NCBI GenBank assembly: GCA_964568735.1 | Contig: CAZMRF010000003.1 | Coordinates: forward strand, 36,454-100,453 | Length of the DNA: 64,000 nt | Source of the DNA: an uncultured Acidobacteriota bacterium | Lineage (GTDB): Bacteria > Acidobacteriota > Polarisedimenticolia > JACPZX01 | Direction of reading: 5' to 3' | Part shown: positions 1 through 64,000 of the stretch, piece after piece | Numbering within the stretch: position 1 is the stretch's first letter | How the letters are laid out: each line of letters opens with the position of its first letter | Made by a program: the position numbers and the translations under genes | Notes under the pieces: generated by a model | What the model was told of the DNA's origin: nothing | Database searches by the model: none | What the model saw: the letters and a program-made list of their open reading frames with translations, nothing else

Positions 1-584
1 CCGATGGCCGCCTGAACCGCGGGGAGGAGGGACGACATGCGGATGAACCCCTCACCGGGATCCACGCTCCCCGCGCCGCTTGCGGCAAGCTCCGTGGCGG
101 CGGTGTCGAAGTCGTCGCCCCGCGCCGCCCGGGCTGCGAGCTGGTCGGCGCCGGCCCTGGTGGCGAAGGCCGCCGTGCGGATGCTGACCTCGACGGTCAT
201 GGCGTTCGCCATCGCCTCGACTTGTTTCGGATCGGGTTTCACCCCTCCGACCCGGCTTGCGAACAGGCCGTCCCGGAGGGTATCGCGCTCGAAGACGCCC
301 ATTCGATCGCGCACCTCGAGGGTCTTCTCGAGGCCCATCCGGTACCCTTCCTGGATGGCGAGCTCGACGCCGATCATCCGCTCGAGCGCCTTGCCCGCTC
401 CGTCCGTGGGGGGCGCGGCTCCGCTCCCTCCGCGGACCTTGCTCAGCGGGACAGGCTCGCCGTTGACGGTGGCGAGGACGGGGTCGGAGGAACGGGCTGG
501 CGCGGCGGCAACCGCCGTGAGAATCGACGCGCAGACGACGAGCACCCGGGTCGCGAGGACCCGGACGGAGAGGGGACGTGTCAT
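1..584 (-). CDS. SurA/PrsA-like periplasmic chaperone (parvulin PPIase family), 5' part only; the 3' end lies beyond the window start
   Basis: Minus-strand ATG at 582-584 (overlaps stop of upstream gene as ATGA/TCATG). Translates to MTRPLSVRVLATRVLVVCASILTAVAAAP...ATVNGEPVPLSKV...; signal peptide plus the 'VNGEPI'-type SurA N-domain motif. Not in ORF track because no stop falls in the window. Confidence 0.5.
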   Translation of the reverse strand, partial: MTRPLSVRVLATRVLVVCASILTAVAAAPARSSDPVLATVNGEPVPLSKVRGGSGAAPPTDGAGKALERMIGVELAIQEGYRMGLEKTLEVRDRMGVFERDTLRDGLFASRVGGVKPDPKQVEAMANAMTVEVSIRTAAFATRAGADQLAARAARGDDFDTAATELAASGAGSVDPGEGFIRMSSLLPAVQAAI

Positions 585-1756
585 GGGTTGTTTCCCTTGT
601 TGCCGGCGGCCTCTTGCGGGAGCCGGCGCGATCGGAGCTCTTGCTCGAGCTCCTCGACGGCACCCCGGACGAGCCCGGAGGTCAGCGTGACGGAGGAGCG
701 GATGCGGGAGACCCCGAACACTCCGACCCGGTCGTCTCCGCGGCCGAAGCTGAACGATGTCCAGACGGCCTGGCGCGTACGGACGTCGATGGCGCGGGCC
801 GAGAATCCCAGGAACGGCGTTCCGGGGGCGGATCCCATCGCCTCGTAGTCGGTCACACGGCCGGAGACGACCAGATCCAGGTCGAGAAGCGCGCCCAGGG
901 CATCGACCTGCGGCAGCGACGGACCGCCTTCCTGGATCACCCGGGCATCGAGAAGCGCCTCGCGGACCACTCCGGGCTCGAGCACCTCCATGTTGCCCGC
1001 GGCCATGAGCCATCTCACGAACTGGGATGTGACGTTCTCCCCAGCGTCTCGCCACGCCTCATCCGCGACGAAGGGCAGGACCGCCACGCGGGGGGTACGG
1101 AGGGAGGCTGCGGCCGCGGCCCAGCCCGGATCGACGACGAAGCTGCCGGGCCGGAATCTCCTCGGCACGCGTGCCCGATCCTCCGTCCCGGAGGCCCGGC
1201 CCAGGGCGGCGAGAGATTCGGCAATCTCCTCCGACGCGAGCTGGATCAGGACTTCGGCGGAGGTGACCACGCCCAGCCCGAACGCCCCCGGCCGCTCGTG
1301 ACCGTGGTGGGCGCTCGAGTCCATCCAGGTCAGCGGTGCTTCGGGGACGGCCGCGACCCAGCGGGCGGTGAGCGCGAACCGCGGCGGATCCACGGTCTCC
1401 CAGTCGTCCACCGAGCTCAGGAGGATTCCTTCGACGTTCGTCTCTGCGCCGATCGCGCCGGCCGTCTCGCCCGAGATCCCTCCCGTGTACCGGATCCGGT
1501 GCCTGCGGAAGAACTCCTCGAGCTCGGTCCGCGGAAGCAAGGCGAAGCCCTGGGCCGCCAGGGACTCCTCGAGGGCCGCCTGGACCTGCTCGACGGGGGC
1601 CGACCGCCCCGACCGGTCCACCGGGGGGAAGACCGCGACGCGTGAGCCGTCGGCGCCGAGGGCGGCAGGCGACGCCGCGCACAGCCACACTGTCGCGGCG
1701 AGCCCGAGCAGCACCCGTTCAGCCGAAAAGCGAGTCGAGAAGATCGCGAACGGCAT
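581..1756 (-). CDS. Lipoprotein/periplasmic protein with two tandem CsgG/LpoB-like domains (each with a 'VAV(F/L)PPV / VAVLPF' motif)
   Basis: 391-aa ORF. N-terminal signal sequence. Motif 'RVAVFPPVDRSG' near residue 40 and 'RVAVLPFVADEAW' near residue 215 indicate an internal duplication of the domain found in CsgG/LpoB/DUF799-type lipoproteins. 38-nt overlap with the upstream paralog. Confidence 0.65.
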   Translation of the reverse strand: MPFAIFSTRFSAERVLLGLAATVWLCAASPAALGADGSRVAVFPPVDRSGRSAPVEQVQAALEESLAAQGFALLPRTELEEFFRRHRIRYTGGISGETAGAIGAETNVEGILLSSVDDWETVDPPRFALTARWVAAVPEAPLTWMDSSAHHGHERPGAFGLGVVTSAEVLIQLASEEIAESLAALGRASGTEDRARVPRRFRPGSFVVDPGWAAAAASLRTPRVAVLPFVADEAWRDAGENVTSQFVRWLMAAGNMEVLEPGVVREALLDARVIQEGGPSLPQVDALGALLDLDLVVSGRVTDYEAMGSAPGTPFLGFSARAIDVRTRQAVWTSFSFGRGDDRVGVFGVSRIRSSVTLTSGLVRGAVEELEQELRSRRLPQEAAGNKGNNP

Positions 1757-2300
1757 CGGCCGTCACCTGGTCCATGGGCTGGCCGCCTCCTCCGAAGAGG
1801 CGGTCGGCGGCGTCCACGCCGCCGCGGGTGGCGGAAGCGCTCCAGACCACCTTGCCCGTCTGGGTCTCCATCATCTGGAGGCTCAGCGAGACCACTCCCG
1901 CGGAGCTGCTCCCTGAGCGCACCTCTCCGTACTCGCGGACCACCCCGGTGATCACCGCGTCCACGCCGACCACTTTCCCGAGGTTCACCACCTCCTCGGC
2001 GGTCGGCATGGTCGGGCTCGCCACGGAGGCGCGGTCGATGCCGCGGGCGACCTCTCCAGGCGGGATCACGTAGGACGACCCGGTCGCCTGCATCATCGTC
2101 GTGAAGACGTCCCGGACTCTCTCCGCGGCCGAGGTGGCGGTCGTCAAGTTCTCGAACGGCAACACGGCCACCTTCTGGACGAGGCTGAAGTCCATCCTGG
2201 GATCACGATAGGTCACCTCGGCGGACCTCTTTCCAGCGCACGCCGGCGTCAGGGCGACGAACGCGAGCATCGCGACGCCGACAGCCTCGAGAAGCTTCAT
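1719..2300 (-). CDS. Small lipoprotein, single CsgG/LpoB/DUF799-like domain ('KVAVLPFENLT')
   Basis: 193 aa. Lipobox-like 'LTPACAGK' after a hydrophobic signal. 'VAVLPFEN' motif. ATG 12 nt downstream of the beta-barrel gene stop. Confidence 0.7.
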   Translation of the reverse strand: MKLLEAVGVAMLAFVALTPACAGKRSAEVTYRDPRMDFSLVQKVAVLPFENLTTATSAAERVRDVFTTMMQATGSSYVIPPGEVARGIDRASVASPTMPTAEEVVNLGKVVGVDAVITGVVREYGEVRSGSSSAGVVSLSLQMMETQTGKVVWSASATRGGVDAADRLFGGGGQPMDQVTADAVRDLLDSLFG

Positions 2301-2312
2301 GTTTGGGACCTC

Positions 2313-4481
2313 CTAGAACCCGAGCCGGAGCGTCGATGTGACGATGTCGTCCTGCAGCCGGGAGATGTCCGTTTCGCGGGTCAGCGCCTGGTAGGCGATC
2401 TCGAAATAGGAGCGGGGGTTGATGTTCCACCTCACGAAGGGGACGAACGACGTGTCGACCTCGTCCAGATCGGAGTACCTGGTCTCGTTGTAGGAAACGT
2501 TCACCTGGAGGGCTCCCCCTGGAAAGGGCGACCAGCTGCACGCGAAGGTGTCGACCGTGCGATCGGGCTCGCTCGTTCGCGCTTCAATGCGTCGGGAGCC
2601 GTACAAATATATTGCTGCGAGCGGACTGTAGGCAACGGCGGCCTCCGCGCTCCTGGTCCTGTCCTCGACGTTCGGGACGCCATCGGTGTAGATCGTCGCG
2701 TTCCGGTCGTCGTAGCGAAGGGTGACCGTCACGCTGCGGTAGGGAATCAGGGTGGCACCGGCGCCGACCAGCAGGGCTTCGTTGGTGGAGCCGTCTTCGA
2801 TCTCGCCGTACGATGTCCCCACGAGGAAGTTCAGATCCACGCCCTCGTAGACGAGGGCGGTCGTGTCGAAGTTCACCGCCCGGTTCTTCGTGGTGATCCC
2901 GTCGGTCTCGTTCGCGTAGCCGCTCAGGATCAGCGAGTGTCTCAAGGTCTCGAACGGGTTGGCCGTGACCGCCGCGGAGTAGACGTACGCCGTACGCTCG
3001 CGATCGCTGTCGAGCCCGTCCTCGCGGGCGACCCGGGCGCTCGCCCCCCAGACCCGGTCGAATTGGTGCCGGGCGGAGAGGCCGTTCGAGAGCGTCCAGC
3101 TCGTGGGGCTCTGCGTGGAGCTCACGAGCGAGTAGGTCGTCTCGTAATAGAGCCCCGGGCGCTCCAGGATCCGGAACCGGGAGCTGGCGTTCGCCAGGTT
3201 CCGCGTGTCGGAGACCGTCTCCTCGAACGTGTTCGTCGCCTGTGCGAGCAACGGCTCGAGCTCGGTGACGAGGATGGTGGGAAACGAGCTCGCGTTGGGC
3301 ACCGTCGGAGCCAGCGGGCTGACCACGACCTTCACGTATCGGGACATGACAGTGGCGAACCGCACCTCGAAGTTGTTGTCGAAGGGACCGAACGGCGCGG
3401 TGGGGATCACGGACGTCCTGGTCCAGAACTGCGCGTCGCTGCTCGTCCAGATCTCCCAGGTGAAGGTGCGGGCTATGTCGAAAGGGAGATTCCGATCGAT
3501 CCAGACGCGGAAGACGTTGACGTCGCGCATGACGCCCAGGTCGACGCCCATGTTCCGCGGGCGGTTGTCCCCGGCCGGGGGGATGAGACCCAGGTTGATC
3601 GAAGTCCCGACCAGCGTGTTGCCGTCCACGAGGAGAGGGGCCGGATTGAGGAGCCCCACGTCGGGCGTGTCGTCGAGCTCGAAGGAGCCGCCGACAGGGA
3701 AGACGGGAATGAGCAGCTCGCCGGTTCCCGACGACTCGATGTCGGTCTCCCGGTACGTGGTGTTCCAACTCCCCGAGATCTCCCAGCGGGAGTCGAAGTA
3801 GTTCTCTGAGAAGTACACCTGTCCGTTGTGAGTGGTCGTGTGGAACGTCGTTCCCTCGGCCTGATCCTCGATCCGTTCCAGTGATCCCCGGTAGTAGAGC
3901 CTCGTCGACTCGATGGGCCTGTACTCGGACGTGAGCCGCAGGGCGTCCTCGGTCCGATCCACGAGATCCTGGGAGCCGTCGCGATCGACGACATGGGAGG
4001 CCTCGAGGCGCATCGAGGGCAGCTCGACCGGATACCAGCCCAGGGTGCCGAGGAACGTGTCGCGAGTCAGGCGGAACTCGGCGAGGTCGTCGGTCTGCGA
4101 GGTCTCTTCGTTGCGATCCCAGCCGATGTCCCCGAGCACCAGGGGGGACCGGAGCGTGAGCCGCAGGAACGGCCGGAACCGCGTGAACTCCGACTCCTGC
4201 TCGAACCCGAGCTGCTCGATCGTGTCGTCGAAATGCTCGTAGAACATCCCCGCCTGGGCATGGAGGTAGGGGAAGAGCCGGCGGCTCCAGAGCAGATTCG
4301 CGCGGGGCCGCAGCGACGTCGTGTCCGTCTCGGTGTCCGGCAACCCGTCGATCTCGTTCCTGGAGGAGGAAGAGTTGCCCGACAGCTCCACGTAGCCGCT
4401 CAGGTCGTCTGCGAGGGCCTGGCTCGTCACGCCCGCCAGGATCGCTCCGGCGAGCGCGAGCCGGCCGGCGGAAGATCTCAA
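2313..4481 (-). CDS. Large outer-membrane beta-barrel protein (722 aa); possible MtrB/PioB-like porin
   Basis: Signal peptide (RSSAGRLALAGAILAGVTSQALA). Alternating amphipathic beta-strand character. C-terminal '...TLRLGF' with terminal Phe typical of OM beta-barrels. TTG start overlapping the YVTN stop (TTGA). Confidence 0.7.
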   Translation of the reverse strand: MRSSAGRLALAGAILAGVTSQALADDLSGYVELSGNSSSSRNEIDGLPDTETDTTSLRPRANLLWSRRLFPYLHAQAGMFYEHFDDTIEQLGFEQESEFTRFRPFLRLTLRSPLVLGDIGWDRNEETSQTDDLAEFRLTRDTFLGTLGWYPVELPSMRLEASHVVDRDGSQDLVDRTEDALRLTSEYRPIESTRLYYRGSLERIEDQAEGTTFHTTTHNGQVYFSENYFDSRWEISGSWNTTYRETDIESSGTGELLIPVFPVGGSFELDDTPDVGLLNPAPLLVDGNTLVGTSINLGLIPPAGDNRPRNMGVDLGVMRDVNVFRVWIDRNLPFDIARTFTWEIWTSSDAQFWTRTSVIPTAPFGPFDNNFEVRFATVMSRYVKVVVSPLAPTVPNASSFPTILVTELEPLLAQATNTFEETVSDTRNLANASSRFRILERPGLYYETTYSLVSSTQSPTSWTLSNGLSARHQFDRVWGASARVAREDGLDSDRERTAYVYSAAVTANPFETLRHSLILSGYANETDGITTKNRAVNFDTTALVYEGVDLNFLVGTSYGEIEDGSTNEALLVGAGATLIPYRSVTVTLRYDDRNATIYTDGVPNVEDRTRSAEAAVAYSPLAAIYLYGSRRIEARTSEPDRTVDTFACSWSPFPGGALQVNVSYNETRYSDLDEVDTSFVPFVRWNINPRSYFEIAYQALTRETDISRLQDDIVTSTLRLGF

Positions 4482-5905
4482 GGACCGCTGCCCTGCACGA
4501 ACTGCAGCGCGGCGGGGTCGGCGCCCAGGGGTGTGCGCGTGACCGTGCCGCTCCCCACCAGGCCCACGATCCGGACTTCCGCAGGGTCGCGGAGGAGGAT
4601 GCCGAGCCCGTTCCCCTCCGCTTCGATCGACAGCCAGGCGACCTCCCCGGGCACCGGGATCTCCTCGACCGGGAGGAAGGAGGAGGGATCGAAGATCTCG
4701 ATCCGGCCCGCCCGGGCCCGGGCCAGGAAGATCCGGCCGCTCCTGGGATCGACCTCGAGGGCCCGGGCGCCTGGACCGACGTAGACGCGCCGCTCCACGG
4801 CGAGGGTGCGGGAGTCCACCACGGTCAGATAGGGCGACTCCTCCTGCGCCACGAGAATCCGCTCGCCGTTCCTCCCCGAGAAGCGGGCCCGCAGCGCCCC
4901 GGCGTCTACGGTGACCGCGCCGACCGGGGTTCGCGAGGAGACCGAGAGGACCGTGATCGTGCTCGACCGCTCCGCCAGCACGAAGACGCGCCGGCCGTCG
5001 CGATCCATGAGGAGCGAGACAGGCCGCCCCGCCACCGGGACGCGCTCGAGCTCGGTCGCTGCGAGCGGATCCACGAAGCTCACGGTGTCGGAACCGGGGT
5101 TCGCGACGACGAGGGTCCGGCCGTCCGGAGTCAGCGTCACCTCCCGCGGCGAGTCCCCGGCGCGGAGGGAGATCTGCTCACGGACGCGTCCTTCGAGCAG
5201 GTCCAGCACCGCGACCGAGTCGTCCCCCGAGACCGCCACGTAGGCGCGGAGCCGCTCCGAGTCGAGCGCGAGACCGGCTGGATTCCGGCCGACCGGAAGG
5301 AGCATCGCGAGGGCTCCCGTCCGCTTGTCGAACAGCGCGACGGAGTCCCAGCCGCCGACCGATGCGAGGCCGATGAGCCCCGTCGTCGGGCGCGGCCGTG
5401 CACGCCCCTCGAACACGGGATCGAAACGATCCGGCGAATCCGGGCTCCAGGCGGAACGCAGGGTCAGGGCCAGGACCGTGCCGGAGCTGGGGCTCACGAC
5501 GAAGGGCGAGTCCACCCGGGTCGGCACGGAGGGGACTTCGAGATTCGAGGCTCCCTCGGGGCCGGGCCGCGTGGCGGAGAGGAAGGAGAGCTCGATGCCG
5601 GTGTAGGTTCCCGGAGGAGGCTCCCCTTCGAGCCACAGGCTCTCGTCGGGCGTCTCGTTGCCCGGTCTGCGCGAGGCAACGAGCTTCAAATCCACCGTCA
5701 CGCCGTCCTCGCGGCGCGCGACGGCCCGGGAGACCTGGAAGCGGACCCGCTGCGACGGCGCGGAGAGGTCCCGCAGGACCACGACGATCCCGGGGGGGCC
5801 TTGCGATGGCCGCGCGGCGAAAGCGCGCCCCCCTGCACCGGCGGCGGCGCAGCCGACGGTGACGGCGAGCGGGATAACGGCTGCCGCGAGCAGCGCCTGT
5901 CTCAT
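4478..5905 (-). CDS. YVTN-family beta-propeller repeat protein, secreted/lipoprotein
   Basis: Signal peptide with 'VTVGC'. Repeated about 40-aa units 'YVAVSGDDSVAVLDL', 'TLVVANPGSDTVSFVD', 'RVFVLAERSSTITVLSV', 'ILVAQEESPYLTVVD'. ATG at 5903-5905 (the ORF track used an upstream TTG at 5917). Confidence 0.75.
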   Translation of the reverse strand: MRQALLAAAVIPLAVTVGCAAAGAGGRAFAARPSQGPPGIVVVLRDLSAPSQRVRFQVSRAVARREDGVTVDLKLVASRRPGNETPDESLWLEGEPPPGTYTGIELSFLSATRPGPEGASNLEVPSVPTRVDSPFVVSPSSGTVLALTLRSAWSPDSPDRFDPVFEGRARPRPTTGLIGLASVGGWDSVALFDKRTGALAMLLPVGRNPAGLALDSERLRAYVAVSGDDSVAVLDLLEGRVREQISLRAGDSPREVTLTPDGRTLVVANPGSDTVSFVDPLAATELERVPVAGRPVSLLMDRDGRRVFVLAERSSTITVLSVSSRTPVGAVTVDAGALRARFSGRNGERILVAQEESPYLTVVDSRTLAVERRVYVGPGARALEVDPRSGRIFLARARAGRIEIFDPSSFLPVEEIPVPGEVAWLSIEAEGNGLGILLRDPAEVRIVGLVGSGTVTRTPLGADPAALQFVQGSGP

Positions 5906-5926
5906 CGTCCCGTCCAAGTCCGGCGG

Positions 5927-5932
5927 ATTATA
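5927..5932 (-). promoter_or_regulatory. Candidate sigma70-type -10 hexamer TATAAT about 22 nt upstream of the YVTN gene ATG
   Basis: Minus-strand reading 'cctcggTATAATccgccggacttggacgggacgATG'. Sits just downstream of the cytochrome terminator hairpin. Confidence 0.3.
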
Positions 5933-5944
5933 CCGAGGCCGCTA

Positions 5945-5980
5945 AAGGAAAAGGGGGCCGACATCCGCCGGCCCCCTTCA
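5945..5980 (-). terminator. Rho-independent terminator after the hexaheme cytochrome gene
   Basis: Minus-strand RNA GAAGGGGGCCG-GCGGAUGU-CGGCCCCCUU followed by UUCCUUU: perfect 10-bp GC-rich stem (5951-5960 / 5969-5978), 8-nt loop, U-rich tail. About 40 nt after the cytochrome stop codon. Confidence 0.55.
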
Positions 5981-6017
5981 GGAGCACACCCGGACGAGGT
6001 CCGGGAAACTCAGGTGA

Positions 6018-7292
6018 CTAGTCCTTCGCGTGGCACTTGTTGCAGAGCACGCGCTGATACGACGCGAACGTGGTCACCGGGCGGTCGTAGTAGGCCGCCT
6101 GGGTCTCCGACGCCAGCCGACCCCGAGCGAACTGCGGGACGGTCGGAGTCGTGTCGGTGCCGGGATAGAGGCTGTTGTAGGTCATGAACTCGCCTTCGAT
6201 GTTCCAGCGCAGCGCGTATTCCCAGCCGGAGGCATGCGCGCGGTGACAGGAGAGGCAGGAGACCTGGTCGTTCGTCGACGGGCCGCCGAGCTGCGAGTTG
6301 TCGTTTCTCGCGAGCGGGGCGAGGACGGTGGCGTAGTCGCCGCTGTTCTTCACGAACGGAACGAGCGAGGTGAACGACGACCCGGCCGATCCGGTCATGT
6401 CGCCGGTCTTCACGTACTGCTCGTAGATGGTCGCGATCGTGGAGTCGAGGTCCTCGTCCGTAGGGTGGACGTAGTTCCCGCTCGAGTGCATGTCGGGATG
6501 GCAGGTTCCGCACCAGTTGCCCCAGGTGACGTGGCCGGGGTCGGAGGAGCGGCCGTAGGACGTGCGCGTCTGCGTCACGGCCTCCGTCCTGTTGTAGGTG
6601 CTGGGCACCTTCGCGGCGGGGACGCCGGCGAAGGTGACGCCGTCCTTGGTGTAGCCGGCGCCCGCGAGGAGGCGATAGACGCCGACCGCCGTGGTGCTGT
6701 TGGGCTCGTTATTCGTGGGGTTGTTGGGGTCGTAGTAGGAGCCCGAGGCGCGGATCGGACCGCCGGTCTTCGAGATGGCGCCGGTGTTCAGACGGCGGTA
6801 CTGGCCGTGCGGATCGTGGCAGCTGTTGCAGGCAAGCTGGCTCGACGGGAATCCGCTGCCGCCCGGTGCGTTTGCGTTCGTGCCATCCACCGAGTATCCG
6901 AAATCGACCGCGATGATGTTGTGGCCGTGGGTGTCGCCATCCTCGTTCGTCGTCGTGCCGCGAACGGTGAAGGAGTAGTCCTTCTTGATCCAGCCGAAGT
7001 CTCCGCCCGGAGACCTCTGCAACGGGGCCTGGCCTGCGCCGAGGCTGCCCGGGGCGGTGCTGATGTGATATGAGCTGGGACCGGTGTCGTTGGCGTTCTG
7101 GTGGCAGGTCAGGCACGCCGAGCTCTGGTCGGTCCCGACCAGCAGGAACTTTCCTCCTGCCATCGGGTTGTGCATGCTGTGGCAGCCGCTGCACTCCGCG
7201 ACGCCGCCTGAGTGGAACGCGTACGCGTTGCCGGCAAAAGCAGCGAGGGCCATCACCGCGAGCGCCAGCGCCCCCATTCTCAACGTCCTCAT
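6018..7292 (-). CDS. Secreted hexaheme c-type cytochrome
   Basis: Six CxxCH motifs (CSGCH, CLTCH, CNSCH, CGTCH, CLSCH, CNKCH). N-terminal signal peptide (ALALAVMALAAFAGNAYA). GAGGAGG RBS 5 nt upstream of ATG at 7290-7292. Confidence 0.85.
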   Translation of the reverse strand: MRTLRMGALALAVMALAAFAGNAYAFHSGGVAECSGCHSMHNPMAGGKFLLVGTDQSSACLTCHQNANDTGPSSYHISTAPGSLGAGQAPLQRSPGGDFGWIKKDYSFTVRGTTTNEDGDTHGHNIIAVDFGYSVDGTNANAPGGSGFPSSQLACNSCHDPHGQYRRLNTGAISKTGGPIRASGSYYDPNNPTNNEPNSTTAVGVYRLLAGAGYTKDGVTFAGVPAAKVPSTYNRTEAVTQTRTSYGRSSDPGHVTWGNWCGTCHPDMHSSGNYVHPTDEDLDSTIATIYEQYVKTGDMTGSAGSSFTSLVPFVKNSGDYATVLAPLARNDNSQLGGPSTNDQVSCLSCHRAHASGWEYALRWNIEGEFMTYNSLYPGTDTTPTVPQFARGRLASETQAAYYDRPVTTFASYQRVLCNKCHAKD

Positions 7293-7623
7293 TCAAGCCT
7301 CCTCATGGTGTGGTCGGCGGTGCGGTCCATCCTCGGGGTGCCCGAGACTCGCCTCCGAATGATTCCGATCCATGGTTTTGCAAGTCCGGTGCCCGGTCGA
7401 GGCCTTCCAGGAAGCTGCTGTTTAGGGGTCTTCGGGGCGCTTCGCGGGGGACGCGGGGCAGGGCGGTGGGCCAGATTCCACAGCCGCCTGAGTGATTCCG
7501 AGGTACTCACGGGAGGTGCCGCAGGCCGGATTCCGCCCCCAGCGGCTGTTTCCGGGAGGATGGCTAGCCTGGCGGCGCGGGCGCCTTCGAGAGGATGACG
7601 GCGGTCCCGGGGCGGAACGCGCT

Positions 7624-8571
7624 CTACGGAGCCGGCGCGATCGCGAAGACCGCGACGCCGCGGTTCCGTACCTGGGAGACGTAGAGCCTCCCGGCCGGGT
7701 CGAGCGCGAGGGCGCCCGGCCGCGCCAGCCACTCGCGGTGGGCGATGCGGCCCTCCTCGCGGAGGAAGCGGAACTCCCGATTGAAGACCATCACAACGCT
7801 GCGCTGGCGGTCGGAGAGGAAGATGTTGCCCTCGCCGTCGAGGGCCACGTCGCCGAGAACGCCGAAGGCGCCCGCTGCAGAGCCGGACTTCCCGAACGAG
7901 CGGACACCGCCTCCGGGCTCGATCGCGTGCACCCGGAACTGCTCGGGCACGGCGAAGACCACGGTGCCGTCGCTGCCGACGTCCAGCCCGCTGATCTCGG
8001 CGTTGGCCCGATCTTCTTCCGGGAGCGCAGCCAGCTCCGCCAGGTCGAGGAGCCGCTCGAGCGTGCCGTCGGGGAGGTAGCAGGCAGCGCGCATCTGGCC
8101 CTGGCTGACGAGCCAGATCCTTCCCGAACGGAGGAGAAGCCGGTTGGGGAGGAAACCCGCCGCGTCCCCCGACCGATCGAGGGCGATCTCGGCCGTCGGC
8201 CGCCCCCGGAAGTCGGCGCGGATCAGCGACCATTGCCTCGCGCCCTCCCCGGAGCCCGAGGCATACACCAGCATCAGGATGTCTCCGCTGCTCTCGATCC
8301 CGAGATCCGTCAGGCGCCCGTCCTCGACATCCACGTCGAAGCGGTAGATCTCCATGCCGGCGTTGTTGAATACCCTGATCTCGTTCCCGTAGACGGTGTA
8401 GACCTCGGATCGGAAAGCATCGACCACGACCCGCGCGTCGCTGTAAGGGATCCTTCCCGTGAAGTCGGCGAGATCGTAGAGGTAGGAGATCTCGGCGGGC
8501 CCGGCCATCGCCGGGGAGGAGAGCAGGACCGCCAGCGCCCCCACTCCTGCCAGCCTGCCCGCGAGGAGCAT
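7624..8571 (-). CDS. NHL-repeat beta-propeller protein, secreted
   Basis: Real start is the ATG at 8569-8571 (MLLAGRLAGVGALAVLLSSPAMA signal), adjacent to the stop of the upstream gene at 8574-8576. Repeated 'GxxxGxFxxPxGVAxD'-like NHL units (GDVALDGEGNIFLSD, ALALDPAGRLYVSQ). The 897-aa ORF 7624..10317 in the track is a read-through artefact in this frame. Confidence 0.75.
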   Translation of the reverse strand: MLLAGRLAGVGALAVLLSSPAMAGPAEISYLYDLADFTGRIPYSDARVVVDAFRSEVYTVYGNEIRVFNNAGMEIYRFDVDVEDGRLTDLGIESSGDILMLVYASGSGEGARQWSLIRADFRGRPTAEIALDRSGDAAGFLPNRLLLRSGRIWLVSQGQMRAACYLPDGTLERLLDLAELAALPEEDRANAEISGLDVGSDGTVVFAVPEQFRVHAIEPGGGVRSFGKSGSAAGAFGVLGDVALDGEGNIFLSDRQRSVVMVFNREFRFLREEGRIAHREWLARPGALALDPAGRLYVSQVRNRGVAVFAIAPAP

Positions 8572-8573
8572 GC

Positions 8574-9608
8574 TCAGATCTCCGCGACGTCCTTGAGGGG
8601 GACCTGGTGCAGGCCGTCCGATCGCCAGCTCTGGAGGACCCTCATGTAGTTCACGCGCTCGAAGGCCGCGGGGTCGGGGCAGGACTGGGTTCGCATGCTG
8701 CCGCGGGCCTGCTCCAGGGACTCGTACTCGTGCTCCTCGAGCCAGTCGGTCATCTCGCGGCGGATGCGGGCGAGGCGATCGGGGCCGTGCCTGAGGAGTG
8801 CCGAGACGACCTGGACGCCATGGGCTCCGGCCATCACGGCCTTGATGGCGTCGAGGCCCGTGTGGATGCCGCCGCTCGCTCCCAGCGAGGACCAGATCCG
8901 GCCCGAGAGGATCGCGAGCCAGCGCAGCCGCAGCAGCAGCTCGGAGGGGTCCGACAGGCGCAGCGTCGGGACCACCTCGAGCTGCTCGGGGTCGATGTCG
9001 GGCTGGTAGAAGCGGTTGAAGAGCACGAGCCCGTCGGCGCCCGCGTCCTCCAGCTCGGAGGCGAAGTGGGCGAGCGCGGAGAAGTAGGGAGAGAGCTTCA
9101 CGGCCACGGGTATCCGGACGCTCTTCTTGACGGCCCGGAGCATCTCGAGGATGCGCCGCTCGATCTTCTCGGCGCTCTCGCTCTCCTGCGTCGCCATGAA
9201 GTAGACGTTCAGCTCCAACGCGTCCGCTCCCGCCTGCTCGATGAGGTGCGCGTACCTGAGCCACCCTCCCAGCGTGGTGCCGTTGAGAGATCCGATGACG
9301 GGAATCGACACCGTCTCCTTGATCTTTCGGATCTGCGCGAGGTACTCCTCGGGTCCCAGCGTGAACTCGTCGGGATCGGGGAAGTAGCTCGTCGCCTCGG
9401 CGAAGGACTCGGCATGCTCCTCCATCGCGAAGAGCGTCCCGACCTCCTCGCGCTTGATCTGCTCCTCGAAGAGGGAGTGCATCACGATGGCCGCGGCGCC
9501 CGCGTCCTCCAGCCTCTTCACCGTGTCGAGGTCGTCCACGAGCGGTGAGGCTCCCGGCATCAGGGGGTGGGGAAGCCTGAGCTTCAGATAGGTCGTCGAC
9601 AGGTCCAT
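8574..9608 (-). CDS. Dihydroorotate dehydrogenase-like (class 1 DHOD/DPD family) TIM-barrel flavoprotein
   Basis: 344 aa. Motifs 'IPVIGSLNG', 'VAVKLSPY', 'GADGLVLFNR', 'GASGGIHTGLDAIKAVMAGAHGVQVVSAL' typical of the DHOD/dihydropyrimidine dehydrogenase family. 12 nt downstream of the PFOR stop. Confidence 0.8.
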   Translation of the reverse strand: MDLSTTYLKLRLPHPLMPGASPLVDDLDTVKRLEDAGAAAIVMHSLFEEQIKREEVGTLFAMEEHAESFAEATSYFPDPDEFTLGPEEYLAQIRKIKETVSIPVIGSLNGTTLGGWLRYAHLIEQAGADALELNVYFMATQESESAEKIERRILEMLRAVKKSVRIPVAVKLSPYFSALAHFASELEDAGADGLVLFNRFYQPDIDPEQLEVVPTLRLSDPSELLLRLRWLAILSGRIWSSLGASGGIHTGLDAIKAVMAGAHGVQVVSALLRHGPDRLARIRREMTDWLEEHEYESLEQARGSMRTQSCPDPAAFERVNYMRVLQSWRSDGLHQVPLKDVAEI

Positions 9609-9620
9609 GGTCTCCCTCCC

Positions 9621-13250
<3,630 letters not shown>

Positions 13251-13690
13251 GCGTTCTCCTCGCGGGGCCGGGAGCCTGTCCGGGTCGTGGCAGCGACCCG
13301 ACAAGCCGAGGCTTGGAAGTCGAGGCCGGGAGTGAAAAGTGGATGACCCCGGGTGCGGTCCGGCGCCCGCATACGAAACAGCAAGCTGGGTGCCACGCAG
13401 GTGCCGGGCCGAACCCGCGTATCCACCGAGGTTGGAGCGCCTCAGTGGACCCCGGCAAGCCGTCCCATCCGTGCAATCCCGCAGGTGCGCGATTTCACGC
13501 AGGCCATCCCCGCCGCCCCGAGCGCCGGCCAGGATGCCTGGCCGTGCTTGCAGGCGTAACCGAGATCGCGGATAGAGATGATCGAGTGAGGTACGGCAGC
13601 CAAGGCCGCTCATGAAACCGCCGCTGCAGGCGCACCTCGAATATCGGACAGCGTCAGCGGGCCGCATGTGGAGGGAGGAGGAGGGGTTTC

Positions 13691-13865
13691 GTCAGTCAGC
13701 CGTGCGGGGCTGGAGGCCGTACGTGAAGGCGGCCACGTGGGCGACCTCTTCGTCGGTGAGGATGTCCGTCTGGTAGAAGGGCATCGGGTCCTTCCCCGCG
13801 CGGATCAGGTCGGCGATCTCCCCGGGGGTCATCTTGGAAGCGATGAGATCAGGGCCCAGGCCGGC
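13691..13865 (-). pseudogene. Degenerate 3' fragment (about 58 codons) of a diheme cytochrome c gene; copy 1 of the direct repeat flanking the AbiE cassette
   Basis: Minus-strand translation ...GAGLGPDLIASKMTPGEIADLIRAGKDPMPFYQTDILTDEEVAHVAAFTYGLQPRTAD* parallels the C-terminus of the intact cytochrome at 15819..16709 (...GLGSDLTVSAMTPGEIADLIRAGKDPMPFYQTDILTDEEVAHVAAFTYGLQPHPAN*). Core 13711-13833 has 3 mismatches in about 123 nt against 15838-15960; flanks diverge. Confidence 0.6.
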
Positions 13866-13925
13866 GCCGACGTGGTCGTGTGGTAGGCGTTGAATCCCCG
13901 CGCCCTCAACAACAGGTCGAAGGGA

Positions 13926-14837
13926 TCAGCCGGTACGTCCACGATCGAATCGGTTGCGAACGTCCGTTCGTAGCCGCTCGGCAAGGGGCTCGTTCCAGCC
14001 TGAGCTTGAGTCCTCGATCACCTGCAGCTCGAGCGCGCTGAGATCACGCAGAGAGGCGAATCGAGTCTCCACGGAGGCCAGGATCTCGTCAGGTCGAACC
14101 TCTTCGGAGATCCGAATGAGACGCCGCAGATCCTCCCACTCGTAGTCGCCACTGCGGAGCTTAGAGAGAAACGCTTCGGGGTCGAATGGGTCGCGTACCT
14201 GCCAGAGCTTGAGGACGACCAGGGAGCGGAGCAGGTCGCTGTCGAACGGGGTCGTCGCGAAGCGGTGGAGGTCATACAGGTCGCGGACCTTGGCCCGTTG
14301 GAAAGCCGCCCGCACCTTCTCGGCGATCATTTCGATGGCCTCCAGCGACCGAATCTCGAAGATGTCGAACTCGAGGTGAGGAAAATAGGGTTGGTGCTCC
14401 ATCGTCCTCATCACGACTGGCAGCGTGGGGTGCTCGCGAAGGCTGACTTGCAGGCGGAAACGGCCCGCCTCGTTCCACGCATGCCGGTAAAGCACGTCCC
14501 TGCCGAAGGAAGTATCGTCCTCGGTCTTATAGTAGTCGGTGAGGGTGAACGCTATGTCATGGTGCACCCGATTGAAAACCTCGACGATCTGGACGAGTAC
14601 GTCGTCGTCCTTCTGTTCTGTCGCGAGTGTGAAGTCGAGATCTTCAGAGAAGCGTCCCGCTGAGCCGAAGATCAGTTTACGCAGGCACGTCCCCCCCTTG
14701 AATGCGAGGTATTCCATGACTCCCGAGTCGACCATGGCGCGGAGCGCGTAGGTCAGAACAACGTCCCGCTCTGCGACGAGTTTGTCGCGCAGGCCGCTGT
14801 TGCGTGCATAGAGGTCTACGTACTTGTCAGCAATCAT
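13926..14837 (-). CDS. abiEii: AbiEii/AbiGii-family nucleotidyltransferase toxin (type IV TA)
   Basis: Start at ATG 14835-14837 (MIADKYVDLYARNSGLRDK...), overlapping the antitoxin stop. Conserved 'AFKGGTCL' nucleotidyltransferase motif. About 303 aa. The track ORF extends 42 codons further upstream into the antitoxin. Confidence 0.8.
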   Translation of the reverse strand: MIADKYVDLYARNSGLRDKLVAERDVVLTYALRAMVDSGVMEYLAFKGGTCLRKLIFGSAGRFSEDLDFTLATEQKDDDVLVQIVEVFNRVHHDIAFTLTDYYKTEDDTSFGRDVLYRHAWNEAGRFRLQVSLREHPTLPVVMRTMEHQPYFPHLEFDIFEIRSLEAIEMIAEKVRAAFQRAKVRDLYDLHRFATTPFDSDLLRSLVVLKLWQVRDPFDPEAFLSKLRSGDYEWEDLRRLIRISEEVRPDEILASVETRFASLRDLSALELQVIEDSSSGWNEPLAERLRTDVRNRFDRGRTG

Positions 14838-15712
14838 CGGCGGCGTGGCTTGCCGGGGAAGACCACGCGGCGGCGGGGCTTCTCCTCTTTCGGGAGCAGC
14901 ACGCCTCTTGGGACGTTCTCCACGACGTTCCACGGTCGCACCAGGTTTCCCGTCGTGCCCCATTTGCGGCGGGAGCCGAGCTGGATCTTGCTCTGAGGGC
15001 GGACGAGCGCGAGCAGGGCCGAGCGGAAGTTTTCAGGCACCTCGGCCCGATGGAGATCGAGGAAGTAGCCCAGCCGCTGCGCGAGTGCGGAGGCTCCCCA
15101 TCTGCGCGTGAGATCGATGAGTCCATCCCACGAGATGCGGGGGGTGGCGCGCGCCACAATCCGGGAGGTCTCACCGAGGCCCCCTGCGTATCGGGGCCGA
15201 TCGATTGCGTCGAGCAAGGCCCGCTCCAGGGTTGCCATCTGGACCGGATGCCCCAGGACATTGCTCTTCCCGAATCCGAAGAAGCGGCGCCTCGGGACGT
15301 ATACGAAGACATAGCGGCGCCCCTGGATGGGTTCCGGGCGCCGCCGCTCCTGGCAGGCGACGTAGATCTCGGCAAACGTCTGCTCGGTGAGGCCGTGATG
15401 AGTGCAGGCGGTGCCGAACGAGAAGAAGTAGGGACTGACGATCAGCGCCGCCGCGGCAAGGGGGTTCGTGTCGGCTACTCCTTCCCGGCCGCGGTCGGCG
15501 GGCACGAGCTGGTAGAGCCCGGCCCGCAAGCGCTCGAACCAGCCTTTCTTCACGAGCCGATGAGCCATGCTCCGGGCGTAGCTCTCCGACGCTCCGAGGG
15601 ACTTGCTCAGCTCGGTAAGAGTGATGGTCTTCTGCCCCCGCCACTCCAGGTCGAGAACAATTTTGGCTTCGTTCCTGGAGAGGGTCCGCTCGATGGTTGC
15701 TGATTTAGCCAT
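14834..15712 (-). CDS. abiEi: AbiEi-family antitoxin/transcriptional regulator (DUF4095-type wHTH N-domain)
   Basis: About 292 aa from ATG 15710-15712 (MAKSATIERTLSRNEAKIVLDLEW...); alternative TTG at 15733. 4-bp overlap with the toxin start; the antitoxin-then-toxin order is typical of AbiE. Confidence 0.75.
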   Translation of the reverse strand: MAKSATIERTLSRNEAKIVLDLEWRGQKTITLTELSKSLGASESYARSMAHRLVKKGWFERLRAGLYQLVPADRGREGVADTNPLAAAALIVSPYFFSFGTACTHHGLTEQTFAEIYVACQERRRPEPIQGRRYVFVYVPRRRFFGFGKSNVLGHPVQMATLERALLDAIDRPRYAGGLGETSRIVARATPRISWDGLIDLTRRWGASALAQRLGYFLDLHRAEVPENFRSALLALVRPQSKIQLGSRRKWGTTGNLVRPWNVVENVPRGVLLPKEEKPRRRVVFPGKPRRR

Positions 15713-15813
15713 TTGTTTTGATTTTACTAACAAATAGCAAATCCTGCAACCTGGCGGAAACGCCCTCGAATCACCTTCTGGAATGGCCTCCAGTGTAAAA
15801 GGATGGGGGGAGG

Positions 15814-15960
15814 GTCAGTCAGTTCGCTGGGTGGGGCTGGAGGCCGTAGGTGAAGGCAGCCACGTGCGCGACCTCTTCGTCGGTGAGGATGTCCGTCTGG
15901 TAGAAGGGCATCGGGTCCTTCCCCGCGCGGATCAGGTCGGCGATCTCCCCGGGGGTCATC
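15814..15960. repeat. Copy 2 of the about 145-bp direct repeat (3' end of the intact diheme cytochrome gene)
   Basis: Near-identical to 13691-13833 (95-nt perfectly identical core). Confidence 0.7.
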
Positions 15961-16709
15961 GCGGAGACCGTGAGGTCGGAACCGAGGCCGGTGCCGCCGC
16001 CAGGGTGGCATCCCGCGCAGGCGCGATGGAAGAGTTCGCGTCCCTGCTCCGGATCTCCCGAGCTCGTCTCGACGCGCCCCGGAGGAGAGCGGCGGATGAC
16101 GAAGGGGGAGGCGTAGGGTGCGGCGAGGCTCATCATGTACTCGACCAGCCTCGTCCGCATCAGCCCGGTCATCTCGGTTCCGCCCATGAAGCGCTTCAGG
16201 CAGACCTCTCCCGCCTCGCCGCTGTCGGTCATGATCCGGCCGTTCCACCAGTTCCCGCGGCCTGCGGCGTCGTAGACGGTGTGGCCGGTCCGGATCAGGT
16301 CGTCCGGAGGGGAAGCGCCCGGTGGCGTGACCAGGTGGCAGTCGGCACAGGCGATCCGCGTGGGGGTCTCGTCGCGGCTGAAGAAGATCGCCTCCCCGCG
16401 GCTGTCCACCTTCGAGCCGGGATCGTGACGTGGAGGCCGGGGCCGCGGCGTCGCCATCTCCGGCCGCTGCGCTTCCTCAGAGGCGGCTCCCGTCTCGGAG
16501 ACTCTGACCGGCGGGTCGGTGCCGGGCGACGGTTCGGTGGAATCCTCGGTAGGAGTCTCACCTGCCAGCATAGATGCCGGGCTTCCGACAGGGCGCATCG
16601 CCCCGGGGGCGCTGAGCAGCACAGCGAGAACGCCCAGGGCGGAGACGAACAGGGTGCGTCCCGCGCGTCGATTCGCGTGCCGGCCGGGTGAGCGTGGGGT
16701 GCCGAACAC
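15819..16709 (-). CDS. Diheme c-type cytochrome, secreted
   Basis: Two CxxCH motifs (CADCH, CAGCH). Probable GTG start at 16707-16709 (VFGTPRSPGRHANRRAGRTLFVSALGVLAVLLSAPGA signal-like region) with a GGAG 8 nt upstream; the track ORF extends to 16904. C-terminus duplicated at 13691-13865. Confidence 0.65.
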   Translation of the reverse strand: MFGTPRSPGRHANRRAGRTLFVSALGVLAVLLSAPGAMRPVGSPASMLAGETPTEDSTEPSPGTDPPVRVSETGAASEEAQRPEMATPRPRPPRHDPGSKVDSRGEAIFFSRDETPTRIACADCHLVTPPGASPPDDLIRTGHTVYDAAGRGNWWNGRIMTDSGEAGEVCLKRFMGGTEMTGLMRTRLVEYMMSLAAPYASPFVIRRSPPGRVETSSGDPEQGRELFHRACAGCHPGGGTGLGSDLTVSAMTPGEIADLIRAGKDPMPFYQTDILTDEEVAHVAAFTYGLQPHPAN

Positions 16710-16840
16710 TTGTGAGTCTCCGTTTCCAGGGTACGTGACTGCTGCCTGCCACGTTCGACGTGGCCATCGCCTGCAGAGTCTCTCTTCCGGGAGGAGGGCC
16801 CTGGTGGCGACCCCCGCAATGTAGAAACTGCCGTGCCGGC

Positions 16841-18808
16841 ATGCCACCATGGCCGCCCCCGAACACCGACCTGGAGGTCGCAGCTTTGCACACGCCCGCA
16901 TCACCGACGGTCCGCTCCTCCCGGGCGCTTCTGGGCGCCCTCGCCCTTCTCGCGCCCCTCCTCGCCTGTCAGCCAGCCGGGAATACGAAAGAGAGCGAAG
17001 CGTCCGCCGCGGCCCGTGACATCCACTCCCTGAGCCGGCCGGATCGGGTCCGAACCACCCACGCCGTCCTCGACTGGACCGTCGACTTCAACGCCGAGCA
17101 GATCCGGGGCGGCGTGACTTGGACCTTCGAGCGCGCCCCCGGTGCCTCGGAGGATCCGCTCATCCTCGATACGCGCGGGCTGACGATCGAGGCGGTGAAG
17201 TCGGAGTCGGGGCAGCCGCTCGAGTGGACTCTTGCCCAGCCGGATCCGGTGCTCGGCAGGGCGCTGTCGATCCAGGCCGTGCCGGGCGAGACGAAGGTCG
17301 TCATCACCTACAGAACCGGCCCCGACTCAGATGCCCTGCAATGGCTGAAGCCCGCCCAGACCGCGGGCAAGGAGAAGCCATTCCTCTTCTCGCAGGCTCA
17401 GGCGATCCTGGCCCGCACGATGCTGCCCTGCCAGGACTCGCCGGGCGTGAGGATCACCTACGAGGCGGCCGTGAAGACGCCCTCCGGGATCCGCGCCGTC
17501 ATGGCCGCGGAGCAGCTCGGCGGGGGAGGCGAGGAGCCCTGGCGCTTCACGATGTCCCAGCCCATCCCGAGCTATCTCATCGCCATCGCCGCCGGCGACA
17601 TCGACTTCCGTCCCCTCGGCCCTCGCTCAGGAGTCTTCGCCGAGCCGTCGGTCGTCGAGAAGGCCGCCTGGGAGTTCGCCGACACCGAGGCGATGATCGA
17701 GGCGAACGAGAAGCTCTTCGGCCCCTACCGATGGGATCGCTACGATCTGATCGTCCTGCCTCCGAGCTTCCCCTTCGGCGGGATGGAGAACCCCCGCCTC
17801 ACCTTCGCCACGCCCACGGTCCTCGCAGGAGACCGCTCGCTCGTCGCGCTCATCGCCCACGAGCTGGCCCACTCCTGGTCGGGCAACCTGGTCACGAACG
17901 CCACCTGGGCGGACTTCTGGCTCAACGAAGGCCTCACGGTCTACCTGGAGAACCGGATCCTCGAATCTCTCTACGGCCGCGAGCGCTCGGAGATGGAGGC
18001 CGTCCTGGGCCGGCACGATCTCGAGGAAGCGCTCGAAGAGATGGAGCCAGGCGACCAGGTCCTGCACAACACCTCGCTCGGGGGGCGCGATCCCGGCGAC
18101 GCGGAAACCATGGCTTCCTACGAGAAGGGCTACCTGTTCCTGAGACTCCTCGACGAGGAGTTCGGCCGCGCGACCTTCGATCCCTTCTTGAGGAAGTGGT
18201 TCGACGACAATGCCTTCCAGAGCAGAACGACGGCCGACTTCGAGGCGGCGATGGATCGGGATCTCTTCAAGGGAGACGCGGCGCGGAAGGAGAGGCTCGA
18301 GGTGAAGAAGTGGCTCTACGCTCCGGGGCTCCCGCAGAACGCTCCGCAGGCCGTGAGTGATGCCTTCGACCGGGCCGCGGCCGAGGCGGCGGCTTTCGCG
18401 GGCGGAACGCGCGCCGCCTCCGCGATCCCGGCCGGCGAGTGGACCATCTTCGAATGGCGCCACTTCCTCAGGACCCTTCCCGACGATCTCCCCGCGGAGA
18501 AGATGGCGGAGCTGGACTCGGCCTGGTCTCTCTCCGCCACGGGCAACTCGGAGATCCTCATGGAGTGGCTCCTCCAGTCGATCCGCAGCGGCTACGAGAA
18601 ATCCTACCCCGCGCTTGTCGATTTCCTGATGCGGCAGGGGCGTCGCAAATTCCTCGAGCCCCTCTACAAGGAGATGGCGAAGAGCGAGGAGGGAATGACG
18701 CGCGCCCTCGAGATCTACGCCGAGGCCCGCCCGACCTACCACTCCATGGCCACGAACGCGGTCGACGAGATCCTCGGGTACGGGCGGAGAGCCGCCGCCA
18801 CGCCTTGA
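16841..18808 (+). CDS. M1-family zinc metallopeptidase (leukotriene A4 hydrolase/aminopeptidase-like), secreted lipoprotein
   Basis: HELAHSWSGNLVT...WLNEG (HExxH-x18-E zinc site). N-terminal lipoprotein signal '...LLAPLLACQP'. ATG at 16841 (MPPWPPPN...). Confidence 0.85.
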   Translation: MPPWPPPNTDLEVAALHTPASPTVRSSRALLGALALLAPLLACQPAGNTKESEASAAARDIHSLSRPDRVRTTHAVLDWTVDFNAEQIRGGVTWTFERAPGASEDPLILDTRGLTIEAVKSESGQPLEWTLAQPDPVLGRALSIQAVPGETKVVITYRTGPDSDALQWLKPAQTAGKEKPFLFSQAQAILARTMLPCQDSPGVRITYEAAVKTPSGIRAVMAAEQLGGGGEEPWRFTMSQPIPSYLIAIAAGDIDFRPLGPRSGVFAEPSVVEKAAWEFADTEAMIEANEKLFGPYRWDRYDLIVLPPSFPFGGMENPRLTFATPTVLAGDRSLVALIAHELAHSWSGNLVTNATWADFWLNEGLTVYLENRILESLYGRERSEMEAVLGRHDLEEALEEMEPGDQVLHNTSLGGRDPGDAETMASYEKGYLFLRLLDEEFGRATFDPFLRKWFDDNAFQSRTTADFEAAMDRDLFKGDAARKERLEVKKWLYAPGLPQNAPQAVSDAFDRAAAEAAAFAGGTRAASAIPAGEWTIFEWRHFLRTLPDDLPAEKMAELDSAWSLSATGNSEILMEWLLQSIRSGYEKSYPALVDFLMRQGRRKFLEPLYKEMAKSEEGMTRALEIYAEARPTYHSMATNAVDEILGYGRRAAATP

Positions 18809-18848
18809 GGCTGCCTCGGAGTTCACCCGGGGCCGGCCTGCGTGCCGG

Positions 18849-20936
18849 CTATCCCCCCGCCTTCTCCCGGTGTGAGTCCCAGTAGAGCCCCGCCGCCAGG
18901 AGGAGGAAGGCCATCAGGCCGAGCCAGTTCCCCCAGACTGAGAGGAAACCGCCCAGCCCCAGGGCCCCGATCCCCGTCAGGTCGGGGACGATGGAGACCC
19001 TCCACGAGTCCTCGATGAATCGCAGCAGCGCCGCAAGGACGCCGACGAGCGCGCCGCCGGCGATGAAGCCCGAGGCGATGAGCGTGCCCTTCTCGTGCCG
19101 TGCCTTGCCGAGGATGTTGTCCTTCGAGGAGTGCTCCAGGAAGTGCGCCACCACCGCCCCGAGGACCAGGGGTGAGTTCAGCTCCATGGGGAGATACATC
19201 CCGAGGGCGAAGGCCAGCCCCGACACCTTGCACAGCTCGGCTGATACCGCGAAGACGGCGCCGATGGCATAGAGGAACCACGGCGCGCCGCCGGTTCCCA
19301 TGACGCCGCGGAGAACGGCCGCCATCGCGTTCGGCTGCGGCGCCGGCAGCGCGTTGGGGTGGGCGGCGTCGGCCGAGAAGCCGTAGACGTGCGCCATCAG
19401 GAGGATGACCAGCGTCGTTCCGGCGGAGGCCGTGATCGCCCCGACGATGTTGGAGATCTCGACCTGGCGCGGCGTCGCCCCGAGCCAGTAGGAGATCTTG
19501 TACTGCGTGACGAGCGACCCGCTCATGGAGAGGGCCGTGCAGACGACGCCCCCGATCAGGAGGACCTGGAGCATCCCGCCATCGCCGCTGAGACCCATCG
19601 CTGAGAGTAAAACCGCCGTCACGATGAGGGTCGTGATGGTCATCCCGGAGACGGGGGTTATGGAGATCATGGCGATGGCCCAGGCCGAGACCGACGCGAA
19701 GAGGAAGGCGATGACCAGGGTCATCACCGCGGAGACCAGCGCGATGGTCGTGGCGTTCGCCTCTCCGGCGAGAACCGAGAAGCGGAAGTAGAGGAAGATC
19801 ACGGCACCCGTGGCGAGGATCCCTCCGATGCTCACCGACATGGGCAGGGAGCGTTCGGTGCGGACGTCCTGCGCCAGGGCGCTCTCTCCACGGATGAGCC
19901 GGGCCACCTCGCCGAAGGCCTGGCGCGTCGCCTGCACGATGATGGGCGACATCTTGATGATCGACAGCAGGCCGGCGCAGAAGATCCCGCCGATGCCGAT
20001 CGGCCTCACGTACTGCGCGAAGATCTGCGCCGGCGCGAGCTGCGAGAGGGGCTGGGCCCCGTCCGAGATCGCGCCGGGGATGAACTGCCCGAGGTGCGCG
20101 AAGAGAGGCACCAGCACGAAGAAGGAGACCATGGAGCCCGCGAAGATGATGCAGGCGTACTTCAGCCCCATGATGTAGCCGAGGCCCAGGACGGCGGCCG
20201 AGGTGTTCATCGTGAAGACGGCCTTGTACTTGCTCGTGAAGCCGGCCAGGGCGGAGATGCTCGCGGTGGAGAAGACGTCGGCCCAGGCGCGCATGGAGGA
20301 GCTGAGGAAGTCGAACATGGCCGCGATGACCGCCGAGTAGGTCAGGACCACCGCGCTCTGGCCCCCGCGCTTTCCGGCGACGAGGATCTCGGTCGTCGCG
20401 CGCGCCTCGGGGTAGGGGAGCTTGCCGTGGAGGTCGCGCACGAAGTAGCGGCGGAACGGGGAGAGGATGAAGACGCCGAGGATCGCGCCGAGGAGCGGCA
20501 CGAGGAAGATCTGGAAGAGCGACGATCGGCCCTGCAGCCCGAGGATGTAAATCGCGGGCATGGTGAAGACGGAGCCCCCGGCGATGATCCCCGACGTGGC
20601 TCCGATGGCGAGGACGTTCACGTTCTCCAAGAGGGTCGAGGAGCGCGAGCGGAGGAACTTGACGGCGAGGACCGAGAAGCCGACGGCGAGGATCGAGATC
20701 GGGATCGCCGACTCGATCCCCTGGCCGAGCTTCAGGGCGATGTAGGTGGCCGCCGCCGAAAACACGATCGACCAGAAGAACCCCTGGACGATCGACCTGA
20801 GAGTGACCTCGGGAGGCGCCTGGTCGGGGCGGACGACGGGCTGGTAGGTCTCGCCCGGCTTCAGCTCGCGGAAGGCGGTTTCCGGAAGCCGCACATCCTC
20901 CAGATCAGGGGCCGTGCCGGTGTCTCCGGGCTTCAT
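18849..20936 (-). CDS. OPT-family oligopeptide transporter (integral membrane, about 16 TMs)
   Basis: 695 aa from ATG 20934-20936 (MKPGDTGTAPDLEDV...). Highly hydrophobic with the OPT-family architecture. The track ORF begins 45 codons upstream with no support. Confidence 0.85.
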   Translation of the reverse strand: MKPGDTGTAPDLEDVRLPETAFRELKPGETYQPVVRPDQAPPEVTLRSIVQGFFWSIVFSAAATYIALKLGQGIESAIPISILAVGFSVLAVKFLRSRSSTLLENVNVLAIGATSGIIAGGSVFTMPAIYILGLQGRSSLFQIFLVPLLGAILGVFILSPFRRYFVRDLHGKLPYPEARATTEILVAGKRGGQSAVVLTYSAVIAAMFDFLSSSMRAWADVFSTASISALAGFTSKYKAVFTMNTSAAVLGLGYIMGLKYACIIFAGSMVSFFVLVPLFAHLGQFIPGAISDGAQPLSQLAPAQIFAQYVRPIGIGGIFCAGLLSIIKMSPIIVQATRQAFGEVARLIRGESALAQDVRTERSLPMSVSIGGILATGAVIFLYFRFSVLAGEANATTIALVSAVMTLVIAFLFASVSAWAIAMISITPVSGMTITTLIVTAVLLSAMGLSGDGGMLQVLLIGGVVCTALSMSGSLVTQYKISYWLGATPRQVEISNIVGAITASAGTTLVILLMAHVYGFSADAAHPNALPAPQPNAMAAVLRGVMGTGGAPWFLYAIGAVFAVSAELCKVSGLAFALGMYLPMELNSPLVLGAVVAHFLEHSSKDNILGKARHEKGTLIASGFIAGGALVGVLAALLRFIEDSWRVSIVPDLTGIGALGLGGFLSVWGNWLGLMAFLLLAAGLYWDSHREKAGG

Positions 20937-20982
20937 GGGCACGCTCCTCCCTCCCTCATCGGAAGCCTCCTCCCCGTGCCGA

Positions 20983-22782
20983 TCAGGACGCGGAAGGCGC
21001 CTGATCCGGGTACTTGGCGATGATCGATTCGACGACCCGGCGCGACAGGCTGTGGTACGAGCGGCCCGCAACCTCGAAGATCTGCCGCGCGAGGTCCCGC
21101 GTTCGTGGATGCTTCCCCAGCGCCGTGTAGAGCGGCCTGATGTATTTCATCCGGCCGACGCGCGTCAGCACTTCCCGGATGCGCGGGAAGACCGGCTCGT
21201 AGTCCGAGGCGGCCGCGATCGTCAGCCACTCGACCAGGATCTCGTAGTTGCCCCGGCCCGTGAGCGACAGGTTCGCGTCGAGCCACTCGCAGGAGGCGCG
21301 GTCCACCGGCCTCTGGAGGCGTTGCAGGTAGATGAGGGTCTCGCTGGGGCTCCAGCCTGCAATCTGGCTCTTCGATGGCCGCGCCCCCGAGGGCCAACCC
21401 TCGGCCAGGTGCGTCAGGTCTTCCAGTGACTTCGACTGGAAGACCGGCGCGTTGGAGGGCATGCCCGGCTCGTGGAGCCACCGGCGGACCTCGGCCTGAG
21501 CCGACACACCGGGGATCTCGGCATCCAGGAAGGCGAGCCACTCCTCGGACGTGATGGAGGTGAAGCGGAAGCGGGCGATGTAGCGGCGCATGAAGCGGTC
21601 GAAGCGCTCGCGGCCGGCCGTCCTCTCGACCAGCGCCAGGAGCCGCGAGCCCTTCTCGTAGGGAATCGACGAGAAAGCGTCGTCCGGGTCCACTCCCTTC
21701 AGCTCCGTGCGGAGCCGCGTGAGGGGCGAGTCGGCGCCGAAGCGCTCCATCTCGCTGTCGAGGGCCTTCTGCCCGATGGCCCAGGAGAGCACCGCGGCCT
21801 CCGGGCCGTGCAGCGCCTCCTGTATCCGCCTCTCGGCCCAGACGGTCGACCCCTCGTTGAGCCAGAAGTGATCCATCGTGGCGTTGGTCACGATGTTGCC
21901 CGTCCAGGAGTGGGCCAGCTCGTGGGCGACCACGTCCACGAGCGACCGGTCACCCGCCAGGAGCGTCGGCGTCAGGAAGGTCATCCGGGGGTTCTCCATT
22001 CCGCCGTAGGGGAAGGACGGCGGGAGGACCAGCATGTCGAAGCGGTCCCACTCGTAGGGGCCGAAGAGGGCCTCCGCCTTGACGATCATCTCCTCGATGC
22101 CGGAGAACTCCCAGGCGGCGGCATCGACCGTCTCCGGCTCGGCCCAGACCCGCGAGCGCTTGCTGAGGTCCTTCGAGCGCAGGTTCCCGACCGCCAGCGC
22201 CACCAGGTACGAGGGGATCGCCTGCGGCATCTCGAAGAGAAAGGTGCTGGTCCCGGCCTTCGGCCCGGGCCGCTTCCCCGCCGGGCCCGCAGACATCACG
22301 GCCGCCAGCGGCTCCGGCACCGTGACCTCGGCCTGGTACGTCACGCGGACGGCCGGCGAGTCCTGGATGGGCACCATCGTCCGCGCGTGTATCGCCTGGC
22401 ACTGGCTGAAGAGGAAGGGATGCTTCTTCCCCTCGGTCTGTGCGGGGGTCAGCCACTGCAGAGCCACGGCCTCCGGGGAGGTCGTGTAGTCGAGGACCAC
22501 GGCGTCGGTGCTGGCCGGCAGGTGCAGCCTCAAACGGCGCCCGAAGATCGGCTCTTCGTCGCCGAGCTCGTGCGGCACCTCGGCGCCCGCTTTCGTCCGG
22601 ACGGATCGGATCGTCAATCCCTTGGTATCGAGATCCATCGTGCCGGCCGAAGGGGCGGCTAGATCGAGAACTGCGCGACCCTCCAGGACCCGCCGCTCGA
22701 AGTCCACGTCGAGCGTCAGGCGCAGGTGCTTCGTCCGGGGTTGATCCGTGTCGAAGTACGAGTGGGGGTCGAGGCAGGCCAT
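20983..22782 (-). CDS. M1-family aminopeptidase (LTA4H-like), cytosolic paralog of 16841..18808
   Basis: 599 aa, no signal peptide. HELAHSWTGNIVT...WLNEG zinc motif. Shares blocks 'LQWLTPAQTEGKKHPFLFSQCQAIHARTMVPIQDSP' with the secreted paralog. Confidence 0.85.
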   Translation of the reverse strand: MACLDPHSYFDTDQPRTKHLRLTLDVDFERRVLEGRAVLDLAAPSAGTMDLDTKGLTIRSVRTKAGAEVPHELGDEEPIFGRRLRLHLPASTDAVVLDYTTSPEAVALQWLTPAQTEGKKHPFLFSQCQAIHARTMVPIQDSPAVRVTYQAEVTVPEPLAAVMSAGPAGKRPGPKAGTSTFLFEMPQAIPSYLVALAVGNLRSKDLSKRSRVWAEPETVDAAAWEFSGIEEMIVKAEALFGPYEWDRFDMLVLPPSFPYGGMENPRMTFLTPTLLAGDRSLVDVVAHELAHSWTGNIVTNATMDHFWLNEGSTVWAERRIQEALHGPEAAVLSWAIGQKALDSEMERFGADSPLTRLRTELKGVDPDDAFSSIPYEKGSRLLALVERTAGRERFDRFMRRYIARFRFTSITSEEWLAFLDAEIPGVSAQAEVRRWLHEPGMPSNAPVFQSKSLEDLTHLAEGWPSGARPSKSQIAGWSPSETLIYLQRLQRPVDRASCEWLDANLSLTGRGNYEILVEWLTIAAASDYEPVFPRIREVLTRVGRMKYIRPLYTALGKHPRTRDLARQIFEVAGRSYHSLSRRVVESIIAKYPDQAPSAS

Positions 22783-22897
22783 GCTGTGATCCTCCCGGTC
22801 TCGGGCGTCGCGGGCGGGAGCGCGTCCTTTGTATCATCTGGCAGGGTCGGCGGTCCATCTCAGCAGGGGACACCTGGAGGATTTACAGGTCGGTGTG

Positions 22898-22914
22898 GAT
22901 TTTCCAGGAAAATC
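22898..22914. promoter_or_regulatory. Perfect 8-1-8 palindrome GATTTTCC-A-GGAAAATC in the AT-richer spacer upstream of the cytosolic M1 aminopeptidase; candidate operator
   Basis: Inverted repeat about 115 bp upstream of ATG 22782. Local GC drop (ggattttccaggaaaatcaacatgtcgttgtaaattatc). Confidence 0.3.
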
Positions 22915-22935
22915 AACATGTCGTTGTAAATTATC

Positions 22936-23682
22936 TCAGGGCTTCGGGGGCCTCAGCCGAAGGGCCCCCTCCACGTAGGGCAGGACCGTGCGGGCCAGGA
23001 CCCGGTGGCCCTCGGCCGTGGGGTGGATTCCGTCGGGGAGATTCCGCGACGGGTCGCCGGCCACGCCCTCGAGGAGGAAGGGGATGAGCGGGGCGCCTGC
23101 TTCGGCCGCGACGCGCGCGAAGAGAGCGTGGAACTCCTCGCCATACTCGGGGCCGTAGCTCGTCGGGACGCGCATCCCGGCGAGAACGATGTCCACGTCC
23201 GCGTCGAGGCAGCGGCGGACGATCTCGCGCAGGTTCCGCTCCACGAGATCCAGCGGGAGGCCTTGCAGGGCGTCGTTGGCTCCCAGCTCCGCGACGACGA
23301 GATCCGGCTTCTGGCGGAGAACCCACTCGAGGCGGCTCAATCCCCCTGCTGTCGTGTCGCCGCTCACGCCGGCGTTGACGATCCGGATTGGAAAGCCGCT
23401 GTCCCTCATCCCGGCCTCCACGAGGGCGGGGAAGGCCTCGTCGCCGCTCAGCCCGAAGCCCGCCGTGATGCTGTCGCCCAGGAAGACGACGAGGGGGAGA
23501 GCCTTCGCGAGGTCGCCGGGCTGCGCTGTGCCAACGTGCGACTCTTCGTCGGGCGGGATAGGCTGTTGAGCCTCCAGCGCGGGCGAGGCTGGCGATTCCG
23601 CGGATCCCGGCGGGAGTCCGGAGCCGCCGCAGGCCGCCGTCAACACGCACAGGGCGAGGATCAAAAGGAGGGAGTCGTTCAC
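22936..23682 (-). CDS. tesA: SGNH/GDSL hydrolase, TesA-like arylesterase/acyl-CoA thioesterase I, lipoprotein
   Basis: 'VVFLGDSITAGFG' GDS(L) block, 'GANDAL' and 'DGIHP' blocks. Likely GTG start 23680-23682 (VNDSLLLILALCVLTAACGG lipobox); the track ORF extends to 23805. Confidence 0.7.
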   Translation of the reverse strand: MNDSLLLILALCVLTAACGGSGLPPGSAESPASPALEAQQPIPPDEESHVGTAQPGDLAKALPLVVFLGDSITAGFGLSGDEAFPALVEAGMRDSGFPIRIVNAGVSGDTTAGGLSRLEWVLRQKPDLVVAELGANDALQGLPLDLVERNLREIVRRCLDADVDIVLAGMRVPTSYGPEYGEEFHALFARVAAEAGAPLIPFLLEGVAGDPSRNLPDGIHPTAEGHRVLARTVLPYVEGALRLRPPKP

Positions 23683-23797
23683 ACTTGGCCCTGCCGAACT
23701 GACTCTCCGCACCGCGCGAGAGCGGAGCAGGCCATGGAAAACTTCGGACCCAGGCCATTGGGCGGCACTCGCACTGCGGGGATGTGAATCAACCGAT

Positions 23798-24511
23798 ATG
23801 GGCATCGCCTACAGGATAGAGCTTCGGGGCCTCACGCGGCGCCTCCCCTCGGGCGGGCGCATGCTGACGATCCTCGACAGGCTCGACCTGGCCATCGCGC
23901 CCGGGGAGCTCGTCGCGATCCTGGGCCCATCGGGCAGCGGGAAGTCCACGCTCCTGGCGCTCATGGCGGGGCTCGACAGGCCGAGCGAGGGGGAGGTTCT
24001 CCTGGACGGCGAGCCCATCCACGACCTCTCCGAGGATGCGCTGGCGCTGCTGCGACGCCGCAAGGTGGGCTTCGTCTTCCAGTCCTTCCAGCTCCTGGGG
24101 AATCTCACCGCCCGCGAGAACATCCTCCTTCCCATGGAGCTTCTCGATCGTCCCGACGCGGATGCTCGCGCCGGCCTTCTCCTCGAGGAGGTCGGGCTGC
24201 CGGATCGCGGCCACCACTATCCCTCGCAGCTCTCGGGGGGCGAGCAGCAGCGCGTGGCGCTGGCGCGCGCCTTCGCGGCGGAGCCGTCGATCCTCCTGGC
24301 CGACGAGCCCACGGGCAATCTCGACACCGCCACCGGGCGGAGCGTGCTGGAGATCCTGTGGCGTCTCCGCGGGGAGCGGGGAACGACGCTCGTCCTCGTG
24401 ACGCATGACGCCGCCGTCGCGGAGCGGGCCGGCCGCCTGGTCCACCTGCGCGACGGGCGGATCGAGCGTGACGAGCGGCGACAGGGGGCGGAGGCAGGTG
24501 TCACAGCGTGA
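23798..24511 (+). CDS. ybbA: ABC transporter ATP-binding protein (LolD/YbbA family)
   Basis: Walker A GPSGSGKST, signature LSGGEQQRVALARA, Walker B ILLADEPTGNLD, H-loop. Divergent from tesA, as in E. coli tesA-ybbA-ybbP. Confidence 0.85.
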   Translation: MGIAYRIELRGLTRRLPSGGRMLTILDRLDLAIAPGELVAILGPSGSGKSTLLALMAGLDRPSEGEVLLDGEPIHDLSEDALALLRRRKVGFVFQSFQLLGNLTARENILLPMELLDRPDADARAGLLLEEVGLPDRGHHYPSQLSGGEQQRVALARAFAAEPSILLADEPTGNLDTATGRSVLEILWRLRGERGTTLVLVTHDAAVAERAGRLVHLRDGRIERDERRQGAEAGVTA

Positions 24512-24608
24512 CGGTCTCCCGACCGAGTGGCACGCCCCCGGTGCGAAGTGAGTGACTCGAAGCCGATGATGGCTCCTGGAAGAACGAGGTGACAGGGAGC
24601 GCATTTTC

Positions 24609-27146
24609 GTGAAGTCTGCGCTCTACGCCCGCCTGATGATACGGGAGTCCCGTGGATCGGGCGGACGTCTGGCCTTCTTCGTGGTCTGCCTTGCGGCCGG
24701 CGTGGCTGCGGTCGTGTCCGTGGCGGGCCTCGCCTCCGCCGTGGACGAGGGGATCCGCTCGAAGGCCCGCGAGCTCCTGGCGGCCGACATCTCCGTCGAG
24801 GGGATGCGGCCGCTGCCGCCCGAGATGGACCGCGCGATGGAGTCCCTGCCCGGCTCGCGGCGGACCGATGTCCGCGAGTTCGCCACGATCGTCGCTTCGG
24901 CTGGCGGCCTCTCCCCGGGCACCAGCCATCTGGCACGGCTCAAGGTCGTCGAGGGGGACTATCCCTTCTATGGAGTCCTCGAGACGACGCCCGCCGGGCC
25001 TCTGGATCAGCTTCTGCGCGACGACAGCGCGGTCGTCGCGGAGGAGCTGCTGGGCTCCCTGGGGCTGAAGGCGGGAGAGCCCATCCGCATCGGCGGTGAG
25101 ACCTTCACGGTCGCGGCATCGCTCCAGAAGGAGCCCGATCGGCTCGACCTGGGGTTCTCCTCCCTGGCCCCACGCGTCTTCATCTCACCGGGCGGGCTCG
25201 CCCGGACGGGGCTCGAAGCGCGCGGCAGCCGGATCCTCTACCGGGCCCTCGTCAAGCTCGCGCCCGGCTCGGGCGCGGAGGAGGTCCGCAAAGCCGCCGA
25301 GACGATCCGCTCCACTCTTCCGGACTCCGCGCACCTCGACATCGAGACCTACGCCGAGGCGCAGCCATCGCTCCGGACCGGACTGAAGCGCGCCGAGCGC
25401 TTCATGGGCCTCGTCGCTCTCCTCTCCCTTCTCATCGGCGGCATCGGTGTGGGACAGACGGTGCGCGCGTGGCTTGCGGGACGGGTCAACACGCTCGCGA
25501 TCATGGGTTGCCTCGGCGTGAGGCCGCGGGAAGTGATGGCGCTCTACATGGGGCAGACGGCGCTGCTGGGACTCGCCGGCAGCCTCACCGGAGCGGCGGT
25601 GGGCACCGTCCTCCTCGCCACGGCGCCCTTCTTCCTCGCAGGCATCGTACCCGTCGAGGTGATCCGCACGTGGCAACCCATGGCGCTCGTTCGCGGCGTC
25701 GTCCTGGGCGTGGGCGTCGCCACGCTCTTCAGCCTCCCATCGCTCCTGTCGATCCGGCGCGTGCCCCCGGTCCGCGTCTTCCGAGCCGACGCCGAAGCGC
25801 TGGGGGCGTCGTGGCTCCTCCGAGCCGCGACCGGCGCCGCCCTGGCGGCGGGCATCTTCATGACGGCGATCGTCCAGTCCGGATCGGCGGTGGTCGCGGC
25901 CTGGTTCACGATCGGGCTCCTGGCCGCCGCGGGCCTTCTCGCGCTCGCGGCATGGCTGATCACCCGCGCCGTCGCGCGCTTCCCGCGGAAGCGCGGGGGG
26001 GTCTGGCTCCGCCACGGACTTGCGGCGCTGGGGAGGCCCGGGGCCGGAACCGTCAGCGCGGTCGTCGCCCTTGGCGTCGGCGTGGTCGTCGTCCTGGGCA
26101 TGTACCTGATCGAGACGCGCCTCGGCGACGAGCTGGAAGCCGATCTCCCCGATGATGCTCCCAGCGCCTTCGTGATCAACATCCAGCCCGACCAGTGGAA
26201 GGAAGTCCGCGCTTTCTTCGAAGGCGAGGGGGCGCTCCGGGTGGACTCGGTCCCGCTCGTCAACGCGCGTATCGTCTCCGTCGACGGCACGCCCATCTCC
26301 GATCTGCTCGGCCAGGAGTCGGACAGGCAGCGGCGCCGCAGGGTCCTCACGCGCGAGCAGCGTCTCACCTGGATGGAGACCCTCCCCGAGGGAAACGAGA
26401 TCGTCGAGGGGAAGCTGTGGAGCGAGCCCGATCTCCCGGAGGTCAGCATCGAGCGCGACTTCGCCGACGACATGGGAGCGAAGCTGGGCTCCCGCGTGGT
26501 CGTGGACGTTCAGGGAGTTCCCCTGGAGCTGGCCGTCACGAGCATCAGGACGGTGAAGTGGGAGACCTTCGGGATCAACTTCTTCCTCGTCGTGGAGCCG
26601 GGCGTCCTCGACAGCGCGCCCCATTCCCACCTGGCCTCCGTCCGCCTCCCCGAGAAGTCCGGGCAGGCGGTCCAGGACCGCATGGCAGCGCGTTTTCCCA
26701 ACCTCACGATGATCCCGATCCGCGATGTCCTCGACCGGATCGTCGCGATCCTCCACCAGGCCGGCCTCGGCATCAGGATCCTCGGCAGCTTCACCGTGGT
26801 CACAGGGGTCTTCATTCTGGGGGGCGCCGTCAGCGCGGGCTCCGTCCGCCGCGGGCGCGAGGTGGCTCTCATGAAGACGCTGGGGATGACGCGCGGGGGA
26901 GTGGTCGCCGTCTACTCGGTGGAATACGCGCTCATCGGTCTGATATCTGGAGTGATCGGCATCTTTGGCGCGGGCATCCTGGCCTGGGCCGTCCTCGATC
27001 GCTGGATGGAGATTCCGGCCGGCTTCGGCGCCGCGCCCTTCGCCGCTGCCGTGGCTGCCACGGTCCTCCTCGTCGTCGGCGCGGGGCTCGCCGCCAGCCT
27101 CAGCGCGCTGCGCCGCCGTCCGGTGGAGGTGCTCAGGGCCGAGTAG
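24609..27146 (+). CDS. ybbP: ABC transporter permease with two FtsX-like domains (YbbP family)
   Basis: 845 aa. GTG start. Two periplasmic domains, each followed by 4 TMs of the FtsX/MacB type. Confidence 0.85.
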   Translation: MKSALYARLMIRESRGSGGRLAFFVVCLAAGVAAVVSVAGLASAVDEGIRSKARELLAADISVEGMRPLPPEMDRAMESLPGSRRTDVREFATIVASAGGLSPGTSHLARLKVVEGDYPFYGVLETTPAGPLDQLLRDDSAVVAEELLGSLGLKAGEPIRIGGETFTVAASLQKEPDRLDLGFSSLAPRVFISPGGLARTGLEARGSRILYRALVKLAPGSGAEEVRKAAETIRSTLPDSAHLDIETYAEAQPSLRTGLKRAERFMGLVALLSLLIGGIGVGQTVRAWLAGRVNTLAIMGCLGVRPREVMALYMGQTALLGLAGSLTGAAVGTVLLATAPFFLAGIVPVEVIRTWQPMALVRGVVLGVGVATLFSLPSLLSIRRVPPVRVFRADAEALGASWLLRAATGAALAAGIFMTAIVQSGSAVVAAWFTIGLLAAAGLLALAAWLITRAVARFPRKRGGVWLRHGLAALGRPGAGTVSAVVALGVGVVVVLGMYLIETRLGDELEADLPDDAPSAFVINIQPDQWKEVRAFFEGEGALRVDSVPLVNARIVSVDGTPISDLLGQESDRQRRRRVLTREQRLTWMETLPEGNEIVEGKLWSEPDLPEVSIERDFADDMGAKLGSRVVVDVQGVPLELAVTSIRTVKWETFGINFFLVVEPGVLDSAPHSHLASVRLPEKSGQAVQDRMAARFPNLTMIPIRDVLDRIVAILHQAGLGIRILGSFTVVTGVFILGGAVSAGSVRRGREVALMKTLGMTRGGVVAVYSVEYALIGLISGVIGIFGAGILAWAVLDRWMEIPAGFGAAPFAAAVAATVLLVVGAGLAASLSALRRRPVEVLRAE

Positions 27147-27208
27147 CCCTGCGGCCCCGTCATCTGCGTTCGGCTCGAGAGGCGGCGCGGTTGCGATGCT
27201 GGTTCATC

Positions 27209-40111
<12,903 letters not shown>

Positions 40112-40206
40112 GTGCGGGACCTCCATGGCCGGTCGCTGAGCCCAGGCGCGAGTGCGAGGCATCGCTCCCGTTGTGGGCCCGGCATGCGGAGCGTGGTGCA
40201 AGCCGG

Positions 40207-40233
40207 ATTGTACGACCAAATGAATGCGCTCAA
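40207..40233 (-). promoter_or_regulatory. Weak candidate sigma70 promoter for the giant gene (-35 TTGAGC, 15-nt spacer, -10 TACAAT)
   Basis: Minus-strand 'TTGAGCgcattcatttggtcgTACAATcc' in an AT-richer stretch about 100 nt upstream of ATG 40111. Spacer is short. Confidence 0.2.
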
Positions 40234-40485
40234 TCCAAAAAATTCACCCGGTCGGATTGAATCGGAACATCCTGATCCCTTCTGGAAGCGCCCGTACCCC
40301 GCTCCCTCTGGCCGGGACTGTCCGAGGGGTCCGGCCGCCCCGTGGTCATCCCACCGGGGGGGCTGGCCTGATCTTGGCTCGGCTTGCTTTGAGAGCGCCG
40401 CGCCGCCGGATGCGAGGGGACGCCACGAAGTCAGTCCTGCTGCTCGTGCGGGGGCGGCGGCGATGCGGGCGGTGGCGAACCGGCG

Positions 40486-41370
40486 CTACGTCTGGACGAG
40501 CATCTCCGTCCAGGCGGCGCCGGGGGGCTCGTAGTTGAGGACGACGACCTCCTGGATCGTGCCGCGCCTCTCCGCTTTGGAGTTGATGGCGCGTCGCGCC
40601 GCCACTCCGCAGATCCGGAATCTCCGGTAGAGCCTGCGGATGAAGGGCGTGTCGCTGTTGCTGAGCATCACGCGGCATCCCCGGCGGGCCAGCTTCGTGT
40701 AGACCTCCGCGAGCTCCCTCTGGTCGTCCTCGTCGAAGCCTGCGCGGCCGTCGCGCGCCGCGTAGGAAGTGAAGCTCGACGTCTCCGAGATCGGCTGGTA
40801 GGGAGGATCGAAGTAGACGAAGTCGCCCTTGCGGGCGATGTCGAGCGTCTTGCGGAAGTGCGCCACGTTCAGCTTCACGCCTTTGAGCGCCGCCGCGGCC
40901 GCCTTGAGGTTCTGCTTGTCGAGGATCTTCGGGTTGTCGTAGGCCCCCATCGGGACGTTGAAGCGCCCGTGGCGGTTGACCCTGTAGAGCCCGTTGAAGC
41001 AGGTCTTGTTCAGGTAGACGAGCCGCGCGGCCGCGGGCCCCGGCTCGAGGAGAGAGGGGTCCTGGTCGCGGACCTCGTAGTAGTGCTTCTCCGAATGGCG
41101 CCGCTGGTGGGCCGCCAGGAGCGTGATGAGGCCCTGCACGTCCTCGCGCACGCATCGGTAGACGTTGATCAGGTCTTCGTTGCCGTCGGCGAGGATCACT
41201 TGACGGGGCTGGAAGCGCCCTCGAACGTGGAAGAAGACGGCACCGCTCCCGACGAAGGGCTCGATGTAGCGGCTGAAGCTCCCCGCGGCCGGGTAGAGAA
41301 GGACGAACCTGTCGAGAAGCTGGGTCTTGCCGCCGGCCCACTTGAGGAAGGGGCGGGGAAGGGGATCGTC
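40486..41370 (-). CDS. dam: Dam-family (D12 class, alpha-group) DNA N6-adenine methyltransferase; 5' end unresolved, possibly frameshifted or non-canonical start
   Basis: DPPY catalytic motif ('VYFDPPYQP'). N-terminal AdoMet motif 'FLKWAGGKTQLL' encoded at about 41338-41370 in the same open frame. That frame is open up to a stop at 41488-41490, but contains no ATG/GTG/TTG upstream of the motif. The first canonical start (GTG 41197-41199) lies downstream of the motif. Confidence 0.65.
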   Translation of the reverse strand, partial: DDPLPRPFLKWAGGKTQLLDRFVLLYPAAGSFSRYIEPFVGSGAVFFHVRGRFQPRQVILADGNEDLINVYRCVREDVQGLITLLAAHQRRHSEKHYYEVRDQDPSLLEPGPAAARLVYLNKTCFNGLYRVNRHGRFNVPMGAYDNPKILDKQNLKAAAAALKGVKLNVAHFRKTLDIARKGDFVYFDPPYQPISETSSFTSYAARDGRAGFDEDDQRELAEVYTKLARRGCRVMLSNSDTPFIRRLYRRFRICGVAARRAINSKAERRGTIQEVVVLNYEPPGAAWTEMLVQT

Positions 41371-41501
41371 TCTGTAGTCGGCGGGAAGATTCCGAGCGAC
41401 GCTGCGGCTCAGGCTGACAAACCTCCGTGGCGCACACCATTGTAGCGCGAAGCTGTTCCGATTTGAAGGAAATTCACACCTGATGCCCTATACTCACGTC
41501 C

Positions 41502-43340
41502 GTGCGAAAACCCTTCCGCGAGATCCTGAAAGACACCATCGTCGTCTTCGACGGAGCGATGGGCACCGAGCTGTATGCTCGCGGTGTCTTCATCAACAAG
41601 TGCTACGACGAGCTGAACCTCTCCAACCCCAGGCTCGTCTCCGACGTCCACCGCGACTACAGGAAGGCCGGTGCCGACGTCCTCGAGACCAACACCTTCG
41701 GGGCCAACCGCTTCAAGCTGGGCGGGCACGGCTTCGGCGAGAAGACCGCCGAGATCAACAAGGCTGGAGCCCGGATCGCCAGGGAGATCGCCGGGGAAGA
41801 CCTCTACGTGGCCGGCTCCGTCGGCCCCCTGGGGCTCAAGATCGAGCCGTGGGGGCCGACGTCGATCCAGGAGGCGAGGGCGGCCTTCTCTGAGCAGGTC
41901 CAGGCGCTGGTCGAAGGCGGTGTGGACCTGATCTCGATCGAGACGATCTCGGATCTCAGCGAGATGCACCAGGCGATCCTCGCCGTCCAGGATCACTGCG
42001 ACCTGCCCATCGTGGCGCAGATGACGGTGGACGAGGACGGCCTGAGCCTCTACGGAACGGAGCCCGAGGTCTTCACCGCGAGGATCGACGAGTGGGGTGC
42101 CGACATGATCGGCGTCAACTGCTCGGTGGGGCCGCACGCGATCCTGGGCGCCCTCGAGCGGGTCGCGCGAGCCACCGAGAAGCCGCTCATCGTCCAGCCC
42201 AACGCAGGGACGCCGCGCAACGTCGACGGCCGCAACATCTACCTGTGCTCGCCCGAGTACATGGGCAGCTACGCCCGCCGCTTCATCCTCGCGGGAGCCA
42301 AGGCGGTCGGAGGCTGCTGCGGGACGACCCCCGATCACATCCGGCACATCGTGAAGTCGGTCCGGATGTTGCGGCCGGCGCAGCGCCACGTCGCCATCTT
42401 CGTGCCCAAGGACGAGAGCCAGGGCGTCGAGCCGGTGGTCCTGCGCGAGAAGTCGAACCTCGCCCGCAAGATCGTCGATGGCGAGTTCGTCACCTCCGTG
42501 GAGCTGCTCCCACCGAAGGGCATCTCGTCGGCCAAGGTCCTCGAGGCGGGCTGCCTCCTCAAGCAGAAGGGCGTCGACGCCGTCAACATCCCCGACGGCG
42601 CGCGCGCCACCGCCCGGATGGGCGCGATGTTCCTTGCGCTCCAGATGGTGCGCGAGGCCGGGATCGAGCCGATCCTCCACTACTGCTGCCGCGACCGGAA
42701 CCTGATCGGGATGCAGGGCGATCTCCTCGGCCTCTACGCCAGCGGGCTGCGCAACATCCTGATCATCACCGGCGATCCCCCCAAGCTGGGAGACTACCCC
42801 GACGCGACGGCGGTCTTCGACGTGGATGCCATCGGGCTGACCAACATGGTCACGCGCCTCAACCACGGGCTCGACCTCGGGGGCACGCCCATCGGGAAGC
42901 CCACCGGGTACTTCGTGGGTGTCGGGGCCAACCCCGGCGCGATGGACATCGCCTACGAGCTGAAGCGCTTCCGCTACAAGGTCGAGGCCGGGGCGGAGTT
43001 CGCCGTCACCCAGCCCGTCTTCGACGTCGAGCAGATCAAGAGCTTCCTCGAGGCCGTGCGCGGCCACAGGATCCCGGTCATCGCCGGCATCTGGCCCCTG
43101 GCCTCCCTGCGCAACGCCGAGTTCATGCGCAACGAGGTCCCCGGCGTCGTCGTGCCCGACCACGTCATGGAACGGATGCGGAAGGCCGACGCCGAGGGGA
43201 AGGGAAAGGAGGAGGGCGGCCTCATCGCTCGAGAGACCCTCGAGGAGCTGAGGCCCCTGATCCAGGGAGTGCAGGTCTCCGCCCCCTTCGGGAAGGTCCA
43301 GGGCGCCCTCGACGTCCTCAAGGTCGTCGGGATCGGCTAG
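41502..43340 (+). CDS. Bifunctional homocysteine S-methyltransferase (MetH N-domain-like) / 5,10-methylenetetrahydrofolate reductase (MetF) fusion
   Basis: N-half 'VFDGAMGTELY...GADVLETNTFGAN...GVNCSVGP' (Hcy-binding pterin-like barrel, Zn Cys ligands in 'GGCCGTTP'). C-half 'SVELLPPKG...MVTRLNHGLDLGG...AVTQPVFD' of the MTHFR family. Confidence 0.85.
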   Translation: MRKPFREILKDTIVVFDGAMGTELYARGVFINKCYDELNLSNPRLVSDVHRDYRKAGADVLETNTFGANRFKLGGHGFGEKTAEINKAGARIAREIAGEDLYVAGSVGPLGLKIEPWGPTSIQEARAAFSEQVQALVEGGVDLISIETISDLSEMHQAILAVQDHCDLPIVAQMTVDEDGLSLYGTEPEVFTARIDEWGADMIGVNCSVGPHAILGALERVARATEKPLIVQPNAGTPRNVDGRNIYLCSPEYMGSYARRFILAGAKAVGGCCGTTPDHIRHIVKSVRMLRPAQRHVAIFVPKDESQGVEPVVLREKSNLARKIVDGEFVTSVELLPPKGISSAKVLEAGCLLKQKGVDAVNIPDGARATARMGAMFLALQMVREAGIEPILHYCCRDRNLIGMQGDLLGLYASGLRNILIITGDPPKLGDYPDATAVFDVDAIGLTNMVTRLNHGLDLGGTPIGKPTGYFVGVGANPGAMDIAYELKRFRYKVEAGAEFAVTQPVFDVEQIKSFLEAVRGHRIPVIAGIWPLASLRNAEFMRNEVPGVVVPDHVMERMRKADAEGKGKEEGGLIARETLEELRPLIQGVQVSAPFGKVQGALDVLKVVGIG

Positions 43341-43403
43341 GCCGGAGACGGGGATTCCGATCCGGCCAGAGGCGCCGTGCGTCTCCTCTCGTTCCACTCC
43401 CCC

Positions 43404-43859
43404 TCAGCGCCGCTTCTTGCTGCCCGCGAGCGCCCCATCCACCGACCAGCGGCCGCCGCCCGTGAATAACAGGATCACGGCAAGCCCGGCGGCGAGGATG
43501 TGGTACTCGTAGCCCTCGCCGGCCTGGGTGCCAGACCAGTTCATGAAGAAGCCGTTCGGGAAATGGGCCATCCGCACGGCGCCAATCATGATGGCGAGGA
43601 TCCCGAGCGCCGAGATCCTCGTCAGGAAGCCTGCGATCAGCCCTAGGGCTCCGGCCGATTCGGTCAGGATCACGAGGAGGGCCAGGATCCAGGGGATGCC
43701 GAGCTGCTCGGTGAAGAACCCCATGGTCCCCGAAAAGCCGTTACCGCCAAACCAGCCGAGCGTCTTCTGCAGGCCGTGGGGGAGCATGACCACGCCCAGA
43801 ACCAGCCGGGCGAACAGTCCCGCCCACGAGCCATCCGATTTGAGGATCAGCTGTTTCAT
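43404..43859 (-). CDS. DoxX-family membrane protein
   Basis: 151 aa from ATG 43857-43859 (MKQLILKSDGSWAGLFARLVLGVVMLPHGLQK...). Four TMs with DoxX-like 'LPHGxxK' and 'GLxExxGALGL' blocks. Confidence 0.7.
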   Translation of the reverse strand: MKQLILKSDGSWAGLFARLVLGVVMLPHGLQKTLGWFGGNGFSGTMGFFTEQLGIPWILALLVILTESAGALGLIAGFLTRISALGILAIMIGAVRMAHFPNGFFMNWSGTQAGEGYEYHILAAGLAVILLFTGGGRWSVDGALAGSKKRR

Positions 43860-44032
43860 GCCTTCAACTCCTCCAGCCAGGGGTTGGATGCCGAGACGGC
43901 AGCGCATGATACTCGGGGCGGACCCCGAACGCGGGGCCGGATTCTCTGCTACTCTGTGGCTCCCGCCCGCCGGGCAAGGCGTGACCGGAGCCGGTCGCGC
44001 CTCCCGCCCGCAATTGGGGCGGGCGACCCTTC

Positions 44033-44710
44033 ATGAAAAAAGGCCAGGTTTCCTTCGCCATCGCGGGCCTCATCTTCGGCTTCCTCGTGGGCTTCGTCGT
44101 GTCCCATCAGGTGTATGTGGGGAGGGGCGTCCCCGCCTTCGAGCACCCTCCGATGCCCGGCGGGATGACCGCGGGCGGGGGGCCGATGGGAGCGGGGTCG
44201 GCCGGACTCCGGGGCCAGGGTCAGGAGGGTGCGCCGGCGCCGGCGCCGGAAGGCGGGGCTCCCGACATGGCCACCATGGAGGGGGTCCAGAAGGAGATCG
44301 CCGGGCTCAAGGCGACTCTCGAGAAGGAGCCGCGGAACACCGAATCTCTCAGCCGTCTCGGGGACCTCTACTTCGACGCTGGCATGTTCGACGGGGCCAT
44401 CGGCTACTACGAGAAGGCGCTCGAGATCGAGCCGGGCAACGTCCTGGTGCGGACGGATCTGGGGACCTCTCTCCGGCGCACGGGCCACCCGGACCGGGCC
44501 ATGAAGGAGTTCGAGGCGGCCGTGCAGGCCGACCCGTCGCACTGGCGGGGCTGGTTCAACATCGGCGTCGTCGCCCTCTACGACCTCGGGCAGTACGATC
44601 GGGCCGAGGAGGCCTTCGCCAAAGTGGACGACCTGAACCCGGGCTCGATCGACATGACGGCCCTTCAGACGGAGATCAAGCGCGTGCGGGCCGAAGGAGC
44701 CGGCGGATGA
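44033..44710 (+). CDS. Membrane-anchored TPR-repeat protein (N-terminal TM, Gly/Pro/Ala-rich linker, 3-4 TPRs)
   Basis: MKKGQVSFAIAGLIFGFLVGFVV TM helix. TPR motifs 'LGDLYFDAGMFDGAIGYYEKALEIEPGN...'. Stop overlaps the aldolase start (ATGA). Confidence 0.7.
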   Translation: MKKGQVSFAIAGLIFGFLVGFVVSHQVYVGRGVPAFEHPPMPGGMTAGGGPMGAGSAGLRGQGQEGAPAPAPEGGAPDMATMEGVQKEIAGLKATLEKEPRNTESLSRLGDLYFDAGMFDGAIGYYEKALEIEPGNVLVRTDLGTSLRRTGHPDRAMKEFEAAVQADPSHWRGWFNIGVVALYDLGQYDRAEEAFAKVDDLNPGSIDMTALQTEIKRVRAEGAGG

Positions 44711-45492
44711 CCTCGCGCTCCGAGCACCAGCTCCGCAAGGACATCTGCGAGGTCGGCCGCCGCATGTACCAGAAGGGGTTCATCGCAGCCAACGACGGCA
44801 ACATCTCGGCGCGCATGGACAACGGCAACGTGCTCCTCACGCCCTCGGCGACGAACAAGGGACGGCTCGACGAGGAGGACCTGGTCGTCACCGACATGCA
44901 TGGAGTCCGCCTCTACGGCCGGAAGGAGCCCTCCAGCGAGCTTCCGATGCACCTCGTCGTCTACAGGGAGCGGCCCGACGTGAGGGCCGTCGTGCACGCC
45001 CACCCGCCCTACGCCACGGGATTCTCGGTGGCGGGAGTTCCACTCGACAAGCCTCTCATCTCCGAGGTCGTGCTCACGCTGGGCACCGTCCCGCTCGCGG
45101 AGTACGGAACGCCGACGACGCCGGAGCTCGCGGAGGCGATCGAGCCCTACGTGCGCGAGCACGACGCGATCCTGATGGCGAACCACGGCGCGATGACTTC
45201 GGGCCCCGATCTCTTCACGGCCTACGACCGGATGGAGACGCTGGACCATTTCGCGCACATCTGGCTCGTGGCCCGCATCATGGGCACGGAGCGATCGCTC
45301 TCCGCGGAAAACGTTGCCAAGCTCAAGGCTATCCGCGAGCGGACGCACTTCGAGCCGCCTGTGGATGCCTGCTTCACCTGTCCCATTCTCGATGAGAAGA
45401 TGAAGTCGGCCGGCGGCGGGAAGATCCAGCTCACGCGCGAGCAGCTCGTCGACCTCGTCGCCGACGTGGTCAGGGGCCTGGACGTTGCCTGA
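44707..45492 (+). CDS. Class II aldolase/adducin-family protein (L-fuculose-/rhamnulose-phosphate aldolase-like) with a C-terminal encapsulation-peptide-like extension
   Basis: '[18 protein letters not shown]', '[11 protein letters not shown]', 'ANHGAMTSG' (Zn-binding His of class II aldolases). About 45-aa C-terminal extension '[29 protein letters not shown]' (flexible linker plus amphipathic helix). The 654-aa track ORF 43528..45492 is an artefact. Confidence 0.85.
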
Positions 45493-45524
45493 GGATCCTC
45501 ATGAAGGATAAGGAAGGAGCCGTA

Positions 45525-45809
45525 ATGGGCGAAGCGCTGGGTATGGTGGAGACCCGCGGCCTCGTGGCGATGATCGAGGCCGCGGACGCGATGGTGAAGG
45601 CGGCGAAGGTCACCCTGGTCGGCTACGAGAAGATCGGGTCGGGCCTCGTAACGGTCCTGGTCCGGGGCGACGTCGCGGCGTGCAAGGCCGCGACGGACGC
45701 CGGCGCGGCCGCGGCTCGCAAGGTCGGAGAGCTCGTCTCCGTCCACGTGATCCCGAGGCCTCACGCCAGCCTCGAGGACAGGCTTCCCATCGGGAAGACC
45801 GCGAGGTAG
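45525..45809 (+). CDS. Bacterial microcompartment hexamer shell protein (BMC-H; PduA/EutM/CcmK family)
   Basis: [80 protein letters not shown], very similar to PduA. GGAAGGAG RBS 6 nt upstream of ATG 45525 (the track ORF starts at 45501). Confidence 0.9.
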
Positions 45810-45845
45810 CCCGGCGGACGGGCGGCTCGCGAGCGCAGGTCCCGA

Positions 45846-46136
45846 ATGTTTCTGGCCCGGGTTGTCGGAACGGTCGTCGCCACGCGGAAGGACGACCGCC
45901 TCGAAGGGTGCAAGCTGCTGGTCGTCCAGCCTGTCGACGAGACGGGCAAGGACGAGGGGCGGTGCGTGGTTGCTGTGGACACGGTCTCGGCCGGCAACCG
46001 CGAGGTGGTCCTCGTCGTCAGCGGATCTTCGGCGCGCATGACCACGCGCACGAAAGACTCCCCGGTGGATGCCGCCATCGTGGGCATCGTGGACACCGTC
46101 GCGATCGACGATGCGGCTCCATGGGGCACGCCGTGA
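45846..46136 (+). CDS. BMC vertex pentamer protein (BMC-P; EutN/CcmL/PduN family), paralog 1
   Basis: MFLARVVGTVVATRKDDRLEGCKLLVVQP...VVAVDTVSAGNREVVLVVSGSSAR...AIVGIVD, canonical EutN/CcmL fold signature. Confidence 0.85.
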   Translation: MFLARVVGTVVATRKDDRLEGCKLLVVQPVDETGKDEGRCVVAVDTVSAGNREVVLVVSGSSARMTTRTKDSPVDAAIVGIVDTVAIDDAAPWGTP

Positions 46137-46429
46137 ACCTCGGCCGCGTCGTGGGCCGCGTCGTCTCCAGTCATAAAGATGCCGGCCTGACCGGCCGGAA
46201 GATCCTGATCATCCAGCCGCTCGGCGCGGATCTCTCCGCGCGGGGGTCGACCATCGTCGCCGCCGACGCGGTGGGGGCCGGGGCGGGTGAGACGGTCATC
46301 TGGGTGCGGGGCCGCGAGGCCGCCCATGCCTTCCTGCCCGACGAGGTGCCTGTGGATGCGGGCGTCGTCGGGATCGTGGACGAGGCCTACGTGGACGAGA
46401 GCGCAGGCAGGCGGAGCCCATCGCGGTGA
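46133..46429 (+). CDS. BMC-P vertex protein, paralog 2
   Basis: (V/M)NLGRVVGRVVSSHKDAGLTGRKILIIQP...IVAADAVGAGAGETVIWVRGREAA...GVVGIVD. GTG 46133 overlaps the paralog-1 stop (GTGA); an alternative ATG at 46121 would add MGHA. Confidence 0.8.
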   Translation: MNLGRVVGRVVSSHKDAGLTGRKILIIQPLGADLSARGSTIVAADAVGAGAGETVIWVRGREAAHAFLPDEVPVDAGVVGIVDEAYVDESAGRRSPSR

Positions 46430-46716
46430 TCCTCGCACGGGTCATCGGCAACGTCGTCGCCACCAGGAAGCACGACGCCTTCCACTCCTTCAAGCTCATG
46501 CTCGTGCGCCCCGTGGGTGTTGACGGCGGCGACGCCGGCGACGAGTTCATGGCGGCGGACGGCGTGGGGGCCGGGCCCGGGGAGACGGTCCTCGTCGTGG
46601 TGGAGGGGCGGTCGGCGGGCCAGGCCCTCCGCAAGGAGCGGGCGCCGCTCGATGCCGCCATCGTCGGGATTGTCGATCGGATCGACTGCGACACCCAGGA
46701 GCATCGCCGGCCATGA
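46426..46716 (+). CDS. BMC-P vertex protein, paralog 3
   Basis: (V/M)ILARVIGNVVATRKHDAFHSFKLMLVRP...FMAADGVGAGPGETVLVVVEGRSAGQ...AIVGIVD. GTG start overlapping the previous stop (GTGA). Confidence 0.85.
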   Translation: MILARVIGNVVATRKHDAFHSFKLMLVRPVGVDGGDAGDEFMAADGVGAGPGETVLVVVEGRSAGQALRKERAPLDAAIVGIVDRIDCDTQEHRRP

Positions 46717-46752
46717 CCCCCATCGGCCAGGGAGCCGGATCCTCGTGCTGCG

Positions 46753-47097
46753 ATGAGAATGAAGCTCGGCACGTTGCCTGACGGGCGCAGGCCGCCAGGT
46801 GCCGGGGAGCTCATCCCCCCCGGCTGGGTCGGCCTCCCCGCGGACGGGAAGGAGGCCGCCGGCGCCGCGCGCCGCGAGGAGCCCGCCGCCGGGGCTGCGC
46901 GCGATCGGATCGCGCGGGCGCTCGGGGAGGCGCTGGCGCCCGGCGTCATGCCGGCGCGCTCCGTGATAGCTTCGATCGACTCCGCCGTGCGCGAGCACGT
47001 GAGCCCCATCACTCCATGGGGTGAGCGCTCTGCCTGCATCATCGAGCCCGGCAAGCCCTGCCGCGGAAGCGGGCGCTGCCGGGAAAGAGGGTACTGA
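46753..47097 (+). CDS. Hypothetical small protein (114 aa) between the BMC-P genes and the large TPR gene
   Basis: ORF only. Pro/Ala/Arg-rich N-half and a Cys-containing tail (ACIIEPGKPCRGSGRC). Codon usage is weakly protein-like. Stop is 6 nt before the next ATG. Confidence 0.3.
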   Translation: MRMKLGTLPDGRRPPGAGELIPPGWVGLPADGKEAAGAARREEPAAGAARDRIARALGEALAPGVMPARSVIASIDSAVREHVSPITPWGERSACIIEPGKPCRGSGRCRERGY

Positions 47098-47102
47098 CGA
47101 GG

Positions 47103-49181
47103 ATGGACGACAAGCGAATCCAGAGTCTCCTGGAGCTGGCGGGATCCGAGTACAACCAGGGGAAGTACGCCGAGGCCATCGAGCACTGGCAGGAGATCCT
47201 GAGCCTGGATCCCGAGAACCAGAAGGCCCGCGAGGGGATTCGCATGGCGAAGCTCCTCGTCGTGAACTGGGAGTCGTCCCAGGCCGGCGGGGAGGAGCTG
47301 ATGCTCGATACCGGGGGCGTCGACCCGGAGACGCAGCAGAAGATCGAGTTCGGGATCGCGCGCGTCAGGGAGCTCCTGACCTCGGGACGCCACAAGGAGG
47401 CGATGGAAGGCTGCCAGCTCCTCGCCGAGCTCGCGCCGGGGATGCCCTCCGTCACTCAGCTCCAGGAGGAGATTGCCCACGCGATCGAGGTGCAGCCCTA
47501 CATCGGGGAGCATCTCGGGCGGGCGCGCAAGCTGATCGCCGCCGGCAAGGGAGGCGAGGCCGTAGAGGAGGCCCGGAAGGTCCTCTCGGTGGATCCAGGA
47601 AACCCCGAGGCGCAGGGCATCGTCAGCAAGGGGCGCGGAACGGCTGCGCCCGGGGCGAGCCCCTCCGCCTTCGACAAGGAGGGCCATCCCGCGCCGCCTT
47701 CACCCTTCGCGGGGAGCAGCAAGGCCGACGAGATGATGGCGAGCATGGACCTCGGGCAGCACGGGGGAGGGCGCGCAGGCGACGCGGCCGGCGAGGAATC
47801 GCCCATCGAGATGGAGTTCGAGGAGGTCAGCTCGCACGCCCCCTCGCCGGGAGCCGGGAGCGACGGAAAGGTGGCCCGCATGCTGGAGCAGGGGCGCGGG
47901 CTCTTCGCCCAGAAGAAGTACCAGGAGGCCATCGATGTCTGGTCGCGGGTCTTCACCCTCGACGAATCGAACGTCGAGGCGGGCAACCTGATCGACCAGG
48001 CCAATGCCCGCATCGCCGAGATCGTCAGCAAGGTCGAGGACGCGATGTACCGGGCGCAGGACCAGGTCGATGCCGGGAATCTGGCGGGCGCCAAGAAAGT
48101 CTTCGAGGAGGTTCTCTCCATCCAGCCCGGGAACCGGGAAGCCCTCGACAGGATCGCGAAGATCGACGAGCAGCTCTCGGGGCCCGACCTCGGCGAGGCC
48201 ATCCCGATGGCGGCCAGCCAGCCGGGGACGGGCGCGGAGGCCGCGCCGGAGGCCGGAGCCGGAGAACGAGCCGGCAAGTCCCAGTCCTCGGAGGCTTTCC
48301 GTGCGGCTCCCGGAATTCGAGCCGCCTCACCGCAGCGAGCCGCCTCGTCGTCGGGCGCGGCGGGGATCTTCAAGAAGAAGCCCGTCGTCCCCATACCGCC
48401 TGCGGGCGGGTCGGGCCGCACCGCCGTCGTCTCAGCGCTCGTGGTGATCGTCCTCGGTGGAGCGGCGGCCGGCTGGTGGTTCCTCATGGGCACGGGAGCG
48501 GAGGCGCCTGAAGAGATCGGGCCGCCACCCGAAGCCTCGGCCGGGCTGCCTGGGGCCACGCCGACCACCAAGGAACCCGAAAAGCCGGGCTCCGCCGCCG
48601 GCCCCGGATCGGCCGAGGCAGGAGTCGCGCCGCAGCAGAAGCAGCCGGCCCAGCCCGCCGATCCTGCCGCCGTGCAGAAACAGATCGCCTCCTTGATGAG
48701 AGAGGGGAGAGATCTCCTGGGGCAGAAGCAGTACACCGAGGCACATTCCCGCTTCAAGGAGGTTCTCGCTCTCGATGTCTCCAACTTCGACGCGGAAGAG
48801 CTGCGGCTGAAGGCCTCGGCGGGAATGGCCGAGGAGGCCCGCTTCAACAAGGATCTCGAGTCGGCCAGGGCCGCCTTCGAGGATCAGGACTGGGCTTCGT
48901 CGCTCTACAAGCTCTACAGGCTGCAGCAGGAGCGCGAGGACATGACCATCCTCAAGCGCTACATCGCGAATGCGAACCACAACTGGGGTGTGCAGGATCT
49001 GGAGGCGTTCCGCCTGACGGAAGCGCTCGAGCACTTCCAGGACGCTCTGGAGCAGCTTCCTGACGACCGGGCGACCCAGCAACACATCAACGTCGTGCAG
49101 CGCTACGAGAAGCGCCGGCGCGATCCCGCCTTCGACGCCTACATCGCCAAGCTGAAGCTGAGGGCCCTCGACGCGCGCTGA
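47103..49181 (+). CDS. Large TPR-repeat protein with a central transmembrane helix (692 aa)
   Basis: N-terminal TPRs (YNQGKYAEAIEHWQEILSLDPEN...), an acidic/Pro-Ala-rich low-complexity region, a TM segment 'TAVVSALVVIVLGGAAAGWWFLMG', then C-terminal TPR/coiled-coil repeats. AGGATGG start context. Confidence 0.7.
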   Translation: MDDKRIQSLLELAGSEYNQGKYAEAIEHWQEILSLDPENQKAREGIRMAKLLVVNWESSQAGGEELMLDTGGVDPETQQKIEFGIARVRELLTSGRHKEAMEGCQLLAELAPGMPSVTQLQEEIAHAIEVQPYIGEHLGRARKLIAAGKGGEAVEEARKVLSVDPGNPEAQGIVSKGRGTAAPGASPSAFDKEGHPAPPSPFAGSSKADEMMASMDLGQHGGGRAGDAAGEESPIEMEFEEVSSHAPSPGAGSDGKVARMLEQGRGLFAQKKYQEAIDVWSRVFTLDESNVEAGNLIDQANARIAEIVSKVEDAMYRAQDQVDAGNLAGAKKVFEEVLSIQPGNREALDRIAKIDEQLSGPDLGEAIPMAASQPGTGAEAAPEAGAGERAGKSQSSEAFRAAPGIRAASPQRAASSSGAAGIFKKKPVVPIPPAGGSGRTAVVSALVVIVLGGAAAGWWFLMGTGAEAPEEIGPPPEASAGLPGATPTTKEPEKPGSAAGPGSAEAGVAPQQKQPAQPADPAAVQKQIASLMREGRDLLGQKQYTEAHSRFKEVLALDVSNFDAEELRLKASAGMAEEARFNKDLESARAAFEDQDWASSLYKLYRLQQEREDMTILKRYIANANHNWGVQDLEAFRLTEALEHFQDALEQLPDDRATQQHINVVQRYEKRRRDPAFDAYIAKLKLRALDAR

Positions 49182-49192
49182 TCCGGACGTTG

Positions 49193-50803
49193 TCAGTGGC
49201 GGAAGTGGCGGCGCCCCGTGAAGACCATGGCCATGCCATGCTCGTCGGCGGCGGCGATGACCTCGGCGTCGCGGGTCGAGCCGCCGGGCTGAATGACGGC
49301 GGCCACGCCGCTCGAGGCGGCGGCATCCACCCCGTCCCGGAAGGGAAAGAAGGCGTCCGACGCCATCACGGTGCCAACAAGCCCTTCGCTCGCCTTCATG
49401 ACGCCTATCCGGGCGGAGTCCACCCGGCTCATCTGGCCGGCCCCGATCCCGATGGTGCGCGTCCCCCGGACGTAGACGATGGCATTGGACTTCACGTGGC
49501 GGCTCACGCGCCACGCGAAGAGGAGCGACCGCATCTCCTCCTCCGCCGGCTGCCTGCGCGTCACCGTCTTGAACGAGGCCGGGCTCTCCGTGATGCGATC
49601 CCGGTCCTGCACGAGGAGGCCGCCATGGACCCGCCGGAGGTCCCAGCCCGTCGCGGGGCGAGGGGGCCCTCCCGCATCCATCAGCCTGAGGTTCTTCCTG
49701 CCCCGGAGCAGGTCGAGGGCGCCCGGGTCGAAGCCGGGCGCGATGATCACTTCCAGGAAGAGCGAGGCGATCTCGGCGGCGGTCGCGGGGTCCACGGCAC
49801 GGTTCGTGGCAACGATGCCTCCGAAGGCCGACGTGGGGTCGCAGTCGCGCGCCTGCCGGTAGGCCTCGAGCAGCGTGGGCGCCGTGGCAGCGCCCGAGGG
49901 CGTGTTGTGCTTCACGACGACACAGGCGATCTCGTCGAACTCGGCGACGGCCGCCCAGGCGGAGTCCATGTCGAGGACGTTGTTGAAGGAGAGATCCTTC
50001 CCCTGGATCTGCGTCGCGGTGACGGGGCCCGACGGGGGAGAGCCGCCGGGCGGGGTCTCCGACGGGTCCGAGTAGAGAACGGCGCCCTGGTGGCTGTTCT
50101 CCCCGTAGCGCAGCTCGCGCTTCCGCCGCAGCCCGAGCGTGAGCAGCGCAGGGAAGCGGCCGGGAGGAGTGGGCCCGTCGTCGAGAGCCATGTCCCCCTC
50201 CGAGCGCCTCCTGAAGTAGTCGGCGATCCGGGAGTCGTAGTAGGCCGTGTGGGCGAAGGCGCGCGCGGCCAGCCTGCGGCGAGTGGGCTCGCTGACTTCC
50301 CCCCGGCTCTCGATCTCGTCCATCACGTCGCCGTAGTCGTCGGGATCCGTGAGAACGACGACGTCCTCATGGTTCTTCGCGGCGGATCGAATCATCGAAG
50401 GTCCGCCGATGTCGATCATCTCGACGACCGCGGCGGAGTCATCGGCCTTGCGGGCCAGCGTCTCCTCGAAGGGGTACAGGTTTACCACGACGAGGTCGAT
50501 CGGGACGAGGCCCTGGCGGCTCAGCTCGGACATGTGGGAGGGCTCGTCCCTGCGGGCCAGGATGCCGCCATGGATGGCGGGGTGGAGAGTCTTGACGCGC
50601 CCGTCGAGGATCTCGGGGGATCCGGTGTGCTCCGAGACCTGCTTCACAGGGACTCCCGCCTCGCTCAGAGCCGCCGCGGTGCCGCCCGTCGAGAGAATCT
50701 CGATGCCCTGCCTGTGCAGCGCCCGCCCCAGCTCGGCCAGACCCCGCTTGTCGTAGACGCTGATCAGCGCGCGTTCAATCCTTCGAGGCTTCTTTTTGTC
50801 CAT
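49193..50803 (-). CDS. purH: Bifunctional AICAR transformylase / IMP cyclohydrolase
   Basis: [43 protein letters not shown]... (MGS-like IMPCH domain) and a C-terminal AICARFT domain (...GGIVATNR...). Confidence 0.9.
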
Positions 50804-51656
50804 GAGGGCTTGCGGGTGCGTTCGCCTCTCCTTGCTTCGCCGCCTGCGTGCCGTCCGGATCCTCCCACCGGAGGTGGGGCGTGCCGGTCAGATCTCCGCG
50901 GGCAGAGCGCCAGACGTGCAGCCACGCGCGGGCGATGTTCGTGACGCCCCGAGAGTAGCAGAGGGATGCAACCCCGAAGGGTATCGAGCGCACGTCGAAG
51001 GAGGTGCTGGAGCCTCCCGACAGCCCGTAGGCTCTCGCGAGGTGCGCGTAGTAGCGCCTGGCCTCCCCCGCCGCCGCCTGCCCCTCCGCCTCGAGGCTCT
51101 CGAAGGGCGCGGGAACGGCGAGAACGGCCTCCGCCGCCTTGAGAACCGGGTAGCCGTAGAAGACCACGGGGAATCTGTCGAGGTTCTGCTCGGCGTAGGA
51201 GGCGTAGTCTCTCGTGAAGAGCGCGGCGGTGCCCTCGGGCGAGGTGAGCGTCGGGTCGCTCAGGTCGGCGGCGAAGTGGGCGAGGAGCCCGAGGTAGTAG
51301 GCAATCTCCCTCATGGGCCGGTGGGCGCCCATCGCCTCCACCGCCCGGCGCTCGACGGCCGCGAGCGCAGCCGCCGCCCCCGCGCCAGGCGTATCGCCAT
51401 CCTGGCGGTGGTGAGGCTGCCCTTCGAAGCTCTCTCCGAGGGCCAGACCCTCGATGAGCTCGGCGGCGTGGCGCTCGAGGATCCGGGCCAGGGCGGGAGG
51501 CGCGATCTTGAGCGCGTCCTGCACCATCTTCCGGCGGACCACGGAGGACCAGATGCTCGGCCCGGCCGCCTGGGGATGGGCGAGTTCCTCTCCGGACGCA
51601 GCCACCGGGAGGGCCGCGAGGAACAGGACGGCGGCGCAGGCGGCCCGAGTCCTCAC
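50775..51656 (-). CDS. Secreted hypothetical protein (293 aa)
   Basis: Signal peptide MRTRAACAAVLFLAALPVAASG. Ala-rich. 29-nt overlap with the purH start. No recognisable catalytic motif. Confidence 0.5.
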   Translation of the reverse strand: MRTRAACAAVLFLAALPVAASGEELAHPQAAGPSIWSSVVRRKMVQDALKIAPPALARILERHAAELIEGLALGESFEGQPHHRQDGDTPGAGAAAALAAVERRAVEAMGAHRPMREIAYYLGLLAHFAADLSDPTLTSPEGTAALFTRDYASYAEQNLDRFPVVFYGYPVLKAAEAVLAVPAPFESLEAEGQAAAGEARRYYAHLARAYGLSGGSSTSFDVRSIPFGVASLCYSRGVTNIARAWLHVWRSARGDLTGTPHLRWEDPDGTQAAKQGEANAPASPHGQKEASKD

Positions 51657-51685
51657 GCGGGCAGGCTCCGTGACGGGGCCAACAG

Positions 51686-52315
51686 CTACTCGGGCATGGC
51701 CTCGAGCGGCAGGGCCATGTTGCCCTCCTCCTCGAGGTAGCGGCGCAGGCGGACCACCATGAGATGCCGGTTGTTGACGACCTGGGGGTTGACCTCCGCG
51801 TTCAGGAGATTCGGCTGGAGGGAGACCGCCTTGAGGTACATCTCGATCGCCTCGTCGTAATCCCCCTCGTCGTCGTGGATCACGCCCATGTTGTACCAGG
51901 CCAGGGCATAGCGGGGGTTGGCGTCGGTGGACTTGCGGAAGGCGCTCATGGCGTCGCCGGGGCGGCCCAGCTTCATGTAGGCGGTGCCCAGGTTGTTCCA
52001 GGCGATGTAGGAGGCCGGGTCGAGCTTGAGGGTCTTCTTGTACTCCGCCACGGCCTCCTCCATCCAGTTCCTCAGGACGTAGAGGTTCGCGAGGTTGTTG
52101 TGCAGTGCCGGGTTGTCGGGCTCCGTGGCGAGCCTCAACCGGTAAGTGACGACCGGATCGCGTGCAGCGTTCTCGTCGAAGAGCGAATCGGCGCTGACCA
52201 CGACAGCCTCGGAGCCGTCGGTGACCGGGCGCACCTCCCTGCCGGAGGAGCAGCCGGGAATGACGGCGAGGATGAGAAGGGCAGCGAGACGGGAGCCTGC
52301 GAGCCTGGCGGTCAT
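51686..52315 (-). CDS. TPR-repeat lipoprotein
   Basis: ATG 52313-52315 (MTARLAGSRLAALLILAVIPGCSSG lipobox). TPRs 'LANLYVLRNWMEEAVAEYKKTLKLDPASYIAWNNLGTAYMKLGRPGDAMSAFRKS...'. Confidence 0.65.
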   Translation of the reverse strand: MTARLAGSRLAALLILAVIPGCSSGREVRPVTDGSEAVVVSADSLFDENAARDPVVTYRLRLATEPDNPALHNNLANLYVLRNWMEEAVAEYKKTLKLDPASYIAWNNLGTAYMKLGRPGDAMSAFRKSTDANPRYALAWYNMGVIHDDEGDYDEAIEMYLKAVSLQPNLLNAEVNPQVVNNRHLMVVRLRRYLEEEGNMALPLEAMPE

Positions 52316-52935
52316 TATTTCTTCTTCTTGATGGGAGAGGCCCTGAGCGCCACGGCCCCCTCCTTGAGGACGATGGAGTAGGAGACCTGGTCGCACCCTG
52401 ACTTCTCCTTGATCGTGGCCGTCTTCTGGGCGATCAGCCTGAGGAAGGTGGAGTACGAAACGTCCGAGCCGGCACCCTGAGTCCGGCGCGCCTCCACGTA
52501 GTTGTCGTAGAAGGTCTTGAAGGTGTCATTCTCTGACGTGGGATCCCCGAACCTGGACTTGTAGATGACCCGGCCGTCGCCGGCTCCGGACTTCGACGCC
52601 TCCTCGGGAGCCTGCTGCCCGGCCTGGGACGCGGCCGAGGAGCGACCCACGCCGGGCCGGTAGCCCTCCTCCCGCATCCTCAGGAGCTTCATCCACAGCT
52701 CGCGGTAGGTCTGGTACTTGCCCGCGAGGGTGTTGTACCGGTACCGGTCCGAGAACCGCTGCATCGACGTGCGGCCCAGCCGGTCGACGAGTCCCTCGAC
52801 CTCCTTGCGGGTCTCGAAGGGCTGGCGCGGAGCGGCGCCTGCGAAGAAGATGTCGTACTGCTGCTTGAGCTGGCGGATCATCACCTCGAGCCGGTTGAGG
52901 TCCTCCTCCAGCGGGGTAGGGGCGACCTGGGCCAT
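52315..52935 (-). CDS. Hypothetical cytoplasmic protein (206 aa), Lys-rich C-terminus
   Basis: ATG 52933-52935 (MAQVAPTPLEEDLNRLEVMIRQLKQQYDIFFAG...). Its stop overlaps the TPR lipoprotein start. The track ORF over-extends 45 codons. Confidence 0.5.
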   Translation of the reverse strand: MAQVAPTPLEEDLNRLEVMIRQLKQQYDIFFAGAAPRQPFETRKEVEGLVDRLGRTSMQRFSDRYRYNTLAGKYQTYRELWMKLLRMREEGYRPGVGRSSAASQAGQQAPEEASKSGAGDGRVIYKSRFGDPTSENDTFKTFYDNYVEARRTQGAGSDVSYSTFLRLIAQKTATIKEKSGCDQVSYSIVLKEGAVALRASPIKKKK

Positions 52936-53064
52936 CGTCGGGTGGCGTCTCCGTGGAAAAGTCCGTCGAGAGCCGCTGGAAGCCGCACGGCTCGTATAAT
53001 ATAGCGGGCGTCGGAAACACAGTACAAACCGCGCCTCCTCGGGGAAGGACGACGCCGCCCGGCG

Positions 53065-54477
53065 ATGCACAAAGCCCCCGCATCATCTCTCAGGAAGATC
53101 CCTCCCGTGAGCGCCCTGCTGGAGCGGCCGGAGGTGGCCGCGATGGCCCGGCGCTTCTCGCGGGCCTTCGTCACGGAGCTGGTCCGCGAGGCGGTCACGG
53201 AGCTCCGCAGCTCCGTGGCTTCGGGTGAGGCTCGACTGGCGGACGTCGAGGCCTTCGCCTCCAGCCTCGGGGAACGGCTCGAGGCGGCCGTCGCGAGACG
53301 TTTCGGCGGCCGCGTGACGCCCGTCATCAACGCGACCGGCGTGATCGTTCACACGAACCTGGGACGATCGCGGTGGGCGAAGGTCGCGGTAGAGCGTGCC
53401 GCCGCGGCGGCGGCGGAGTATTGCGATCTCGAGTACGACCTGAAAGAGGGGGAGAGAGGCTCGCGCCTCGCGTACGTGGAGTCCCTCCTCGGGAAGCTCT
53501 TCCCGGGGCGTGCCGGCATCGCCGTGAACAACAACGCCGGCGCCGTCCTCCTCTCTCTCAACACCCTGGCCGAGGGCCGGGAGGTGCTGATCTCGCGCGG
53601 TGAGCTGGTCGAGATCGGAGGCTCGTTCAGGATCCCCGACGTGATGGCGAAGAGCGGGGCCCTCATGCGGGAGGTCGGCACAACGAACCGGACGCGCCTG
53701 GCTGACTTCGAGAAGGGCCTCTCCGATCGCACGGGACTCATGTTGAAGGTTCATACCAGCAACTTCCGCATCCTCGGCTTCGCGGAGGAGGCGCCTCTCG
53801 CGGACCTCGCGTCACTGGCGGCGAGGGCGGGACTTCCGCTTCTCGTCGATCAGGGAAGCGGGAACCTGCTCGATCTGTCGCCCTGGGGTCTGCGAGACGA
53901 GCCTCCGGTCTCCCGGCTGCTCGCGGAGGGAGCGGACGTCGTCTGCTTCTCCGGCGACAAGCTTCTCGGAGGGCCCCAGGCCGGGATCCTCGTCGGGCGC
54001 GAGGACCTCGTGGCGCGGATGAAGAAGAACCCCATCTACCGTGCCGTCCGGCCCGACAAGAGCTGCGTGGCCGCCCTCGAGGCGACCCTCGAGATCTTCG
54101 TGAGCGGCGATCCCCTCTCGGAGATCCCGACGCTCAGGATGCTCTCGGCGCCGGCATCGGAGATGCAGGCCCGCGCGGAGAGGATTGCCCGGGGTCTTTC
54201 GGAAGCGGCGAGGGACGGCGTCGAGATCGAGGTGATCGAAGGCGCCTCGATGGTGGGAGGCGGATCGGCGCCCGGCCAGGGGATCCCCACAGCTCTCGTG
54301 GCGCTGCGTCCAGCCGGCGGGAGCGCCGCCGAGTACGAGCGCGCGCTCAGGACCGGTCGCCATCCGGTCGTCGCGCGTGTCCAGGAGGGTCGGCTCCTCA
54401 TCGACCCGAGGACGGTGGACGTGGAGGAGGAGGTCCGCCTGATCGCGGCGCTGGAGGCTGCGATCTCGCGTGGCTGA
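53065..54477 (+). CDS. selA: L-seryl-tRNA(Sec) selenium transferase (selenocysteine synthase)
   Basis: 'VINATGVIVHTNLGRS', 'FSGDKLLGGPQAGILVGRED' (PLP-Lys region), about 470 aa with SelA-family N-terminal 'IPPVSALLERPEV'. Confidence 0.85.
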   Translation: MHKAPASSLRKIPPVSALLERPEVAAMARRFSRAFVTELVREAVTELRSSVASGEARLADVEAFASSLGERLEAAVARRFGGRVTPVINATGVIVHTNLGRSRWAKVAVERAAAAAAEYCDLEYDLKEGERGSRLAYVESLLGKLFPGRAGIAVNNNAGAVLLSLNTLAEGREVLISRGELVEIGGSFRIPDVMAKSGALMREVGTTNRTRLADFEKGLSDRTGLMLKVHTSNFRILGFAEEAPLADLASLAARAGLPLLVDQGSGNLLDLSPWGLRDEPPVSRLLAEGADVVCFSGDKLLGGPQAGILVGREDLVARMKKNPIYRAVRPDKSCVAALEATLEIFVSGDPLSEIPTLRMLSAPASEMQARAERIARGLSEAARDGVEIEVIEGASMVGGGSAPGQGIPTALVALRPAGGSAAEYERALRTGRHPVVARVQEGRLLIDPRTVDVEEEVRLIAALEAAISRG

Positions 54478-54913
54478 GCCGCCGCCTCCCAGGAATCTCC
54501 TCGAGATCGCACCCCCGGGGATCGTCGCCGCAGGGATCCTGTCCGCGGCCTTCGTCGTCACGAAGGGCGCCTCGATCTCCGCCTGGTGGACGCTCCAGGC
54601 CGGTGCCGTCACCGTGGGGGTTTCCATCATCCTCGGCGCGGCCATCGGCATGAACCGGAGCGCCTACCCGGCGGGCGCCGTCCTCTCTTCGGCCTTCCTC
54701 CTGGCGCTCGCGTTGCTCGCCTCAGCGACCCTCCTGGGCGATCCTGAAAGGGGAGCGCTCCTGGTCCCTGTCTGGGGGGTTGGCGGCGGCTTCCTTCTCA
54801 TCCTGCTGCCCCGCCCGAGTGGAGTGCCGGCGGCCTCCGGGTGGGCCTTGCTGGGGGGCGTCGCCCTCCTGTCGGCCGGCGTCCTCCTCGCCACGCTGAT
54901 CCTCGCCGCCTGA
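54470..54913 (+). CDS. Small hydrophobic membrane protein (4 predicted TMs), hypothetical
   Basis: GTG start overlapping the selA stop. Ala/Gly/Leu-rich TM helices. No conserved motif recognised. Confidence 0.35.
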   Translation: MAEPPPPRNLLEIAPPGIVAAGILSAAFVVTKGASISAWWTLQAGAVTVGVSIILGAAIGMNRSAYPAGAVLSSAFLLALALLASATLLGDPERGALLVPVWGVGGGFLLILLPRPSGVPAASGWALLGGVALLSAGVLLATLILAA

Positions 54914-54927
54914 CGTCGGCCTTCGGT

Positions 54928-54954
54928 GGCGCGGGATGGAGGGTCGCCCGAAGC
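54928..54954. repeat. 27-nt GC-rich motif GGCGCGGGATGGAGGGTCGCCCGAAGC, copy A (downstream of ychF)
   Basis: 24/27 identical to 56176-56203 in the same orientation. Imperfect hairpin potential (CGGGAC...GTCGCCCG). Confidence 0.4.
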
Positions 54955-55065
54955 GTACGTTCGGAGGCCGGCGATGATCTTGAATGGAGCCCCGATCACC
55001 TCCGGCCGTAGCCGGAGCGCAGGGCGATTGCCCTCCGTCCGGCGCTGCGATCGAGGGGAGCGTGC

Positions 55066-56142
55066 TCAGACGGCGAAGCGGAAGTGGACGATGTCGCCGT
55101 CCTTGACGACATACTCCTTGCCTTCGAGACGCAGCCAGCCGTGATCGCGCGCCACGGCGAAGGTGCGCGCCTCGAGGAGCCTGTCGTAGGGGGTCACCTC
55201 GGCCCGGATGAAGCCGCGGGCGAAGTCGGTGTGAATCGTGGCGGCCGCCTCCACCGCGCTGCTCTCGCGGCGGACGGGCCAGGCCCGGCACTCTTTCTCT
55301 CCGACCGTGTAGAACGAGACGAGCCCCAGGAGGTCGTAGGCCCCGCGGAGCATCCGGGCAAGGGCCGACTCGGCGAGGCCCAGATCCTTCCTGAATGCAG
55401 CGGCGTCCTCCTCCGAGAGGGTCGCCATCTCGGCCTCGATCTTCGCCGAGGCCGCCACCGCCAGGACGCCGCGCCGGATCCCGCTGTCGAAGCCGGCCGA
55501 GCGCAGCGCGGCGGTGAGATCCCCAACGGCATCCTCGCCCACGTTGACGATGGCCAGGAGAGGCTTTGCGGAGTAGTAGGCGAATCCTCGCAGGACCTTC
55601 TCCTCGTCGGCCGAGAGCACCATCTCGCGGACCGGGTGCCCCTCCTCCAGCCAGGCAAGGACCTTCTCTTGAAGCGGGAGCTCCTTCTTGTCATCCGGCC
55701 GCCCCGCCTTGGCGATGTCCTGGCGGAGCCGCTCGACGCGCCGGCGCGCCGATTCAGCGTCGGCGAAGACGAGCTCCAGCTCCATGTTCTCGAAGTCGAG
55801 GCGGGGATCGATCTTCCCATCCTCGTGCGGGATGGAGGCGTCCTCGAAGGCGCGGATCACGTGGGCGAGCGCGTCGACGGGCTTGAGGACGGCGAGGTTC
55901 ATCGAAGAGGCAGCCTTGCCGCGGTGCAGGCCCGCGATGTCGACACACTCGAAGGTGGCCCGGGTCTTCTTCTTCGGGTTGAAGAGGGCGCTCAGCTCGT
56001 CGAGGCGGGGATCCGGCACGCGGGCCACGCCCACGTTGGCGTCACTGCGCTGGGCCGCCCCGGTCGCCTCGTGGGCGCCCGTCAGCAGATTGAAGAGGGT
56101 GGTCTTCCCGGTCAGCGGGAAGCCGTAGATGCCGAGTTTCAT
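55066..56142 (-). CDS. ychF: Redox-regulated ribosome-binding ATPase YchF (Obg-family P-loop)
   Basis: MKLGIYGFPLTGKTTLFNLLTG (P-loop), TGS C-terminal domain '...EYVVKDGDIVHFRFAV'. Confidence 0.9.
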   Translation of the reverse strand: MKLGIYGFPLTGKTTLFNLLTGAHEATGAAQRSDANVGVARVPDPRLDELSALFNPKKKTRATFECVDIAGLHRGKAASSMNLAVLKPVDALAHVIRAFEDASIPHEDGKIDPRLDFENMELELVFADAESARRRVERLRQDIAKAGRPDDKKELPLQEKVLAWLEEGHPVREMVLSADEEKVLRGFAYYSAKPLLAIVNVGEDAVGDLTAALRSAGFDSGIRRGVLAVAASAKIEAEMATLSEEDAAAFRKDLGLAESALARMLRGAYDLLGLVSFYTVGEKECRAWPVRRESSAVEAAATIHTDFARGFIRAEVTPYDRLLEARTFAVARDHGWLRLEGKEYVVKDGDIVHFRFAV

Positions 56143-56175
56143 CGGGCGTCAGGATAATCCGTCCGGGCAACTCGG

Positions 56176-56203
56176 CGCGCGGGACGGAGGGTCGCCCGAC
56201 GCC
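56176..56203. repeat. 27-nt GC-rich motif, copy B (upstream of ychF)
   Basis: CGCGCGGGACGGAGGGTCGCCCGACGC, direct repeat of copy A. Confidence 0.4.
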
Positions 56204-56245
56204 ACGGAGTACTCCTCCGCCCGACAGGGTTGACTCGGAGAGATT

Positions 56246-57709
56246 TCAGCGGATACGGCCCTGGCGGACGTTCGCGGTCTTGCCCCACCTCGCAGCGACG
56301 GGACCATGTTCCGTGGGCAGCCCCGACAGGTCGAAGTCCACGAGCTTGTAGTAGAAGACCGCCTTCCGCCGGGTGTCCCGATCCAGGAACTCGTAGGAGG
56401 CGCCGCTGATGCTGCTGCCCTTGCCCGGGATGAGGAAGGGGTTGAGGGGCAGCCACGGGCCCGCGGGCGAGATGCCTCGCAGGAGCTGGAAGCCCGCGTT
56501 GTCGATCTCGCTCGCCGTCTTCCACGACAGGAGGATCCCCCTGCGCGTGGACTCGGCCTCGAAGGAGGCCAGGTCGACGACGAGCGGAGCGCAATCGGGG
56601 TCGTCCTCGTCCACGAGGCCGTCGCCGTCGTTGTCGAAGCCATCCTCGCAGTTCTCGACGGAGACGGGGAAGGTGGGCTGCTGCCCGGGCAGGAAGGCGA
56701 AGAGATAGGCAGTGACCTTCGCGCTCTGGCCGGGACCGATCGTGAGGGAATCCCCCTGGGTCTCGCCCCAGAAGTAATTGGCGGCGCTGTCATCGTACGA
56801 GATCACGCAGGAGGCCGCGTCGAGCGGCCCGATGGTGTAGAAGAAGGCATCCTGCGCCGCGAAGTTCGTGAGCTTGGCGGGAAGTCCCGAGACGTGCGGC
56901 CAGGAGACGAACTGGAGCGACGTCGGCGCCGTGGGCTGCAGGCTCGCGGGCCCTCGCACGCTGCCGCCCACACCGAAGAGCGGGAAGGGCGTGTTCGTCG
57001 GACCGAGGCTGCAGACGAAGTCGGAGGGATCGTTGTTGTCGAGGACCTCGAAGGTACTCGCCGCCGGGAAGAAGTAGTCGGCCTCGAGGACCTCCACGGG
57101 GCCGTCGGGGTCGCGCAGCTGGAACTCGGGGCCGTCGTCCCCGCCGCCGATCTGGAAATCGAGGAAGTAGCGGATTCCGATCTGCACCGCCGAGGCGCCG
57201 AGGTTGAAGACCTGCGTCGAGACCTCCACGGCGGAGTCGTTGAAGACCGACCCTTCGGCGCGCACGGTCTGGAAGACGTCGAGATCGTCGTTGGCGCCCC
57301 CGCCCGTGGACGAGAGGCGGTAGTGGGTCATGAAGCCATCCGAGCCCACGGGCACCGCGGCCTCCCCGGGCACGACGAACCCCTCGAGGAAGAGCGGCAC
57401 GGGCGCTCCGACTTGGAGAATTTGGCCGCCTCGCTGGCTGTAGGTCGTGCTGGACGTGTACGAGTGGATCGCGGACCATGAGCTGGAGGGAGAGCCGCCG
57501 CCGAAGAGGACGTTCTGCTGCCCGAGCGCGGCGGTCACCGGGTGCAGCGCGTCGGTCTGGGCGGTGTACACGCCCACACCCGGTCCTCCTGGCGCGTCGC
57601 TCACCGTGACGACGTAGTAGCCGTTGGTGGCCGTCGCAGCGGGGACGGAAGGAATCGAAAGCAAGGTCAGAGCAACTGCGGCCAGGAATGCCGAAGGCCG
57701 GCGGCTCAT
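56246..57709 (-). CDS. Secreted hypothetical protein with a 'CEDGFDNDGDGLVDEDDPDC' motif and an about 90-aa C-terminal sorting-domain-like tail
   Basis: ATG 57707-57709 (MSRRPSAFLAAVALTLLSIPSVPAATA signal; alternative ATG 57736). C-terminus 'LSWKTASEIDNAGFQLLRG...YYKLVDFDLSG...HGPV' resembles C-terminal Ig-like anchoring/sorting domains. Confidence 0.55.
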   Translation of the reverse strand: MSRRPSAFLAAVALTLLSIPSVPAATATNGYYVVTVSDAPGGPGVGVYTAQTDALHPVTAALGQQNVLFGGGSPSSSWSAIHSYTSSTTYSQRGGQILQVGAPVPLFLEGFVVPGEAAVPVGSDGFMTHYRLSSTGGGANDDLDVFQTVRAEGSVFNDSAVEVSTQVFNLGASAVQIGIRYFLDFQIGGGDDGPEFQLRDPDGPVEVLEADYFFPAASTFEVLDNNDPSDFVCSLGPTNTPFPLFGVGGSVRGPASLQPTAPTSLQFVSWPHVSGLPAKLTNFAAQDAFFYTIGPLDAASCVISYDDSAANYFWGETQGDSLTIGPGQSAKVTAYLFAFLPGQQPTFPVSVENCEDGFDNDGDGLVDEDDPDCAPLVVDLASFEAESTRRGILLSWKTASEIDNAGFQLLRGISPAGPWLPLNPFLIPGKGSSISGASYEFLDRDTRRKAVFYYKLVDFDLSGLPTEHGPVAARWGKTANVRQGRIR

Positions 57710-58022
57710 GTTGACAGTGGAGGGCCCGATACGCATTTTCGTTTTTTTCCCCAGATCGGTCGACGCCTGCAAGGAGCCCGTCCGAGCCACGAAGCGCACC
57801 CGCGGACTCCACCTTCCGGGGGGACCGATCACCACCCGGGGCGGTATTGGGCCAGGTCTGGGGGCAGGGACAGCCTGAGAGAGTCGCGTACCTATACCCC
57901 GAACGGCTGAACGAATCAAGCGAGTGGAGCGGGATTCTGCTCATGCGGCGACGTTGTGAAAGGGTTTGAACAGGAACGGAATCCCGCTGCTCGCGGAGCG
58001 CACCCTCCGGGCCTGGACTAGA

Positions 58023-58868
58023 ATGCGGCCAGCCATGACGTCGAAGCCGTTGCAAGAGGGGCCCGGTCGAAGGACCTCGACCCTGATCTCAGCCCTGCTC
58101 CTCATCGCGGCGGCAGGTTGGCCCCCTGCCCTGGCGCAGGATCCTCCGCGCGCCGAGCCGCCCGCAAGGCCGCGCCTCTCTCCCGTCGACTTCAAGGTCT
58201 TCGGAACCGACCGGCCGATCACGGGGACCTACAGGTTCGCGCATCCCGTCACCGGCGAGATGCAGCAGCTCTTCATCCTCCCGGCGCCCGAGGGAGAGGA
58301 GGGGCTCGTGGGGAGCATCTCGGAGAGCAGTCCCAGCGTCCTGACACTGGTTCCGAAGCGCGAGGGAGTCGGCTGGGAGGGGGAGCTGCGCGGGCTGCTC
58401 ACCACCTGCGGCCAGGATCGCGTCCCCATCTCGGAGGTTCTCCCCCTGGGAGACAAGGTCATCCTGCGCATGGATGCCCGGCTCTCCGACATCCCCTGCC
58501 CTTTCCTCGAAGATCGCACTCACTCACGGCTCGTTGTGGCGCCGAGCGCCCACCCGATCCGGCTGCGTGACGCCCGCGAGATTGTCTCGGAGAGCACGCG
58601 GGAGAAGATCGGGCTCGCGGGACAGCCCGGCGGAGTCTCGAGCCCGATCGTCGCCGACTCCGTCAGCGTGGAGGGAGGAACGGAGCTCACCTTCGTGGCC
58701 AGGACGCGGAGCATGGACGGCAGCATCTGGATCGAGGTCGAGGCCATCGTCTCTCCGGCCCCTGGCATCGAGGCGCCGCGCGGGTTCGTGCGTGCCGACG
58801 AGCTGCGCGTGGATGCTTCCCTGACGCTCGAGCGCCTCCCGGTCGCGACAGGCCCGGCGGGATACTGA
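58023..58868 (+). CDS. Secreted hypothetical protein (about 280 aa)
   Basis: ATG 58023 or 58035. Signal 'TSTLISALLLIAAAGWPPALAQD'. No recognisable motifs. The track ORF starts at 57966. Confidence 0.45.
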   Translation: MRPAMTSKPLQEGPGRRTSTLISALLLIAAAGWPPALAQDPPRAEPPARPRLSPVDFKVFGTDRPITGTYRFAHPVTGEMQQLFILPAPEGEEGLVGSISESSPSVLTLVPKREGVGWEGELRGLLTTCGQDRVPISEVLPLGDKVILRMDARLSDIPCPFLEDRTHSRLVVAPSAHPIRLRDAREIVSESTREKIGLAGQPGGVSSPIVADSVSVEGGTELTFVARTRSMDGSIWIEVEAIVSPAPGIEAPRGFVRADELRVDASLTLERLPVATGPAGY

Positions 58869-58930
58869 TCGCCGGAGCCGGCGCGCCAGCGGGCGTCCCG
58901 GGCCGGATCGTGACGGGGCTCCCCGCGCTG

Positions 58931-58959
58931 TTGACAACACCCGCCTGCTTCCGTAGGGT
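58931..58959 (+). promoter_or_regulatory. Candidate sigma70 promoter: -35 TTGACA (58931-58936), 17-nt spacer, -10 TAGGGT (58954-58959)
   Basis: Consensus -35 with optimal spacing, about 60 nt upstream of the GGAGGAG RBS and ATG 59022. Confidence 0.35.
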
Positions 58960-59021
58960 GCCGGAGGCGCAGGGAGACTGCTGTTTCCCATTCCCGAGCC
59001 TTCCCCAGGAGGAGATAGAGG

Positions 59022-59732
59022 ATGTTCATAGACTGGACCAGTGACATCCAGATGCTGCTCAGGTGGATCCACATCGTCGCGGGGATCACCTGGATCGGAA
59101 TTCTCTATTTCTTCAACCTCGTCAACGTGAACTTCATGAAGTCCCTCGACGGAGCCACGAAGACGAAGGTCGTGCCCGAGCTGATGCCTCGCGCGCTCTT
59201 CTGGTTTCGCTGGGGCTCGGTCGCAACCTGGCTCAGCGGCTTCATCTATTTCAGCTGGAACACGGTGCTGGATCAGGCTTCAGCCCAGCGGGGATCCCAC
59301 ATGGCGCTGGGGGTGTGGCTGGTTCTCTGGGTCGTGGCCTGGGCCATCCTCTTCGGCGTCCTGCAGCCCCTCTCCGGCGCCCTCAACAAGGGGATCGTGG
59401 TCGGCATCATCACGGCCGTCCTGGTCACAGTCACCGCCTTCCTGCTGGTGAACCTGGCGTCCGACGGGCTGCCCTCGAACAGGACGATGTCGATCGGAAT
59501 CGGCGGCGGCCTGGGAACGATCATGCTCCTGAACGTCTGGGGTATCATCTGGCCCGCTCAGAAGAGGATCATCGCCTGGACCACGGAGTCCGGCCAGAAG
59601 GGAACCCCGATGCCCCCCGAGGCGGCCAAGCTGGCTCGCCGGGCCTTCCTGGCCTCCCGGATGAATGCGTGGCTCTCGCTGCCCATGCTCTTCTTCATGG
59701 GCGCCGCCTTCCACTTCCCGGTCTTCGGCTAG
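59022..59732 (+). CDS. Integral membrane protein (6 TMs) with 'HIVAGITWIG(I/L)LYFFN' motif (PuuD-N-terminal/CopD-like family)
   Basis: Strong GGAGGAG RBS 7 nt upstream. Conserved 'WIHIVAGITWIGILYFFNLVNVNFM' block seen in membrane proteins paired with cupredoxin/cytochrome partners. Confidence 0.65.
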   Translation: MFIDWTSDIQMLLRWIHIVAGITWIGILYFFNLVNVNFMKSLDGATKTKVVPELMPRALFWFRWGSVATWLSGFIYFSWNTVLDQASAQRGSHMALGVWLVLWVVAWAILFGVLQPLSGALNKGIVVGIITAVLVTVTAFLLVNLASDGLPSNRTMSIGIGGGLGTIMLLNVWGIIWPAQKRIIAWTTESGQKGTPMPPEAAKLARRAFLASRMNAWLSLPMLFFMGAAFHFPVFG

Positions 59733-59762
59733 GCGAATCCCGCGATTCGAGGCGGCTTACCG

Positions 59763-60539
59763 GTGGCCAGCCCTCTCCAGCCAGCGTCCCCCGCAACCCC
59801 GAGGCGGTCCCTGGCGGCGGCTCTCCTCCTGGCCGCCCTGGCGTGCAGTGAGCTCGGGCCGCCCCCGCCTCCGCCCGGCGCCATCCCGGCGGGAGAGAGG
59901 ATCGGCTCCGCCGTGGTTTCGGGCCGCGTGACCTTCACGGGGCAGCCTCCCGAGCGCCAGGAGATCAACATGAGCGCCGACGCCGTGTGCGCCACGAAGG
60001 GCCGGGGCAAGGTCAGGGAGGACGTCGTGGTGGGGCCGGACGGCGGGCTTCAGAACGTATTCATCCATGTCGTGGCCGGCCTCGGGGATCTCGTCTTCGC
60101 CCCTCCCGGCACTCCGGCGATGCTCGATCAGAATGGCTGCACCTACTCGCCCCGCGTCCTGGGCATCCAGGCCAACCAGATCCTCGAGATCGTGAACAGC
60201 GATGCGACCATGCACAACGTCCACTCCGTGCCGGCCGCGAACAAGCCCTTCAACGTCGGGATGGCCACCCAGGGGCAGCGCGTCCGCAAGTTCTTCTCGA
60301 CTTCCGAAGTGATGGTCCGCGTGAAGTGCGACCTCCACAACTGGATGGTCGCGTGGGTCGGCGTCGTCGAGCACCCCTTCTTCGCCGTGAGCGGTCCCGC
60401 GGGGGAATACTCCATCGGCGGCCTGCCCGCGGGGACTTACACGCTGGAAGCCCGGCACGAGGTCTTCGGGGCGAAGCGCGCCGAGATCACCGTCGCCGAA
60501 GGCGAAGAGGCCACCGCCGACTTCAAGTTCGAACGCTGA
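59763..60539 (+). CDS. Lipoprotein with a type-1 copper (cupredoxin-like) site and a C-terminal carboxypeptidase-regulatory-like beta-sandwich
   Basis: Lipobox 'LLAALACSE'. Ligand pattern His ('ATMHNVH') ... 'KCDLHNWM' (Cys-x2-His-x2-Met as in amicyanin/pseudoazurin). 'SGPAGEYSIGGLPAGTYTLEA' CarbopepD_reg-like. GTG start. Confidence 0.65.
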   Translation: MASPLQPASPATPRRSLAAALLLAALACSELGPPPPPPGAIPAGERIGSAVVSGRVTFTGQPPERQEINMSADAVCATKGRGKVREDVVVGPDGGLQNVFIHVVAGLGDLVFAPPGTPAMLDQNGCTYSPRVLGIQANQILEIVNSDATMHNVHSVPAANKPFNVGMATQGQRVRKFFSTSEVMVRVKCDLHNWMVAWVGVVEHPFFAVSGPAGEYSIGGLPAGTYTLEARHEVFGAKRAEITVAEGEEATADFKFER

Positions 60540-60586
60540 AGCGGCGCTGAAGCTCGCCCTCCTGCCCGGCTCGACGTTCCTCTGGT

Positions 60587-61102
60587 TCAGGGCGAGGGGA
60601 TGGGGCGTGCGCGTGCGCCGGCGATCCTCTCGGGGGGGCTCGGCCTTCGACGTGCCGGACCCGGGCGCGACTGGACCTTGAAGCGGACCATCTTCACGAG
60701 ATCCCTTGCCCTGTGCGGAGATCCAAGGGGCATCCGCAGCAGCGTCCCGTGACTCTTCCACCTCACCGACTGGAGGGATCGCTTCGTCGCCCGTGACAGA
60801 TGATTGGGGCCCTCGCTCCAGTCTGCGAGCGTGCGCGAGACGGTGACGGTGACCTCGAGCTTCGAGGGTAAAAAATGCAACGTGCAGAGCGTGGCGTCCC
60901 CGTGCCGGTAGGTGAGCGCCCATCCCCACTCGTTGCCGTAGTAGTTCAGATTTGCGTGCACGCCGTGAAGGCGCTTGAGCGAGCGTGACAGGTTGCGGTA
61001 GGTGCCCTTCTGTTTCGCCGTGATCAAGCTGATCAGATCGACGATCTTGGGTTTCGGCGCAGGTTGAGCGAACGGATTGACGGAACCCCCAGCACGGCCC
61101 AT
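60587..61102 (-). CDS. Hypothetical protein in a locally low-GC (about 57%) patch
   Basis: 171-aa ORF. N-half 'IVDLISLITAKQKGTYRNLSRSLKRLHGVHANLNYYGNEWGWALTYRH...' looks protein-like. C-half is Arg/Pro-rich and may be out of frame. Confidence 0.4.
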   Translation of the reverse strand: MGRAGGSVNPFAQPAPKPKIVDLISLITAKQKGTYRNLSRSLKRLHGVHANLNYYGNEWGWALTYRHGDATLCTLHFLPSKLEVTVTVSRTLADWSEGPNHLSRATKRSLQSVRWKSHGTLLRMPLGSPHRARDLVKMVRFKVQSRPGPARRRPSPPERIAGARARPIPSP

Positions 61103-61295
61103 GCCGGCAACTCCCCCCTCGTGTTGTAGGATGATTTTGGAAAGACGGGCGTGAGTCTACCGCATCAGCCGGCGAAGTGATCCATGAAATTCTCCGCGTC
61201 GCATACGTAATGTCACGAAGGTTTCTGTGGATAACTGATCGCCGAAAAACTCGCGGTGCGTGCGGCGACCCGGAGGGTCCGGCGCGGCGCGGAGC

Positions 61296-62930
61296 TCAGG
61301 CCGTGAGACCTTCGAGCCTGAGCTTGTTCCTGGCGTTTCTTCCCAGCTTCGACTTTCCTTCCTTCTCGGCGACCATCCGGAGCAGCTCGGCCCCGATGGC
61401 CTTCTCCTCGCCGGTCCCCTCGGCGAGGTGAAAGCCGAGCCAGTAGAGATCTTCGGAGTCGAGATGCGCCCTTTCCTTGCGGATACGTTGCAGGAAGGGG
61501 AAGGTCACGTCCCGTGCGAGGTGCTTGAAGAGGTCGAGCGGAGAATCGGGAGATCGCGGGGAAACTCCCTCGACGTTCGCCGTCGCCCGCAGGCTGGCGA
61601 GCGCGAGCTCGAACCTGGCATTCGCGTCGAAGTGCTCCGTTCTCAGGAGCGGCCGCAGGAGAGCGTCCATGTCCTCGTAGCGCCGGGCTTTCTTCAGGCG
61701 GGCCGCACGGCTCATGAGCGCCCCGTGGAGGAGCTTCGGCCCGGCGTGCCGTGCCACGTGCATCCATGGCTCCGCGATCCTCTCGCCCTTCAGGAGGAGG
61801 TCGATGGTCCTCTTGATGTGCTCGTTGAGCGTCGGCCGGGGGATCTTCGGTGCATGGTTCTTGAGGATGTGCGCCACGGCCCAGGCCCGGTGCACGTCCG
61901 TCTGGCGGTCGAGCTCGGCCATGAGCAGGCCGACCGATTCGGGAAGCCTCGAGAGCGAATCGGCCACGGCGTCCCGCAGCGAAGGGTCGGAATCCGACAG
62001 GAGGCTGACGAGCCGCCGGGCCGTGCGGAGGCCTCCGATGTTTCCCAGCTTGCGGGCGGCGAAGCGCCGGACTCCGGGGTCGCGCGCGTCGAGGAGCCGC
62101 ATGAGCTGGGAGGCCGCGCTCTTGGGCAGCTCCATCCTGTAGAGGACCTCGAGCGCCGTGCTCGTGAGCGTCGGGGAGACCTTGTCGGTGAGGAGGTTGA
62201 AGACTCCCGCCAGGGCCTTCGTGGAGGGCGTGGACCCCTTCATCGCGGCGCCTATGGCGAGGAGCGCCTCGCGACGCACGGCCTCCGGATAGCCGGGGCC
62301 CGCCAGGCGGAGGATGAGGGGTGCGCTGGTCGTGTCCCCGAAGGCGCCGAGGAGGCCGAGTCCGGCCGAGAGAGTGGTGGGATGCGCCTTGCGCGCAGGC
62401 CCCCGGAGGATGCGCTCGACGCGCGCCCGGATCGCCTGTCTCTCCGGACGGCCCATCCCCGTGGCCCGCTCCGCGAGGGCGTGCGCCGACTCGCGCGCGG
62501 CCTCCGGATGGCCTGCCTGCACGAGCGCGAGCAGGGCCTCCATCGAGCGGCGGTCCCCGATCTTCGCGAGCACCGTGATCAGGGCCCTCCGGACGGGAGG
62601 GGGCGAGTCGGTCAGCTTCTTCGAGATGAGCGGGACGGCCTTCGGCCCGAGCGCGCTCAGGGCCTCGAGCGCCATCCCCCGGGTATCTCCGTCCTCGATT
62701 TCCAGGAGGGGCATGAGGAAGGGGATGCCGACCGGCAGGGCGATCTTCCCGATGGCTTCGATACAGGCGATGCGGACCGGTCTGGGGCCCGCTCCGAGGG
62801 CCGCTCCGAGGGACTTGACCACCTCGGCATTGCGAACCCGCAGCTCCCCGAGAACAATTGCGGCCGCAGCCTGGTGCTCGGGTGGCCCCTTCCTGAGGAG
62901 CTGGAGGATCTGCCGGGTCTGGGCGCTCAT
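61296..62930 (-). CDS. HEAT/PBS-lyase-type repeat protein (544 aa)
   Basis: ATG 62928-62930 (MSAQTRQILQLLRKGPPEHQAAAAIVLGEL...). Repeated 'xxVRxxAxxALGxIG' HEAT-like units throughout. The track ORF over-extends to 63542. Confidence 0.65.
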   Translation of the reverse strand: MSAQTRQILQLLRKGPPEHQAAAAIVLGELRVRNAEVVKSLGAALGAGPRPVRIACIEAIGKIALPVGIPFLMPLLEIEDGDTRGMALEALSALGPKAVPLISKKLTDSPPPVRRALITVLAKIGDRRSMEALLALVQAGHPEAARESAHALAERATGMGRPERQAIRARVERILRGPARKAHPTTLSAGLGLLGAFGDTTSAPLILRLAGPGYPEAVRREALLAIGAAMKGSTPSTKALAGVFNLLTDKVSPTLTSTALEVLYRMELPKSAASQLMRLLDARDPGVRRFAARKLGNIGGLRTARRLVSLLSDSDPSLRDAVADSLSRLPESVGLLMAELDRQTDVHRAWAVAHILKNHAPKIPRPTLNEHIKRTIDLLLKGERIAEPWMHVARHAGPKLLHGALMSRAARLKKARRYEDMDALLRPLLRTEHFDANARFELALASLRATANVEGVSPRSPDSPLDLFKHLARDVTFPFLQRIRKERAHLDSEDLYWLGFHLAEGTGEEKAIGAELLRMVAEKEGKSKLGRNARNKLRLEGLTA

Positions 62931-63134
62931 GGTGGGAGGTCCGCCGGGGGTTCTCGGGGCGTCTCGGTAAGTACTCAATCTAAACGACTTAGGGCTTGAA
63001 TCCTCATGAGGGCGATCGCTCGCAAGTGACCCCCCGTATGGGGAGCGCCGCAGAATAGCAGAGTCAGCCAATCCCGTGTAGAAGCCCCTCTCGCCGGGGG
63101 AGCTCTCTCTCAACCGTCCGAACCGAAGGGTCTT

Positions 63135-64000
63135 ATGTCGAAATCCCAAGAGCCTGCCGGCTCCCCGGTCAGTCCCCCGCGCTCCGCGACCTCGATACGG
63201 GTGACCGGGGCCCGCCAGCACAACCTCCGAGGCATCGATCTGGAGATTCCCGCCGGATCGCTCGTGGCCGTGACGGGCGTGAGCGGATCGGGGAAGTCCT
63301 CGCTCGCCTTCGACACGCTCTATGCGGAGGGGCAGCGGCGCTACGTGGAGTCGCTCTCGGCCTACGCCCGCCAGTTCCTCGACAGGATGGACCGGCCCCG
63401 CGTGGATCGGATCGAGGGCATCCCTCCTGCGATCGCCATCGACCAGACCGACCCGATCCGGACGTCGCGCTCGACGGTCGGGACCATGACCGAGATCAAC
63501 GACTACATGAAGCTGCTCTTCGCGCGCGTGGGGAGACTCCATTGCCGGAATTGCGGGCGGCGCGTCGAGCGCGAGTCGCCCGCCGCGATCAGGGACCGTC
63601 TTCTGGAAGAGGCGCCCCGCGCGCGCGCTGAGATCACCTTCGATCTCCCCCTGTCGCAGGGAGCCTCATGGCGGAGCACTCGTGAGGATCTGGCACGGCA
63701 GGGGTTCCACCGGATCCTGACCCTCTCGGGCTCCGTGCGCACCGAGGAGTTGACGGCCGCCCCCGAGGGAGCGCGCATCGAGGTCCTCGTCGATCGCCTC
63801 GAGCTCTCGCCGGAATCGTCCAGGAGGGTGGCGGAGTCGATCGAGCAGGCCTTCCGGTACGGCGGGGGTCGGGCACGCGTTCGGCTGGAGGGAGGCCAGA
63901 GCATCGAGGTGAGCGGGACCCTGCACTGCGCCGCTTGCGACATCGAATACCGCGAGGCGAGCCCCGGCCTCTTCTCCTTCAACACGCCGCTGGGAGCCTG
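63135..64000 (+). CDS. uvrA: Excinuclease ABC subunit A, N-terminal 288 codons (continues beyond window)
   Basis: 'LRGIDLEIPAGSLVAVTGVSGSGKSSLAFDTLYAEGQRRYVESLSAYARQFL' (ABC Walker A of UvrA). Zn-finger 'CRNCGRR'. No stop within the window. Confidence 0.9.
   Translation, partial: MSKSQEPAGSPVSPPRSATSIRVTGARQHNLRGIDLEIPAGSLVAVTGVSGSGKSSLAFDTLYAEGQRRYVESLSAYARQFLDRMDRPRVDRIEGIPPAIAIDQTDPIRTSRSTVGTMTEINDYMKLLFARVGRLHCRNCGRRVERESPAAIRDRLLEEAPRARAEITFDLPLSQGASWRSTREDLARQGFHRILTLSGSVRTEELTAAPEGARIEVLVDRLELSPESSRRVAESIEQAFRYGGGRARVRLEGGQSIEVSGTLHCAACDIEYREASPGLFSFNTPLGA

Follow-up and report, generated by a model that had tools for sequence, protein, structure and literature searches.

The window analysed here, a stretch of 64,000 nucleotides, begins with a run of minus-strand genes that encode, in order, an NHL-like propeller, an OmcS-family hexaheme cytochrome, OscD-like, OscE-like, OscF-like and OscG-like proteins, and the start of an OscH-like protein (Table 1). 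All of the minus-strand genes that a preliminary description had placed in this region recur at the same positions in the open reading frame list, but positions 1-7292 hold six of them and not the seven consecutive genes that it counted; the seventh conserved gene, for the NHL-like propeller, lies just upstream and outside that range. The left edge of the window cuts the operon, and the last gene, that of the SurA-like protein, is incomplete. Start and stop codons overlap in the D-E, F-G and G-H gene pairs, which points to a single operon. The TGA stop of the YVTN propeller gene indeed overlaps the TTG start of the barrel gene (ccTTGAga), as had been described, the chaperone gene is joined to that of the 391-aa protein by an ATGA overlap, and the gene for the 193-aa protein has an AGGAGG ribosome-binding site 8 nt ahead of it.

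Table 1. Genes and signals of the cluster, in the order in which the minus strand is read.
Feature	Position	Strand	Remarks
NHL-like beta-propeller, signal peptide	7624..8568	-	about 315 aa; first conserved cluster gene
Sigma-54-type -24/-12 element GGGCACCGGACTTGCA, candidate promoter	7379..7394	-	~100 nt upstream of cytochrome ATG
OmcS-family hexaheme c-type cytochrome	6018..7292	-	424 aa; GSU2501/OscC position; presumed filament subunit
Intrinsic-terminator-like hairpin, 13-bp GC-rich stem and UUUUCCUUU tail	~5944..5979	-	3' of cytochrome stop
OscD-like YVTN 7-bladed beta-propeller lipoprotein	4478..5917	-	479 aa; lipobox ...VTVGC
OscE-like outer-membrane beta-barrel, about 30 strands (predicted)	2313..4481	-	722 aa; ends ...LRLGF
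OscF-like PelC/GNA1162-family lipoprotein	1719..2300	-	193 aa
OscG-like protein, two tandem PelC-like alpha/beta domains	581..1756	-	391 aa; signal peptide
OscH-like SurA/PpiD-type parvulin prolyl isomerase, 5' part	1..584	-	194 codons; remainder off window

The order NHL propeller, OmcS-like cytochrome, YVTN propeller, ~720-aa barrel, 193-aa protein, 391-aa protein and parvulin is found in about 60-77 of the 78 loci recovered by a genome scan that was based on a 21-sequence alignment and whose peptide patterns evidently did not pick up Geobacter sulfurreducens. The carriers belong to the Acidobacteriota, Nitrospirota, Thermodesulfobacteriota (including cultured Geobacteraceae), Rokubacteria and Anaeromyxobacter. 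When only loci with enough flanking sequence are counted, the YVTN propeller gene is directly upstream of the barrel gene in 66/68, and the cytochrome, the 193-aa protein and the 391-aa protein are present in 60/65, 77/77 and 69/72, respectively; in 55 of 61, the cytochrome gene has the NHL-like gene upstream of it on its own strand. The gene set thus shows strong synteny in other genomes, and chance is very unlikely to account for an arrangement that dozens of unrelated genomes share. The full ten-gene order, NHL-C-D-E-F-G-H-I-J-K, is near-invariant in at least five phyla. Equivalents of oscI-K are not in the window and would lie beyond its left edge, which cuts the oscH-like gene; in the closest relatives (loci L003-L005) these equivalents, encoding a 26-heme protein, a 16-heme protein and an NHL protein, are inverted and lie a few kb beyond oscH.

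The arrangement corresponds to the osc (omcS-companion) cluster of G. sulfurreducens, GSU2501-GSU2493 (Shen et al. 2025, Cell Chem Biol 32:239), in which, as described in the citing papers PMC13194489 and PMC12977616, OscE, OscF and OscG are assigned to secretion, OscD to filament morphology and OscH to folding. Gene order from C to H agrees, and the protein sizes in the window (424, 479, 722, 193, 391 and 549 residues, the last taken from the orthologue in L004) match those of the modelled G. sulfurreducens proteins (OscC 414, OscD 473, OscE 701, OscF 169, OscG 367 and OscH 548). Published descriptions state that Geomobilimonas luticola has a GSU2501-like gene and an eight-gene 'nanowire secretion' block equivalent to GSU2500-GSU2493 (oscD-K; Shen et al. 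2025), and that GSU2495 is a 26-heme cytochrome; the G. luticola locus in our set (L042) has exactly eight genes after its OmcS-like gene, one of them with 26 CXXCH motifs, and so matches both. Its D-H proteins find their counterparts in the window by tblastn at E values of 1e-62 to 1e-14, with order and strand unchanged, and the link to GSU2500-GSU2496 runs through this species, the published descriptions, and protein sizes and secondary-structure content. The window therefore holds an osc-type cluster, which is real and coherent and of a kind already published, and not an uncharacterised one as had been thought; since the system was described in 2025, what is gained is an annotation rather than a discovery. 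Most probably the region is the promoter-proximal portion of an osc-type cytochrome-nanowire biogenesis cluster from a high-GC genome, probably that of an acidobacterium. It differs from the Geobacter cluster, which has an omcS/omcT pair, in having only one cytochrome gene, which takes the GSU2501/OscC position, as well as in the NHL propeller gene directly upstream and in its Acidobacteriota-like host.

The cytochrome, which the preliminary description had recognised as a secreted hexaheme protein, carries a signal peptide with a cleavage site before FHSGG and proves to be a full-length homologue of OmcS (PDB 6EF8/6NEF), with residues 26-424 aligned by phmmer to residues 1-407 of the OmcS chain (E=1.2e-109) at 54% identity over the full mature length. 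The mature N-terminus, FHSGGVAEC, is identical in the two proteins and all six CXXCH motifs are kept, together with His2, 16, 63, 110, 147, 257 and 335, whereas loop lengths differ and OmcS His53, His139 and His309 are missing from the window protein. In OmcS filaments, an inter-subunit His-heme bond is described in the literature. The OmcS histidine that ligates the heme of the neighbouring subunit is reported by Wang et al. 2019 to be His16. Judged by residue conservation, the window protein has the six bis-His hemes, inter-subunit ligand histidine included, of an OmcS-type filament cytochrome, and 97-100% of 64 cluster-linked cytochrome homologues keep the heme motifs and His16. By sequence the window protein is an OmcS-family hexaheme cytochrome and the presumed filament subunit.

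A broader and more tentative proposal, to which we would give rather less than an even chance, is that the single GSU2501-type hexaheme cytochrome of this Acidobacteriota-like cluster is a true filament subunit and that OscE stands for a class of outer-membrane machines, as yet without a solved structure, that export or anchor a folded, heme-loaded protein polymer and are marked by about 30 strands, the CBM32-like insert and heterologous PelC-like rings. An unlikely alternative is that the cluster exports or displays a non-polymerising OmcS-like cytochrome, in which case the Acidobacteriota would have a soluble or surface-bound hexaheme protein and no nanowire, GSU2501-type proteins would be the ancestral cargo, and filaments would have arisen later, with OmcS, in Geobacter. 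Such an account suits the position of the window gene, which is that of GSU2501, the identity of only about 48% between OmcS and OscC, and the published descriptions of GSU2501-type proteins that we cite, which report no polymerisation; it sits poorly with the 54% identity that the whole mature protein shows to OmcS and with the retention of His16 and all heme ligands in 98% of the 64 homologues. Furthermore, OmcS is 40-61% identical to the 64 homologues and about equally distant from all of them, so there is no clear 'non-wire' clade, and identity to OmcS does not separate 'OmcS-like' from 'GSU2501-like' clades within this set. Among the carriers, G. luticola and Anaeromyxobacter paludicola have only the GSU2501-type gene. 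The physiological need for OmcS filaments is itself disputed in the literature.

The OscE-like barrel contains a conserved CBM32/discoidin-like domain (about residues 270-403), and the secondary-structure string of a single AF2 model predicts about 30 strands and places the insert on the periplasmic side, between strands 12 and 13. The preliminary description had drawn an analogy to MtrAB/PioAB/Pcc conduits and looked to PF11854 (MtrB_PioB) and a strand prediction for signs of an MtrB-like barrel. It is quite improbable that the locus is a conduit of the MtrAB/Pcc type, with the barrel sheathing an outer-membrane-spanning multiheme cytochrome that passes electrons outward and has no role in secretion: the window barrel has no match to PF11854 at E<=1 and just one of 52 family members has a weak one (E=0.0025), the barrel family profile finds no match among PDB sequences, MtrB included, and the cytochrome is a hexaheme protein rather than an MtrA-type decaheme (28.8 bits with the DmsE-family model against a cutoff of 192.2), with no decaheme encoded in the block. 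The PelC-like proteins, propellers and isomerase are additional parts relative to such conduits. The barrel likewise lacks the plug domain and TonB_dep_Rec barrel HMM matches of a TonB-dependent receptor, and has neither an usher Pfam match nor sequence similarity to ushers. The 722-aa protein belongs to a distinct family, neither MtrB/PioB nor TonB receptor nor usher. Chaperone-usher pili (PapC/FimD) differ in other ways as well, with an Ig-fold PapD chaperone in place of the parvulin isomerase and subunits joined by donor-strand exchange, where those of the window would join by heme-histidine coordination. The other possibility raised at the outset, a secretion complex with dedicated lipoprotein and chaperone partners around a large beta-barrel, is borne out, the genes forming one functional outer-membrane assembly.

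The two smaller OscF-like and OscG-like components had been described as CsgG/LpoB-like lipoproteins, one single and one tandem-duplicated. The fold group and the duplication both stand: the domain does belong within the CsgG/LpoB/GNA1162/PelC group, and the two halves of the 391-aa protein are 26% identical to each other (E=0.003), the C-terminal half also sharing 28% identity with the 193-aa protein (E=3e-7). Within this group, the nearest relative of the domains is PelC, the lipoprotein that forms the ring of the PelBC exporter. The 193-aa protein scores 32 bits against PF05643 (GNA1162-like; cutoff 25.9) and matches PelC structures 5T0Z (E=1.6e-5) and 9H80_C (E=7e-5), and PelC also gives the best fold matches for the 391-aa protein. 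What did not stand is membership of CsgG itself (PF03783), for which the score is below threshold and PelC matches better, and the lipoprotein status of the 391-aa protein, which is unproven because its signal peptide lacks a canonical lipobox. The 193-aa protein is the most conserved of the cluster, with 50-88% identity across loci, and no match named Geobacter appeared among the best 120 of 3506 in a search with it. One database source labels a homologue 'PelC'. An exopolysaccharide exporter of the PelBC type, in which a glycan matrix would leave the cell through the barrel and PelC-like lipoproteins, with the cytochromes as mere neighbours, could draw on these PelC similarities, on that database name and on the CBM32-like insert, but can almost be discounted, as the conserved block holds no glycosyltransferase or other pel genes, its invariant partners across 60-77 loci are cytochromes, propellers and a prolyl isomerase, and a barrel of about 30 predicted strands has, by family profile, no PelB-like sequence similarity. 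Compared with PelBC (PDB 9H80; PMC12141448), which exports polysaccharide, the window has a predicted heme-protein cargo, a much larger barrel of unrelated sequence, two different PelC-like proteins, of which one is duplicated in tandem, and no pel biosynthesis genes.

The YVTN propeller matches TIGR02276 (E=4e-16) as well as the Pfam families YNCE and Lactonase, and shares 32% identity with D of G. luticola; the NHL-like protein is 39% identical to a 316-aa G. luticola protein that itself has weak NHL/SGL Pfam matches. The 194 codons of the chaperone gene that lie in the window give no significant Pfam match, and the fragment is 64-71% identical to proteins of loci L003, L004 and L006. The full-length L004 orthologue (549 aa, 64% identical) matches Rotamase_2 (E=8e-23) and, weakly, SurA_N_3, and the G. 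luticola H590 protein also matches Rotamase_2 (E=1e-26).

Taken as an osc-type system, the locus suggests the following route. The cytochrome would leave the cytoplasm by Sec and acquire its six hemes in the periplasm, where the SurA-like isomerase, by the role published for OscH, may keep it assembly-competent. It would then cross, or be anchored in, the wide OscE barrel, an arrangement suggested by the fold; secretion through OscE is a hypothesis in the literature as well, where it is called 'still speculative'. The PelC-like rings of OscF and OscG probably crown the periplasmic mouth of the barrel as PelC crowns PelB, and the CBM32-like insert may serve as a plug or docking domain. Outside the cell, subunits could polymerise head to tail through the histidine corresponding to His16 of OmcS, placed on the heme of a neighbour, as the conservation of these residues would allow, while the propeller lipoprotein would modulate filament morphology, the role published for OscD.

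If the filament-subunit proposal is true, cytochrome nanowires would be ancestral and common among the Acidobacteriota, Nitrospirota and their relatives that live in soil and sediment, and not a speciality of Geobacter. The locus singles out a lineage, uncultured and probably acidobacterial, that is likely to make OmcS-type conductive filaments, which bears on the question of which organisms in soils and sediments are responsible for extracellular electron transfer. To the published picture the comparison of loci adds a ten-gene unit shared by at least five phyla, a PelC-like lipoprotein as its most conserved member and the CBM32/discoidin-like insert of the barrel, all of which are targets for understanding the passage of a folded multiheme polymer across the outer membrane, or its anchoring there.

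The GGCAC-N5-TTGC motif of the candidate promoter is repeated at equal distance, but with other spacer bases, in L003 and L004, the closest relatives. It also occurs upstream of the cytochrome gene in 7/66 other loci, the background rate being 0.009 per 400 nt. The claim that the cytochrome gene has its own terminator is favoured by folding, in which the intergenic region with the hairpin and its UUUUCCUUU tail has a minimum free energy of -50.4 kcal/mol (z=-3.2), although a simple consensus terminator scan did not flag it. Such a hairpin would give more transcript for the subunit than for the machinery genes. A TATAAT box lies between the terminator-like hairpin and the next gene.

A search of PDB sequences with the window cytochrome returned OmcS of Geobacter sulfurreducens (6EF8/6NEF) as a full-length match (E=1.2e-109), with residues 26-424 aligned to residues 1-407 of the mature OmcS chain at 54% identity and a common mature N-terminus, FHSGGVAEC. 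When OmcS and 62 cluster-linked homologues were aligned, the six CXXCH motifs and His2, 16, 63, 110, 147, 257 and 335 were retained in 91-100% of the sequences. Cohesion of the OmcS filament arises partly from a histidine of one subunit that ligates a heme of the next, and this histidine is His16. The main alternative to a filament subunit is that GSU2501-type cytochromes are secreted without polymerising; conservation of His16 (98%) argues mildly against this, as does the uniform 40-61% identity to OmcS over all cluster-linked homologues.

The genes accompanying the cytochrome are strongly conserved, and the system they form is real and coherent. A scan for homologues of the 722-aa barrel protein, with one genome per species, yielded 78 loci from Acidobacteriota, Nitrospirota, Thermodesulfobacteriota (including cultured Geomonas, Geomobilimonas luticola and Geotalea), Rokubacteria and others; when these were searched by tblastn, the window proteins were found in the same order and on the same strand in most of them (table). 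The same gene order is seen in two distant metagenomic loci and in the complete genome of Anaeromyxobacter paludicola. In G. luticola, exactly eight genes lie 3' of the OmcS-like gene, the last three of which, encoding 26-heme, 16-heme and NHL proteins, were found in 56-65 of 82 loci searched.

Features of the window and counterparts of the cluster genes. Locus counts are restricted to loci with sufficient flanking DNA; G. luticola entries give the gene order after the OmcS-like gene; G. sulfurreducens lengths are modelled sizes from the supplement of PMC13194489.
Feature	Window positions	Strand	Loci with same order and strand	G. luticola gene	G. sulfurreducens protein
NHL-like propeller	7624-8568	minus	55/61		
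Cytochrome, 424 aa, six CXXCH motifs	6018-7292	minus	60/65		OscC, 414 aa
YVTN beta-propeller lipoprotein, 479 aa	4478-5917	minus	66/68	1, propeller, 476 aa	OscD, 473 aa
Barrel, 722 aa	2313-4481	minus		2, barrel, 745 aa	OscE, 701 aa
Lipoprotein, 193 aa	1719-2300	minus	77/77	3, lipoprotein, 201 aa	OscF, 169 aa
391-aa protein	581-1756	minus	69/72	4, 394 aa	OscG, 367 aa
OscH-like putative isomerase, first 194 codons, continuing past window edge (549 aa in L004 orthologue)	1-584	minus		5, parvulin isomerase, 590 aa	OscH, 548 aa
Cytochrome, 26 CXXCH				6, 657 aa	
Cytochrome, 16 CXXCH				7, 437 aa	
NHL protein				8, 315 aa	
Sigma-54-type -24/-12 element	7379-7394	minus			
Dihydroorotate-dehydrogenase-like gene and pyruvate:ferredoxin oxidoreductase	8574-13235	minus			
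AbiEi/AbiEii pair	13926-15733	minus			
4336-aa ORF	27209-40219	minus			

In published accounts of the osc (omcS-companion) operon (PMC13194489, PMC12977616), G. luticola is listed among genomes with only a GSU2501-like gene and the eight-gene block, and the 26-heme GSU2495 is mentioned; as summarised in PMC13194489, Shen et al. (2025) assign OscH to folding, OscE/F/G to secretion and OscD to morphology. The G. sulfurreducens Osc proteins were matched to those of the window by size and description only, and the OscH-like orthologue in L004, one of the closest relatives, contains Rotamase_2 (E=8e-23). On the basis of homology to the G. luticola block together with the published descriptions and sizes, we consider it likely that the window cluster is an OmcS-type nanowire biogenesis system of the osc type. 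Systems of this kind were described in 2025 and reported from a wide range of phyla, and the window adds another carrier, a probable Polarisedimenticolia-like acidobacterium. The secretion route is hypothetical even in Geobacter.

Several variations on the arrangement were observed. The oscI-K equivalents (26-heme, 16-heme and NHL genes) directly follow oscH on the same strand in most other phyla (e.g. L042, the G. luticola locus); in the Polarisedimenticolia-like loci L003-L005, the closest relatives of the window, they are inverted and lie a few kb beyond the isomerase gene, so that here they would fall off the window. In some Acidobacteriota loci, among them L002, L023, L027 and L031, the genes for the 193-aa and 391-aa homologues are set apart by approximately 3 kb of extra sequence, and in L002 a 1308-aa Calx-beta protein (12679-16605) is apparently fused to, or replaces part of, the gene for the 391-aa homologue. 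Copies 74-88% identical lie on contigs labelled 'Thermoplasmatota archaeon' or 'Patescibacteria group bacterium' (L067, JBBSVS010000057.1, and L003, DASROJ010000369.1), which are probably mis-binned since they encode outer-membrane proteins.

The 722-aa protein received no Pfam or NCBIfam classification, and its relatives are all 'hypothetical' proteins of 700-750 aa, some from Candidatus Polarisedimenticolia (Acidobacteriota). Compared with known outer-membrane proteins, it gave values of 16.8 for BtuB, 15.2 for SprA, 14.9 for MtrB, 14.0 for LptD, 13.6 for PelB and 13.0 for PapC. Counted from the secondary-structure string of one model, ~12 strands, a ~135-residue insert and ~18 strands make up ~30 strands in total; the sole family signal, a sub-threshold F5/8-type-C (discoidin/CBM32) match, spans residues 305-385 and is present in 20/52 family members, and by parity the CBM32-like insert would exit the barrel on the periplasmic side. 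A family profile had zero matches to PDB sequences at E<=1, and MtrB_PioB is a weak match in 1/52 family members. The insert is the most conserved segment of the family, which clusters at 50% identity into 1464 groups and varies little in length. The barrel is thus a family of its own, and is neither a TonB-dependent receptor nor an usher nor MtrB. A static MtrAB-like conduit finds little support.

The 193-aa protein is the most conserved of the cluster (50-88% identity); it exceeds the GNA1162-like threshold and is a sequence homologue of PelC (5T0Z, E=1.6e-5; 9H80_C, E=7e-5), which forms a twelve-membered periplasmic ring seated on the PelB barrel. A Pel-like polysaccharide exporter has little support. 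For an osc-type system, the simplest structural reading of the 'channel-like OscEFG' would, by analogy, be a PelC-like ring on OscE.

The window opens with 8.6 kb of ~70% G+C in which the gene junctions indicate an operon: the 722-aa gene starts at a TTG that overlaps the TGA stop of the YVTN propeller gene, 38 bp belong to both the 193-aa and the 391-aa gene, an ATGA is common to the end of the 391-aa gene and the start of the last gene, and an AGGAGG site lies upstream of the 193-aa gene. The cytochrome stop codon is followed by a GC-rich hairpin (13 bp) that ends in a U-rich tail, and then by a TATAAT box. The preliminary description recognised well that the genes encode an outer-membrane assembly whose partners include lipoproteins and a chaperone, and its account of the genes was accurate apart from three corrections: six genes, not seven, lie in 1-7292, with a seventh conserved gene just upstream; the 391-aa protein, taken for a lipoprotein, is without a canonical lipobox; and the cluster is truncated by the window edge.

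A sigma-54-type element, GGCAC-N5-TTGC, lies ~100 nt 5' of the OmcS-like gene; it occurs at equal distance in the two closest relatives, where the spacer bases differ, and upstream of the cytochrome gene in 7/66 other loci, the background frequency being 0.009 per 400 nt. This suggests that expression of the filament subunit is RpoN-dependent in this lineage.

Immediately upstream of the cluster, the dihydroorotate-dehydrogenase-like and pyruvate:ferredoxin oxidoreductase genes mark where it ends and suggest that the organism lives anaerobically. Beyond them, in a local G+C dip (~61-64%), is an AbiEi/AbiEii toxin-antitoxin/abortive-infection pair (PADLOC; AbiEii, E=3e-64; AbiEi, E=2e-50). Elsewhere, a single uninterrupted ORF of 4336 aa has CIS_tube near its N-terminus, many MopE copper-binding motifs, RHS repeats, DUF6531 and a Phage_base_V/VgrG-type OB domain near its C-terminus; this could be one giant RHS/contractile-injection-associated protein, or several frames fused for want of stops in 70% GC DNA.

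Follow-up and report, generated by a model that had tools for sequence, protein, structure and literature searches.

AbiE systems are bicistronic, with the antitoxin gene first and the two genes overlapping; AbiEi combines a winged-HTH with a C-terminal domain, AbiEii is a DUF1814 nucleotidyltransferase (NTase) defined by motifs I (hG[GS]), II (DhD with an Arg), III (K...R) and IV (+DxxD), and in S. agalactiae AbiEi binds 23-bp inverted repeats (PMC3985639). MenAT of M. tuberculosis is a relative of the AbiE type IV toxin-antitoxin systems. The MenT relatives of AbiEii modify tRNA acceptor stems. Two descriptions of incoming modules are close to what is reported here. In C-terminal displacement at Rhs/CDI/T6SS loci (effector-immunity arrays), a module lies after a conserved gene and the displaced 3′ end is found downstream, with an illegitimate microhomology junction (PMC5361080). 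Minimal mobile elements of Neisseria are defined, as quoted in PMC3082526, as cassettes without a recombinase that lie between conserved genes and are exchanged by homologous recombination in these flanking genes.

The window (the whole 64,000-nt stretch of DNA that was analyzed) contains a locus that has the AbiE operon layout and protein domains, and a candidate inverted repeat with 23-nt arms at the promoter/start. Genes abiEi (14834-15712, minus strand) and abiEii (13926-14837, minus strand) form an intact operon at 13926-15712, with abiEi preceding abiEii on the same strand and a 4-nt ATGA overlap, as originally predicted; both genes are supported by Pfam, PADLOC and homology or motifs. 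AbiEi (292 aa, full length) was matched by Pfam AbiEi_4 (PF13338; 1.9e-07, above cut-off), by AbiEi_1 (PF09407; 2.8e-04) with a score of 21.6 just below its cut-off of 22.2, and by the PADLOC AbiEi model over residues 18-273 (2.3e-50). Profile matches and full-length alignment place a winged-HTH at its N-terminus and an AbiEi domain at its C-terminus, and it is 70-74% identical, end to end, to the partners of homologous AbiEii proteins. AbiEii (303 aa, full length) was matched by Pfam AbiEii (PF08843; 1.5e-29) and PADLOC (2.3e-64) and has all of NTase motifs I-IV, with FKGG (G48-G49), R62...D66-L-D68, K174...R181 and R185-D186-L-Y-D189 invariant in the alignment. A repeat search revealed an imperfect inverted repeat over the abiEi start codon (15695-15751; arms 15695-15717 and 15729-15751, 23 nt each, 78% complementary, 11-nt spacer). 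This candidate AbiEi operator is similar in architecture to the repeats bound by S. agalactiae AbiEi; it sits in an intergenic region of 48% GC, and its sequence is conserved in a remnant in the sister lineage (L004) that is described below. A scan of 13200-16100 found no sigma-70 consensus promoter and two terminator-like matches, both inside abiEii and equal in number to the shuffle expectation. By homology to the family, AbiEi would repress its own promoter via the start-codon inverted repeat and neutralize AbiEii, and freed AbiEii, presumably a GTP-binding DUF1814 nucleotidyltransferase, would stop growth, the outcome being abortive infection or addiction. Judged from its sequence, the locus is an intact predicted AbiEi/AbiEii type IV toxin-antitoxin/abortive-infection operon in a scarred chromosomal site. 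Compared to known systems it is 70-77% identical to its nearest relatives, chromosomal and apparently long retained by vertical descent, with a function assigned by homology.

The GC content of 13873-15818 is 62.0% vs 68.0% for the window, and no other 2-kb stretch of the 64 kb is as low in GC, the cassette lying 3.4 SD below the mean; abiEii is at 59.9% and abiEi at 65.9%. The cassette was thus correctly predicted to be atypically low in GC, although the figures are 62% against 68% and not 58% against 70%. Other AbiE cassettes of the subfamily have 62-67% GC, and their offset from their own flanks ranges from -3.6 to +2.7 points, so that the subfamily is not consistently low in GC. Homologous AbiE pairs in other phyla occur in unrelated accessory contexts, in toxin-antitoxin/defense islands or islands bearing integrases. 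This indicates that the cassette was horizontally acquired at some point and, as the earlier view had it, is not a classical mobile element. The earlier view is also borne out in that the segment contains the AbiE pair only, has an atypical composition and lacks a recombinase of its own. One of four homologous AbiE loci that we scanned contains unrelated dispersed repeats of 71-79 nt.

The cassette region is flanked by a pyruvate:ferredoxin oxidoreductase gene (PFOR, nifJ-like; 9621-13250, minus strand; Pfam; 70% identity to the PFOR of locus L009) on one side and by a diheme cytochrome c gene and an M1 peptidase gene on the other. The cytochrome gene (15819-16709, minus strand; Pfam Cytochrome_CBB3, 3.3e-15) is intact and has two CXXCH motifs; its probable start at 16709 follows from the gene call on the NCBI contig, whose product has 296 aa, the length of the cluster member. 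As predicted, ORF and Pfam annotation revealed no integrase or transposase between PFOR and the M1 peptidase. In the window as a whole, neither tRNA genes nor Rfam families were found, and hence no tRNA-type integration target. When the cytochrome protein was compared with genome contigs and metagenome contigs, one distant match was obtained in each (31-32%), which was useless for synteny, and the informative relatives (L-numbered loci) were obtained via a protein-database search with the cytochrome, whose orthologues are 48-87% identical. The 90% cytochrome cluster comprises only the window's own gene, a JGI copy and a 46-aa orphan ORF; a chimeric cytochrome from an "empty site" (…PRTAD C-terminus) was sought in this cluster and none was found.

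The alignment of repeats bore out two direct copies of the cytochrome c 3′ end bracketing the abiEi/abiEii pair, while several details of the original prediction had to be revised. The repeat (13667-13872 and 15794-15999) measures 206 nt with 85% identity at an ungapped offset of 2127, or 13677-13872 vs 15806-15999 when gaps are allowed. It spans ~181 coding nt plus 13-25 nt beyond the stop codon rather than the last ~145 bp, and its exact core is 93 nt, not 95 (13741-13833 = 15868-15960). A 50-nt core probe had exactly two exact occurrences in the window and, in 100 shuffles, no match at all. Copy A (15794-15999, minus strand, core 15868-15960) is the functional cytochrome 3′ end, comprising the last 60 codons, the stop codon and ~25 nt, while copy B (13667-13872, minus strand, core 13741-13833) is an orphan 3′ fragment. 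The latter had been described as a degenerate fragment abutting the abiEii stop. Instead of random decay, we found that it keeps its reading frame and ends at the homologous position (stop codon 13692-13694), that its flanks have SK and QPR..D in common with other cytochrome orthologues, and that the 46-aa ORF is called there on the NCBI contig. Instead of abutting the abiEii stop, it is separated from it by 10 nt and a 52-nt piece of an ABC-2 permease gene.

This internal ABC-2 gene fragment (13864-13915, minus strand; blastn, tblastn) corresponds, in the gene of the sister lineage, to codons 167-183, with 47/52 identical positions (90%) to L004 12718-12769 (E 3.7e-13), and by tblastn it matches three ABC-2 orthologues. 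Where it joins the cytochrome fragment, both local alignments overlap in a microhomology of 8-9 nt, CGTCGGCGC (13864-13872, minus strand), which can be read in both parental genes as CG(T/G)CGGCGC. The join reads as an illegitimate-recombination junction, and the purely homologous event that had been proposed does not account for a fragment fused by microhomology to the locus's own ABC-2 piece. On the PFOR side of the orphan fragment, the segment 13515-13660 (minus strand; blastn, tblastn) comprises native intergenic DNA and the first ~31 codons of an ABC ATPase gene (blastn 78% to L004 11113-11221; tblastn to residues 1-43 of the L004 ATPase). The ATPase remnant at 13515-13603 is followed by a PFOR upstream motif (13485-13501) common to the window, L008 and L009. 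From L009, in which the gene order is cyt c - ABC_tran - ABC2 - PFOR, and from L006/L007 and L027, the ancestral order was probably cytochrome c - ABC ATPase - ABC-2 permease - PFOR. At this site, relatives have the ancestral ABC genes, an ABC deletion or a decayed AbiE remnant, and none has an alternative cassette; the cytochrome orthologues examined are without the cassette, L004 having the decayed remnant only. The ABC-2 piece, the ATPase remnant and the sister-lineage abiEi remnant were all absent from the original prediction.

The age of the insertion can be estimated from L004, whose cytochrome gene is 87% identical to that of the window in the best local alignment and 77% over the gene, the two lineages differing by 0.31-0.32 at fourfold sites. 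In L004 the cytochrome c gene is followed by 112 nt that correspond to the abiEi operator, start and 24 codons, with 84% identity to the window. The start codon ATG is now ACG. Residues 5-24 are identical, 8/8 coding differences are synonymous, AT->GC changes outnumber the reverse (12 vs 4), and the divergence of the remnant equals that of the flanking genes. Because no other AbiEii closer than 77% was found among 5.8 billion proteins, the remnant is not an independent acquisition; the nearest database relatives are at 70-77%. Its position at the same site, with all coding differences synonymous, indicates that the insertion occurred before the split of the two lineages, was kept by selection and was lost recently in L004, by an internal microhomology deletion. 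The original prediction had named the same cassette, with the same flanking repeat, in related genomes at high divergence as a finding that would speak against it, and this is seen in part, since L004 retains at this position no more than a decayed piece of abiEi. The age of the orphan cytochrome fragment would follow from its 8 private changes in 32 nt, its expected place in L004 being spanned by the deletion. These observations document that, in an uncultured lineage of high GC, purifying selection kept a chromosomal AbiE system in vertical descent for a long time before one branch lost it, a history relevant to the stability of single defense/toxin-antitoxin modules outside defense islands.

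Site patterns were compared three ways, among copy A, copy B and L004. In the 5′ flank (32 nt), A agrees with L004 against B at 8 sites, B agrees with L004 against A at 4, and A agrees with B against L004 at none, whereas in the core (93 nt) A and B agree against L004 at 9 sites and other patterns do not occur. The orphan fragment has no private changes in 128 nt (13706-13833) vs 8 in the 32 nt of its 5′ flank. An identity run of 93 was not obtained in any of 200,000 random placements of 31 mismatches, and a non-functional fragment of that age would be expected to carry ~14-19 changes in 93 nt, where we observed none. Conservation in the gene is highest in the core, and the identity is somewhat inflated by this, but the core still differs from L004 at 9/93 positions. 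The original prediction had taken the identical core for the crossover that delivered the cassette. Since the cassette predates the L004 split and yet the core has no changes, the core is not the footprint of the original crossover; rather, the switch in tree topology between core and flank and the lack of private orphan changes point to a recent gene-conversion tract. Conversion between a gene and a nearby pseudogene likewise gives a sharp identity tract, diverged flanks, a topology switch and no private pseudogene changes in the tract, and a tract of 93-128 nt at 2.1-kb spacing is typical of it and nothing unusual. From very few sites, the direction was probably from the functional gene to the orphan fragment. 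Flank distances per 32 nt are 4 (A-L004), 8 (B-L004) and 12 (A-B), which, also with outgroup polarization, are too few sites for assigning an origin; they would fit a donor origin of the copy A 3′ end as well as an in-genome duplication that left a neutral orphan.

Taken together, we consider it likely, at a probability of roughly two in three, that this is an old AbiE insertion by illegitimate recombination before the L004 split, maintained by selection and followed by later gene conversion of the core. Horizontally acquired AbiE DNA would have inserted ~25 nt past the cytochrome stop codon, without a site-specific recombinase. The right-hand junction would be illegitimate: at the 8-9-nt microhomology, a 52-nt stretch of this locus's ABC-2 gene would have been fused to the cytochrome gene directly behind the second heme motif, so that the cytochrome 3′ end came to exist as a direct repeat of 206 nt. 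The event may have been a single microhomology-mediated template-switching insertion, homology-facilitated illegitimate recombination with the DNA of a close relative, or insertion into a transient tandem duplication, and the proposed history would accommodate one complex event or two. Purifying selection would then have acted on the operon in both lineages, until a recent deletion in L004 left the promoter and 24 abiEi codons; in the window lineage, a further deletion would have taken the intact ABC-2 permease gene upstream of PFOR and all but the first ~31 codons of the ATPase gene. Finally, the 93-nt core, inside the 128-nt stretch, would have been converted recently from the functional gene. 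Thus "identical core, diverged flanks" around a defense cassette need not signal recent delivery, the decisive clues here being the 52-nt filler from a neighboring gene and the decayed remnant in the sister genome.

As in Rhs/CDI/T6SS displacement, the module follows a conserved gene, the displaced 3′ end lies downstream and the junction is illegitimate at a microhomology, whereas here the cargo is a toxin-antitoxin/defense pair, the gene is a housekeeping cytochrome instead of a polymorphic toxin, and a single event with a 52-nt neighbor-gene filler replaces an array. The illegitimate join at a short GC-rich microhomology by which homology-facilitated illegitimate recombination is recognized is present, and the anchor would be the cytochrome gene. 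An in-genome origin by template switching or tandem duplication, and homology-facilitated illegitimate recombination or C-terminal displacement, are equally possible for the original event, and in the latter case a close relative may have been the donor. The site also resembles the Neisseria elements in the lack of a recombinase and in the position between conserved genes (PMC3082526), but differences at the site consist of ABC-gene or cassette deletions instead of alternative cassettes, and the Neisseria elements, unlike this locus, have no duplication of a flanking-gene end. The locus does not fit a minimal mobile element, no relative having an alternative cassette at the site, nor a site-specific integrative element, with only abiEi/abiEii between the repeats and no recurrence with the same core elsewhere (four AbiE loci and the orthologues examined). 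The locus combines a known defense family with known recombination processes, and represents no new mechanism, family or kind of mobile element.

Alternatively, a foreign cassette may have been delivered recently by homologous recombination in a donor cytochrome gene, with the core as the crossover and the flanks from donor and recipient, as in a strict form of the original prediction. The lower GC and the lack of a recombinase in or near the cassette are in keeping with this, as are the orthologue-like flanks of the fragment, with frame and stop kept and SK and QPR..D common to orthologues, and the proposal that incoming modules at T6SS and Rhs loci displace the 3′ ends of genes in a comparable way (PMC5361080). 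However, the L004 abiEi remnant is vertically inherited, so the event is old, and identity over 93-128 nt in a non-functional copy cannot be that old. In addition, the illegitimate junction uses the locus's own ABC-2 gene; as this piece is 90% identical to the sister sequence, any donor would be a close relative and not a foreign lineage. We therefore regard this strict form of the model as unlikely. Even less probable, in our estimation, is that the 206-nt repeat, its core kept identical by conversion, serves as a standing substrate for RecA-mediated excision of a 2.1-kb circle (cytochrome 3′ end - AbiE - ABC-2 piece) that could integrate again in related genomes when one crossover occurs within the conserved stretch of the cytochrome gene. 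If true, this would amount to recombinase-free, homology-hitch-hiking spread of a defense/addiction cassette within the clade, with toxin-antitoxin function penalizing loss.

Elements that insert into the 3′ ends of tRNA genes bring with them a new 3′ end by which the target gene is restored. By analogy, the AbiE pair could be a small integrative element on which a tyrosine or serine integrase acts in trans, with the 93-nt core as its att site and a replacement 3′ end carried along, and the 3′-end duplication, identical core and restored target gene are formally equal to attL/attR. This is very improbable, as no integrase was found within the element or nearby, a piece of the neighboring ABC-2 gene would lie inside the supposed element beside "attR", and the four homologous AbiE loci scanned (three contexts) have no flanking repeats of the neighbor gene's 3′ end. 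Moreover, L004 lost its cassette by internal microhomology deletion and not by att x att excision, and the core switches topology as gene conversion predicts.

Lastly, a collapsed or mis-threaded repeat, by which the chromosome was wrongly joined to a separate molecule or to the variant of another strain, could be suspected because the Logan and JGI contigs both end inside the copy B core and the path from this core to PFOR exists only in the window's assembly, but such an artefact is similarly far-fetched, given that the JGI contig has the same order as the window (M1 peptidase - cytochrome - core A - cassette - ABC-2 piece - fragment flank), that the Logan contig breaks off precisely 30 nt inside the core, where a contig built with 31-mers (k assumed) would end at a true repeat, that the sister genome independently has AbiE DNA directly after the cytochrome gene, and that a circle of 2.1 kb that lacks replication genes could not be maintained. 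The Logan contig is 100% identical to the window over 13804-15549 and the JGI contig 99.95% over 13765-17863, and the cassette-to-fragment junctions agree in the three assemblies (window, Logan and JGI).

The diheme cytochrome c gene (15819-16709), abiEi (14834-15712), abiEii (13926-14837), and the pyruvate:ferredoxin oxidoreductase (PFOR) gene (9621-13250) all lie on the minus strand. An intergenic region of 106 nt and 48% GC separates the cytochrome gene from abiEi, and abiEi and abiEii overlap by ATGA. An orphan copy of only the 3′ end of the cytochrome gene, also on the minus strand, follows abiEii in minus-strand order ahead of PFOR, from which it is separated by ~440 nt of non-coding DNA. 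The orphan (13667-13872) and the functional gene end (15794-15999) form a direct repeat of 206 nt with 85% identity (196 nt in a gapped alignment), and the orphan preserves the reading frame and a stop codon at the position matching that of the functional gene (…HDHVGAGLGPDLIASKMTPGEIADL…LQPRTAD*). We found that the two copies are identical without interruption over at most 93 nt (13741-13833 and 15868-15960), not 95 nt as originally predicted; the window contains exactly two occurrences of a 50-nt probe derived from this core, and shuffled sequences had no match to it. The repeat-bracketed AbiE pair of the original prediction is real, although its numbers needed correcting: the inter-repeat segment has the lowest 2-kb GC of the 64 kb (3.4 SD under the mean), but the shift, 62.0% versus 68.0% for the window, is weaker than the 58% against 70% that had been claimed. 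The orphan also contains a 46-codon ORF (13692-13832, minus strand), almost certainly that of a pseudogene, whose initiating Met is the first codon in the exact core; it was called as a gene on the NCBI contig, and its product falls in one cluster with the cytochrome protein.

AbiEi and AbiEii both align end to end with their homologues and match the corresponding family models (AbiEii: PF08843, 1.5e-29, and PADLOC AbiEii, 2.3e-64; AbiEi: PF13338, and PADLOC AbiEi, 2.3e-50). The AbiEii motifs KGG (I), R…DLD (II), K174…R181 (III), and RDLYD (IV) are all invariant in the homologue alignment, and mutagenesis of S. agalactiae AbiEii has shown that the same four motifs are needed for GTP binding and toxicity (PMC3985639). 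An inverted repeat with 23-nt arms (15695-15717 and 15729-15751) overlaps the abiEi start; its architecture is similar to that of the AbiEi operator in that study, making it a candidate operator here. Both genes are intact, and the pair is a typical, unremarkable AbiE system. Its AbiEii subfamily is large (>5,000 matches), the best matches being 70-77% identical and some of their sources labelled Gemmatimonadales, Acidobacteriota, or Myxococcales. Homologous pairs are located amid other TA genes, next to integrase genes, or next to heavy-metal ATPase and HTH_17 genes, and flanking repeats of a neighboring gene's 3′ end were seen in none of the four homologous loci scanned. In a Gemmatimonadales MAG (DASWIX010000027.1), a pair 73-74% identical to the window's is enclosed, together with other same-strand small genes (HicB-like, two hypotheticals, and Uma2), by dispersed 52-79-nt direct repeats (…GCGCGAAGCGCGCTCAGCCGCGGCTTCAGCCGCGGAACAAC) at 3500-3884 and 8107-8603, a layout suggestive of an integron-type or REP-bounded cassette array.

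Judging from the cytochrome orthologues of relatives, the ancestral gene order was probably cytochrome c, ABC ATPase, ABC-2 permease, PFOR, and a DHO-dehydrogenase-like gene. This order is present in full in L009 (cytochrome 56% identical), an ABC ATPase gene directly follows the cytochrome in L006 and L007 (68%) and in L027 (73%), and the ABC genes have been lost in L008. The orphan fragment is framed by two leftovers of the ancestral ABC operon, both missed in the original prediction. Downstream of it, 13515-13660 comprises native intergenic DNA and the first ~31 ABC ATPase codons, directly followed by the motif TGCGTGAAATCGCGCAC, which also occurs upstream of PFOR in L008 and L009; a later deletion therefore took the remaining ABC genes. 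A conserved TGCG(T/C)(G/C)AAATCGCGCA motif precedes the PFOR start by ~235-250 nt in three lineages that have different sequences ahead of it (window 13485-13501; L008, about 4070-4090; L009, about 12575-12595) and is a candidate PFOR regulator-binding site. Upstream of the fragment, and 10 nt from the abiEii stop, is a 52-nt piece of the ABC-2 permease gene (13864-13915), identical at 47 of 52 positions to codons 167-183 of the sister lineage's gene. This piece overlaps the cytochrome fragment by CGTCGGCGC (13864-13872), which is readable in both parental genes. This microhomology at the junction, likewise missed in the original prediction, is a hallmark of illegitimate recombination; the genes joined there were ancestrally 2 kb apart within the same locus.

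The closest relative, L004 (GCA_973521125.1), has a cytochrome that shares 87% identity with the window's in the best local alignment and 77% across 274 aligned codons, and its M1 peptidase is 86.5% identical; fourfold-site divergence is 0.31. AbiE genes are absent from L004. Directly after its cytochrome gene, 112 nt (10964-11075) correspond to window 15750-15639 with 84% identity, covering the operator and start region of abiEi together with its first 24 codons, and at once give way to native DNA upstream of an intact ABC ATPase gene. In this remnant ACG stands in place of the start codon, residues 5-24 match the AbiEi of the window exactly, all coding differences (8/8) are synonymous, and AT-to-GC differences number 12 versus 4 in reverse. 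The nearest other AbiEii, among 5.8 billion proteins, is at most 77% identical, which makes it implausible that this cassette entered the site twice independently. We infer that the common ancestor already carried the cassette, that purifying selection acted on it during most of the period that followed, and that L004 lost it recently via a ~2-kb microhomology deletion, leaving a remnant that is drifting toward host GC. The original prediction would have given way to ancient vertical inheritance if a related genome carried the same cassette at high divergence, and the L004 remnant provides this in part: horizontal, recombinase-free acquisition next to a conserved gene is upheld, but the proposed timing of delivery is not, as the insertion predates the L004 split.

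The identical core had been read as a recombination footprint, and its site pattern is instead that of gene conversion. We compared the functional copy (A) and the orphan (B) with L004. A fragment that lacks function and dates from the L004 split is expected to carry ~15-20% private changes. In the 32-nt 5′ flank, 8 sites are orphan-private (A=L004≠B), 4 have B=L004≠A, and none has A=B≠L004; the respective counts are 0, 0, and 9 in the 93-nt core and 0, 3, and 3 in the next 35 nt. Orphan-private changes are thus at the expected level in the flank (8/32) and absent from the core and adjacent 35 nt, and this contrast indicates that the tree switches from (A, L004) in the flank to (A, B) in the core. 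A Fisher test done by hand (0/12 versus 9/0) gave about 3e-6. Although conserved, the core does vary, with 9 of its 93 sites differing from L004, and none of 200,000 random placements of 31 mismatches produced an identical run of 93 nt. The simplest reading of these patterns is that the functional gene converted at least 128 nt of the orphan, and that a second, shorter tract may have followed. The main value of these results is as a caution against taking such repeats for fresh recombination footprints.

Three routes would yield the same product, and the data do not separate them. In a single microhomology-mediated template-switching insertion, the new strand would start with the cytochrome gene, ending 25 nt beyond the stop codon, continue with foreign AbiE DNA and 52 nt of ABC-2, and return to the cytochrome from just past the second CXXCH; one event would suffice, and this route would also account for the shortness of both the filler and the duplication. 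Alternatively, homology-facilitated illegitimate recombination, or "C-terminal displacement" (PMC5361080), may have involved DNA of a close relative whose ABC operon had earlier been partly replaced by AbiE, the route closest to the original prediction. A transient 2-kb tandem duplication with AbiE inserted into one copy would also serve. Common to all are the absence of a recombinase, one illegitimate junction, an event older than the L004 split, and an origin of all non-AbiE DNA in this locus or a close relative's. The processes (illegitimate insertion, deletion, and gene conversion) are all well known.

The assembly was compared with two further contigs. A JGI contig (99.95% identical, 13765-17863) runs from the M1 peptidase through the cytochrome, cassette, and ABC-2 piece to the fragment flank, and a Logan contig (100% identical, 13804-15549) follows the same path from abiEii to the fragment flank. 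The latter terminates after exactly 30 nt of core sequence, which is what a 31-mer assembly (k being an assumption) would give on breaking at a real repeat. Both stop inside the orphan-side core, and its link to PFOR is present in the window's assembly only; the L004 remnant shows independently that the cassette was integrated in the chromosome at the cytochrome site.

Elsewhere in the window, a single 4336-codon ORF (27209-40219, minus strand) has Pfam matches to an N-terminal CIS tube protein, eight MopE-type metal-binding motifs, RHS repeats, DUF6531, and a C-terminal VgrG/Phage_base_V domain, and may represent several genes, fused or contiguous, that belong to a contractile-injection or Rhs toxin locus. 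The MacB and D12 methyltransferase genes that flank it are adjacent in L004, so ~13 kb are absent there. A second, diverged M1-peptidase-like sequence (21600-22500, opposite strand, 67-69% nucleotide identity to 16810-18810), ~4 kb from the M1 peptidase gene adjoining the cytochrome, is a paralogue or old inverted duplication. Synteny also breaks beyond the AbiE site, where window 18849-22890, with an OPT-type transporter ORF and other DNA, corresponds to L004 5810-7937, with AAA_14/DUF4143 and a hypothetical gene; the neighborhood is generally indel-prone.

What the first reader, a model, noticed from the sequence alone, without database searches (positions are those of the whole stretch)
44033..49181. 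Compact aldolase-associated bacterial microcompartment (BMC) mini-locus bracketed by two membrane-anchored TPR proteins
Directly visible: one PduA-like BMC-H gene and three consecutive BMC-P (EutN/CcmL) genes sit immediately downstream of a class II aldolase, in one tightly overlapping operon (ATGA, GTGA, GTGA junctions). The operon opens with a TM-anchored TPR protein and is followed by a small ORF and a 692-aa TPR protein with a central TM helix. No aldehyde dehydrogenase, phosphotransacylase (PduL/Pta), BMC-T or alcohol dehydrogenase gene exists anywhere in the 64 kb. Established knowledge: a class II aldolase and three BMC-P genes with few BMC-H genes are the hallmark of Planctomycetes/Verrucomicrobia-type (PVM) sugar-phosphate metabolosomes (fucose/rhamnose to lactaldehyde plus DHAP), but those loci also carry the signature aldehyde dehydrogenase. 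Inference: this is either a satellite shell locus whose core enzymes lie elsewhere, or a minimal and uncharacterised BMC type whose only co-encoded cargo is the aldolase. Tethering by the flanking membrane TPR proteins is a speculative but testable idea.
Basis: partly seen in the sequence, partly recalled or inferred. Interest (0 to 1): 0.8.

Follow-up and report, generated by a model that had tools for sequence, protein, structure and literature searches.

The report
Acidobacterial aldolase microcompartment locus (ACI-like)
This is a real protein-shelled organelle operon of a type already catalogued in Acidobacteria (ACI), whose missing aldehyde dehydrogenase is normally encoded elsewhere; its only unusual feature is that membrane-anchored TPR genes travel with it.

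Summary
Eight co-directional, tightly packed genes at 44033-49181 encode a membrane-anchored TPR protein, a class II aldolase, one BMC-H, three BMC-P, a small Cys3 protein and a 692-aa bitopic TPR protein. No aldehyde dehydrogenase, PduL, alcohol dehydrogenase or BMC-T lies anywhere in the 64 kb.

The interpretation needs correcting. This is not a PVM satellite or an uncatalogued minimal type. It best matches the ACI type of Sutter et al. 2021: an aldolase with a C-terminal encapsulation peptide, one BMC-H, an adjacent BMC-P triplet, a short Cys3 protein, an acidobacterial host, and an aldehyde dehydrogenase "consistently" on a satellite locus. It differs in lacking the ACI 2-hydroxyacid dehydrogenase.

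The same aldolase-H-P-P-P core recurs in many Acidobacteriota contigs. None of them has an aldehyde dehydrogenase within 10 kb.

The TPR story is mixed:
- TPR1 precedes this aldolase in several divergent lineages. In relatives a small membrane-anchored protein with a YHS metal-binding domain often accompanies it.
- TPR2 is clade-restricted.
- One related contig keeps TPR1 and TPR2 side by side with no microcompartment genes between them.
- TPR1's repeat domain is probably periplasmic.

Tethering therefore remains speculative. Verdict: a new variant of a known but functionally uncharacterised kind, of moderate interest.

The parts
44033..44710 (+). TPR1: 225-aa protein with an N-terminal transmembrane anchor (residues 6-24), a Gly/Pro/Met-rich linker and about 3 TPR units. 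Its stop overlaps the aldolase start (ATGA).
   Evidence: Pfam TPR_2/TPR_19/TPR_16, E about 1e-18, and TPR_CcmH_CycH at 36.8 bits, below its cut-off. KD19 2.39. Orthologues lie upstream of the aldolase in L003-7, L009, L012, L013, L093, L094, L096, L097 and L099-L101, L104. Distant ones (24-30% identity) do so in L106, L107 and L011.
44707..45492 (+). Class II (zinc-type) aldolase, 261 aa. Catalytic domain at residues 12-187, a variable linker containing a conserved Cys, then a C-terminal amphipathic helix that is the putative encapsulation peptide.
   Evidence: PF00596, E 6e-50. No NCBIfam equivalog cut-off is reached; the best are OtnC at 145/250 bits and FucA at 122/264 bits. The nearest solved structure is 6btd, E 3e-26. 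Invariant DGN, TP, SSE, HAH and NHG columns in 39 homologues.
45433..45483 (+). Putative encapsulation peptide of the aldolase, residues 243-259 ([17 protein letters not shown]).
   Evidence: The motif LT(R/K)x(E/Q)Lxx(L)Ixx(A/V)V is present in 39/39 homologues. L247 is invariant and T243 and L250 are at least 90% conserved. AF2 predicts a helix at 244-260 after a low-confidence linker. Hydrophobic moment 0.64, joint highest in the protein.
45501..45809 (+). BMC-H hexamer shell protein (102 aa) of PduA/EutM/HO-5815 type, with KAAK, GSG pore and PRPH motifs.
   Evidence: PF00936, E 2e-30. NCBIfam EutM at 147 bits against a cut-off of 133. PDB matches: EutM 3mpw E 2e-39, PduA 3ngk E 5e-38, HO-5815 5djb E 1e-35. 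Motifs were read from the sequence.
45846..46136 (+). BMC-P pentamer, paralogue 1 (96 aa).
   Evidence: PF03319, E 4e-32. PDB 5v74 BMC-P, E 4e-20. Best-matches the first BMC-P of related loci (62-86% identity) and falls in its own cross-phylum clade.
46133..46429 (+). BMC-P pentamer, paralogue 2 (98 aa from the GTG start; an alternative ATG lies at 46121).
   Evidence: PF03319, E 4e-27. PDB E 3e-14. Positional orthology at 47-77% against 34-53% to the other paralogues.
46426..46716 (+). BMC-P pentamer, paralogue 3 (96 aa, GTG start).
   Evidence: PF03319, E 1e-27. PDB E 8e-14. Positional orthology.
46753..47097 (+). Small Cys3 protein (114 aa as the longest ORF). It has the motif IPPxWVGL, an amphipathic helix SVIASIDSAV, and the C-terminal motif C-x7-C-x5-C ...RGY.
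   Evidence: No Pfam or NCBIfam family. Only 8 representatives among 1.84 billion proteins at E <= 1e-3. C95, C103 and C109 are invariant in 11 sequences. A homologue sits directly after BMC-P3 in L003-5 and in the TPR-less acidobacterial locus L010, where it carries a classical N-terminal amphipathic helix, EALIEQIVRRVLHRLEE.
47103..49181 (+). TPR2: 692-aa bitopic protein. The N-terminal ~440 aa holds TPR units and is predicted cytoplasmic. One transmembrane helix lies at 442-460. A conserved ~170-aa C-terminal domain is predicted periplasmic.
   Evidence: Pfam TPR_2, E 9e-25. Alignment A1 shows conserved N- and C-terminal domains, a WWF transmembrane segment and a K/R cluster before that segment in all 5 sequences. 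Only 24 homologues were found, on the same contigs as aldolase relatives. An orthologue lies next to TPR1 without microcompartment genes in L092.

Best explanation
The region is the main locus of an ACI-type (or ACI-like) metabolosome in an uncultured Acidobacteriota genome related to Ca. Polarisedimenticolia.

Shown:
- One PduA/EutM-like BMC-H would tile the shell facets.
- Three anciently diverged BMC-P paralogues would cap the vertices.
- The co-encoded cargo is a class II aldolase that keeps all metal- and phosphate-binding residues and carries a conserved C-terminal amphipathic helix of the kind that targets enzymes into shells.
- A narrow-family Cys3 mini-protein follows the shell genes.

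Inferred:
- The aldolase cleaves a ketose-1-phosphate inside the shell to DHAP plus a short aldehyde.
- An acylating aldehyde dehydrogenase encoded at a separate (satellite) locus consumes that aldehyde, as described for ACI.
- The substrate is unknown, as it is for ACI.

The TPR genes:
- TPR1 is a recurrent accessory of this aldolase family and probably works at the membrane or periplasm.
- TPR2 is a clade-specific neighbour.
- Neither is demonstrated to touch the shell.
For: Components:
- Domain assignments.
- The encapsulation peptide is conserved in 39/39 homologues and is predicted helical and amphipathic.
- Cys3 protein: three invariant Cys, and a position directly after BMC-P3 that is kept across a 52%-identity divergence.
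- The BMC-P1/P2/P3 order and orthology are kept in acidobacterial loci, and the three fall in separate cross-phylum clades.

Taxon:
- Named relatives are Acidobacteriota / Polarisedimenticolia / Blastocatellia.
- The 78%-identical homologue MBI3448726.1 is from an 'Acidobacteria bacterium'. Its PurH is seven accession numbers away on the same 178-kb contig.

Wider pattern:
- The same aldolase-H-P-P-P core occurs in L003-L007, L009, L010, L012, L017, L018, L022, L093-L104 and L106.
- None of the acidobacterial-type loci checked (L003-L018, L022) has a PduP-like dehydrogenase within 10 kb, while 20 non-acidobacterial loci do.
Against: - The ACI main locus is described as also holding a 2-hydroxyacid dehydrogenase and two further unknown proteins. 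No PF00389/PF02826 gene exists in the 64 kb.
- ACI was reported mainly from subdivisions 4 and 6, whereas this lineage is nearer Polarisedimenticolia.
- I could not compare with reference ACI sequences or HMMs, so the assignment rests on the published description.
- The existence of a satellite aldehyde dehydrogenase in this genome is untested.
- TPR and YHS proteins are not mentioned in the catalogue (0 hits for 'TPR'; no such HMM).
Confidence: 0.72

Rival explanations
1. PVM or PVM-like fucose/rhamnose metabolosome fragment: a satellite shell locus of a Planctomycetes/Verrucomicrobia-type microcompartment.
For: PVM also combines a PF00596 aldolase (PvmN) with three distinct BMC-P proteins, PvmH/K/M. 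One 78%-identical aldolase is labelled 'Verrucomicrobiae bacterium'.
Against: - That label sits on a 4-kb contig. The same 90% cluster holds an 'Acidobacteria bacterium' protein on a 178-kb syntenic contig.
- All other named relatives are Acidobacteriota.
- PVM loci carry the dehydrogenase, PTAC and acetate kinase with the shell genes. Here none lies within 64 kb, and none lies within 10 kb in any of the acidobacterial relatives checked.
Confidence: 0.04
2. A self-sufficient 'aldolase-only' microcompartment: no aldehyde dehydrogenase exists anywhere in the genome, and the shell merely confines the aldolase reaction. In catalogue terms this would be a BMC of unknown function.
For: No dehydrogenase lies in the 64 kb or within 10 kb in any of the acidobacterial-type loci checked. 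The compact core recurs without other enzymes. The catalogue says the satellite dehydrogenase is found in 'most', not all, ACI genomes.
Against: Absence from 20-64 kb says nothing about the rest of a multi-megabase genome. The closest described type does have a dedicated dehydrogenase with an encapsulation peptide elsewhere. An aldehyde-producing enzyme without an aldehyde sink inside the shell has no precedent among characterised metabolosomes (established knowledge).
Confidence: 0.12
3. Membrane-coupled microcompartment: TPR1 (with a YHS protein in relatives) and TPR2 form an inner-membrane module. The cytoplasmic parts (TPR2 N-terminal ~440 aa; the YHS domain) dock the shell or its cargo. 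The periplasmic TPR domains link it to the envelope.
For: - TPR1 lies immediately upstream of this aldolase family, often with overlapping stop and start. This holds in the window clade and in three further lineages of very different G+C content: L106 0.61, L107 0.50, L011 0.43.
- These lineages are interleaved with TPR-less lineages on the aldolase tree.
- A TM+YHS-like mini-protein sits between TPR1 and the aldolase in at least 9 loci and is fused to TPR1 in L012.
- The TPR1-core-TPR2 block survives changes of both flanks: window versus L009 versus L006.
- Charge distribution places TPR2's large N-terminal TPR region in the cytoplasm.
Against: - L092 keeps TPR1 and TPR2 adjacent in the same synteny with no aldolase or shell genes between them. 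It branches outside the microcompartment-bearing clade on a PurH tree. The bracketing can therefore be explained by a cassette inserted into, or deleted from, a resident TPR pair.
- TPR1's repeat domain is most likely periplasmic. The L012 fusion places it between two transmembrane helices, with the strongly basic side after the second.
- Many acidobacterial loci with the same core lack both TPR genes: L010, L014-17, L022.
- No interaction evidence of any kind exists.
Confidence: 0.15
4. The TPR genes are functionally unrelated envelope proteins. The microcompartment cassette merely landed between two resident TPR genes and is co-transcribed with them.
For: The L092 arrangement. TPR proteins are abundant here, with another TPR gene at 51686-52396. 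TPR2 is restricted to one clade.
Against: This does not explain the repeated TPR1-aldolase adjacency in distant lineages, including L011 where no shell genes are nearby. It also does not explain the 4-bp translational coupling.
Confidence: 0.3

Closest known systems
ACI-type bacterial microcompartment (Sutter et al. 2021, Nat Commun 12:3809; 125 loci, function unknown)
   Same: - PF00596 aldolase with a C-terminal encapsulation peptide.
- A single standard BMC-H.
- Three adjacent BMC-P paralogues.
- A very short protein with three conserved cysteines.
- An acidobacterial host.
- No aldehyde dehydrogenase in the main locus.
   Different: - No 2-hydroxyacid dehydrogenase.
- The other two 'unknown' ACI proteins cannot be identified.
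- The lineage is nearer Ca. Polarisedimenticolia than subdivisions 4 and 6.
- Membrane-anchored TPR1 and TPR2 (and YHS in relatives) are part of the operon and are not described for ACI.
- The window's Cys3 protein lacks an obvious N-terminal encapsulation peptide, although its L010 homologue has one.
HO (Haliangium ochraceum) type, and the MIC3 and MUF2 satellite loci that pair a PF00596 aldolase with BMC-P or BMC-H genes
   Same: The aldolase is adjacent to BMC-P genes away from the aldehyde dehydrogenase. The BMC-P triplet is present. The catalogue states that the ACI aldolase is most similar to those of HO and MIC3. BMC-H and BMC-P match the solved HO shell proteins: 5djb E 1e-35, 5v74 E 4e-20.
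   Different: These types occur in Deltaproteobacteria, Planctomycetes and Gemmatimonadetes. Their main loci carry the dehydrogenase plus BMC-T proteins. MIC3 aldolases lack encapsulation peptides.
PVM fucose/rhamnose metabolosome (Erbilgin et al. 2014)
   Same: A class II aldolase as aldehyde generator plus three distinct BMC-P proteins. The likely chemistry is the same: ketose-1-phosphate to DHAP plus an aldehyde.
   Different: PVM keeps the dehydrogenase, PTAC, acetate kinase and other enzymes in the same locus. It is found in Planctomycetes and Verrucomicrobia. None of those genes is present here.

Membership tests
ACI-type BMC locus | PF00596 class II aldolase carrying a C-terminal encapsulation peptide | tested here: met
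   PF00596, E 6e-50. A C-terminal LTRxELxxLI helix is conserved in 39/39 homologues, predicted helical at 244-260, with hydrophobic moment 0.64.
ACI-type BMC locus | [quoted passage not shown] | tested here: met
   PF00936, E 2e-30. KAAK and PRPH motifs were read from the sequence. EutM, PduA and HO-5815 are the best PDB matches.
ACI-type BMC locus | A BMC-P triplet encoded side by side, one from each of three major clades (green/grey/orange) | tested here: met
   Three adjacent PF03319 genes. Each best-matches the same-position paralogue in other loci. They fall in three separate clades shared with Bacillota, Coatesbacteria and other triplets (NJ tree). The catalogue's colour names themselves could not be assigned because no reference sequences were available.
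ACI-type BMC locus | 2-hydroxyacid dehydrogenase (PF00389/PF02826) in the main locus | tested here: not met
   No such domain in any scanned ORF of the 64-kb window.
ACI-type BMC locus | [quoted passage not shown] | tested here: inconclusive
   The small ORF family is 72-125 aa long with invariant C95, C103 and C109. The L010 homologue has a classical N-terminal amphipathic helix. The window protein instead has an IPPxWVGL motif and an internal amphipathic helix. No ACI reference sequence was available. The TM+YHS mini-protein found in relatives is an alternative candidate for the catalogue's description.
ACI-type BMC locus | Two further proteins without known homologues (one with three conserved histidines) | not testable with these tools
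   The catalogue gives no sequences or names in the held text.
ACI-type BMC locus | Aldehyde dehydrogenase absent from the main locus and present on a satellite locus | tested here: inconclusive
   Absence is shown for the 64-kb window and for 10-kb flanks of the acidobacterial relatives checked, with 20 positive controls elsewhere. The presence of a satellite copy in this genome cannot be examined from one window.
ACI-type BMC locus | Host belongs to Acidobacteria | tested here: met
   Named aldolase relatives are Acidobacteriota, Ca. Polarisedimenticolia and Blastocatellia. A syntenic 178-kb contig is labelled 'Acidobacteria bacterium'. This is inferred from relatives; the window's own record name was not retrievable.
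PVM / PVM-like BMC locus | Aldehyde dehydrogenase, phosphotransacylase and acetate kinase co-located with the aldolase and shell genes | tested here: not met
   None is present in the window.
HO-type BMC locus | [quoted passage not shown] | tested here: not met
   There is only one BMC-domain gene, no tandem BMC gene and no dehydrogenase.
Class II aldolase/adducin superfamily (FucA-like metal-dependent enzymes) | Three His metal ligands, a catalytic Glu, and phosphate-binding Asn/Thr/Ser motifs | tested here: met
   Invariant N32, T45, S76/S77-E78, H97, H99 and H160 in 39 homologues. They align with the fuculose-phosphate aldolase 6btd. Substrate specificity is unassigned because no NCBIfam equivalog cut-off is reached.

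The most novel reading that the evidence does not exclude
In this branch of Acidobacteriota the ACI-like microcompartment works with a dedicated inner-membrane module. The module comprises TPR1, a YHS metal-binding mini-protein in many relatives, and the bitopic TPR2. It would anchor the organelle to the membrane, or hand it a metal or substrate. That would be the first genetically hard-wired link between a metabolosome and the cell envelope.
Probability: 0.15. Interest if true: 0.75.

Novelty: new variant of a known kind. Interest (0 to 1): 0.4.

Why it matters
ACI is one of the largest microcompartment types with no known substrate or experimental model, and it sits in a phylum that dominates many soils and sediments.

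This compact eight-gene version has one cargo enzyme with a clear targeting helix, four shell genes and one Cys3 mini-protein. It would be a convenient minimal construct for shell assembly, for encapsulation tests and for finding the aldolase substrate.

The repeated pairing of the aldolase with membrane-anchored TPR and YHS proteins is not in the published catalogue. It gives a concrete, testable lead on how the organelle might connect to the envelope or to metal supply. If the pairing proves incidental, the locus is simply another ACI-like member.

Tried and rejected
- **Reaching beyond the window.** Exact-protein look-ups for two window-edge proteins and for TPR2 were not on record. Neither the rest of the 131-kb contig nor its accession could be read.
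- **Taxonomy from PurH.** The source names were truncated. This was partly rescued through cluster members.
- **Nearest reference genome.** The nearest GTDB species representative shares only 63% aldolase identity.
- **BMC-P clades from solved structures.** PDB searches could not tell the three BMC-P clades apart, because all three hit the same pentamers.
- **Operon signals.** The promoter and terminator scan was uninformative in this 68% G+C DNA: 0 promoters, and the terminator-like sites were at chance level and on the wrong strand.
- **Cys-motif search.** The first regular-expression search was too strict and had to be redone.
- **Catalogue encapsulation-peptide HMMs.** The stored part of the file has no ACI-labelled model, so the catalogue's own classifiers could not be run.
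- **Literature.** Searches found no experimental work on ACI and no report of TPR or YHS proteins in microcompartment loci.
- **PVM reading.** Considered and rejected; see the rival explanations.
- **Query provenance.** I rely on it only because it recovered 20 clear positive controls.
- **Trees.** The NJ trees are single-gene, midpoint-rooted and unbootstrapped, so they are indicative only.

Full report
**1. What is in the sequence**

The window is about 68% G+C throughout. Between 44033 and 49181 there are eight genes on the + strand:

| Gene | Coordinates | Size |
|---|---|---|
| TPR1 | 44033-44710 | 225 aa |
| Class II aldolase | 44707-45492 | 261 aa |
| BMC-H | 45501-45809 | 102 aa |
| BMC-P1 | 45846-46136 | 96 aa |
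| BMC-P2 | 46133-46429 | 98 aa |
| BMC-P3 | 46426-46716 | 96 aa |
| Small ORF | 46753-47097 | 114 aa |
| TPR2 | 47103-49181 | 692 aa |

Pfam gives Aldolase_II at E 6e-50, BMC at E 2e-30, and EutN_CcmL at E 4e-32, 4e-27 and 1e-27. Both flanking proteins hit many TPR families.

The shell proteins match solved shell components. BMC-H matches EutM, PduA and HO-5815 at E 1e-35 to 2e-39. The three BMC-P proteins match the HO pentamer 5v74 and CcmL/EutN.

Hydropathy confirms one strong transmembrane helix in each TPR protein.

The operon is bracketed by opposite-strand DoxX and PurH, so nothing outside the window can belong to the same transcript.

**2. What is not in the window**

I scanned essentially every GC3-supported ORF of the 64 kb with Pfam. 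The neighbours are housekeeping or unrelated:
- a D12 methyltransferase;
- a homocysteine S-methyltransferase/MTHFR fusion;
- PurH, SelA, YchF and UvrA;
- a pyruvate:ferredoxin oxidoreductase;
- M1 peptidases and an OPT transporter;
- an AbiE toxin-antitoxin pair;
- a 4336-aa RHS protein.

There is no aldehyde dehydrogenase, PduL, Fe- or Zn-alcohol dehydrogenase, 2-hydroxyacid dehydrogenase or second BMC-domain gene. Six-frame tblastn agrees. The PduP-type query finds nothing in the window, but it finds a dehydrogenase next to shell genes in 20 non-acidobacterial loci.

**3. What the cargo looks like**

The aldolase keeps the metal ligands and phosphate-binding residues of FucA-like enzymes. 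The invariant columns are N32, T45, S76/S77-E78, H97, H99 and H160 in 39 homologues, and they align to 6btd.

It reaches no NCBIfam equivalog cut-off, so the substrate is open.

After the catalytic domain come a variable linker and a C-terminal helix, [17 protein letters not shown]. This helix is present in all 39 homologues, is predicted helical by AlphaFold2 and is strongly amphipathic. It has the form of an encapsulation peptide.

**4. The small ORF is a real gene**

A full HMMER pass over 1.84 billion representatives finds only eight relatives. With the copies from L003 and L010 they share three invariant cysteines in a terminal C-x7-C-x5-C...RGY motif.

The homologue in the TPR-less acidobacterial locus L010 sits in the same position after BMC-P3. 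It starts with a textbook amphipathic helix.

**5. Relatives and host**

The exact aldolase occurs only on short metagenome contigs and on NCBI contigs of 131 kb and 64 kb.

Named relatives are Acidobacteriota, Ca. Polarisedimenticolia and Blastocatellia. The nearest GTDB representative is an Acidobacteriota MAG at 63% identity.

A 78%-identical protein, MBI3448726.1, is from an 'Acidobacteria bacterium'. It lies on a 178-kb contig whose PurH is seven accession numbers away, the spacing expected for the same gene order.

The core aldolase-H-P1-P2-P3 recurs, with positional orthology of the three pentamers, in many loci. The three pentamers belong to three clades shared across phyla.

**6. Comparison with what is known**

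Sutter et al. 2021 (PMC8217296) define ACI (125 loci, only Acidobacteria) by these features:
- a PF00596 aldolase with a C-terminal encapsulation peptide;
- a 2-hydroxyacid dehydrogenase;
- a BMC-P triplet and at least one BMC-H;
- three unknown proteins, including a ~80-aa one with an N-terminal encapsulation peptide and three conserved cysteines;

The window meets the aldolase, BMC-H, triplet, host and no-local-dehydrogenase features. It plausibly meets the Cys3-protein feature. It fails the hydroxyacid-dehydrogenase feature.

PVM, HO, MIC3 and MUF2 share pieces of this layout. They differ in host and in having the dehydrogenase, BMC-T or both in the main locus.

I therefore file the locus as an ACI-like variant rather than a new type. 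The 'missing' dehydrogenase is the expected state for this type, not an anomaly. No experimental study of ACI was found.

**7. The TPR proteins**

Evidence that TPR1 is linked to the aldolase:
- TPR1 orthologues (40-70% identity) lie directly upstream of the aldolase in every member of the window's clade whose contig extends far enough.
- Distant TPR1 homologues (24-30% identity, same anchor-linker-TPR layout) precede related aldolases in L106, L107 and L011. These contigs have G+C of 0.61, 0.50 and 0.43. In L011 there are no shell genes nearby.
- On an aldolase tree these lineages are interleaved with TPR-less ones.
- In at least nine loci a small TM+YHS-like protein lies between TPR1 and the aldolase. 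It is fused to TPR1 in L012 and stands alone upstream of the aldolase in L018.

So TPR1, and often YHS, is a recurrent accessory of this aldolase family.

Evidence against the tether idea:
- The L012 fusion places the TPR domain between two transmembrane helices, with the strongly basic face after the second. That puts TPR1's repeats in the periplasm and the YHS domain in the cytoplasm.
- TPR2 has few homologues, all on contigs of the same clade.
- Contig L092 keeps the same synteny: ABC transporter, then TPR1-like, TPR2-like, PurH ... SelA, YchF. It has TPR1 and TPR2 orthologues 195 bp apart and no aldolase or shell genes.
- L092 branches outside the microcompartment-bearing clade on a PurH tree.
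- Other acidobacterial loci carry the same core with neither TPR gene.

TPR2's N-terminal ~440 residues are predicted cytoplasmic by the conserved K/R cluster before the helix. Contact with a shell is therefore topologically possible, but nothing tests it.

**8. Verdict**

- The PVM/minimal-type interpretation is replaced by an ACI-like main locus whose dehydrogenase is expected elsewhere.
- The compact core is common in Acidobacteriota.
- The recurrent TPR1/YHS membrane accessory is the one feature not in the catalogue. It is worth a modest follow-up.
- Confidence in the ACI-like assignment is about 0.7. The main gaps are that I had no access to reference ACI sequences or to the rest of this genome.

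Noticed in passing
window 27209-40219 (-): A giant 4336-aa ORF combines at least 8 MopE-like Cys-rich 'Cu-binding' motifs, RHS/YD repeats, a DUF6531, a weak N-terminal contractile-injection tube hit and, unusually, VgrG/gp5-like domains (Phage_GPD, Phage_base_V) at the C-terminal end.
   Followed up: no
L009, L013, L094, L097, L100, L101, L104, L106 (between TPR1 and the aldolase); L012 8858-9916 (fused to TPR1); L018 27-287: A ~90-130-aa protein with an N-terminal transmembrane helix and a YHS-like Cys motif (VRDxVCNTyvP...yFCSeeCR). PF04945 scores 29.8 bits in L018, just under its cut-off. It recurs immediately upstream of the encapsulation-peptide-bearing aldolase. It is absent from the window itself.
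   Followed up: partly
L092 9152-12526: A related high-G+C contig has TPR1 and TPR2 orthologues adjacent in the same synteny but no microcompartment cassette. The same contig carries a 704-aa class II aldolase-short-chain dehydrogenase fusion at 15391-17505.
   Followed up: partly
L006/L007 12034-12195: In place of the small Cys3 gene, the spacer between BMC-P3 and TPR2 holds 8.5 tandem copies of a 19-bp unit, CCTGAAGGCTCAAGGCTGC, with 95% matches.
   Followed up: no
L011 9363-11892: On a low-G+C (0.43) 1.9-Mb contig, a TPR1-like gene overlaps an encapsulation-peptide-bearing aldolase. It is followed by a secreted coiled-coil-like 202-aa protein and a 78-aa Lys/Glu-rich protein, with no shell genes within 10 kb.
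   Followed up: no
window 13926-15733 (-): An AbiEii nucleotidyltransferase toxin (E 1.5e-29) with an AbiEi-like antitoxin: a type IV toxin-antitoxin pair.
   Followed up: no
window 8574-13667 (-): A 1348-aa single-chain pyruvate:ferredoxin oxidoreductase lies next to a dihydroorotate-dehydrogenase-like protein.
   Followed up: no
window 16760-22782: Two paralogous M1/leukotriene-A4-hydrolase-type peptidases on opposite strands flank an OPT oligopeptide transporter.
   Followed up: no
window 41502-43340 (+): A homocysteine S-methyltransferase domain is fused to a methylenetetrahydrofolate reductase domain in one 612-aa protein. This fusion is conserved upstream of the locus in L003 and L093.
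   Followed up: no
L010 9171-9869: In a TPR-less acidobacterial locus with the same core, a Rex-type redox-sensing regulator (Put_DNA-bind_N + CoA_binding) sits directly upstream of the aldolase. This hints at NAD(H)-linked control.
   Followed up: no

Follow-up and report, generated by a model that had tools for sequence, protein, structure and literature searches.

Within the 64,000-nucleotide stretch of DNA analysed here (hereafter the window), a class II aldolase gene lies immediately upstream of a set of microcompartment (BMC) shell genes, and its product ends in an extension of the kind that FucA-type aldolases lack. Does this tail direct the enzyme into the shell encoded next to it, or does it serve some purpose of the enzyme itself? 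A sequence-only reading had favoured the former, describing a C-terminal extension of about 45 aa composed of a flexible linker and a two-faced helix of about 18 residues, the architecture of an encapsulation peptide (EP). The parts of the gene on which the answer depends are the following.

44707..45492, plus strand: class II aldolase open reading frame, 261 aa, with the stop codon at 45490..45492
44707..45342, plus strand: catalytic core, FucA-like and Zn-dependent, residues 1-212 (PF00596)
45343..45423, plus strand: linker, residues 213-239, a conserved C-x-x-C segment followed by a variable Gly/Ala/Ser-rich stretch
45370..45381, plus strand: C-x-x-C (CFTC), residues 222-225, within the linker
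45424..45489, plus strand: predicted encapsulation peptide, residues 240-261, with its helix at residues 244-259 (nucleotides 45436..45483)

The most plausible start of the aldolase gene is the ATG at 44707, which forms an ATGA overlap with the stop of the upstream gene. The interval flagged earlier (45397..45489) is in frame with this reading and corresponds to residues 231-261. Pfam places Aldolase_II (PF00596) at residues 12-187 (E=6e-50); in a search of all PDB chains, alignments to FucA-type chains start at residue 4 and end at query residues 188-206, and matches to the 25 class II aldolase, epimerase or decarboxylase profiles listed from NCBIfam end by about residue 207. Because the FucA-type structures and the family profiles all end earlier, residues 213-261 represent an add-on of about 48 aa, which bears out the extension first proposed and sets its length slightly higher. 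Specifically, Escherichia coli FucA (PDB 1FUA) and related enzymes have the catalytic fold and Zn-site residues in common with the window aldolase, but FucA-type chains end at 207-222 aa, without a Cys-containing linker or a terminal amphipathic helix.

The core itself looks catalytically competent, judging from its conserved residues: the metal-site positions E78 (the acid/base Glu), H97, H99 and H160 are invariant across 79 homologs and align with those of the solved FucA-type chain 6btd_A, and residues 1-213 are modelled by AlphaFold2 with pLDDT >90. With the PF00596 fold and a metal site of one Glu and three His, the protein belongs to the Zn-dependent class II, FucA-like aldolases. None of the NCBIfam equivalog cut-offs is reached, so that specificity for L-fuculose-1-phosphate is not assigned at equivalog level; the top equivalog scores are those of OtnC (3-oxo-tetronate-4-P decarboxylase; 145 versus a cut-off of 250) and FucA PRK06833 (122 versus 264).

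We then consider the add-on in its two parts. In the AlphaFold2 run, for which a 79-sequence alignment was used (mean pLDDT 88.6), confidence drops below 50 at residues 217-226 and again at residues 234-239, the Gly-rich SAGGGK, with a weak helix predicted between them at residues 226-234. The KSAGGGK segment (residues 233-239), on which the claim of a flexible linker had centred, lies inside the variable Gly/Ala/Ser-rich part, and the stretch that aligns with query residues 226-241 drifts in length from 11 to 41 aa among the 79 homologs. The disorder and variable length of this stretch agree with the flexible, poorly conserved linker that is characteristic of EPs, although the core-proximal segment (residues 217-232) departs from that description in holding a conserved C-x-x-C.

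Beyond the linker, AlphaFold2 predicts a helix at residues 244-259 of 261, with mean pLDDT values, taken over 10-residue blocks, of 81 (241-250) and 74 (251-260). The terminal helix proposed in the sequence-only reading is thus predicted by the model, at 16 rather than 18 residues, and corresponds to the short terminal alpha-helix by which EPs were defined (Kinney 2012; Aussignargues 2015). The Eisenberg helical hydrophobic moment over residues 245-258 is 0.67, the second highest among the 14-residue windows of the protein. Shuffling of the last 22 residues gave p=0.03 when windows of 14 residues were used, whereas with windows of 18 residues the result was not significant (p=0.20), and the amphipathicity of this single sequence is accordingly modest evidence for a functional helix.

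Conservation adds considerably to that evidence. Every full-length sequence among the best 120 database matches, which are 46-100% identical to the window aldolase, ends in the motif [IVY]-x-L-T-[RKY]-x-[EQ]-L-x-x-L-[IV]-x-[DE]-x-V-[KR]-x-L. Column statistics over 79 homologs (49-85% identity) show hydrophobic residues in 72-100% of sequences at positions 240, 242, 247, 248, 250, 251, 254, 255 and 258, and L247 is kept in 100%, L250 in 96% and T243 in 96% of them. The two-faced character of the helix, as claimed from the sequence, is supported both by the hydrophobic moment and by this helical spacing of conserved hydrophobic positions. Because the hydrophobic face is kept while linker length varies, the tail has the properties of a functional amphipathic helix on a variable-length tether.

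The neighbourhood of the aldolase gene comprises the following features.

44033..44710, plus strand: TPR-repeat protein of 225 aa (Pfam TPR families), the N-terminus of which holds a membrane helix
45525..45809, plus strand: BMC-H shell hexamer protein (PF00936, E=1.5e-30), with an alternative start at 45501
45846..46136, plus strand: BMC-P pentamer (vertex) protein 1 (PF03319, E=3.9e-32)
46121..46429, plus strand: BMC-P pentamer protein 2 (PF03319, E=1.1e-25), with an alternative GTG start at 46133
46426..46716, plus strand: BMC-P pentamer protein 3 (PF03319, E=1.4e-27), which completes the BMC-P triplet
46753..47097, plus strand: small protein of 114 aa that contains an EP-like helix, DRIARALGEAL; the source records call it as a gene (P0125)
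47103..49181, plus strand: 692-aa TPR-rich protein (Pfam TPR families), which starts 5 nt after the small open reading frame

Pfam identifies one BMC-H and three BMC-P genes on the aldolase strand, the shell genes said earlier to lie directly downstream. The BMC-H gene has a Shine-Dalgarno-like AAGGAAGGAG ahead of its start, and its product contains a PRPH motif and passes the NCBIfam EutM cut-off (147.5 bits versus 133). From the aldolase to the last BMC-P gene, all genes lie on one strand with spacers or overlaps of <=36 nt, and the five genes form an apparent single operon. The same order of aldolase, BMC-H and one to three BMC-P genes occurs in all 12 Acidobacteriota-type relatives compared (L003-L009, L013 and L083-L086), and the closest named homologs of the aldolase come from metagenome-assembled genomes (MAGs) of Acidobacteriota or Polarisedimenticolia.

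Taken together, sequence, structural model and analogy point to the last ~22 residues of the aldolase being a C-terminal EP for the BMC encoded downstream, with a role in targeting or assembly, a reading to which we would give a probability of roughly 80%. It is supported by the match between this architecture and that of published BMC class II aldolases (PMC4594438) and of the ACI type of locus (PMC8217296). What had been read from the letters as EP architecture is upheld by the helix, the variable linker, the absence of the extension from FucA-type enzymes, the shell-adjacent homologs and the downstream shell genes.

[quoted passage not shown] Tail length beyond the aldolase core could be measured in 79 loci, and tails of >=35 aa were counted as long. 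Length was chosen as the criterion because a hydrophobic moment of >=0.5, tried as an EP classifier and rejected (Fisher p=0.048), mislabels clear motif-bearing tails (L005-L008, with moments of 0.34-0.48). Long tails are present in 32 of the 34 aldolases with shell genes within 10 kb versus 29 of the 45 without (Fisher p=0.002). When only loci with both flanks of >=8 kb are considered, the figures become 18/18 for shell-adjacent aldolases and 11/21 for the others (Fisher p=6e-4).

The tail is not strictly tied to an adjacent shell, since 29 homologs with long tails lack a shell gene inside 10 kb, and these cases bear on another explanation, namely that the helix serves self-association or regulation of the aldolase itself, for example as a bundle that stabilises or gates the tetramer, plays no part in BMC targeting and owes its shell neighbourhood to shared ancestry only. 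Such a role would fit the amphipathic long tails of the shell-less homologs and the polar helix positions T243, E/Q246, D/E253 and R/K256, which are conserved across the 79 homologs beyond what would be expected of a generic EP and, on the sequence data, could reflect a more specific partner. There is also a precedent in E. coli FucA, the C-terminal tail of which participates in catalysis. We nevertheless consider self-association without targeting unlikely. In loci with full flanks the tail accompanies every shell-adjacent aldolase, whereas none of the 10 short-tailed aldolases lies near shell genes, and a variable-length tether with pLDDT <50 speaks against packing of the helix on the core. 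Furthermore, the 29 shell-less cases belong mostly to Ignavibacteria, Bacteroidota, Calditrichota, KSB1 and LCP-89, and for these phyla the shell genes are described as dispersed among as many as six loci (FRAG types; PMC8217296). Caldithrix abyssi is an example: strain LF13 is recorded with 'fragmented' shell genes (PMC8217296), and the locus of a C. abyssi MAG (L047) has a tailed aldolase and no shell gene within 10 kb. Judged indirectly, from taxonomy and this one species, the evidence leans away from the case that the sequence-only reading had named as refuting it, a tail conserved in genomes that lack shell genes.

A different function for the extension is suggested by its cysteines. Among the 79 homologs, 87% retain C222 and 91% retain C225, the corresponding tail region of other clades holds 3-5 Cys, and the linker in which this conserved C-x-x-C lies is one usually termed unconserved. 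The extension might be a Cys-based metal-binding or redox module built around the C-x-x-C, with the terminal helix a part of that module and not a targeting signal. In line with this, the Sporomusa homologs (L056, L059, L074 and L075) have a Cys cluster, with neither an amphipathic helix nor nearby shell genes, and the linkers of BMC aldolases contain 5.5% Cys (PMC4594438). Against it, a length-variable insert, predicted to be disordered, separates the Cys segment from the helix, some tailed homologs have one Cys or none (L005-L008 and L060), and the strongest conservation falls in the helix, with its invariant L247, and not on the Cys pair. This makes a joint module very unlikely, and the Cys pair and the EP helix may simply coexist. 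Finally, a chance amphipathic pattern in a poorly constrained C-terminus, or a mis-called stop codon, would suit the modest single-sequence shuffle result but is rejected with near certainty on the conservation data, since the motif persists in homologs down to 46% identity in all full-length sequences of the best 120, with an invariant Leu, a conserved open reading frame length and identical gene calls in independent assemblies.

To which of the known BMC types does the locus belong? The ACI type, known from 125 loci in Acidobacteria only (Sutter et al. 2021, PMC8217296), has a main locus that encodes a pfam00596 aldolase ending in an EP, a 2-hydroxyacid dehydrogenase (pfam00389/02826), BMC-H and a BMC-P triplet, together with a short protein that combines an EP with three conserved cysteines, while a satellite locus supplies its aldehyde dehydrogenase (PMC8217296). 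The genes of L084, a canonical ACI locus, are arranged in the order membrane-anchored TPR protein, 80-aa protein, aldolase, BMC-H, three BMC-P, small Cys open reading frame and 2-hydroxyacid dehydrogenase. The window presents a pfam00596 aldolase with a predicted C-terminal EP, one basal BMC-H and an adjacent BMC-P triplet, as ACI does, and shares with L084 the EP motif LT(R/Y)xEL..LI and the upstream membrane-anchored TPR protein, homologs of which lie directly 5' of the aldolase in L003, L004, L084, L085 and L086.

The counterpart of the short EP and three-cysteine protein of ACI is the small protein at 46753..47097, which differs in being longer (114 aa versus ~80 aa) and in that its EP-like helix is internal and not N-terminal. 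Its homologs, P0121 (88% identity, in L086) and P0122 (57%), occupy the matching genomic position; the family is 110-114 aa long, with a conserved N-terminal segment LIPPxWVGLP and an invariant C-terminus, CIIEPGKPCRGSGRCRxRGY, with three invariant Cys in CIIEPGKPCRGSGRC. This C-terminus aligns with ACLIEPTVQCNHCGYCQSHGH of an uncalled small open reading frame just 3' of the L084 BMC-P triplet (E=4e-6), and a strict regular expression for the Cys motif, run over the fetched loci, matches only in L084 and the window. A phmmer search of the small open reading frame against the fetched loci returned no match, so the link between the small protein and L084 rests on the 25-aa alignment and the shared gene position. 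The small protein probably serves as a second cargo or in an accessory role.

The main departure from ACI concerns the enzymes. No 2-hydroxyacid dehydrogenase, which L084 has, was found by Pfam beside the shell genes or elsewhere among the ~40 open reading frames scanned in the 64-kb window, and its position is taken in the window, L003, L085 and L086 by the ~690-aa TPR protein, homologs of which are equivalently placed in these three relatives. An aldehyde dehydrogenase is absent from the main locus in both ACI and the window, and the same Pfam survey of the window detected neither an aldehyde dehydrogenase nor a phosphotransacylase, nor any further pathway enzyme; lack of the first is consistent with the satellite locus of ACI. 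Since the pathway enzymes are absent there, a functional metabolosome cannot be reconstructed from the 64-kb window alone. Among the closest named relatives, moreover, are Candidatus Polarisedimenticolia instead of Subdivisions 4 and 6. From its gene content, the locus is best called a reduced ACI-like member. Independently of this assignment, the TPR proteins that flank the locus are conserved in relatives.

The sequence-only reading had pointed to PVM loci as the term of comparison, and in this it chose the wrong subtype. PVM loci, found in Planctomycetes and Verrucomicrobia, encode an aldolase, an aldehyde dehydrogenase, a phosphotransacylase, an acetate kinase, a lactate/malate dehydrogenase-like gene product and a DeoR regulator (PMC4207490). 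We rejected membership in this type (Erbilgin 2014; Axen 2014), as the 64-kb window contains no listed PVM pathway gene and no DeoR regulator, and the locus is of the ACI kind.

The likeness to PVM systems resides in the aldolase. In an alignment of 23 class II aldolases associated with BMCs and 12 that are not, Aussignargues et al. (2015, PMC4594438) found a C-terminal EP of about 17 aa on 21 of the 23; the helices were 12-17 aa long, the linkers 23-81 aa with the Cys content given above, and the extension was absent from non-BMC aldolases. Like the PVM, PVM-like and GRM5 aldolases of that study, the window aldolase has an amphipathic C-terminal helix and a linker with a high content of Cys. 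Its linker of ~27 aa is at the short end of the published range, and the core-proximal half is conserved, in contrast to linkers described as 'without conservation' (PMC4594438). The same design, an amphipathic helix of ~15-20 residues with spaced hydrophobic positions on a flexible tether, recurs in the EPs at the N-termini of PduP/PduD and EutC and in the one at the C-terminus of CcmN (PMC4594438). These, by contrast, belong to other enzymes, are mostly at the opposite terminus and have no sequence homology to the window tail.

How might such a tail act? Targeting by the EPs of PduP/PduD, EutC and CcmN has been shown experimentally, and it is from these that we infer it for the aldolase. The tail would recruit the enzyme into the lumen of a BMC built from the downstream-encoded BMC-H and the three BMC-P proteins. 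By analogy with those four systems, the hydrophobic face formed by L247, V248, L250, V251, V254, V255 and L258 would dock on the lumenal side of the shell hexamers or, alternatively, the helix would bundle with other EPs. As enzymes of the FucA family form homotetramers, an aldolase particle would display four tags, and this multivalency would drive the co-assembly of a cargo core, either ahead of shell closure or in the course of it, with the shell then enclosing the core. Once encapsulated, the enzyme would cleave a sugar phosphate to DHAP and an aldehyde, and an aldehyde dehydrogenase that has an EP of its own and is encoded at another site in the genome would then consume the aldehyde.

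Two further readings, which are not mutually exclusive, go beyond the single enzyme, and we offer both as tentative. Under one, the window and its relatives constitute a distinct, reduced ACI-like subtype with an accessory set of its own: the membrane-anchored TPR protein, in translational coupling with the aldolase, the small CIIEP...C...C protein and the ~690-aa TPR protein. Conservation of this set hints at a membrane-tethered or TPR-scaffolded microcompartment. Under the other, the shell-distant EP-tailed aldolases of the five phyla named above, which belong to the same family, would be the cargo of FRAG1/FRAG3 BMCs. Some FRAG loci are without an identifiable enzyme, and EP-HMM searches in those genomes found nothing (PMC8217296). 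That EP-tailed aldolases occur in phyla with fragmented BMC loci for which no cargo is known stands as an observation beside these readings.

The presence of EPs on BMC class II aldolases is already known, having been described in 2015, and the ACI type was catalogued in 2021; the tail adds no new principle to BMC biology. Slightly beyond the published descriptions compared here are the C-x-x-C, the TPR neighbours, the small CIIEP-Cys variant and the aldolases of FRAG phyla, and, if confirmed, the C-x-x-C, the TPR partners and the EP-tailed aldolases in FRAG phyla would be of interest to BMC specialists. As a tag of 22 residues paired with a minimal four-gene shell, the tail could be tested or reused, and for the organism itself it would single out the aldolase as the hallmark cargo of a small BMC locus in an uncultured, probably acidobacterial, lineage.

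The class II aldolase with the predicted encapsulation peptide (EP) is accompanied in the window by the following features:

41,502-43,340, + strand: fused homocysteine S-methyltransferase/MTHFR gene, two genes upstream of the aldolase
44,033-44,710, + strand: gene for a membrane-anchored TPR protein
45,370-45,381: conserved C-x-x-C motif (CFTC), aldolase residues 222-225, in the EP linker
46,753-47,097, + strand: small ORF of 114 aa, between the third BMC-P gene and the TPR gene that follows
47,103-49,181, + strand: gene for a ~690-aa TPR protein, downstream of the aldolase

Within the supposedly unconserved linker, the first cysteine of the pair is retained in 87% and the second in 91% of 79 homologs, and aldolases of other clades carry 3-5 cysteines at this position. 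Because the cysteines are conserved and some Sporomusa homologs have a cysteine cluster with neither an EP helix nor nearby shell genes, the pair suggests a putative metal or redox feature separate from the EP, a role for which we found no discussion in the EP literature compared.

The small ORF is a real, conserved gene. Homologs of its product share 88% and 57% identity, and the product combines a conserved N-terminal segment (LIPPxWVGLP), an EP-like helix (DRIARALGEAL) and an invariant C-terminus (CIIEPGKPCRGSGRCRxRGY). A canonical locus of the Acidobacteria BMC type ACI (L084; L-numbers denote homologous aldolase loci) likewise has a small ORF directly after the BMC-P triplet, uncalled at 12,057-12,275, that matches this C-terminus. 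Where the window has its small Cys ORF, L085 carries tandem DNA repeats, each translating as RLKAALKAQGCPEGSGLP followed by a stop; they lie in the stretch that separates its BMC-P triplet from its TPR gene (12,039-12,338).

Translational coupling through an ATGA overlap joins the aldolase to the upstream membrane-anchored TPR gene, which keeps this upstream position in L003, L004, L084, L085 and L086. Its L003 version is fused to a transmembrane segment and a Cys-motif domain resembling a stand-alone 80-aa protein of L084. The ~690-aa TPR protein is likewise kept on the downstream side in L003, L085 and L086. Both TPR partners are absent from the published description of ACI (PMC8217296). Linkage of the aldolase to homocysteine S-methyltransferase/MTHFR recurs across phyla: among six Ignavibacteria/Bacteroidota loci compared (L022, L025, L051, L066, L068 and L071), in five ~150 nt at most separate the end of this gene from the EP-tailed aldolase that follows it, against ~2.6 kb in L068.

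Two further features lie elsewhere in the window:

13,926-15,733, − strand: AbiEii toxin and AbiEi antitoxin genes (type IV toxin-antitoxin system)
27,209-40,219, − strand: giant Rhs/YD-repeat-like ORF of 4,336 aa, between MacB-type ABC transporter and Dam methyltransferase genes

The toxin-antitoxin pair adjoins a pyruvate:ferredoxin oxidoreductase gene. The giant ORF contains many Cys-rich CDGxDNDCDG repeats. In the syntenic relative L086, by contrast, the transporter and methyltransferase genes adjoin with no giant gene between them, which makes the giant gene an insertion in the window genome.

Among the loci compared, shell-adjacent aldolases lacking the extension are confined to two from Caldithrix, where four BMC-P genes in tandem precede the aldolase by 250-450 bp:

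L072, 9,803-10,672: short-tailed aldolase, no EP
L082, 4,912-5,610: short-tailed aldolase, no EP

Conversely, aldolases whose linker is rich in cysteine and whose C-terminal helix is amphipathic occur with no shell gene within 10 kb in L010-L012, L015, L017-L019, L022, L025, L027, L042, L047, L054, L066, L068, L071 and L076. These loci belong largely to Ignavibacteria, Bacteroidota, Calditrichota, KSB1 and LCP-89, phyla in which the 'fragmented' BMCs FRAG1 and FRAG3 occur, with shell genes reported to be scattered over the genome. The 2021 catalogue reports no EP-HMM matches in FRAG1/FRAG3 genomes (PMC8217296); the tailed aldolase is possibly the missing cargo of these BMCs.

What the first reader, a model, noticed from the sequence alone, without database searches (positions are those of the whole stretch)
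45846..46716. Three tandem, divergent BMC-P (vertex pentamer) paralogs with identical GTGA stop/start coupling
Most BMC loci encode a single pentamer; here three EutN/CcmL-family genes (about 96-100 aa each) are chained with overlapping GTGA junctions, implying stoichiometric co-translation. The paralogs are clearly diverged (MFLARVVGTVVATRKDD..., NLGRVVGRVVSSHKD..., MILARVIGNVVATRKHD...), not recent duplicates. Triple BMC-P is a feature of PVM-type metabolosomes and may indicate heteropentamers or differently gated vertices.
Basis: partly seen in the sequence, partly recalled or inferred. Interest (0 to 1): 0.55.

Follow-up and report, generated by a model that had tools for sequence, protein, structure and literature searches.

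The report
Known microcompartment pentamer gene triplet
Three back-to-back genes for the vertex protein of a bacterial microcompartment are real and intact, but they are the well-catalogued "BMC-P triplet", here in a compact aldolase-plus-shell operon like those of Acidobacteria, so the finding is largely ordinary.

Summary
Three intact ORFs (45846-46136, 46133-46429, 46426-46716; 96/98/96 aa) are each full-length Pfam EutN_CcmL (E 4e-32 to 4e-27), 42-50% identical, and joined by two GTGA stop/start overlaps. They end a same-strand cassette: class II aldolase with a C-terminal encapsulation-peptide-like helix, one EutM-like BMC-H, then P1-P2-P3.

Three BMC-P paralogs are not unusual: Sutter et al. 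2021 report that BMC-P occurs mostly singly or as three, and define a "BMC-P triplet" found in ACI, HO, SPU, PVM and FRAG types. This locus is not PVM. It most resembles the Acidobacteria ACI type, but no hydroxyacid dehydrogenase or aldehyde dehydrogenase was found in the ORFs scanned across the 64 kb.

The same five-gene order recurs in 10 Acidobacteria MAG loci. Each window paralog falls in a separate orthogroup that spans several phyla.

One modest addition: the P2-type to P3-type junction overlaps in 36 of 55 loci, against 3 of 15 for P1 to P2 and 0 of 22 for BMC-H to P1. It is spaced by 80-140 nt in most close relatives, so coupling is frequent but dispensable. Heteropentamers remain untested.

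Verdict: new member of a known kind; low interest.

The parts
44033..44710 (+). TPR-repeat protein (225 aa) with a hydrophobic N-terminal segment. It may be the first gene of the operon. It is not conserved next to the cassette in relatives.
   Evidence: Pfam TPR families. Its stop overlaps the aldolase start as ATGA at 44707-44710. The JGI gene call is the same. No conserved counterpart in the syntenic loci.
44707..45492 (+). Class II aldolase (261 aa), the presumed cargo or signature enzyme. The catalytic domain covers residues ~4-207, followed by a linker and a C-terminal amphipathic helix ([20 protein letters not shown], about 45424-45489) that looks like an encapsulation peptide.
   Evidence: PF00596 at E 1e-49. 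Best PDB relatives are L-fuculose-phosphate aldolases. No NCBIfam equivalog cutoff is reached. The C-terminal [LV][ST]R[ED][ED]L..[LM]V..A motif is conserved in 11 loci, and the hydrophobic moment peaks there.
45501..45809 (+). BMC-H hexamer shell protein (102 aa), EutM-like, with the usual DAMVKAA and IPRPH interface motifs.
   Evidence: PF00936 at E 2e-30. NCBIfam EutM equivalog at 147 bits, above its 133-bit cutoff. The motifs were read from the sequence.
45846..46136 (+). BMC-P paralog 1 (96 aa), orthogroup G1. This is the canonical type, with the GSSAR motif, and in relatives it sits next to BMC-H.
   Evidence: PF03319 at E 3.9e-32. Of the three it is closest to solved pentamers: 4i7a at 75.7 bits and the H. 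ochraceum shell pentamer 5v74 at 75.3 bits. The G1 HMM scores +23 bits over the next group. Motif.
46133..46429 (+). BMC-P paralog 2 (98 aa), orthogroup G2. It has GREAA where G1 has GSSAR, and a short basic C-terminal tail.
   Evidence: PF03319 at E 4e-27. The G2 HMM scores +45 bits over the next group. It clusters with the first gene of the P-P pairs of Myxococcota and Gemmatimonadota.
46426..46716 (+). BMC-P paralog 3 (96 aa), orthogroup G3, with KH(D/P) and VEG..A signatures.
   Evidence: PF03319 at E 1.4e-27. The G3 HMM scores +20 bits over the next group. It clusters with the second gene of the P-P pairs in other phyla. Motifs.
46133..46136 (+). GTGA overlap: P2 start GTG and P1 stop TGA.
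   Evidence: Only 3 of 15 G1-to-G2 junctions in related loci overlap.
46426..46429 (+). GTGA overlap: P3 start GTG and P2 stop TGA. A GGAG lies about 10 nt upstream.
   Evidence: 36 of 55 G2-to-G3 junctions in related loci overlap, 26 by 4 nt (NTGA) and 10 by 1 nt (TGATG).
46753..47097 (+). Uncertain small ORF (up to 114 aa) directly after P3, with three Cys near its C-terminus. It may not be a gene.
   Evidence: Third-position GC 0.86 but second-position GC 0.66. No significant homologue in 80 related loci. No credible Pfam or NCBIfam match.

Best explanation
The three genes are a standard 'BMC-P triplet': three anciently diverged paralogs of the pentameric vertex protein of bacterial microcompartment shells. 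They close a compact operon that also encodes one EutM-like hexamer (BMC-H) and a class II aldolase carrying a C-terminal encapsulation-peptide-like helix.

Shown here: family membership, intactness, the gene order, and conservation of that order in 10 Acidobacteria MAG loci. Also shown: each paralog belongs to a different orthogroup that spans several phyla.

Inferred:
- BMC-H tiles the facets, and the aldolase is drawn inside through its C-terminal helix.
- P1, the canonical GSSAR type, is the main vertex cap.
- P2 and P3 are most likely the catalogue's grey and orange clades, which always co-occur.
- P2 and P3 are additional homopentamers that occupy some vertices or serve an assembly or auxiliary role. 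The field has not yet defined that role.
- The 4-nt GTGA overlaps allow termination-reinitiation coupling, so P2 and P3 are made whenever P1 is translated. This is an operon-compaction feature that is frequent for the P2/P3 pair but not required.
- Remaining metabolosome enzymes, such as an aldehyde dehydrogenase, are probably encoded at a satellite locus outside the window, as described for the ACI type.
For: Full-length PF03319 matches for all three, PF00936 for the neighbour and PF00596 for the aldolase. EutM equivalog for BMC-H.

The order Ald-H-P-P-P is the same in L002, L003, L004, L005, L009, L010, L011, L013, L015 and L028 (L015's contig ends inside the second P). Only these genes are conserved across those loci.

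HMMs built from the relatives, with the window left out, assign P1, P2 and P3 to G1, G2 and G3 by margins of 20-45 bits. NJ trees recover the three clades across phyla.

G2-G3 adjacent pairs occur in 55 loci, including the Myxococcota P-P-aldolase loci that match the catalogue's HO satellite locus.

The aldolase C-terminal helix is conserved and amphipathic.

Published descriptions of the triplet and of the ACI type match: aldolase with C-terminal EP, BMC-H, adjacent triplet, and AldDh on a satellite (PMC8217296). An ACI-type satellite (BMC-H, AldDh, BMC-P) was seen in L046.
Against: The ACI main locus is described as also holding a 2-hydroxyacid dehydrogenase and three proteins of unknown family. 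None was found in the window ORFs scanned or conserved in the 10 syntenic loci.

The window's organism is not identified. The best BMC-P1 matches are 62-68% identical, and the aldolase is 43-51% identical to those of the syntenic loci.

The colour clades (green/grey/orange) were not assigned with the catalogue's own HMMs. Bootstrap support for the G2 and G3 splits is only 46%.

Pentamer formation, vertex occupancy, encapsulation and coupling were not tested.
Confidence: 0.85

Rival explanations
1. P2 and P3 co-assemble into mixed (hetero) pentamers or an obligate P2/P3 complex. The overlapping stop/start codons would exist to deliver them in fixed proportion.
For: G2-type and G3-type genes are adjacent, in that order, in 55 of the related loci across several phyla. 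Their junction overlaps in 36 of 55 loci, and in all members of 6 of 12 clusters at 60% identity, with 2 more clusters mixed. The comparison figures are 3 of 15 for G1-to-G2 and 0 of 22 for BMC-H-to-G1. [quoted passage not shown] Each group has its own conserved replacement of the canonical GSSAR loop.
Against: The BMC-P entries returned from the PDB have 5 chains, or multiples of 5, of one sequence, apart from E. coli EutN and one CsoS4A entry. No closer G2 or G3 structure exists. AlphaFold3 models of homomultimers are reported for the shell proteins of an archaeal operon with three P genes (PMC12747264). In most of the closest relatives the two genes are 80-140 nt apart. Adjacency and overlap are also expected for any two co-regulated genes.
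Confidence: 0.12
2. The cassette is a PVM-type (Planctomycetes-Verrucomicrobia) fucose/rhamnose metabolosome locus.
For: PVM loci have a BMC-P triplet and a pfam00596 aldolase signature enzyme.
Against: No AldDh, PTAC or acetate kinase was found in any window ORF scanned, and no further shell gene was detected. All loci with the same gene order are Acidobacteria/Terriglobia MAGs. A C-terminal EP on the aldolase, a single BMC-H and an adjacent triplet is the ACI description.
Confidence: 0.03
3. The five genes are a self-sufficient minimal compartment: an aldolase-only organelle with no aldehyde dehydrogenase, that is a 'BMC of unknown function' rather than a metabolosome fragment.
For: Only these five genes are conserved across 11 loci, and the flanks are unrelated housekeeping genes in each lineage. 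No AldDh was found in the window ORFs scanned.
Against: In the ACI type the AldDh is consistently on a satellite locus, and such a satellite was seen in L046. Only 64 kb of this genome, and 20 kb of each relative, were visible. An aldolase that releases an aldehyde without a sequestered consumer would be an unusual design for a microcompartment.
Confidence: 0.15
4. The three genes are recent tandem duplicates, or some are decaying or mis-called ORFs.
For: None beyond their tandem arrangement.
Against: They are 42-50% identical. Each is closer to same-position genes of other phyla than to its neighbours. All are full length with coding-type GC3.
Confidence: 0.01

Closest known systems
ACI-type bacterial microcompartment locus of Acidobacteria (Sutter et al. 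2021, Nat Commun 12:3809, Supplementary Data 2)
   Same: A pfam00596 aldolase with a C-terminal encapsulation peptide. A single BMC-H with the standard interface motifs. Three BMC-P paralogs encoded next to each other. No AldDh in the main locus. The nearest syntenic relatives are Acidobacteria MAGs.
   Different: No 2-hydroxyacid dehydrogenase (PF00389/PF02826) was found. The three ACI proteins of unknown family are also absent from the window and are not conserved in the 10 syntenic loci. The cassette is reduced to five genes set among housekeeping genes. The organism is unidentified, and the aldolase is only 43-51% identical to those of the relatives.
The 'BMC-P triplet' pattern: grey + orange + green/blue/purple clades, seen in ACI, HO, SPU, PVM and FRAG types
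   Same: Three paralogs, each in a separate deep clade. Two of them (G2, G3) co-occur as an adjacent pair across phyla. The third (G1) is of the canonical type that also occurs alone.
   Different: Nothing in kind. Here all three genes are contiguous and both junctions overlap by GTGA, whereas in many types the canonical copy sits apart from the pair.
Haliangium ochraceum (HO) shell system and its satellite locus (two BMC-P plus a class II aldolase)
   Same: The same G2-G3 pair sits next to a pfam00596 aldolase. P1 resembles the HO main-locus pentamer solved in PDB 5v74 (75 bits).
   Different: In the HO-like loci the order is P-P-aldolase with no BMC-H. HO shells also have three BMC-T proteins and an AldDh with an N-terminal EP. 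None of these is in the window.
PVM metabolosome (Planctomycetes/Verrucomicrobia; fucose/rhamnose)
   Same: A BMC-P triplet and a class II aldolase signature enzyme.
   Different: PVM loci carry AldDh, PTAC, acetate kinase and further genes. These are absent here, and the taxonomic neighbourhood is different.

Membership tests
BMC-P (Pfam PF03319, EutN/CcmL) | Full-length match to the PF03319 model above the gathering score | tested here: met
   111.1, 95.0 and 96.4 bits against a cutoff of 25. Model positions 1-83 of 83 are covered in all three.
BMC-P (Pfam PF03319, EutN/CcmL) | Encoded with a PF00936 BMC-H shell gene | tested here: met
   BMC-H at 45501-45809, 36 nt upstream of P1.
BMC-P (Pfam PF03319, EutN/CcmL) | Forms pentamers that cap shell vertices | not testable with these tools
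   Only sequence similarity to solved pentamers could be shown. No multimer prediction or experiment was possible.
BMC-P triplet (Sutter et al. 2021) | Three distinct BMC-P paralogs in one BMC system | tested here: met
   Three genes, 42-50% identical.
BMC-P triplet (Sutter et al. 2021) | Each paralog comes from a different deep clade, two of which always co-occur | tested here: met
   Leave-window-out HMMs give G1, G2 and G3 by margins of +23, +45 and +20 bits. The three splits are recovered in NJ trees with bootstrap 81, 46 and 46%. G2-G3 pairs occur in 55 loci.
BMC-P triplet (Sutter et al. 2021) | Assignment to the named grey, orange and green/blue/purple clades with the catalogue's HMMs | not tested
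The stored BMC-P tree file is truncated. The equation of G2 and G3 with grey and orange rests on the co-occurrence pattern only.
ACI-type BMC locus | pfam00596 aldolase with a C-terminal encapsulation peptide | tested here: met
   PF00596 at E 1e-49. A conserved amphipathic C-terminal helix follows a variable linker.
ACI-type BMC locus | [quoted passage not shown] | tested here: met
ACI-type BMC locus | 2-hydroxyacid dehydrogenase (PF00389/PF02826) in the main locus | tested here: not met
   No such domain in any window ORF scanned. No conserved extra gene in the syntenic loci.
ACI-type BMC locus | [quoted passage not shown] | tested here: inconclusive
   The ORF at 46753-47097 has three C-terminal Cys, but it has no homologue in 80 loci and is not conserved downstream of P3 in relatives.
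ACI-type BMC locus | AldDh with an EP on a satellite locus | not testable with these tools
   Only 64 kb of the genome is available. The source contig found is 2.5 kb. A satellite of this kind was seen in L046.
ACI-type BMC locus | Host is an acidobacterium | tested here: inconclusive
   All 10 loci with the same gene order are labelled Acidobacteria or Terriglobia. The window itself is an unassigned metagenome sequence.
PVM-type metabolosome | Locus with AldDh (PvmJ), acetate kinase (PvmG) and PTAC, besides the aldolase (PvmN) | tested here: not met
   Only the aldolase is present. No PF00171, PF06130 or PF00871 was found in the scanned ORFs. The gene list comes from the catalogue's HMM table.
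HO-type BMC | BMC-T proteins (two Tdp, one Ts) and an AldDh with an N-terminal EP | tested here: not met
   No second PF00936-like gene was detected in the window by tblastn, and no AldDh was found.

The most novel reading that the evidence does not exclude
The two BMC-P clades that always co-occur (P2 and P3 here) may be an obligately co-produced pair. They would work together as a mixed pentamer or a two-component vertex or assembly module, not as redundant caps. Their stop/start overlap, kept in about half to two-thirds of independent lineages, would be the genomic trace of that partnership. If so, this five-gene cassette (one BMC-H, no BMC-T, one EP-tagged cargo) would be the smallest natural system in which to test why many microcompartments carry three pentamer genes. 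It might also be a complete aldolase-only organelle.
Probability: 0.12. Interest if true: 0.6.

Novelty: new member of a known kind. Interest (0 to 1): 0.22.

Why it matters
As a finding it matters little. Triple BMC-P genes, their divergence and their adjacency in Acidobacteria loci are already catalogued.

The open question is why shells that need only 12 pentamers so often encode three pentamer paralogs. Both the 2021 catalogue and a 2024 SPU study state this as unsolved. This cassette does not answer it, but it offers two things:
- A very small natural test bed: one hexamer, three pentamers and one tagged cargo.
- A comparative hint that the P2/P3 junction is preferentially overlapped (36 of 55 loci), unlike P1/P2 or BMC-H/P1.

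It also shows that a reduced, five-gene ACI-like cassette recurs in at least 10 Acidobacteria MAG loci without the accessory genes listed for ACI.

Tried and rejected
- Colour clades: I looked in the catalogue's supplementary tree files for Hoch_4425, Hoch_4426 and Hoch_5814, to tie G1-G3 to the named clades. The stored BMC-P file is truncated and none was found.
- Source genome: an exact-protein look-up returned only a 2.5 kb JGI metagenome contig (sample 3300010391), so there is no taxonomy and no satellite loci.
- Small ORF 46753-47097: I tested whether it is the ACI short Cys protein. It has no homologue in 80 loci, no conserved counterpart downstream of P3, and no family match. It is left as uncertain.
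- Promoter and terminator scan of 43300-49400: no promoter-like site, no + strand terminator, and the counts do not exceed shuffles. Uninformative.
- Window-wide census of overlapping junctions: too crude to give a baseline, because short genes were filtered out. It only shows that overlaps are neither universal nor unique to this operon.
- Structure prediction was not run. The tool folds single chains only, so it cannot address homo- versus hetero-pentamers, and fold membership is already secure from Pfam.
- The large protein-database searches were not used, because the 80 genome loci answered the question.
- Rejected readings: recent duplication, pseudogenes and PVM membership (see rivals).

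Full report
**1. Observation**

- P1: 45846-46136, ATG start, 96 aa.
- P2: 46133-46429, GTG start, 98 aa.
- P3: 46426-46716, GTG start, 96 aa.

Both junctions read GTGA, with the start GTG overlapping the stop TGA by four bases.

Each protein matches Pfam PF03319 (EutN_CcmL) over the entire 83-position model, with E-values of 3.9e-32, 4e-27 and 1.4e-27. Third-position GC is 0.85-0.91, like the neighbouring genes. An independent JGI gene call on a 2.5 kb metagenome contig gives the same P1, BMC-H and aldolase. Pairwise identity is 42-50%.

**2. Surroundings**

On the same strand, directly upstream, lie:
- A class II aldolase (44707-45492, PF00596, E 1e-49).
- A BMC-H hexamer gene (45501-45809, PF00936, E 2e-30). 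It passes the NCBIfam EutM equivalog cutoff.

The aldolase catalytic domain ends near residue 207. It is followed by a variable linker and a C-terminal helix, [20 protein letters not shown]. This helix has the highest hydrophobic moment in the tail, and its motif is conserved in 11 loci. That is the anatomy of a C-terminal encapsulation peptide.

A TPR gene (44033-44710) overlaps the aldolase start by ATGA. A doubtful small ORF follows P3 (46753-47097).

No other shell gene was detected in the 64 kb. Pfam scans of the other window ORFs found only unrelated or housekeeping genes. These include a giant YD/RHS-like protein (read from its sequence, not scanned), Dam methylase, a homocysteine methyltransferase-MTHFR fusion, DoxX, PurH, SelA, YchF, PFOR, peptidases and an AbiE pair. 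They found no aldehyde dehydrogenase, phosphotransacylase, acetate kinase or 2-hydroxyacid dehydrogenase.

**3. Relatives**

A scan of one genome per species returned 80 loci encoding relatives of P1.

Ten of them carry the same genes in the same order: aldolase, BMC-H, P, P, P. They are L002, L003, L004, L005, L009, L010, L011, L013, L015 and L028, all labelled Acidobacteria or Terriglobia MAGs. L015's contig ends inside the second P. An all-against-all comparison of their flanks shows that only these five genes are shared. The flanks are lineage-specific housekeeping genes such as ruvB, folK, panBC, gdh and folD. The unit is therefore a self-contained five-gene cassette.

**4. The three paralogs are ancient**

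I built HMMs from the first, second and third BMC-P of nine relatives, leaving the window out. They assign P1, P2 and P3 to groups G1, G2 and G3, with margins of 23, 45 and 20 bits.

Neighbour-joining trees of 178 and of 60 BMC-P sequences recover the three groups as clean splits that span several phyla. Bootstrap support is 81, 46 and 46%, which is modest for about 89 columns.

G2 and G3 genes form adjacent pairs, in that order, in 55 loci. These include:
- The Myxococcota P-P-aldolase loci, which correspond to the HO satellite locus of the catalogue.
- Gemmatimonadota and Eisenbacteria loci.

G1 keeps the GSSAR loop, which from my own knowledge of EutN, PduN and CcmL is the canonical form. 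G2 has GREAa and G3 has xEG..ar at the same place. P1 scores best against solved pentamers: 75 bits to 5v74 and 4i7a, against about 54 bits for P2 and P3. No closer solved structure appeared for the G2 or G3 types.

**5. Comparison with what is known**

Sutter et al. [quoted passage not shown] The triplet is listed for ACI, HO, PVM, FRAG1-8 and other types, and for SPU in the 2024 study.

Their ACI type is exclusive to Acidobacteria. It has:
- A pfam00596 aldolase with a C-terminal EP.
- A BMC-H with standard motifs.
- A 2-hydroxyacid dehydrogenase and three proteins of unknown family.
- Its AldDh on a satellite locus.

I saw such a satellite (BMC-H, a 610-aa AldDh, BMC-P) in the Pyrinomonadaceae locus L046.

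The window cassette meets the aldolase-EP, BMC-H and adjacent-triplet criteria. It lacks the dehydrogenase and the unknown proteins. It is therefore best called an ACI-like, reduced locus. It is not PVM and not HO (see the membership table).

The reason for three pentamer genes is still stated as unknown in 2024. A 2025 preprint describes archaeal operons with gene order H1, P1, H2, Ts, P2, P3. It reports AlphaFold3 models of homomultimers for those shell proteins.

**6. The GTGA overlaps**

In the related loci the junction distances are as follows:

| Junction | Loci that overlap | Detail |
|---|---|---|
| G2 to G3 | 36 of 55 | 26 as NTGA, 10 as TGATG |
| G1 to G2 | 3 of 15 | |
| BMC-H to G1 | 0 of 22 | gaps of 2-361 nt |

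After clustering the G2-G3 pairs at 60% identity there are 12 clusters. In 6 all members overlap, 2 are mixed and 4 have no overlap.

The P2/P3 overlap is thus a recurrent trait of this pair. The P1/P2 overlap is nearly specific to this window. Even so, seven of the eight loci in the nearest Terriglobia cluster have spacers at G2-G3, six of them of 81-142 nt. Overlap is therefore not required for function.

Overlap is compatible with termination-reinitiation coupling. It does not by itself establish fixed stoichiometry, and it says nothing direct about heteropentamers.

**7. Most likely mechanism**

BMC-H forms the facets, and the aldolase is recruited through its C-terminal helix. P1 is the canonical vertex cap. 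P2 and P3 are members of the two co-occurring clades. They are probably additional homopentamers with a vertex, assembly or accessory role that remains undefined, and they are co-expressed with P1 from one transcript. Other core enzymes probably lie elsewhere in the genome.

The shown steps are family membership, gene order, conservation and orthology. The inferred steps are assembly, encapsulation, coupling and the satellite enzymes.

**8. Verdict**

This is a new member of a known kind and of low interest.

The residual value is a compact natural system, and a junction statistic, that bear on the unsolved question of why BMC-P triplets exist.

Noticed in passing
window 46753-47097 (+): A small ORF (up to 114 aa) starts 36 nt after P3 and ends 5 nt before the next TPR gene. 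It has a possible amphipathic helix (RDRIARALGEALA) and exactly three Cys near the C-terminus. This recalls the ~80-aa ACI protein with an EP and three Cys. However, it has no homologue in 80 loci and no family match, and its second-position GC is high (0.66).
   Followed up: partly
window 44033-44710 (+) and 47103-49181 (+): TPR-repeat genes flank the cassette on the same strand. The upstream one has a hydrophobic N-terminal segment and overlaps the aldolase start by ATGA, so it may be co-transcribed. Neither is conserved next to the cassette in relatives.
   Followed up: partly
related loci L001-L080 (G2-to-G3 junctions): Across phyla, the second and third BMC-P types are adjacent in a fixed order. 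Their genes overlap (NTGA or TGATG) in 36 of 55 loci. BMC-H-to-P1 junctions never overlap (0 of 22), and P1-to-P2 junctions rarely do (3 of 15).
   Followed up: yes
window 27209-40219 (-): A giant ORF of about 4336 aa. It has many Cys-rich CDG.DNDCDG-type repeats, a long YD/RHS-like repeat region and a C-terminal part that looks VgrG/Rhs-tip-like on reading. It was not analysed with any family search.
   Followed up: no
window 13929-15733 (-): An AbiEii nucleotidyltransferase toxin (PF08843, E 1.5e-29) lies next to an AbiEi-like antitoxin/regulator. This is a type IV toxin-antitoxin or abortive-infection pair.
   Followed up: no
window 41502-43340 (+): A single 612-aa ORF fuses a homocysteine S-methyltransferase domain (PF02574) to a methylenetetrahydrofolate reductase domain (PF02219).
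   Followed up: no
window 9621-13667 (-), 53005-54477 (+), 6018-7292 (-): A large single-chain pyruvate:ferredoxin oxidoreductase, a selenocysteine synthase SelA and a multihaem cytochrome point to an anaerobic or microaerobic, selenoprotein-using organism. Window GC is 68%. The source is JGI metagenome 3300010391.
   Followed up: no
L046 7561-13954 (+): A Pyrinomonadaceae locus with BMC-H, a 610-aa AldDh with a long C-terminal extension, a single BMC-P, an ACT-domain protein, a zinc-ribbon protein, DUF711 and a second BMC-H. It matches the described ACI satellite locus, and it adds ACT and DUF711 neighbours.
   Followed up: partly
window 46400-46429; L013 around 10540-10569: The P2-type proteins of the window and of L013 end in short Arg/Ser-rich tails (AGRRSPSR; DRRARSRS). 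A 2025 preprint reports Lys/Arg-rich disordered, DNA-binding tails on the P2 pentamer of archaeal microcompartments. The tails here are far shorter.
   Followed up: no
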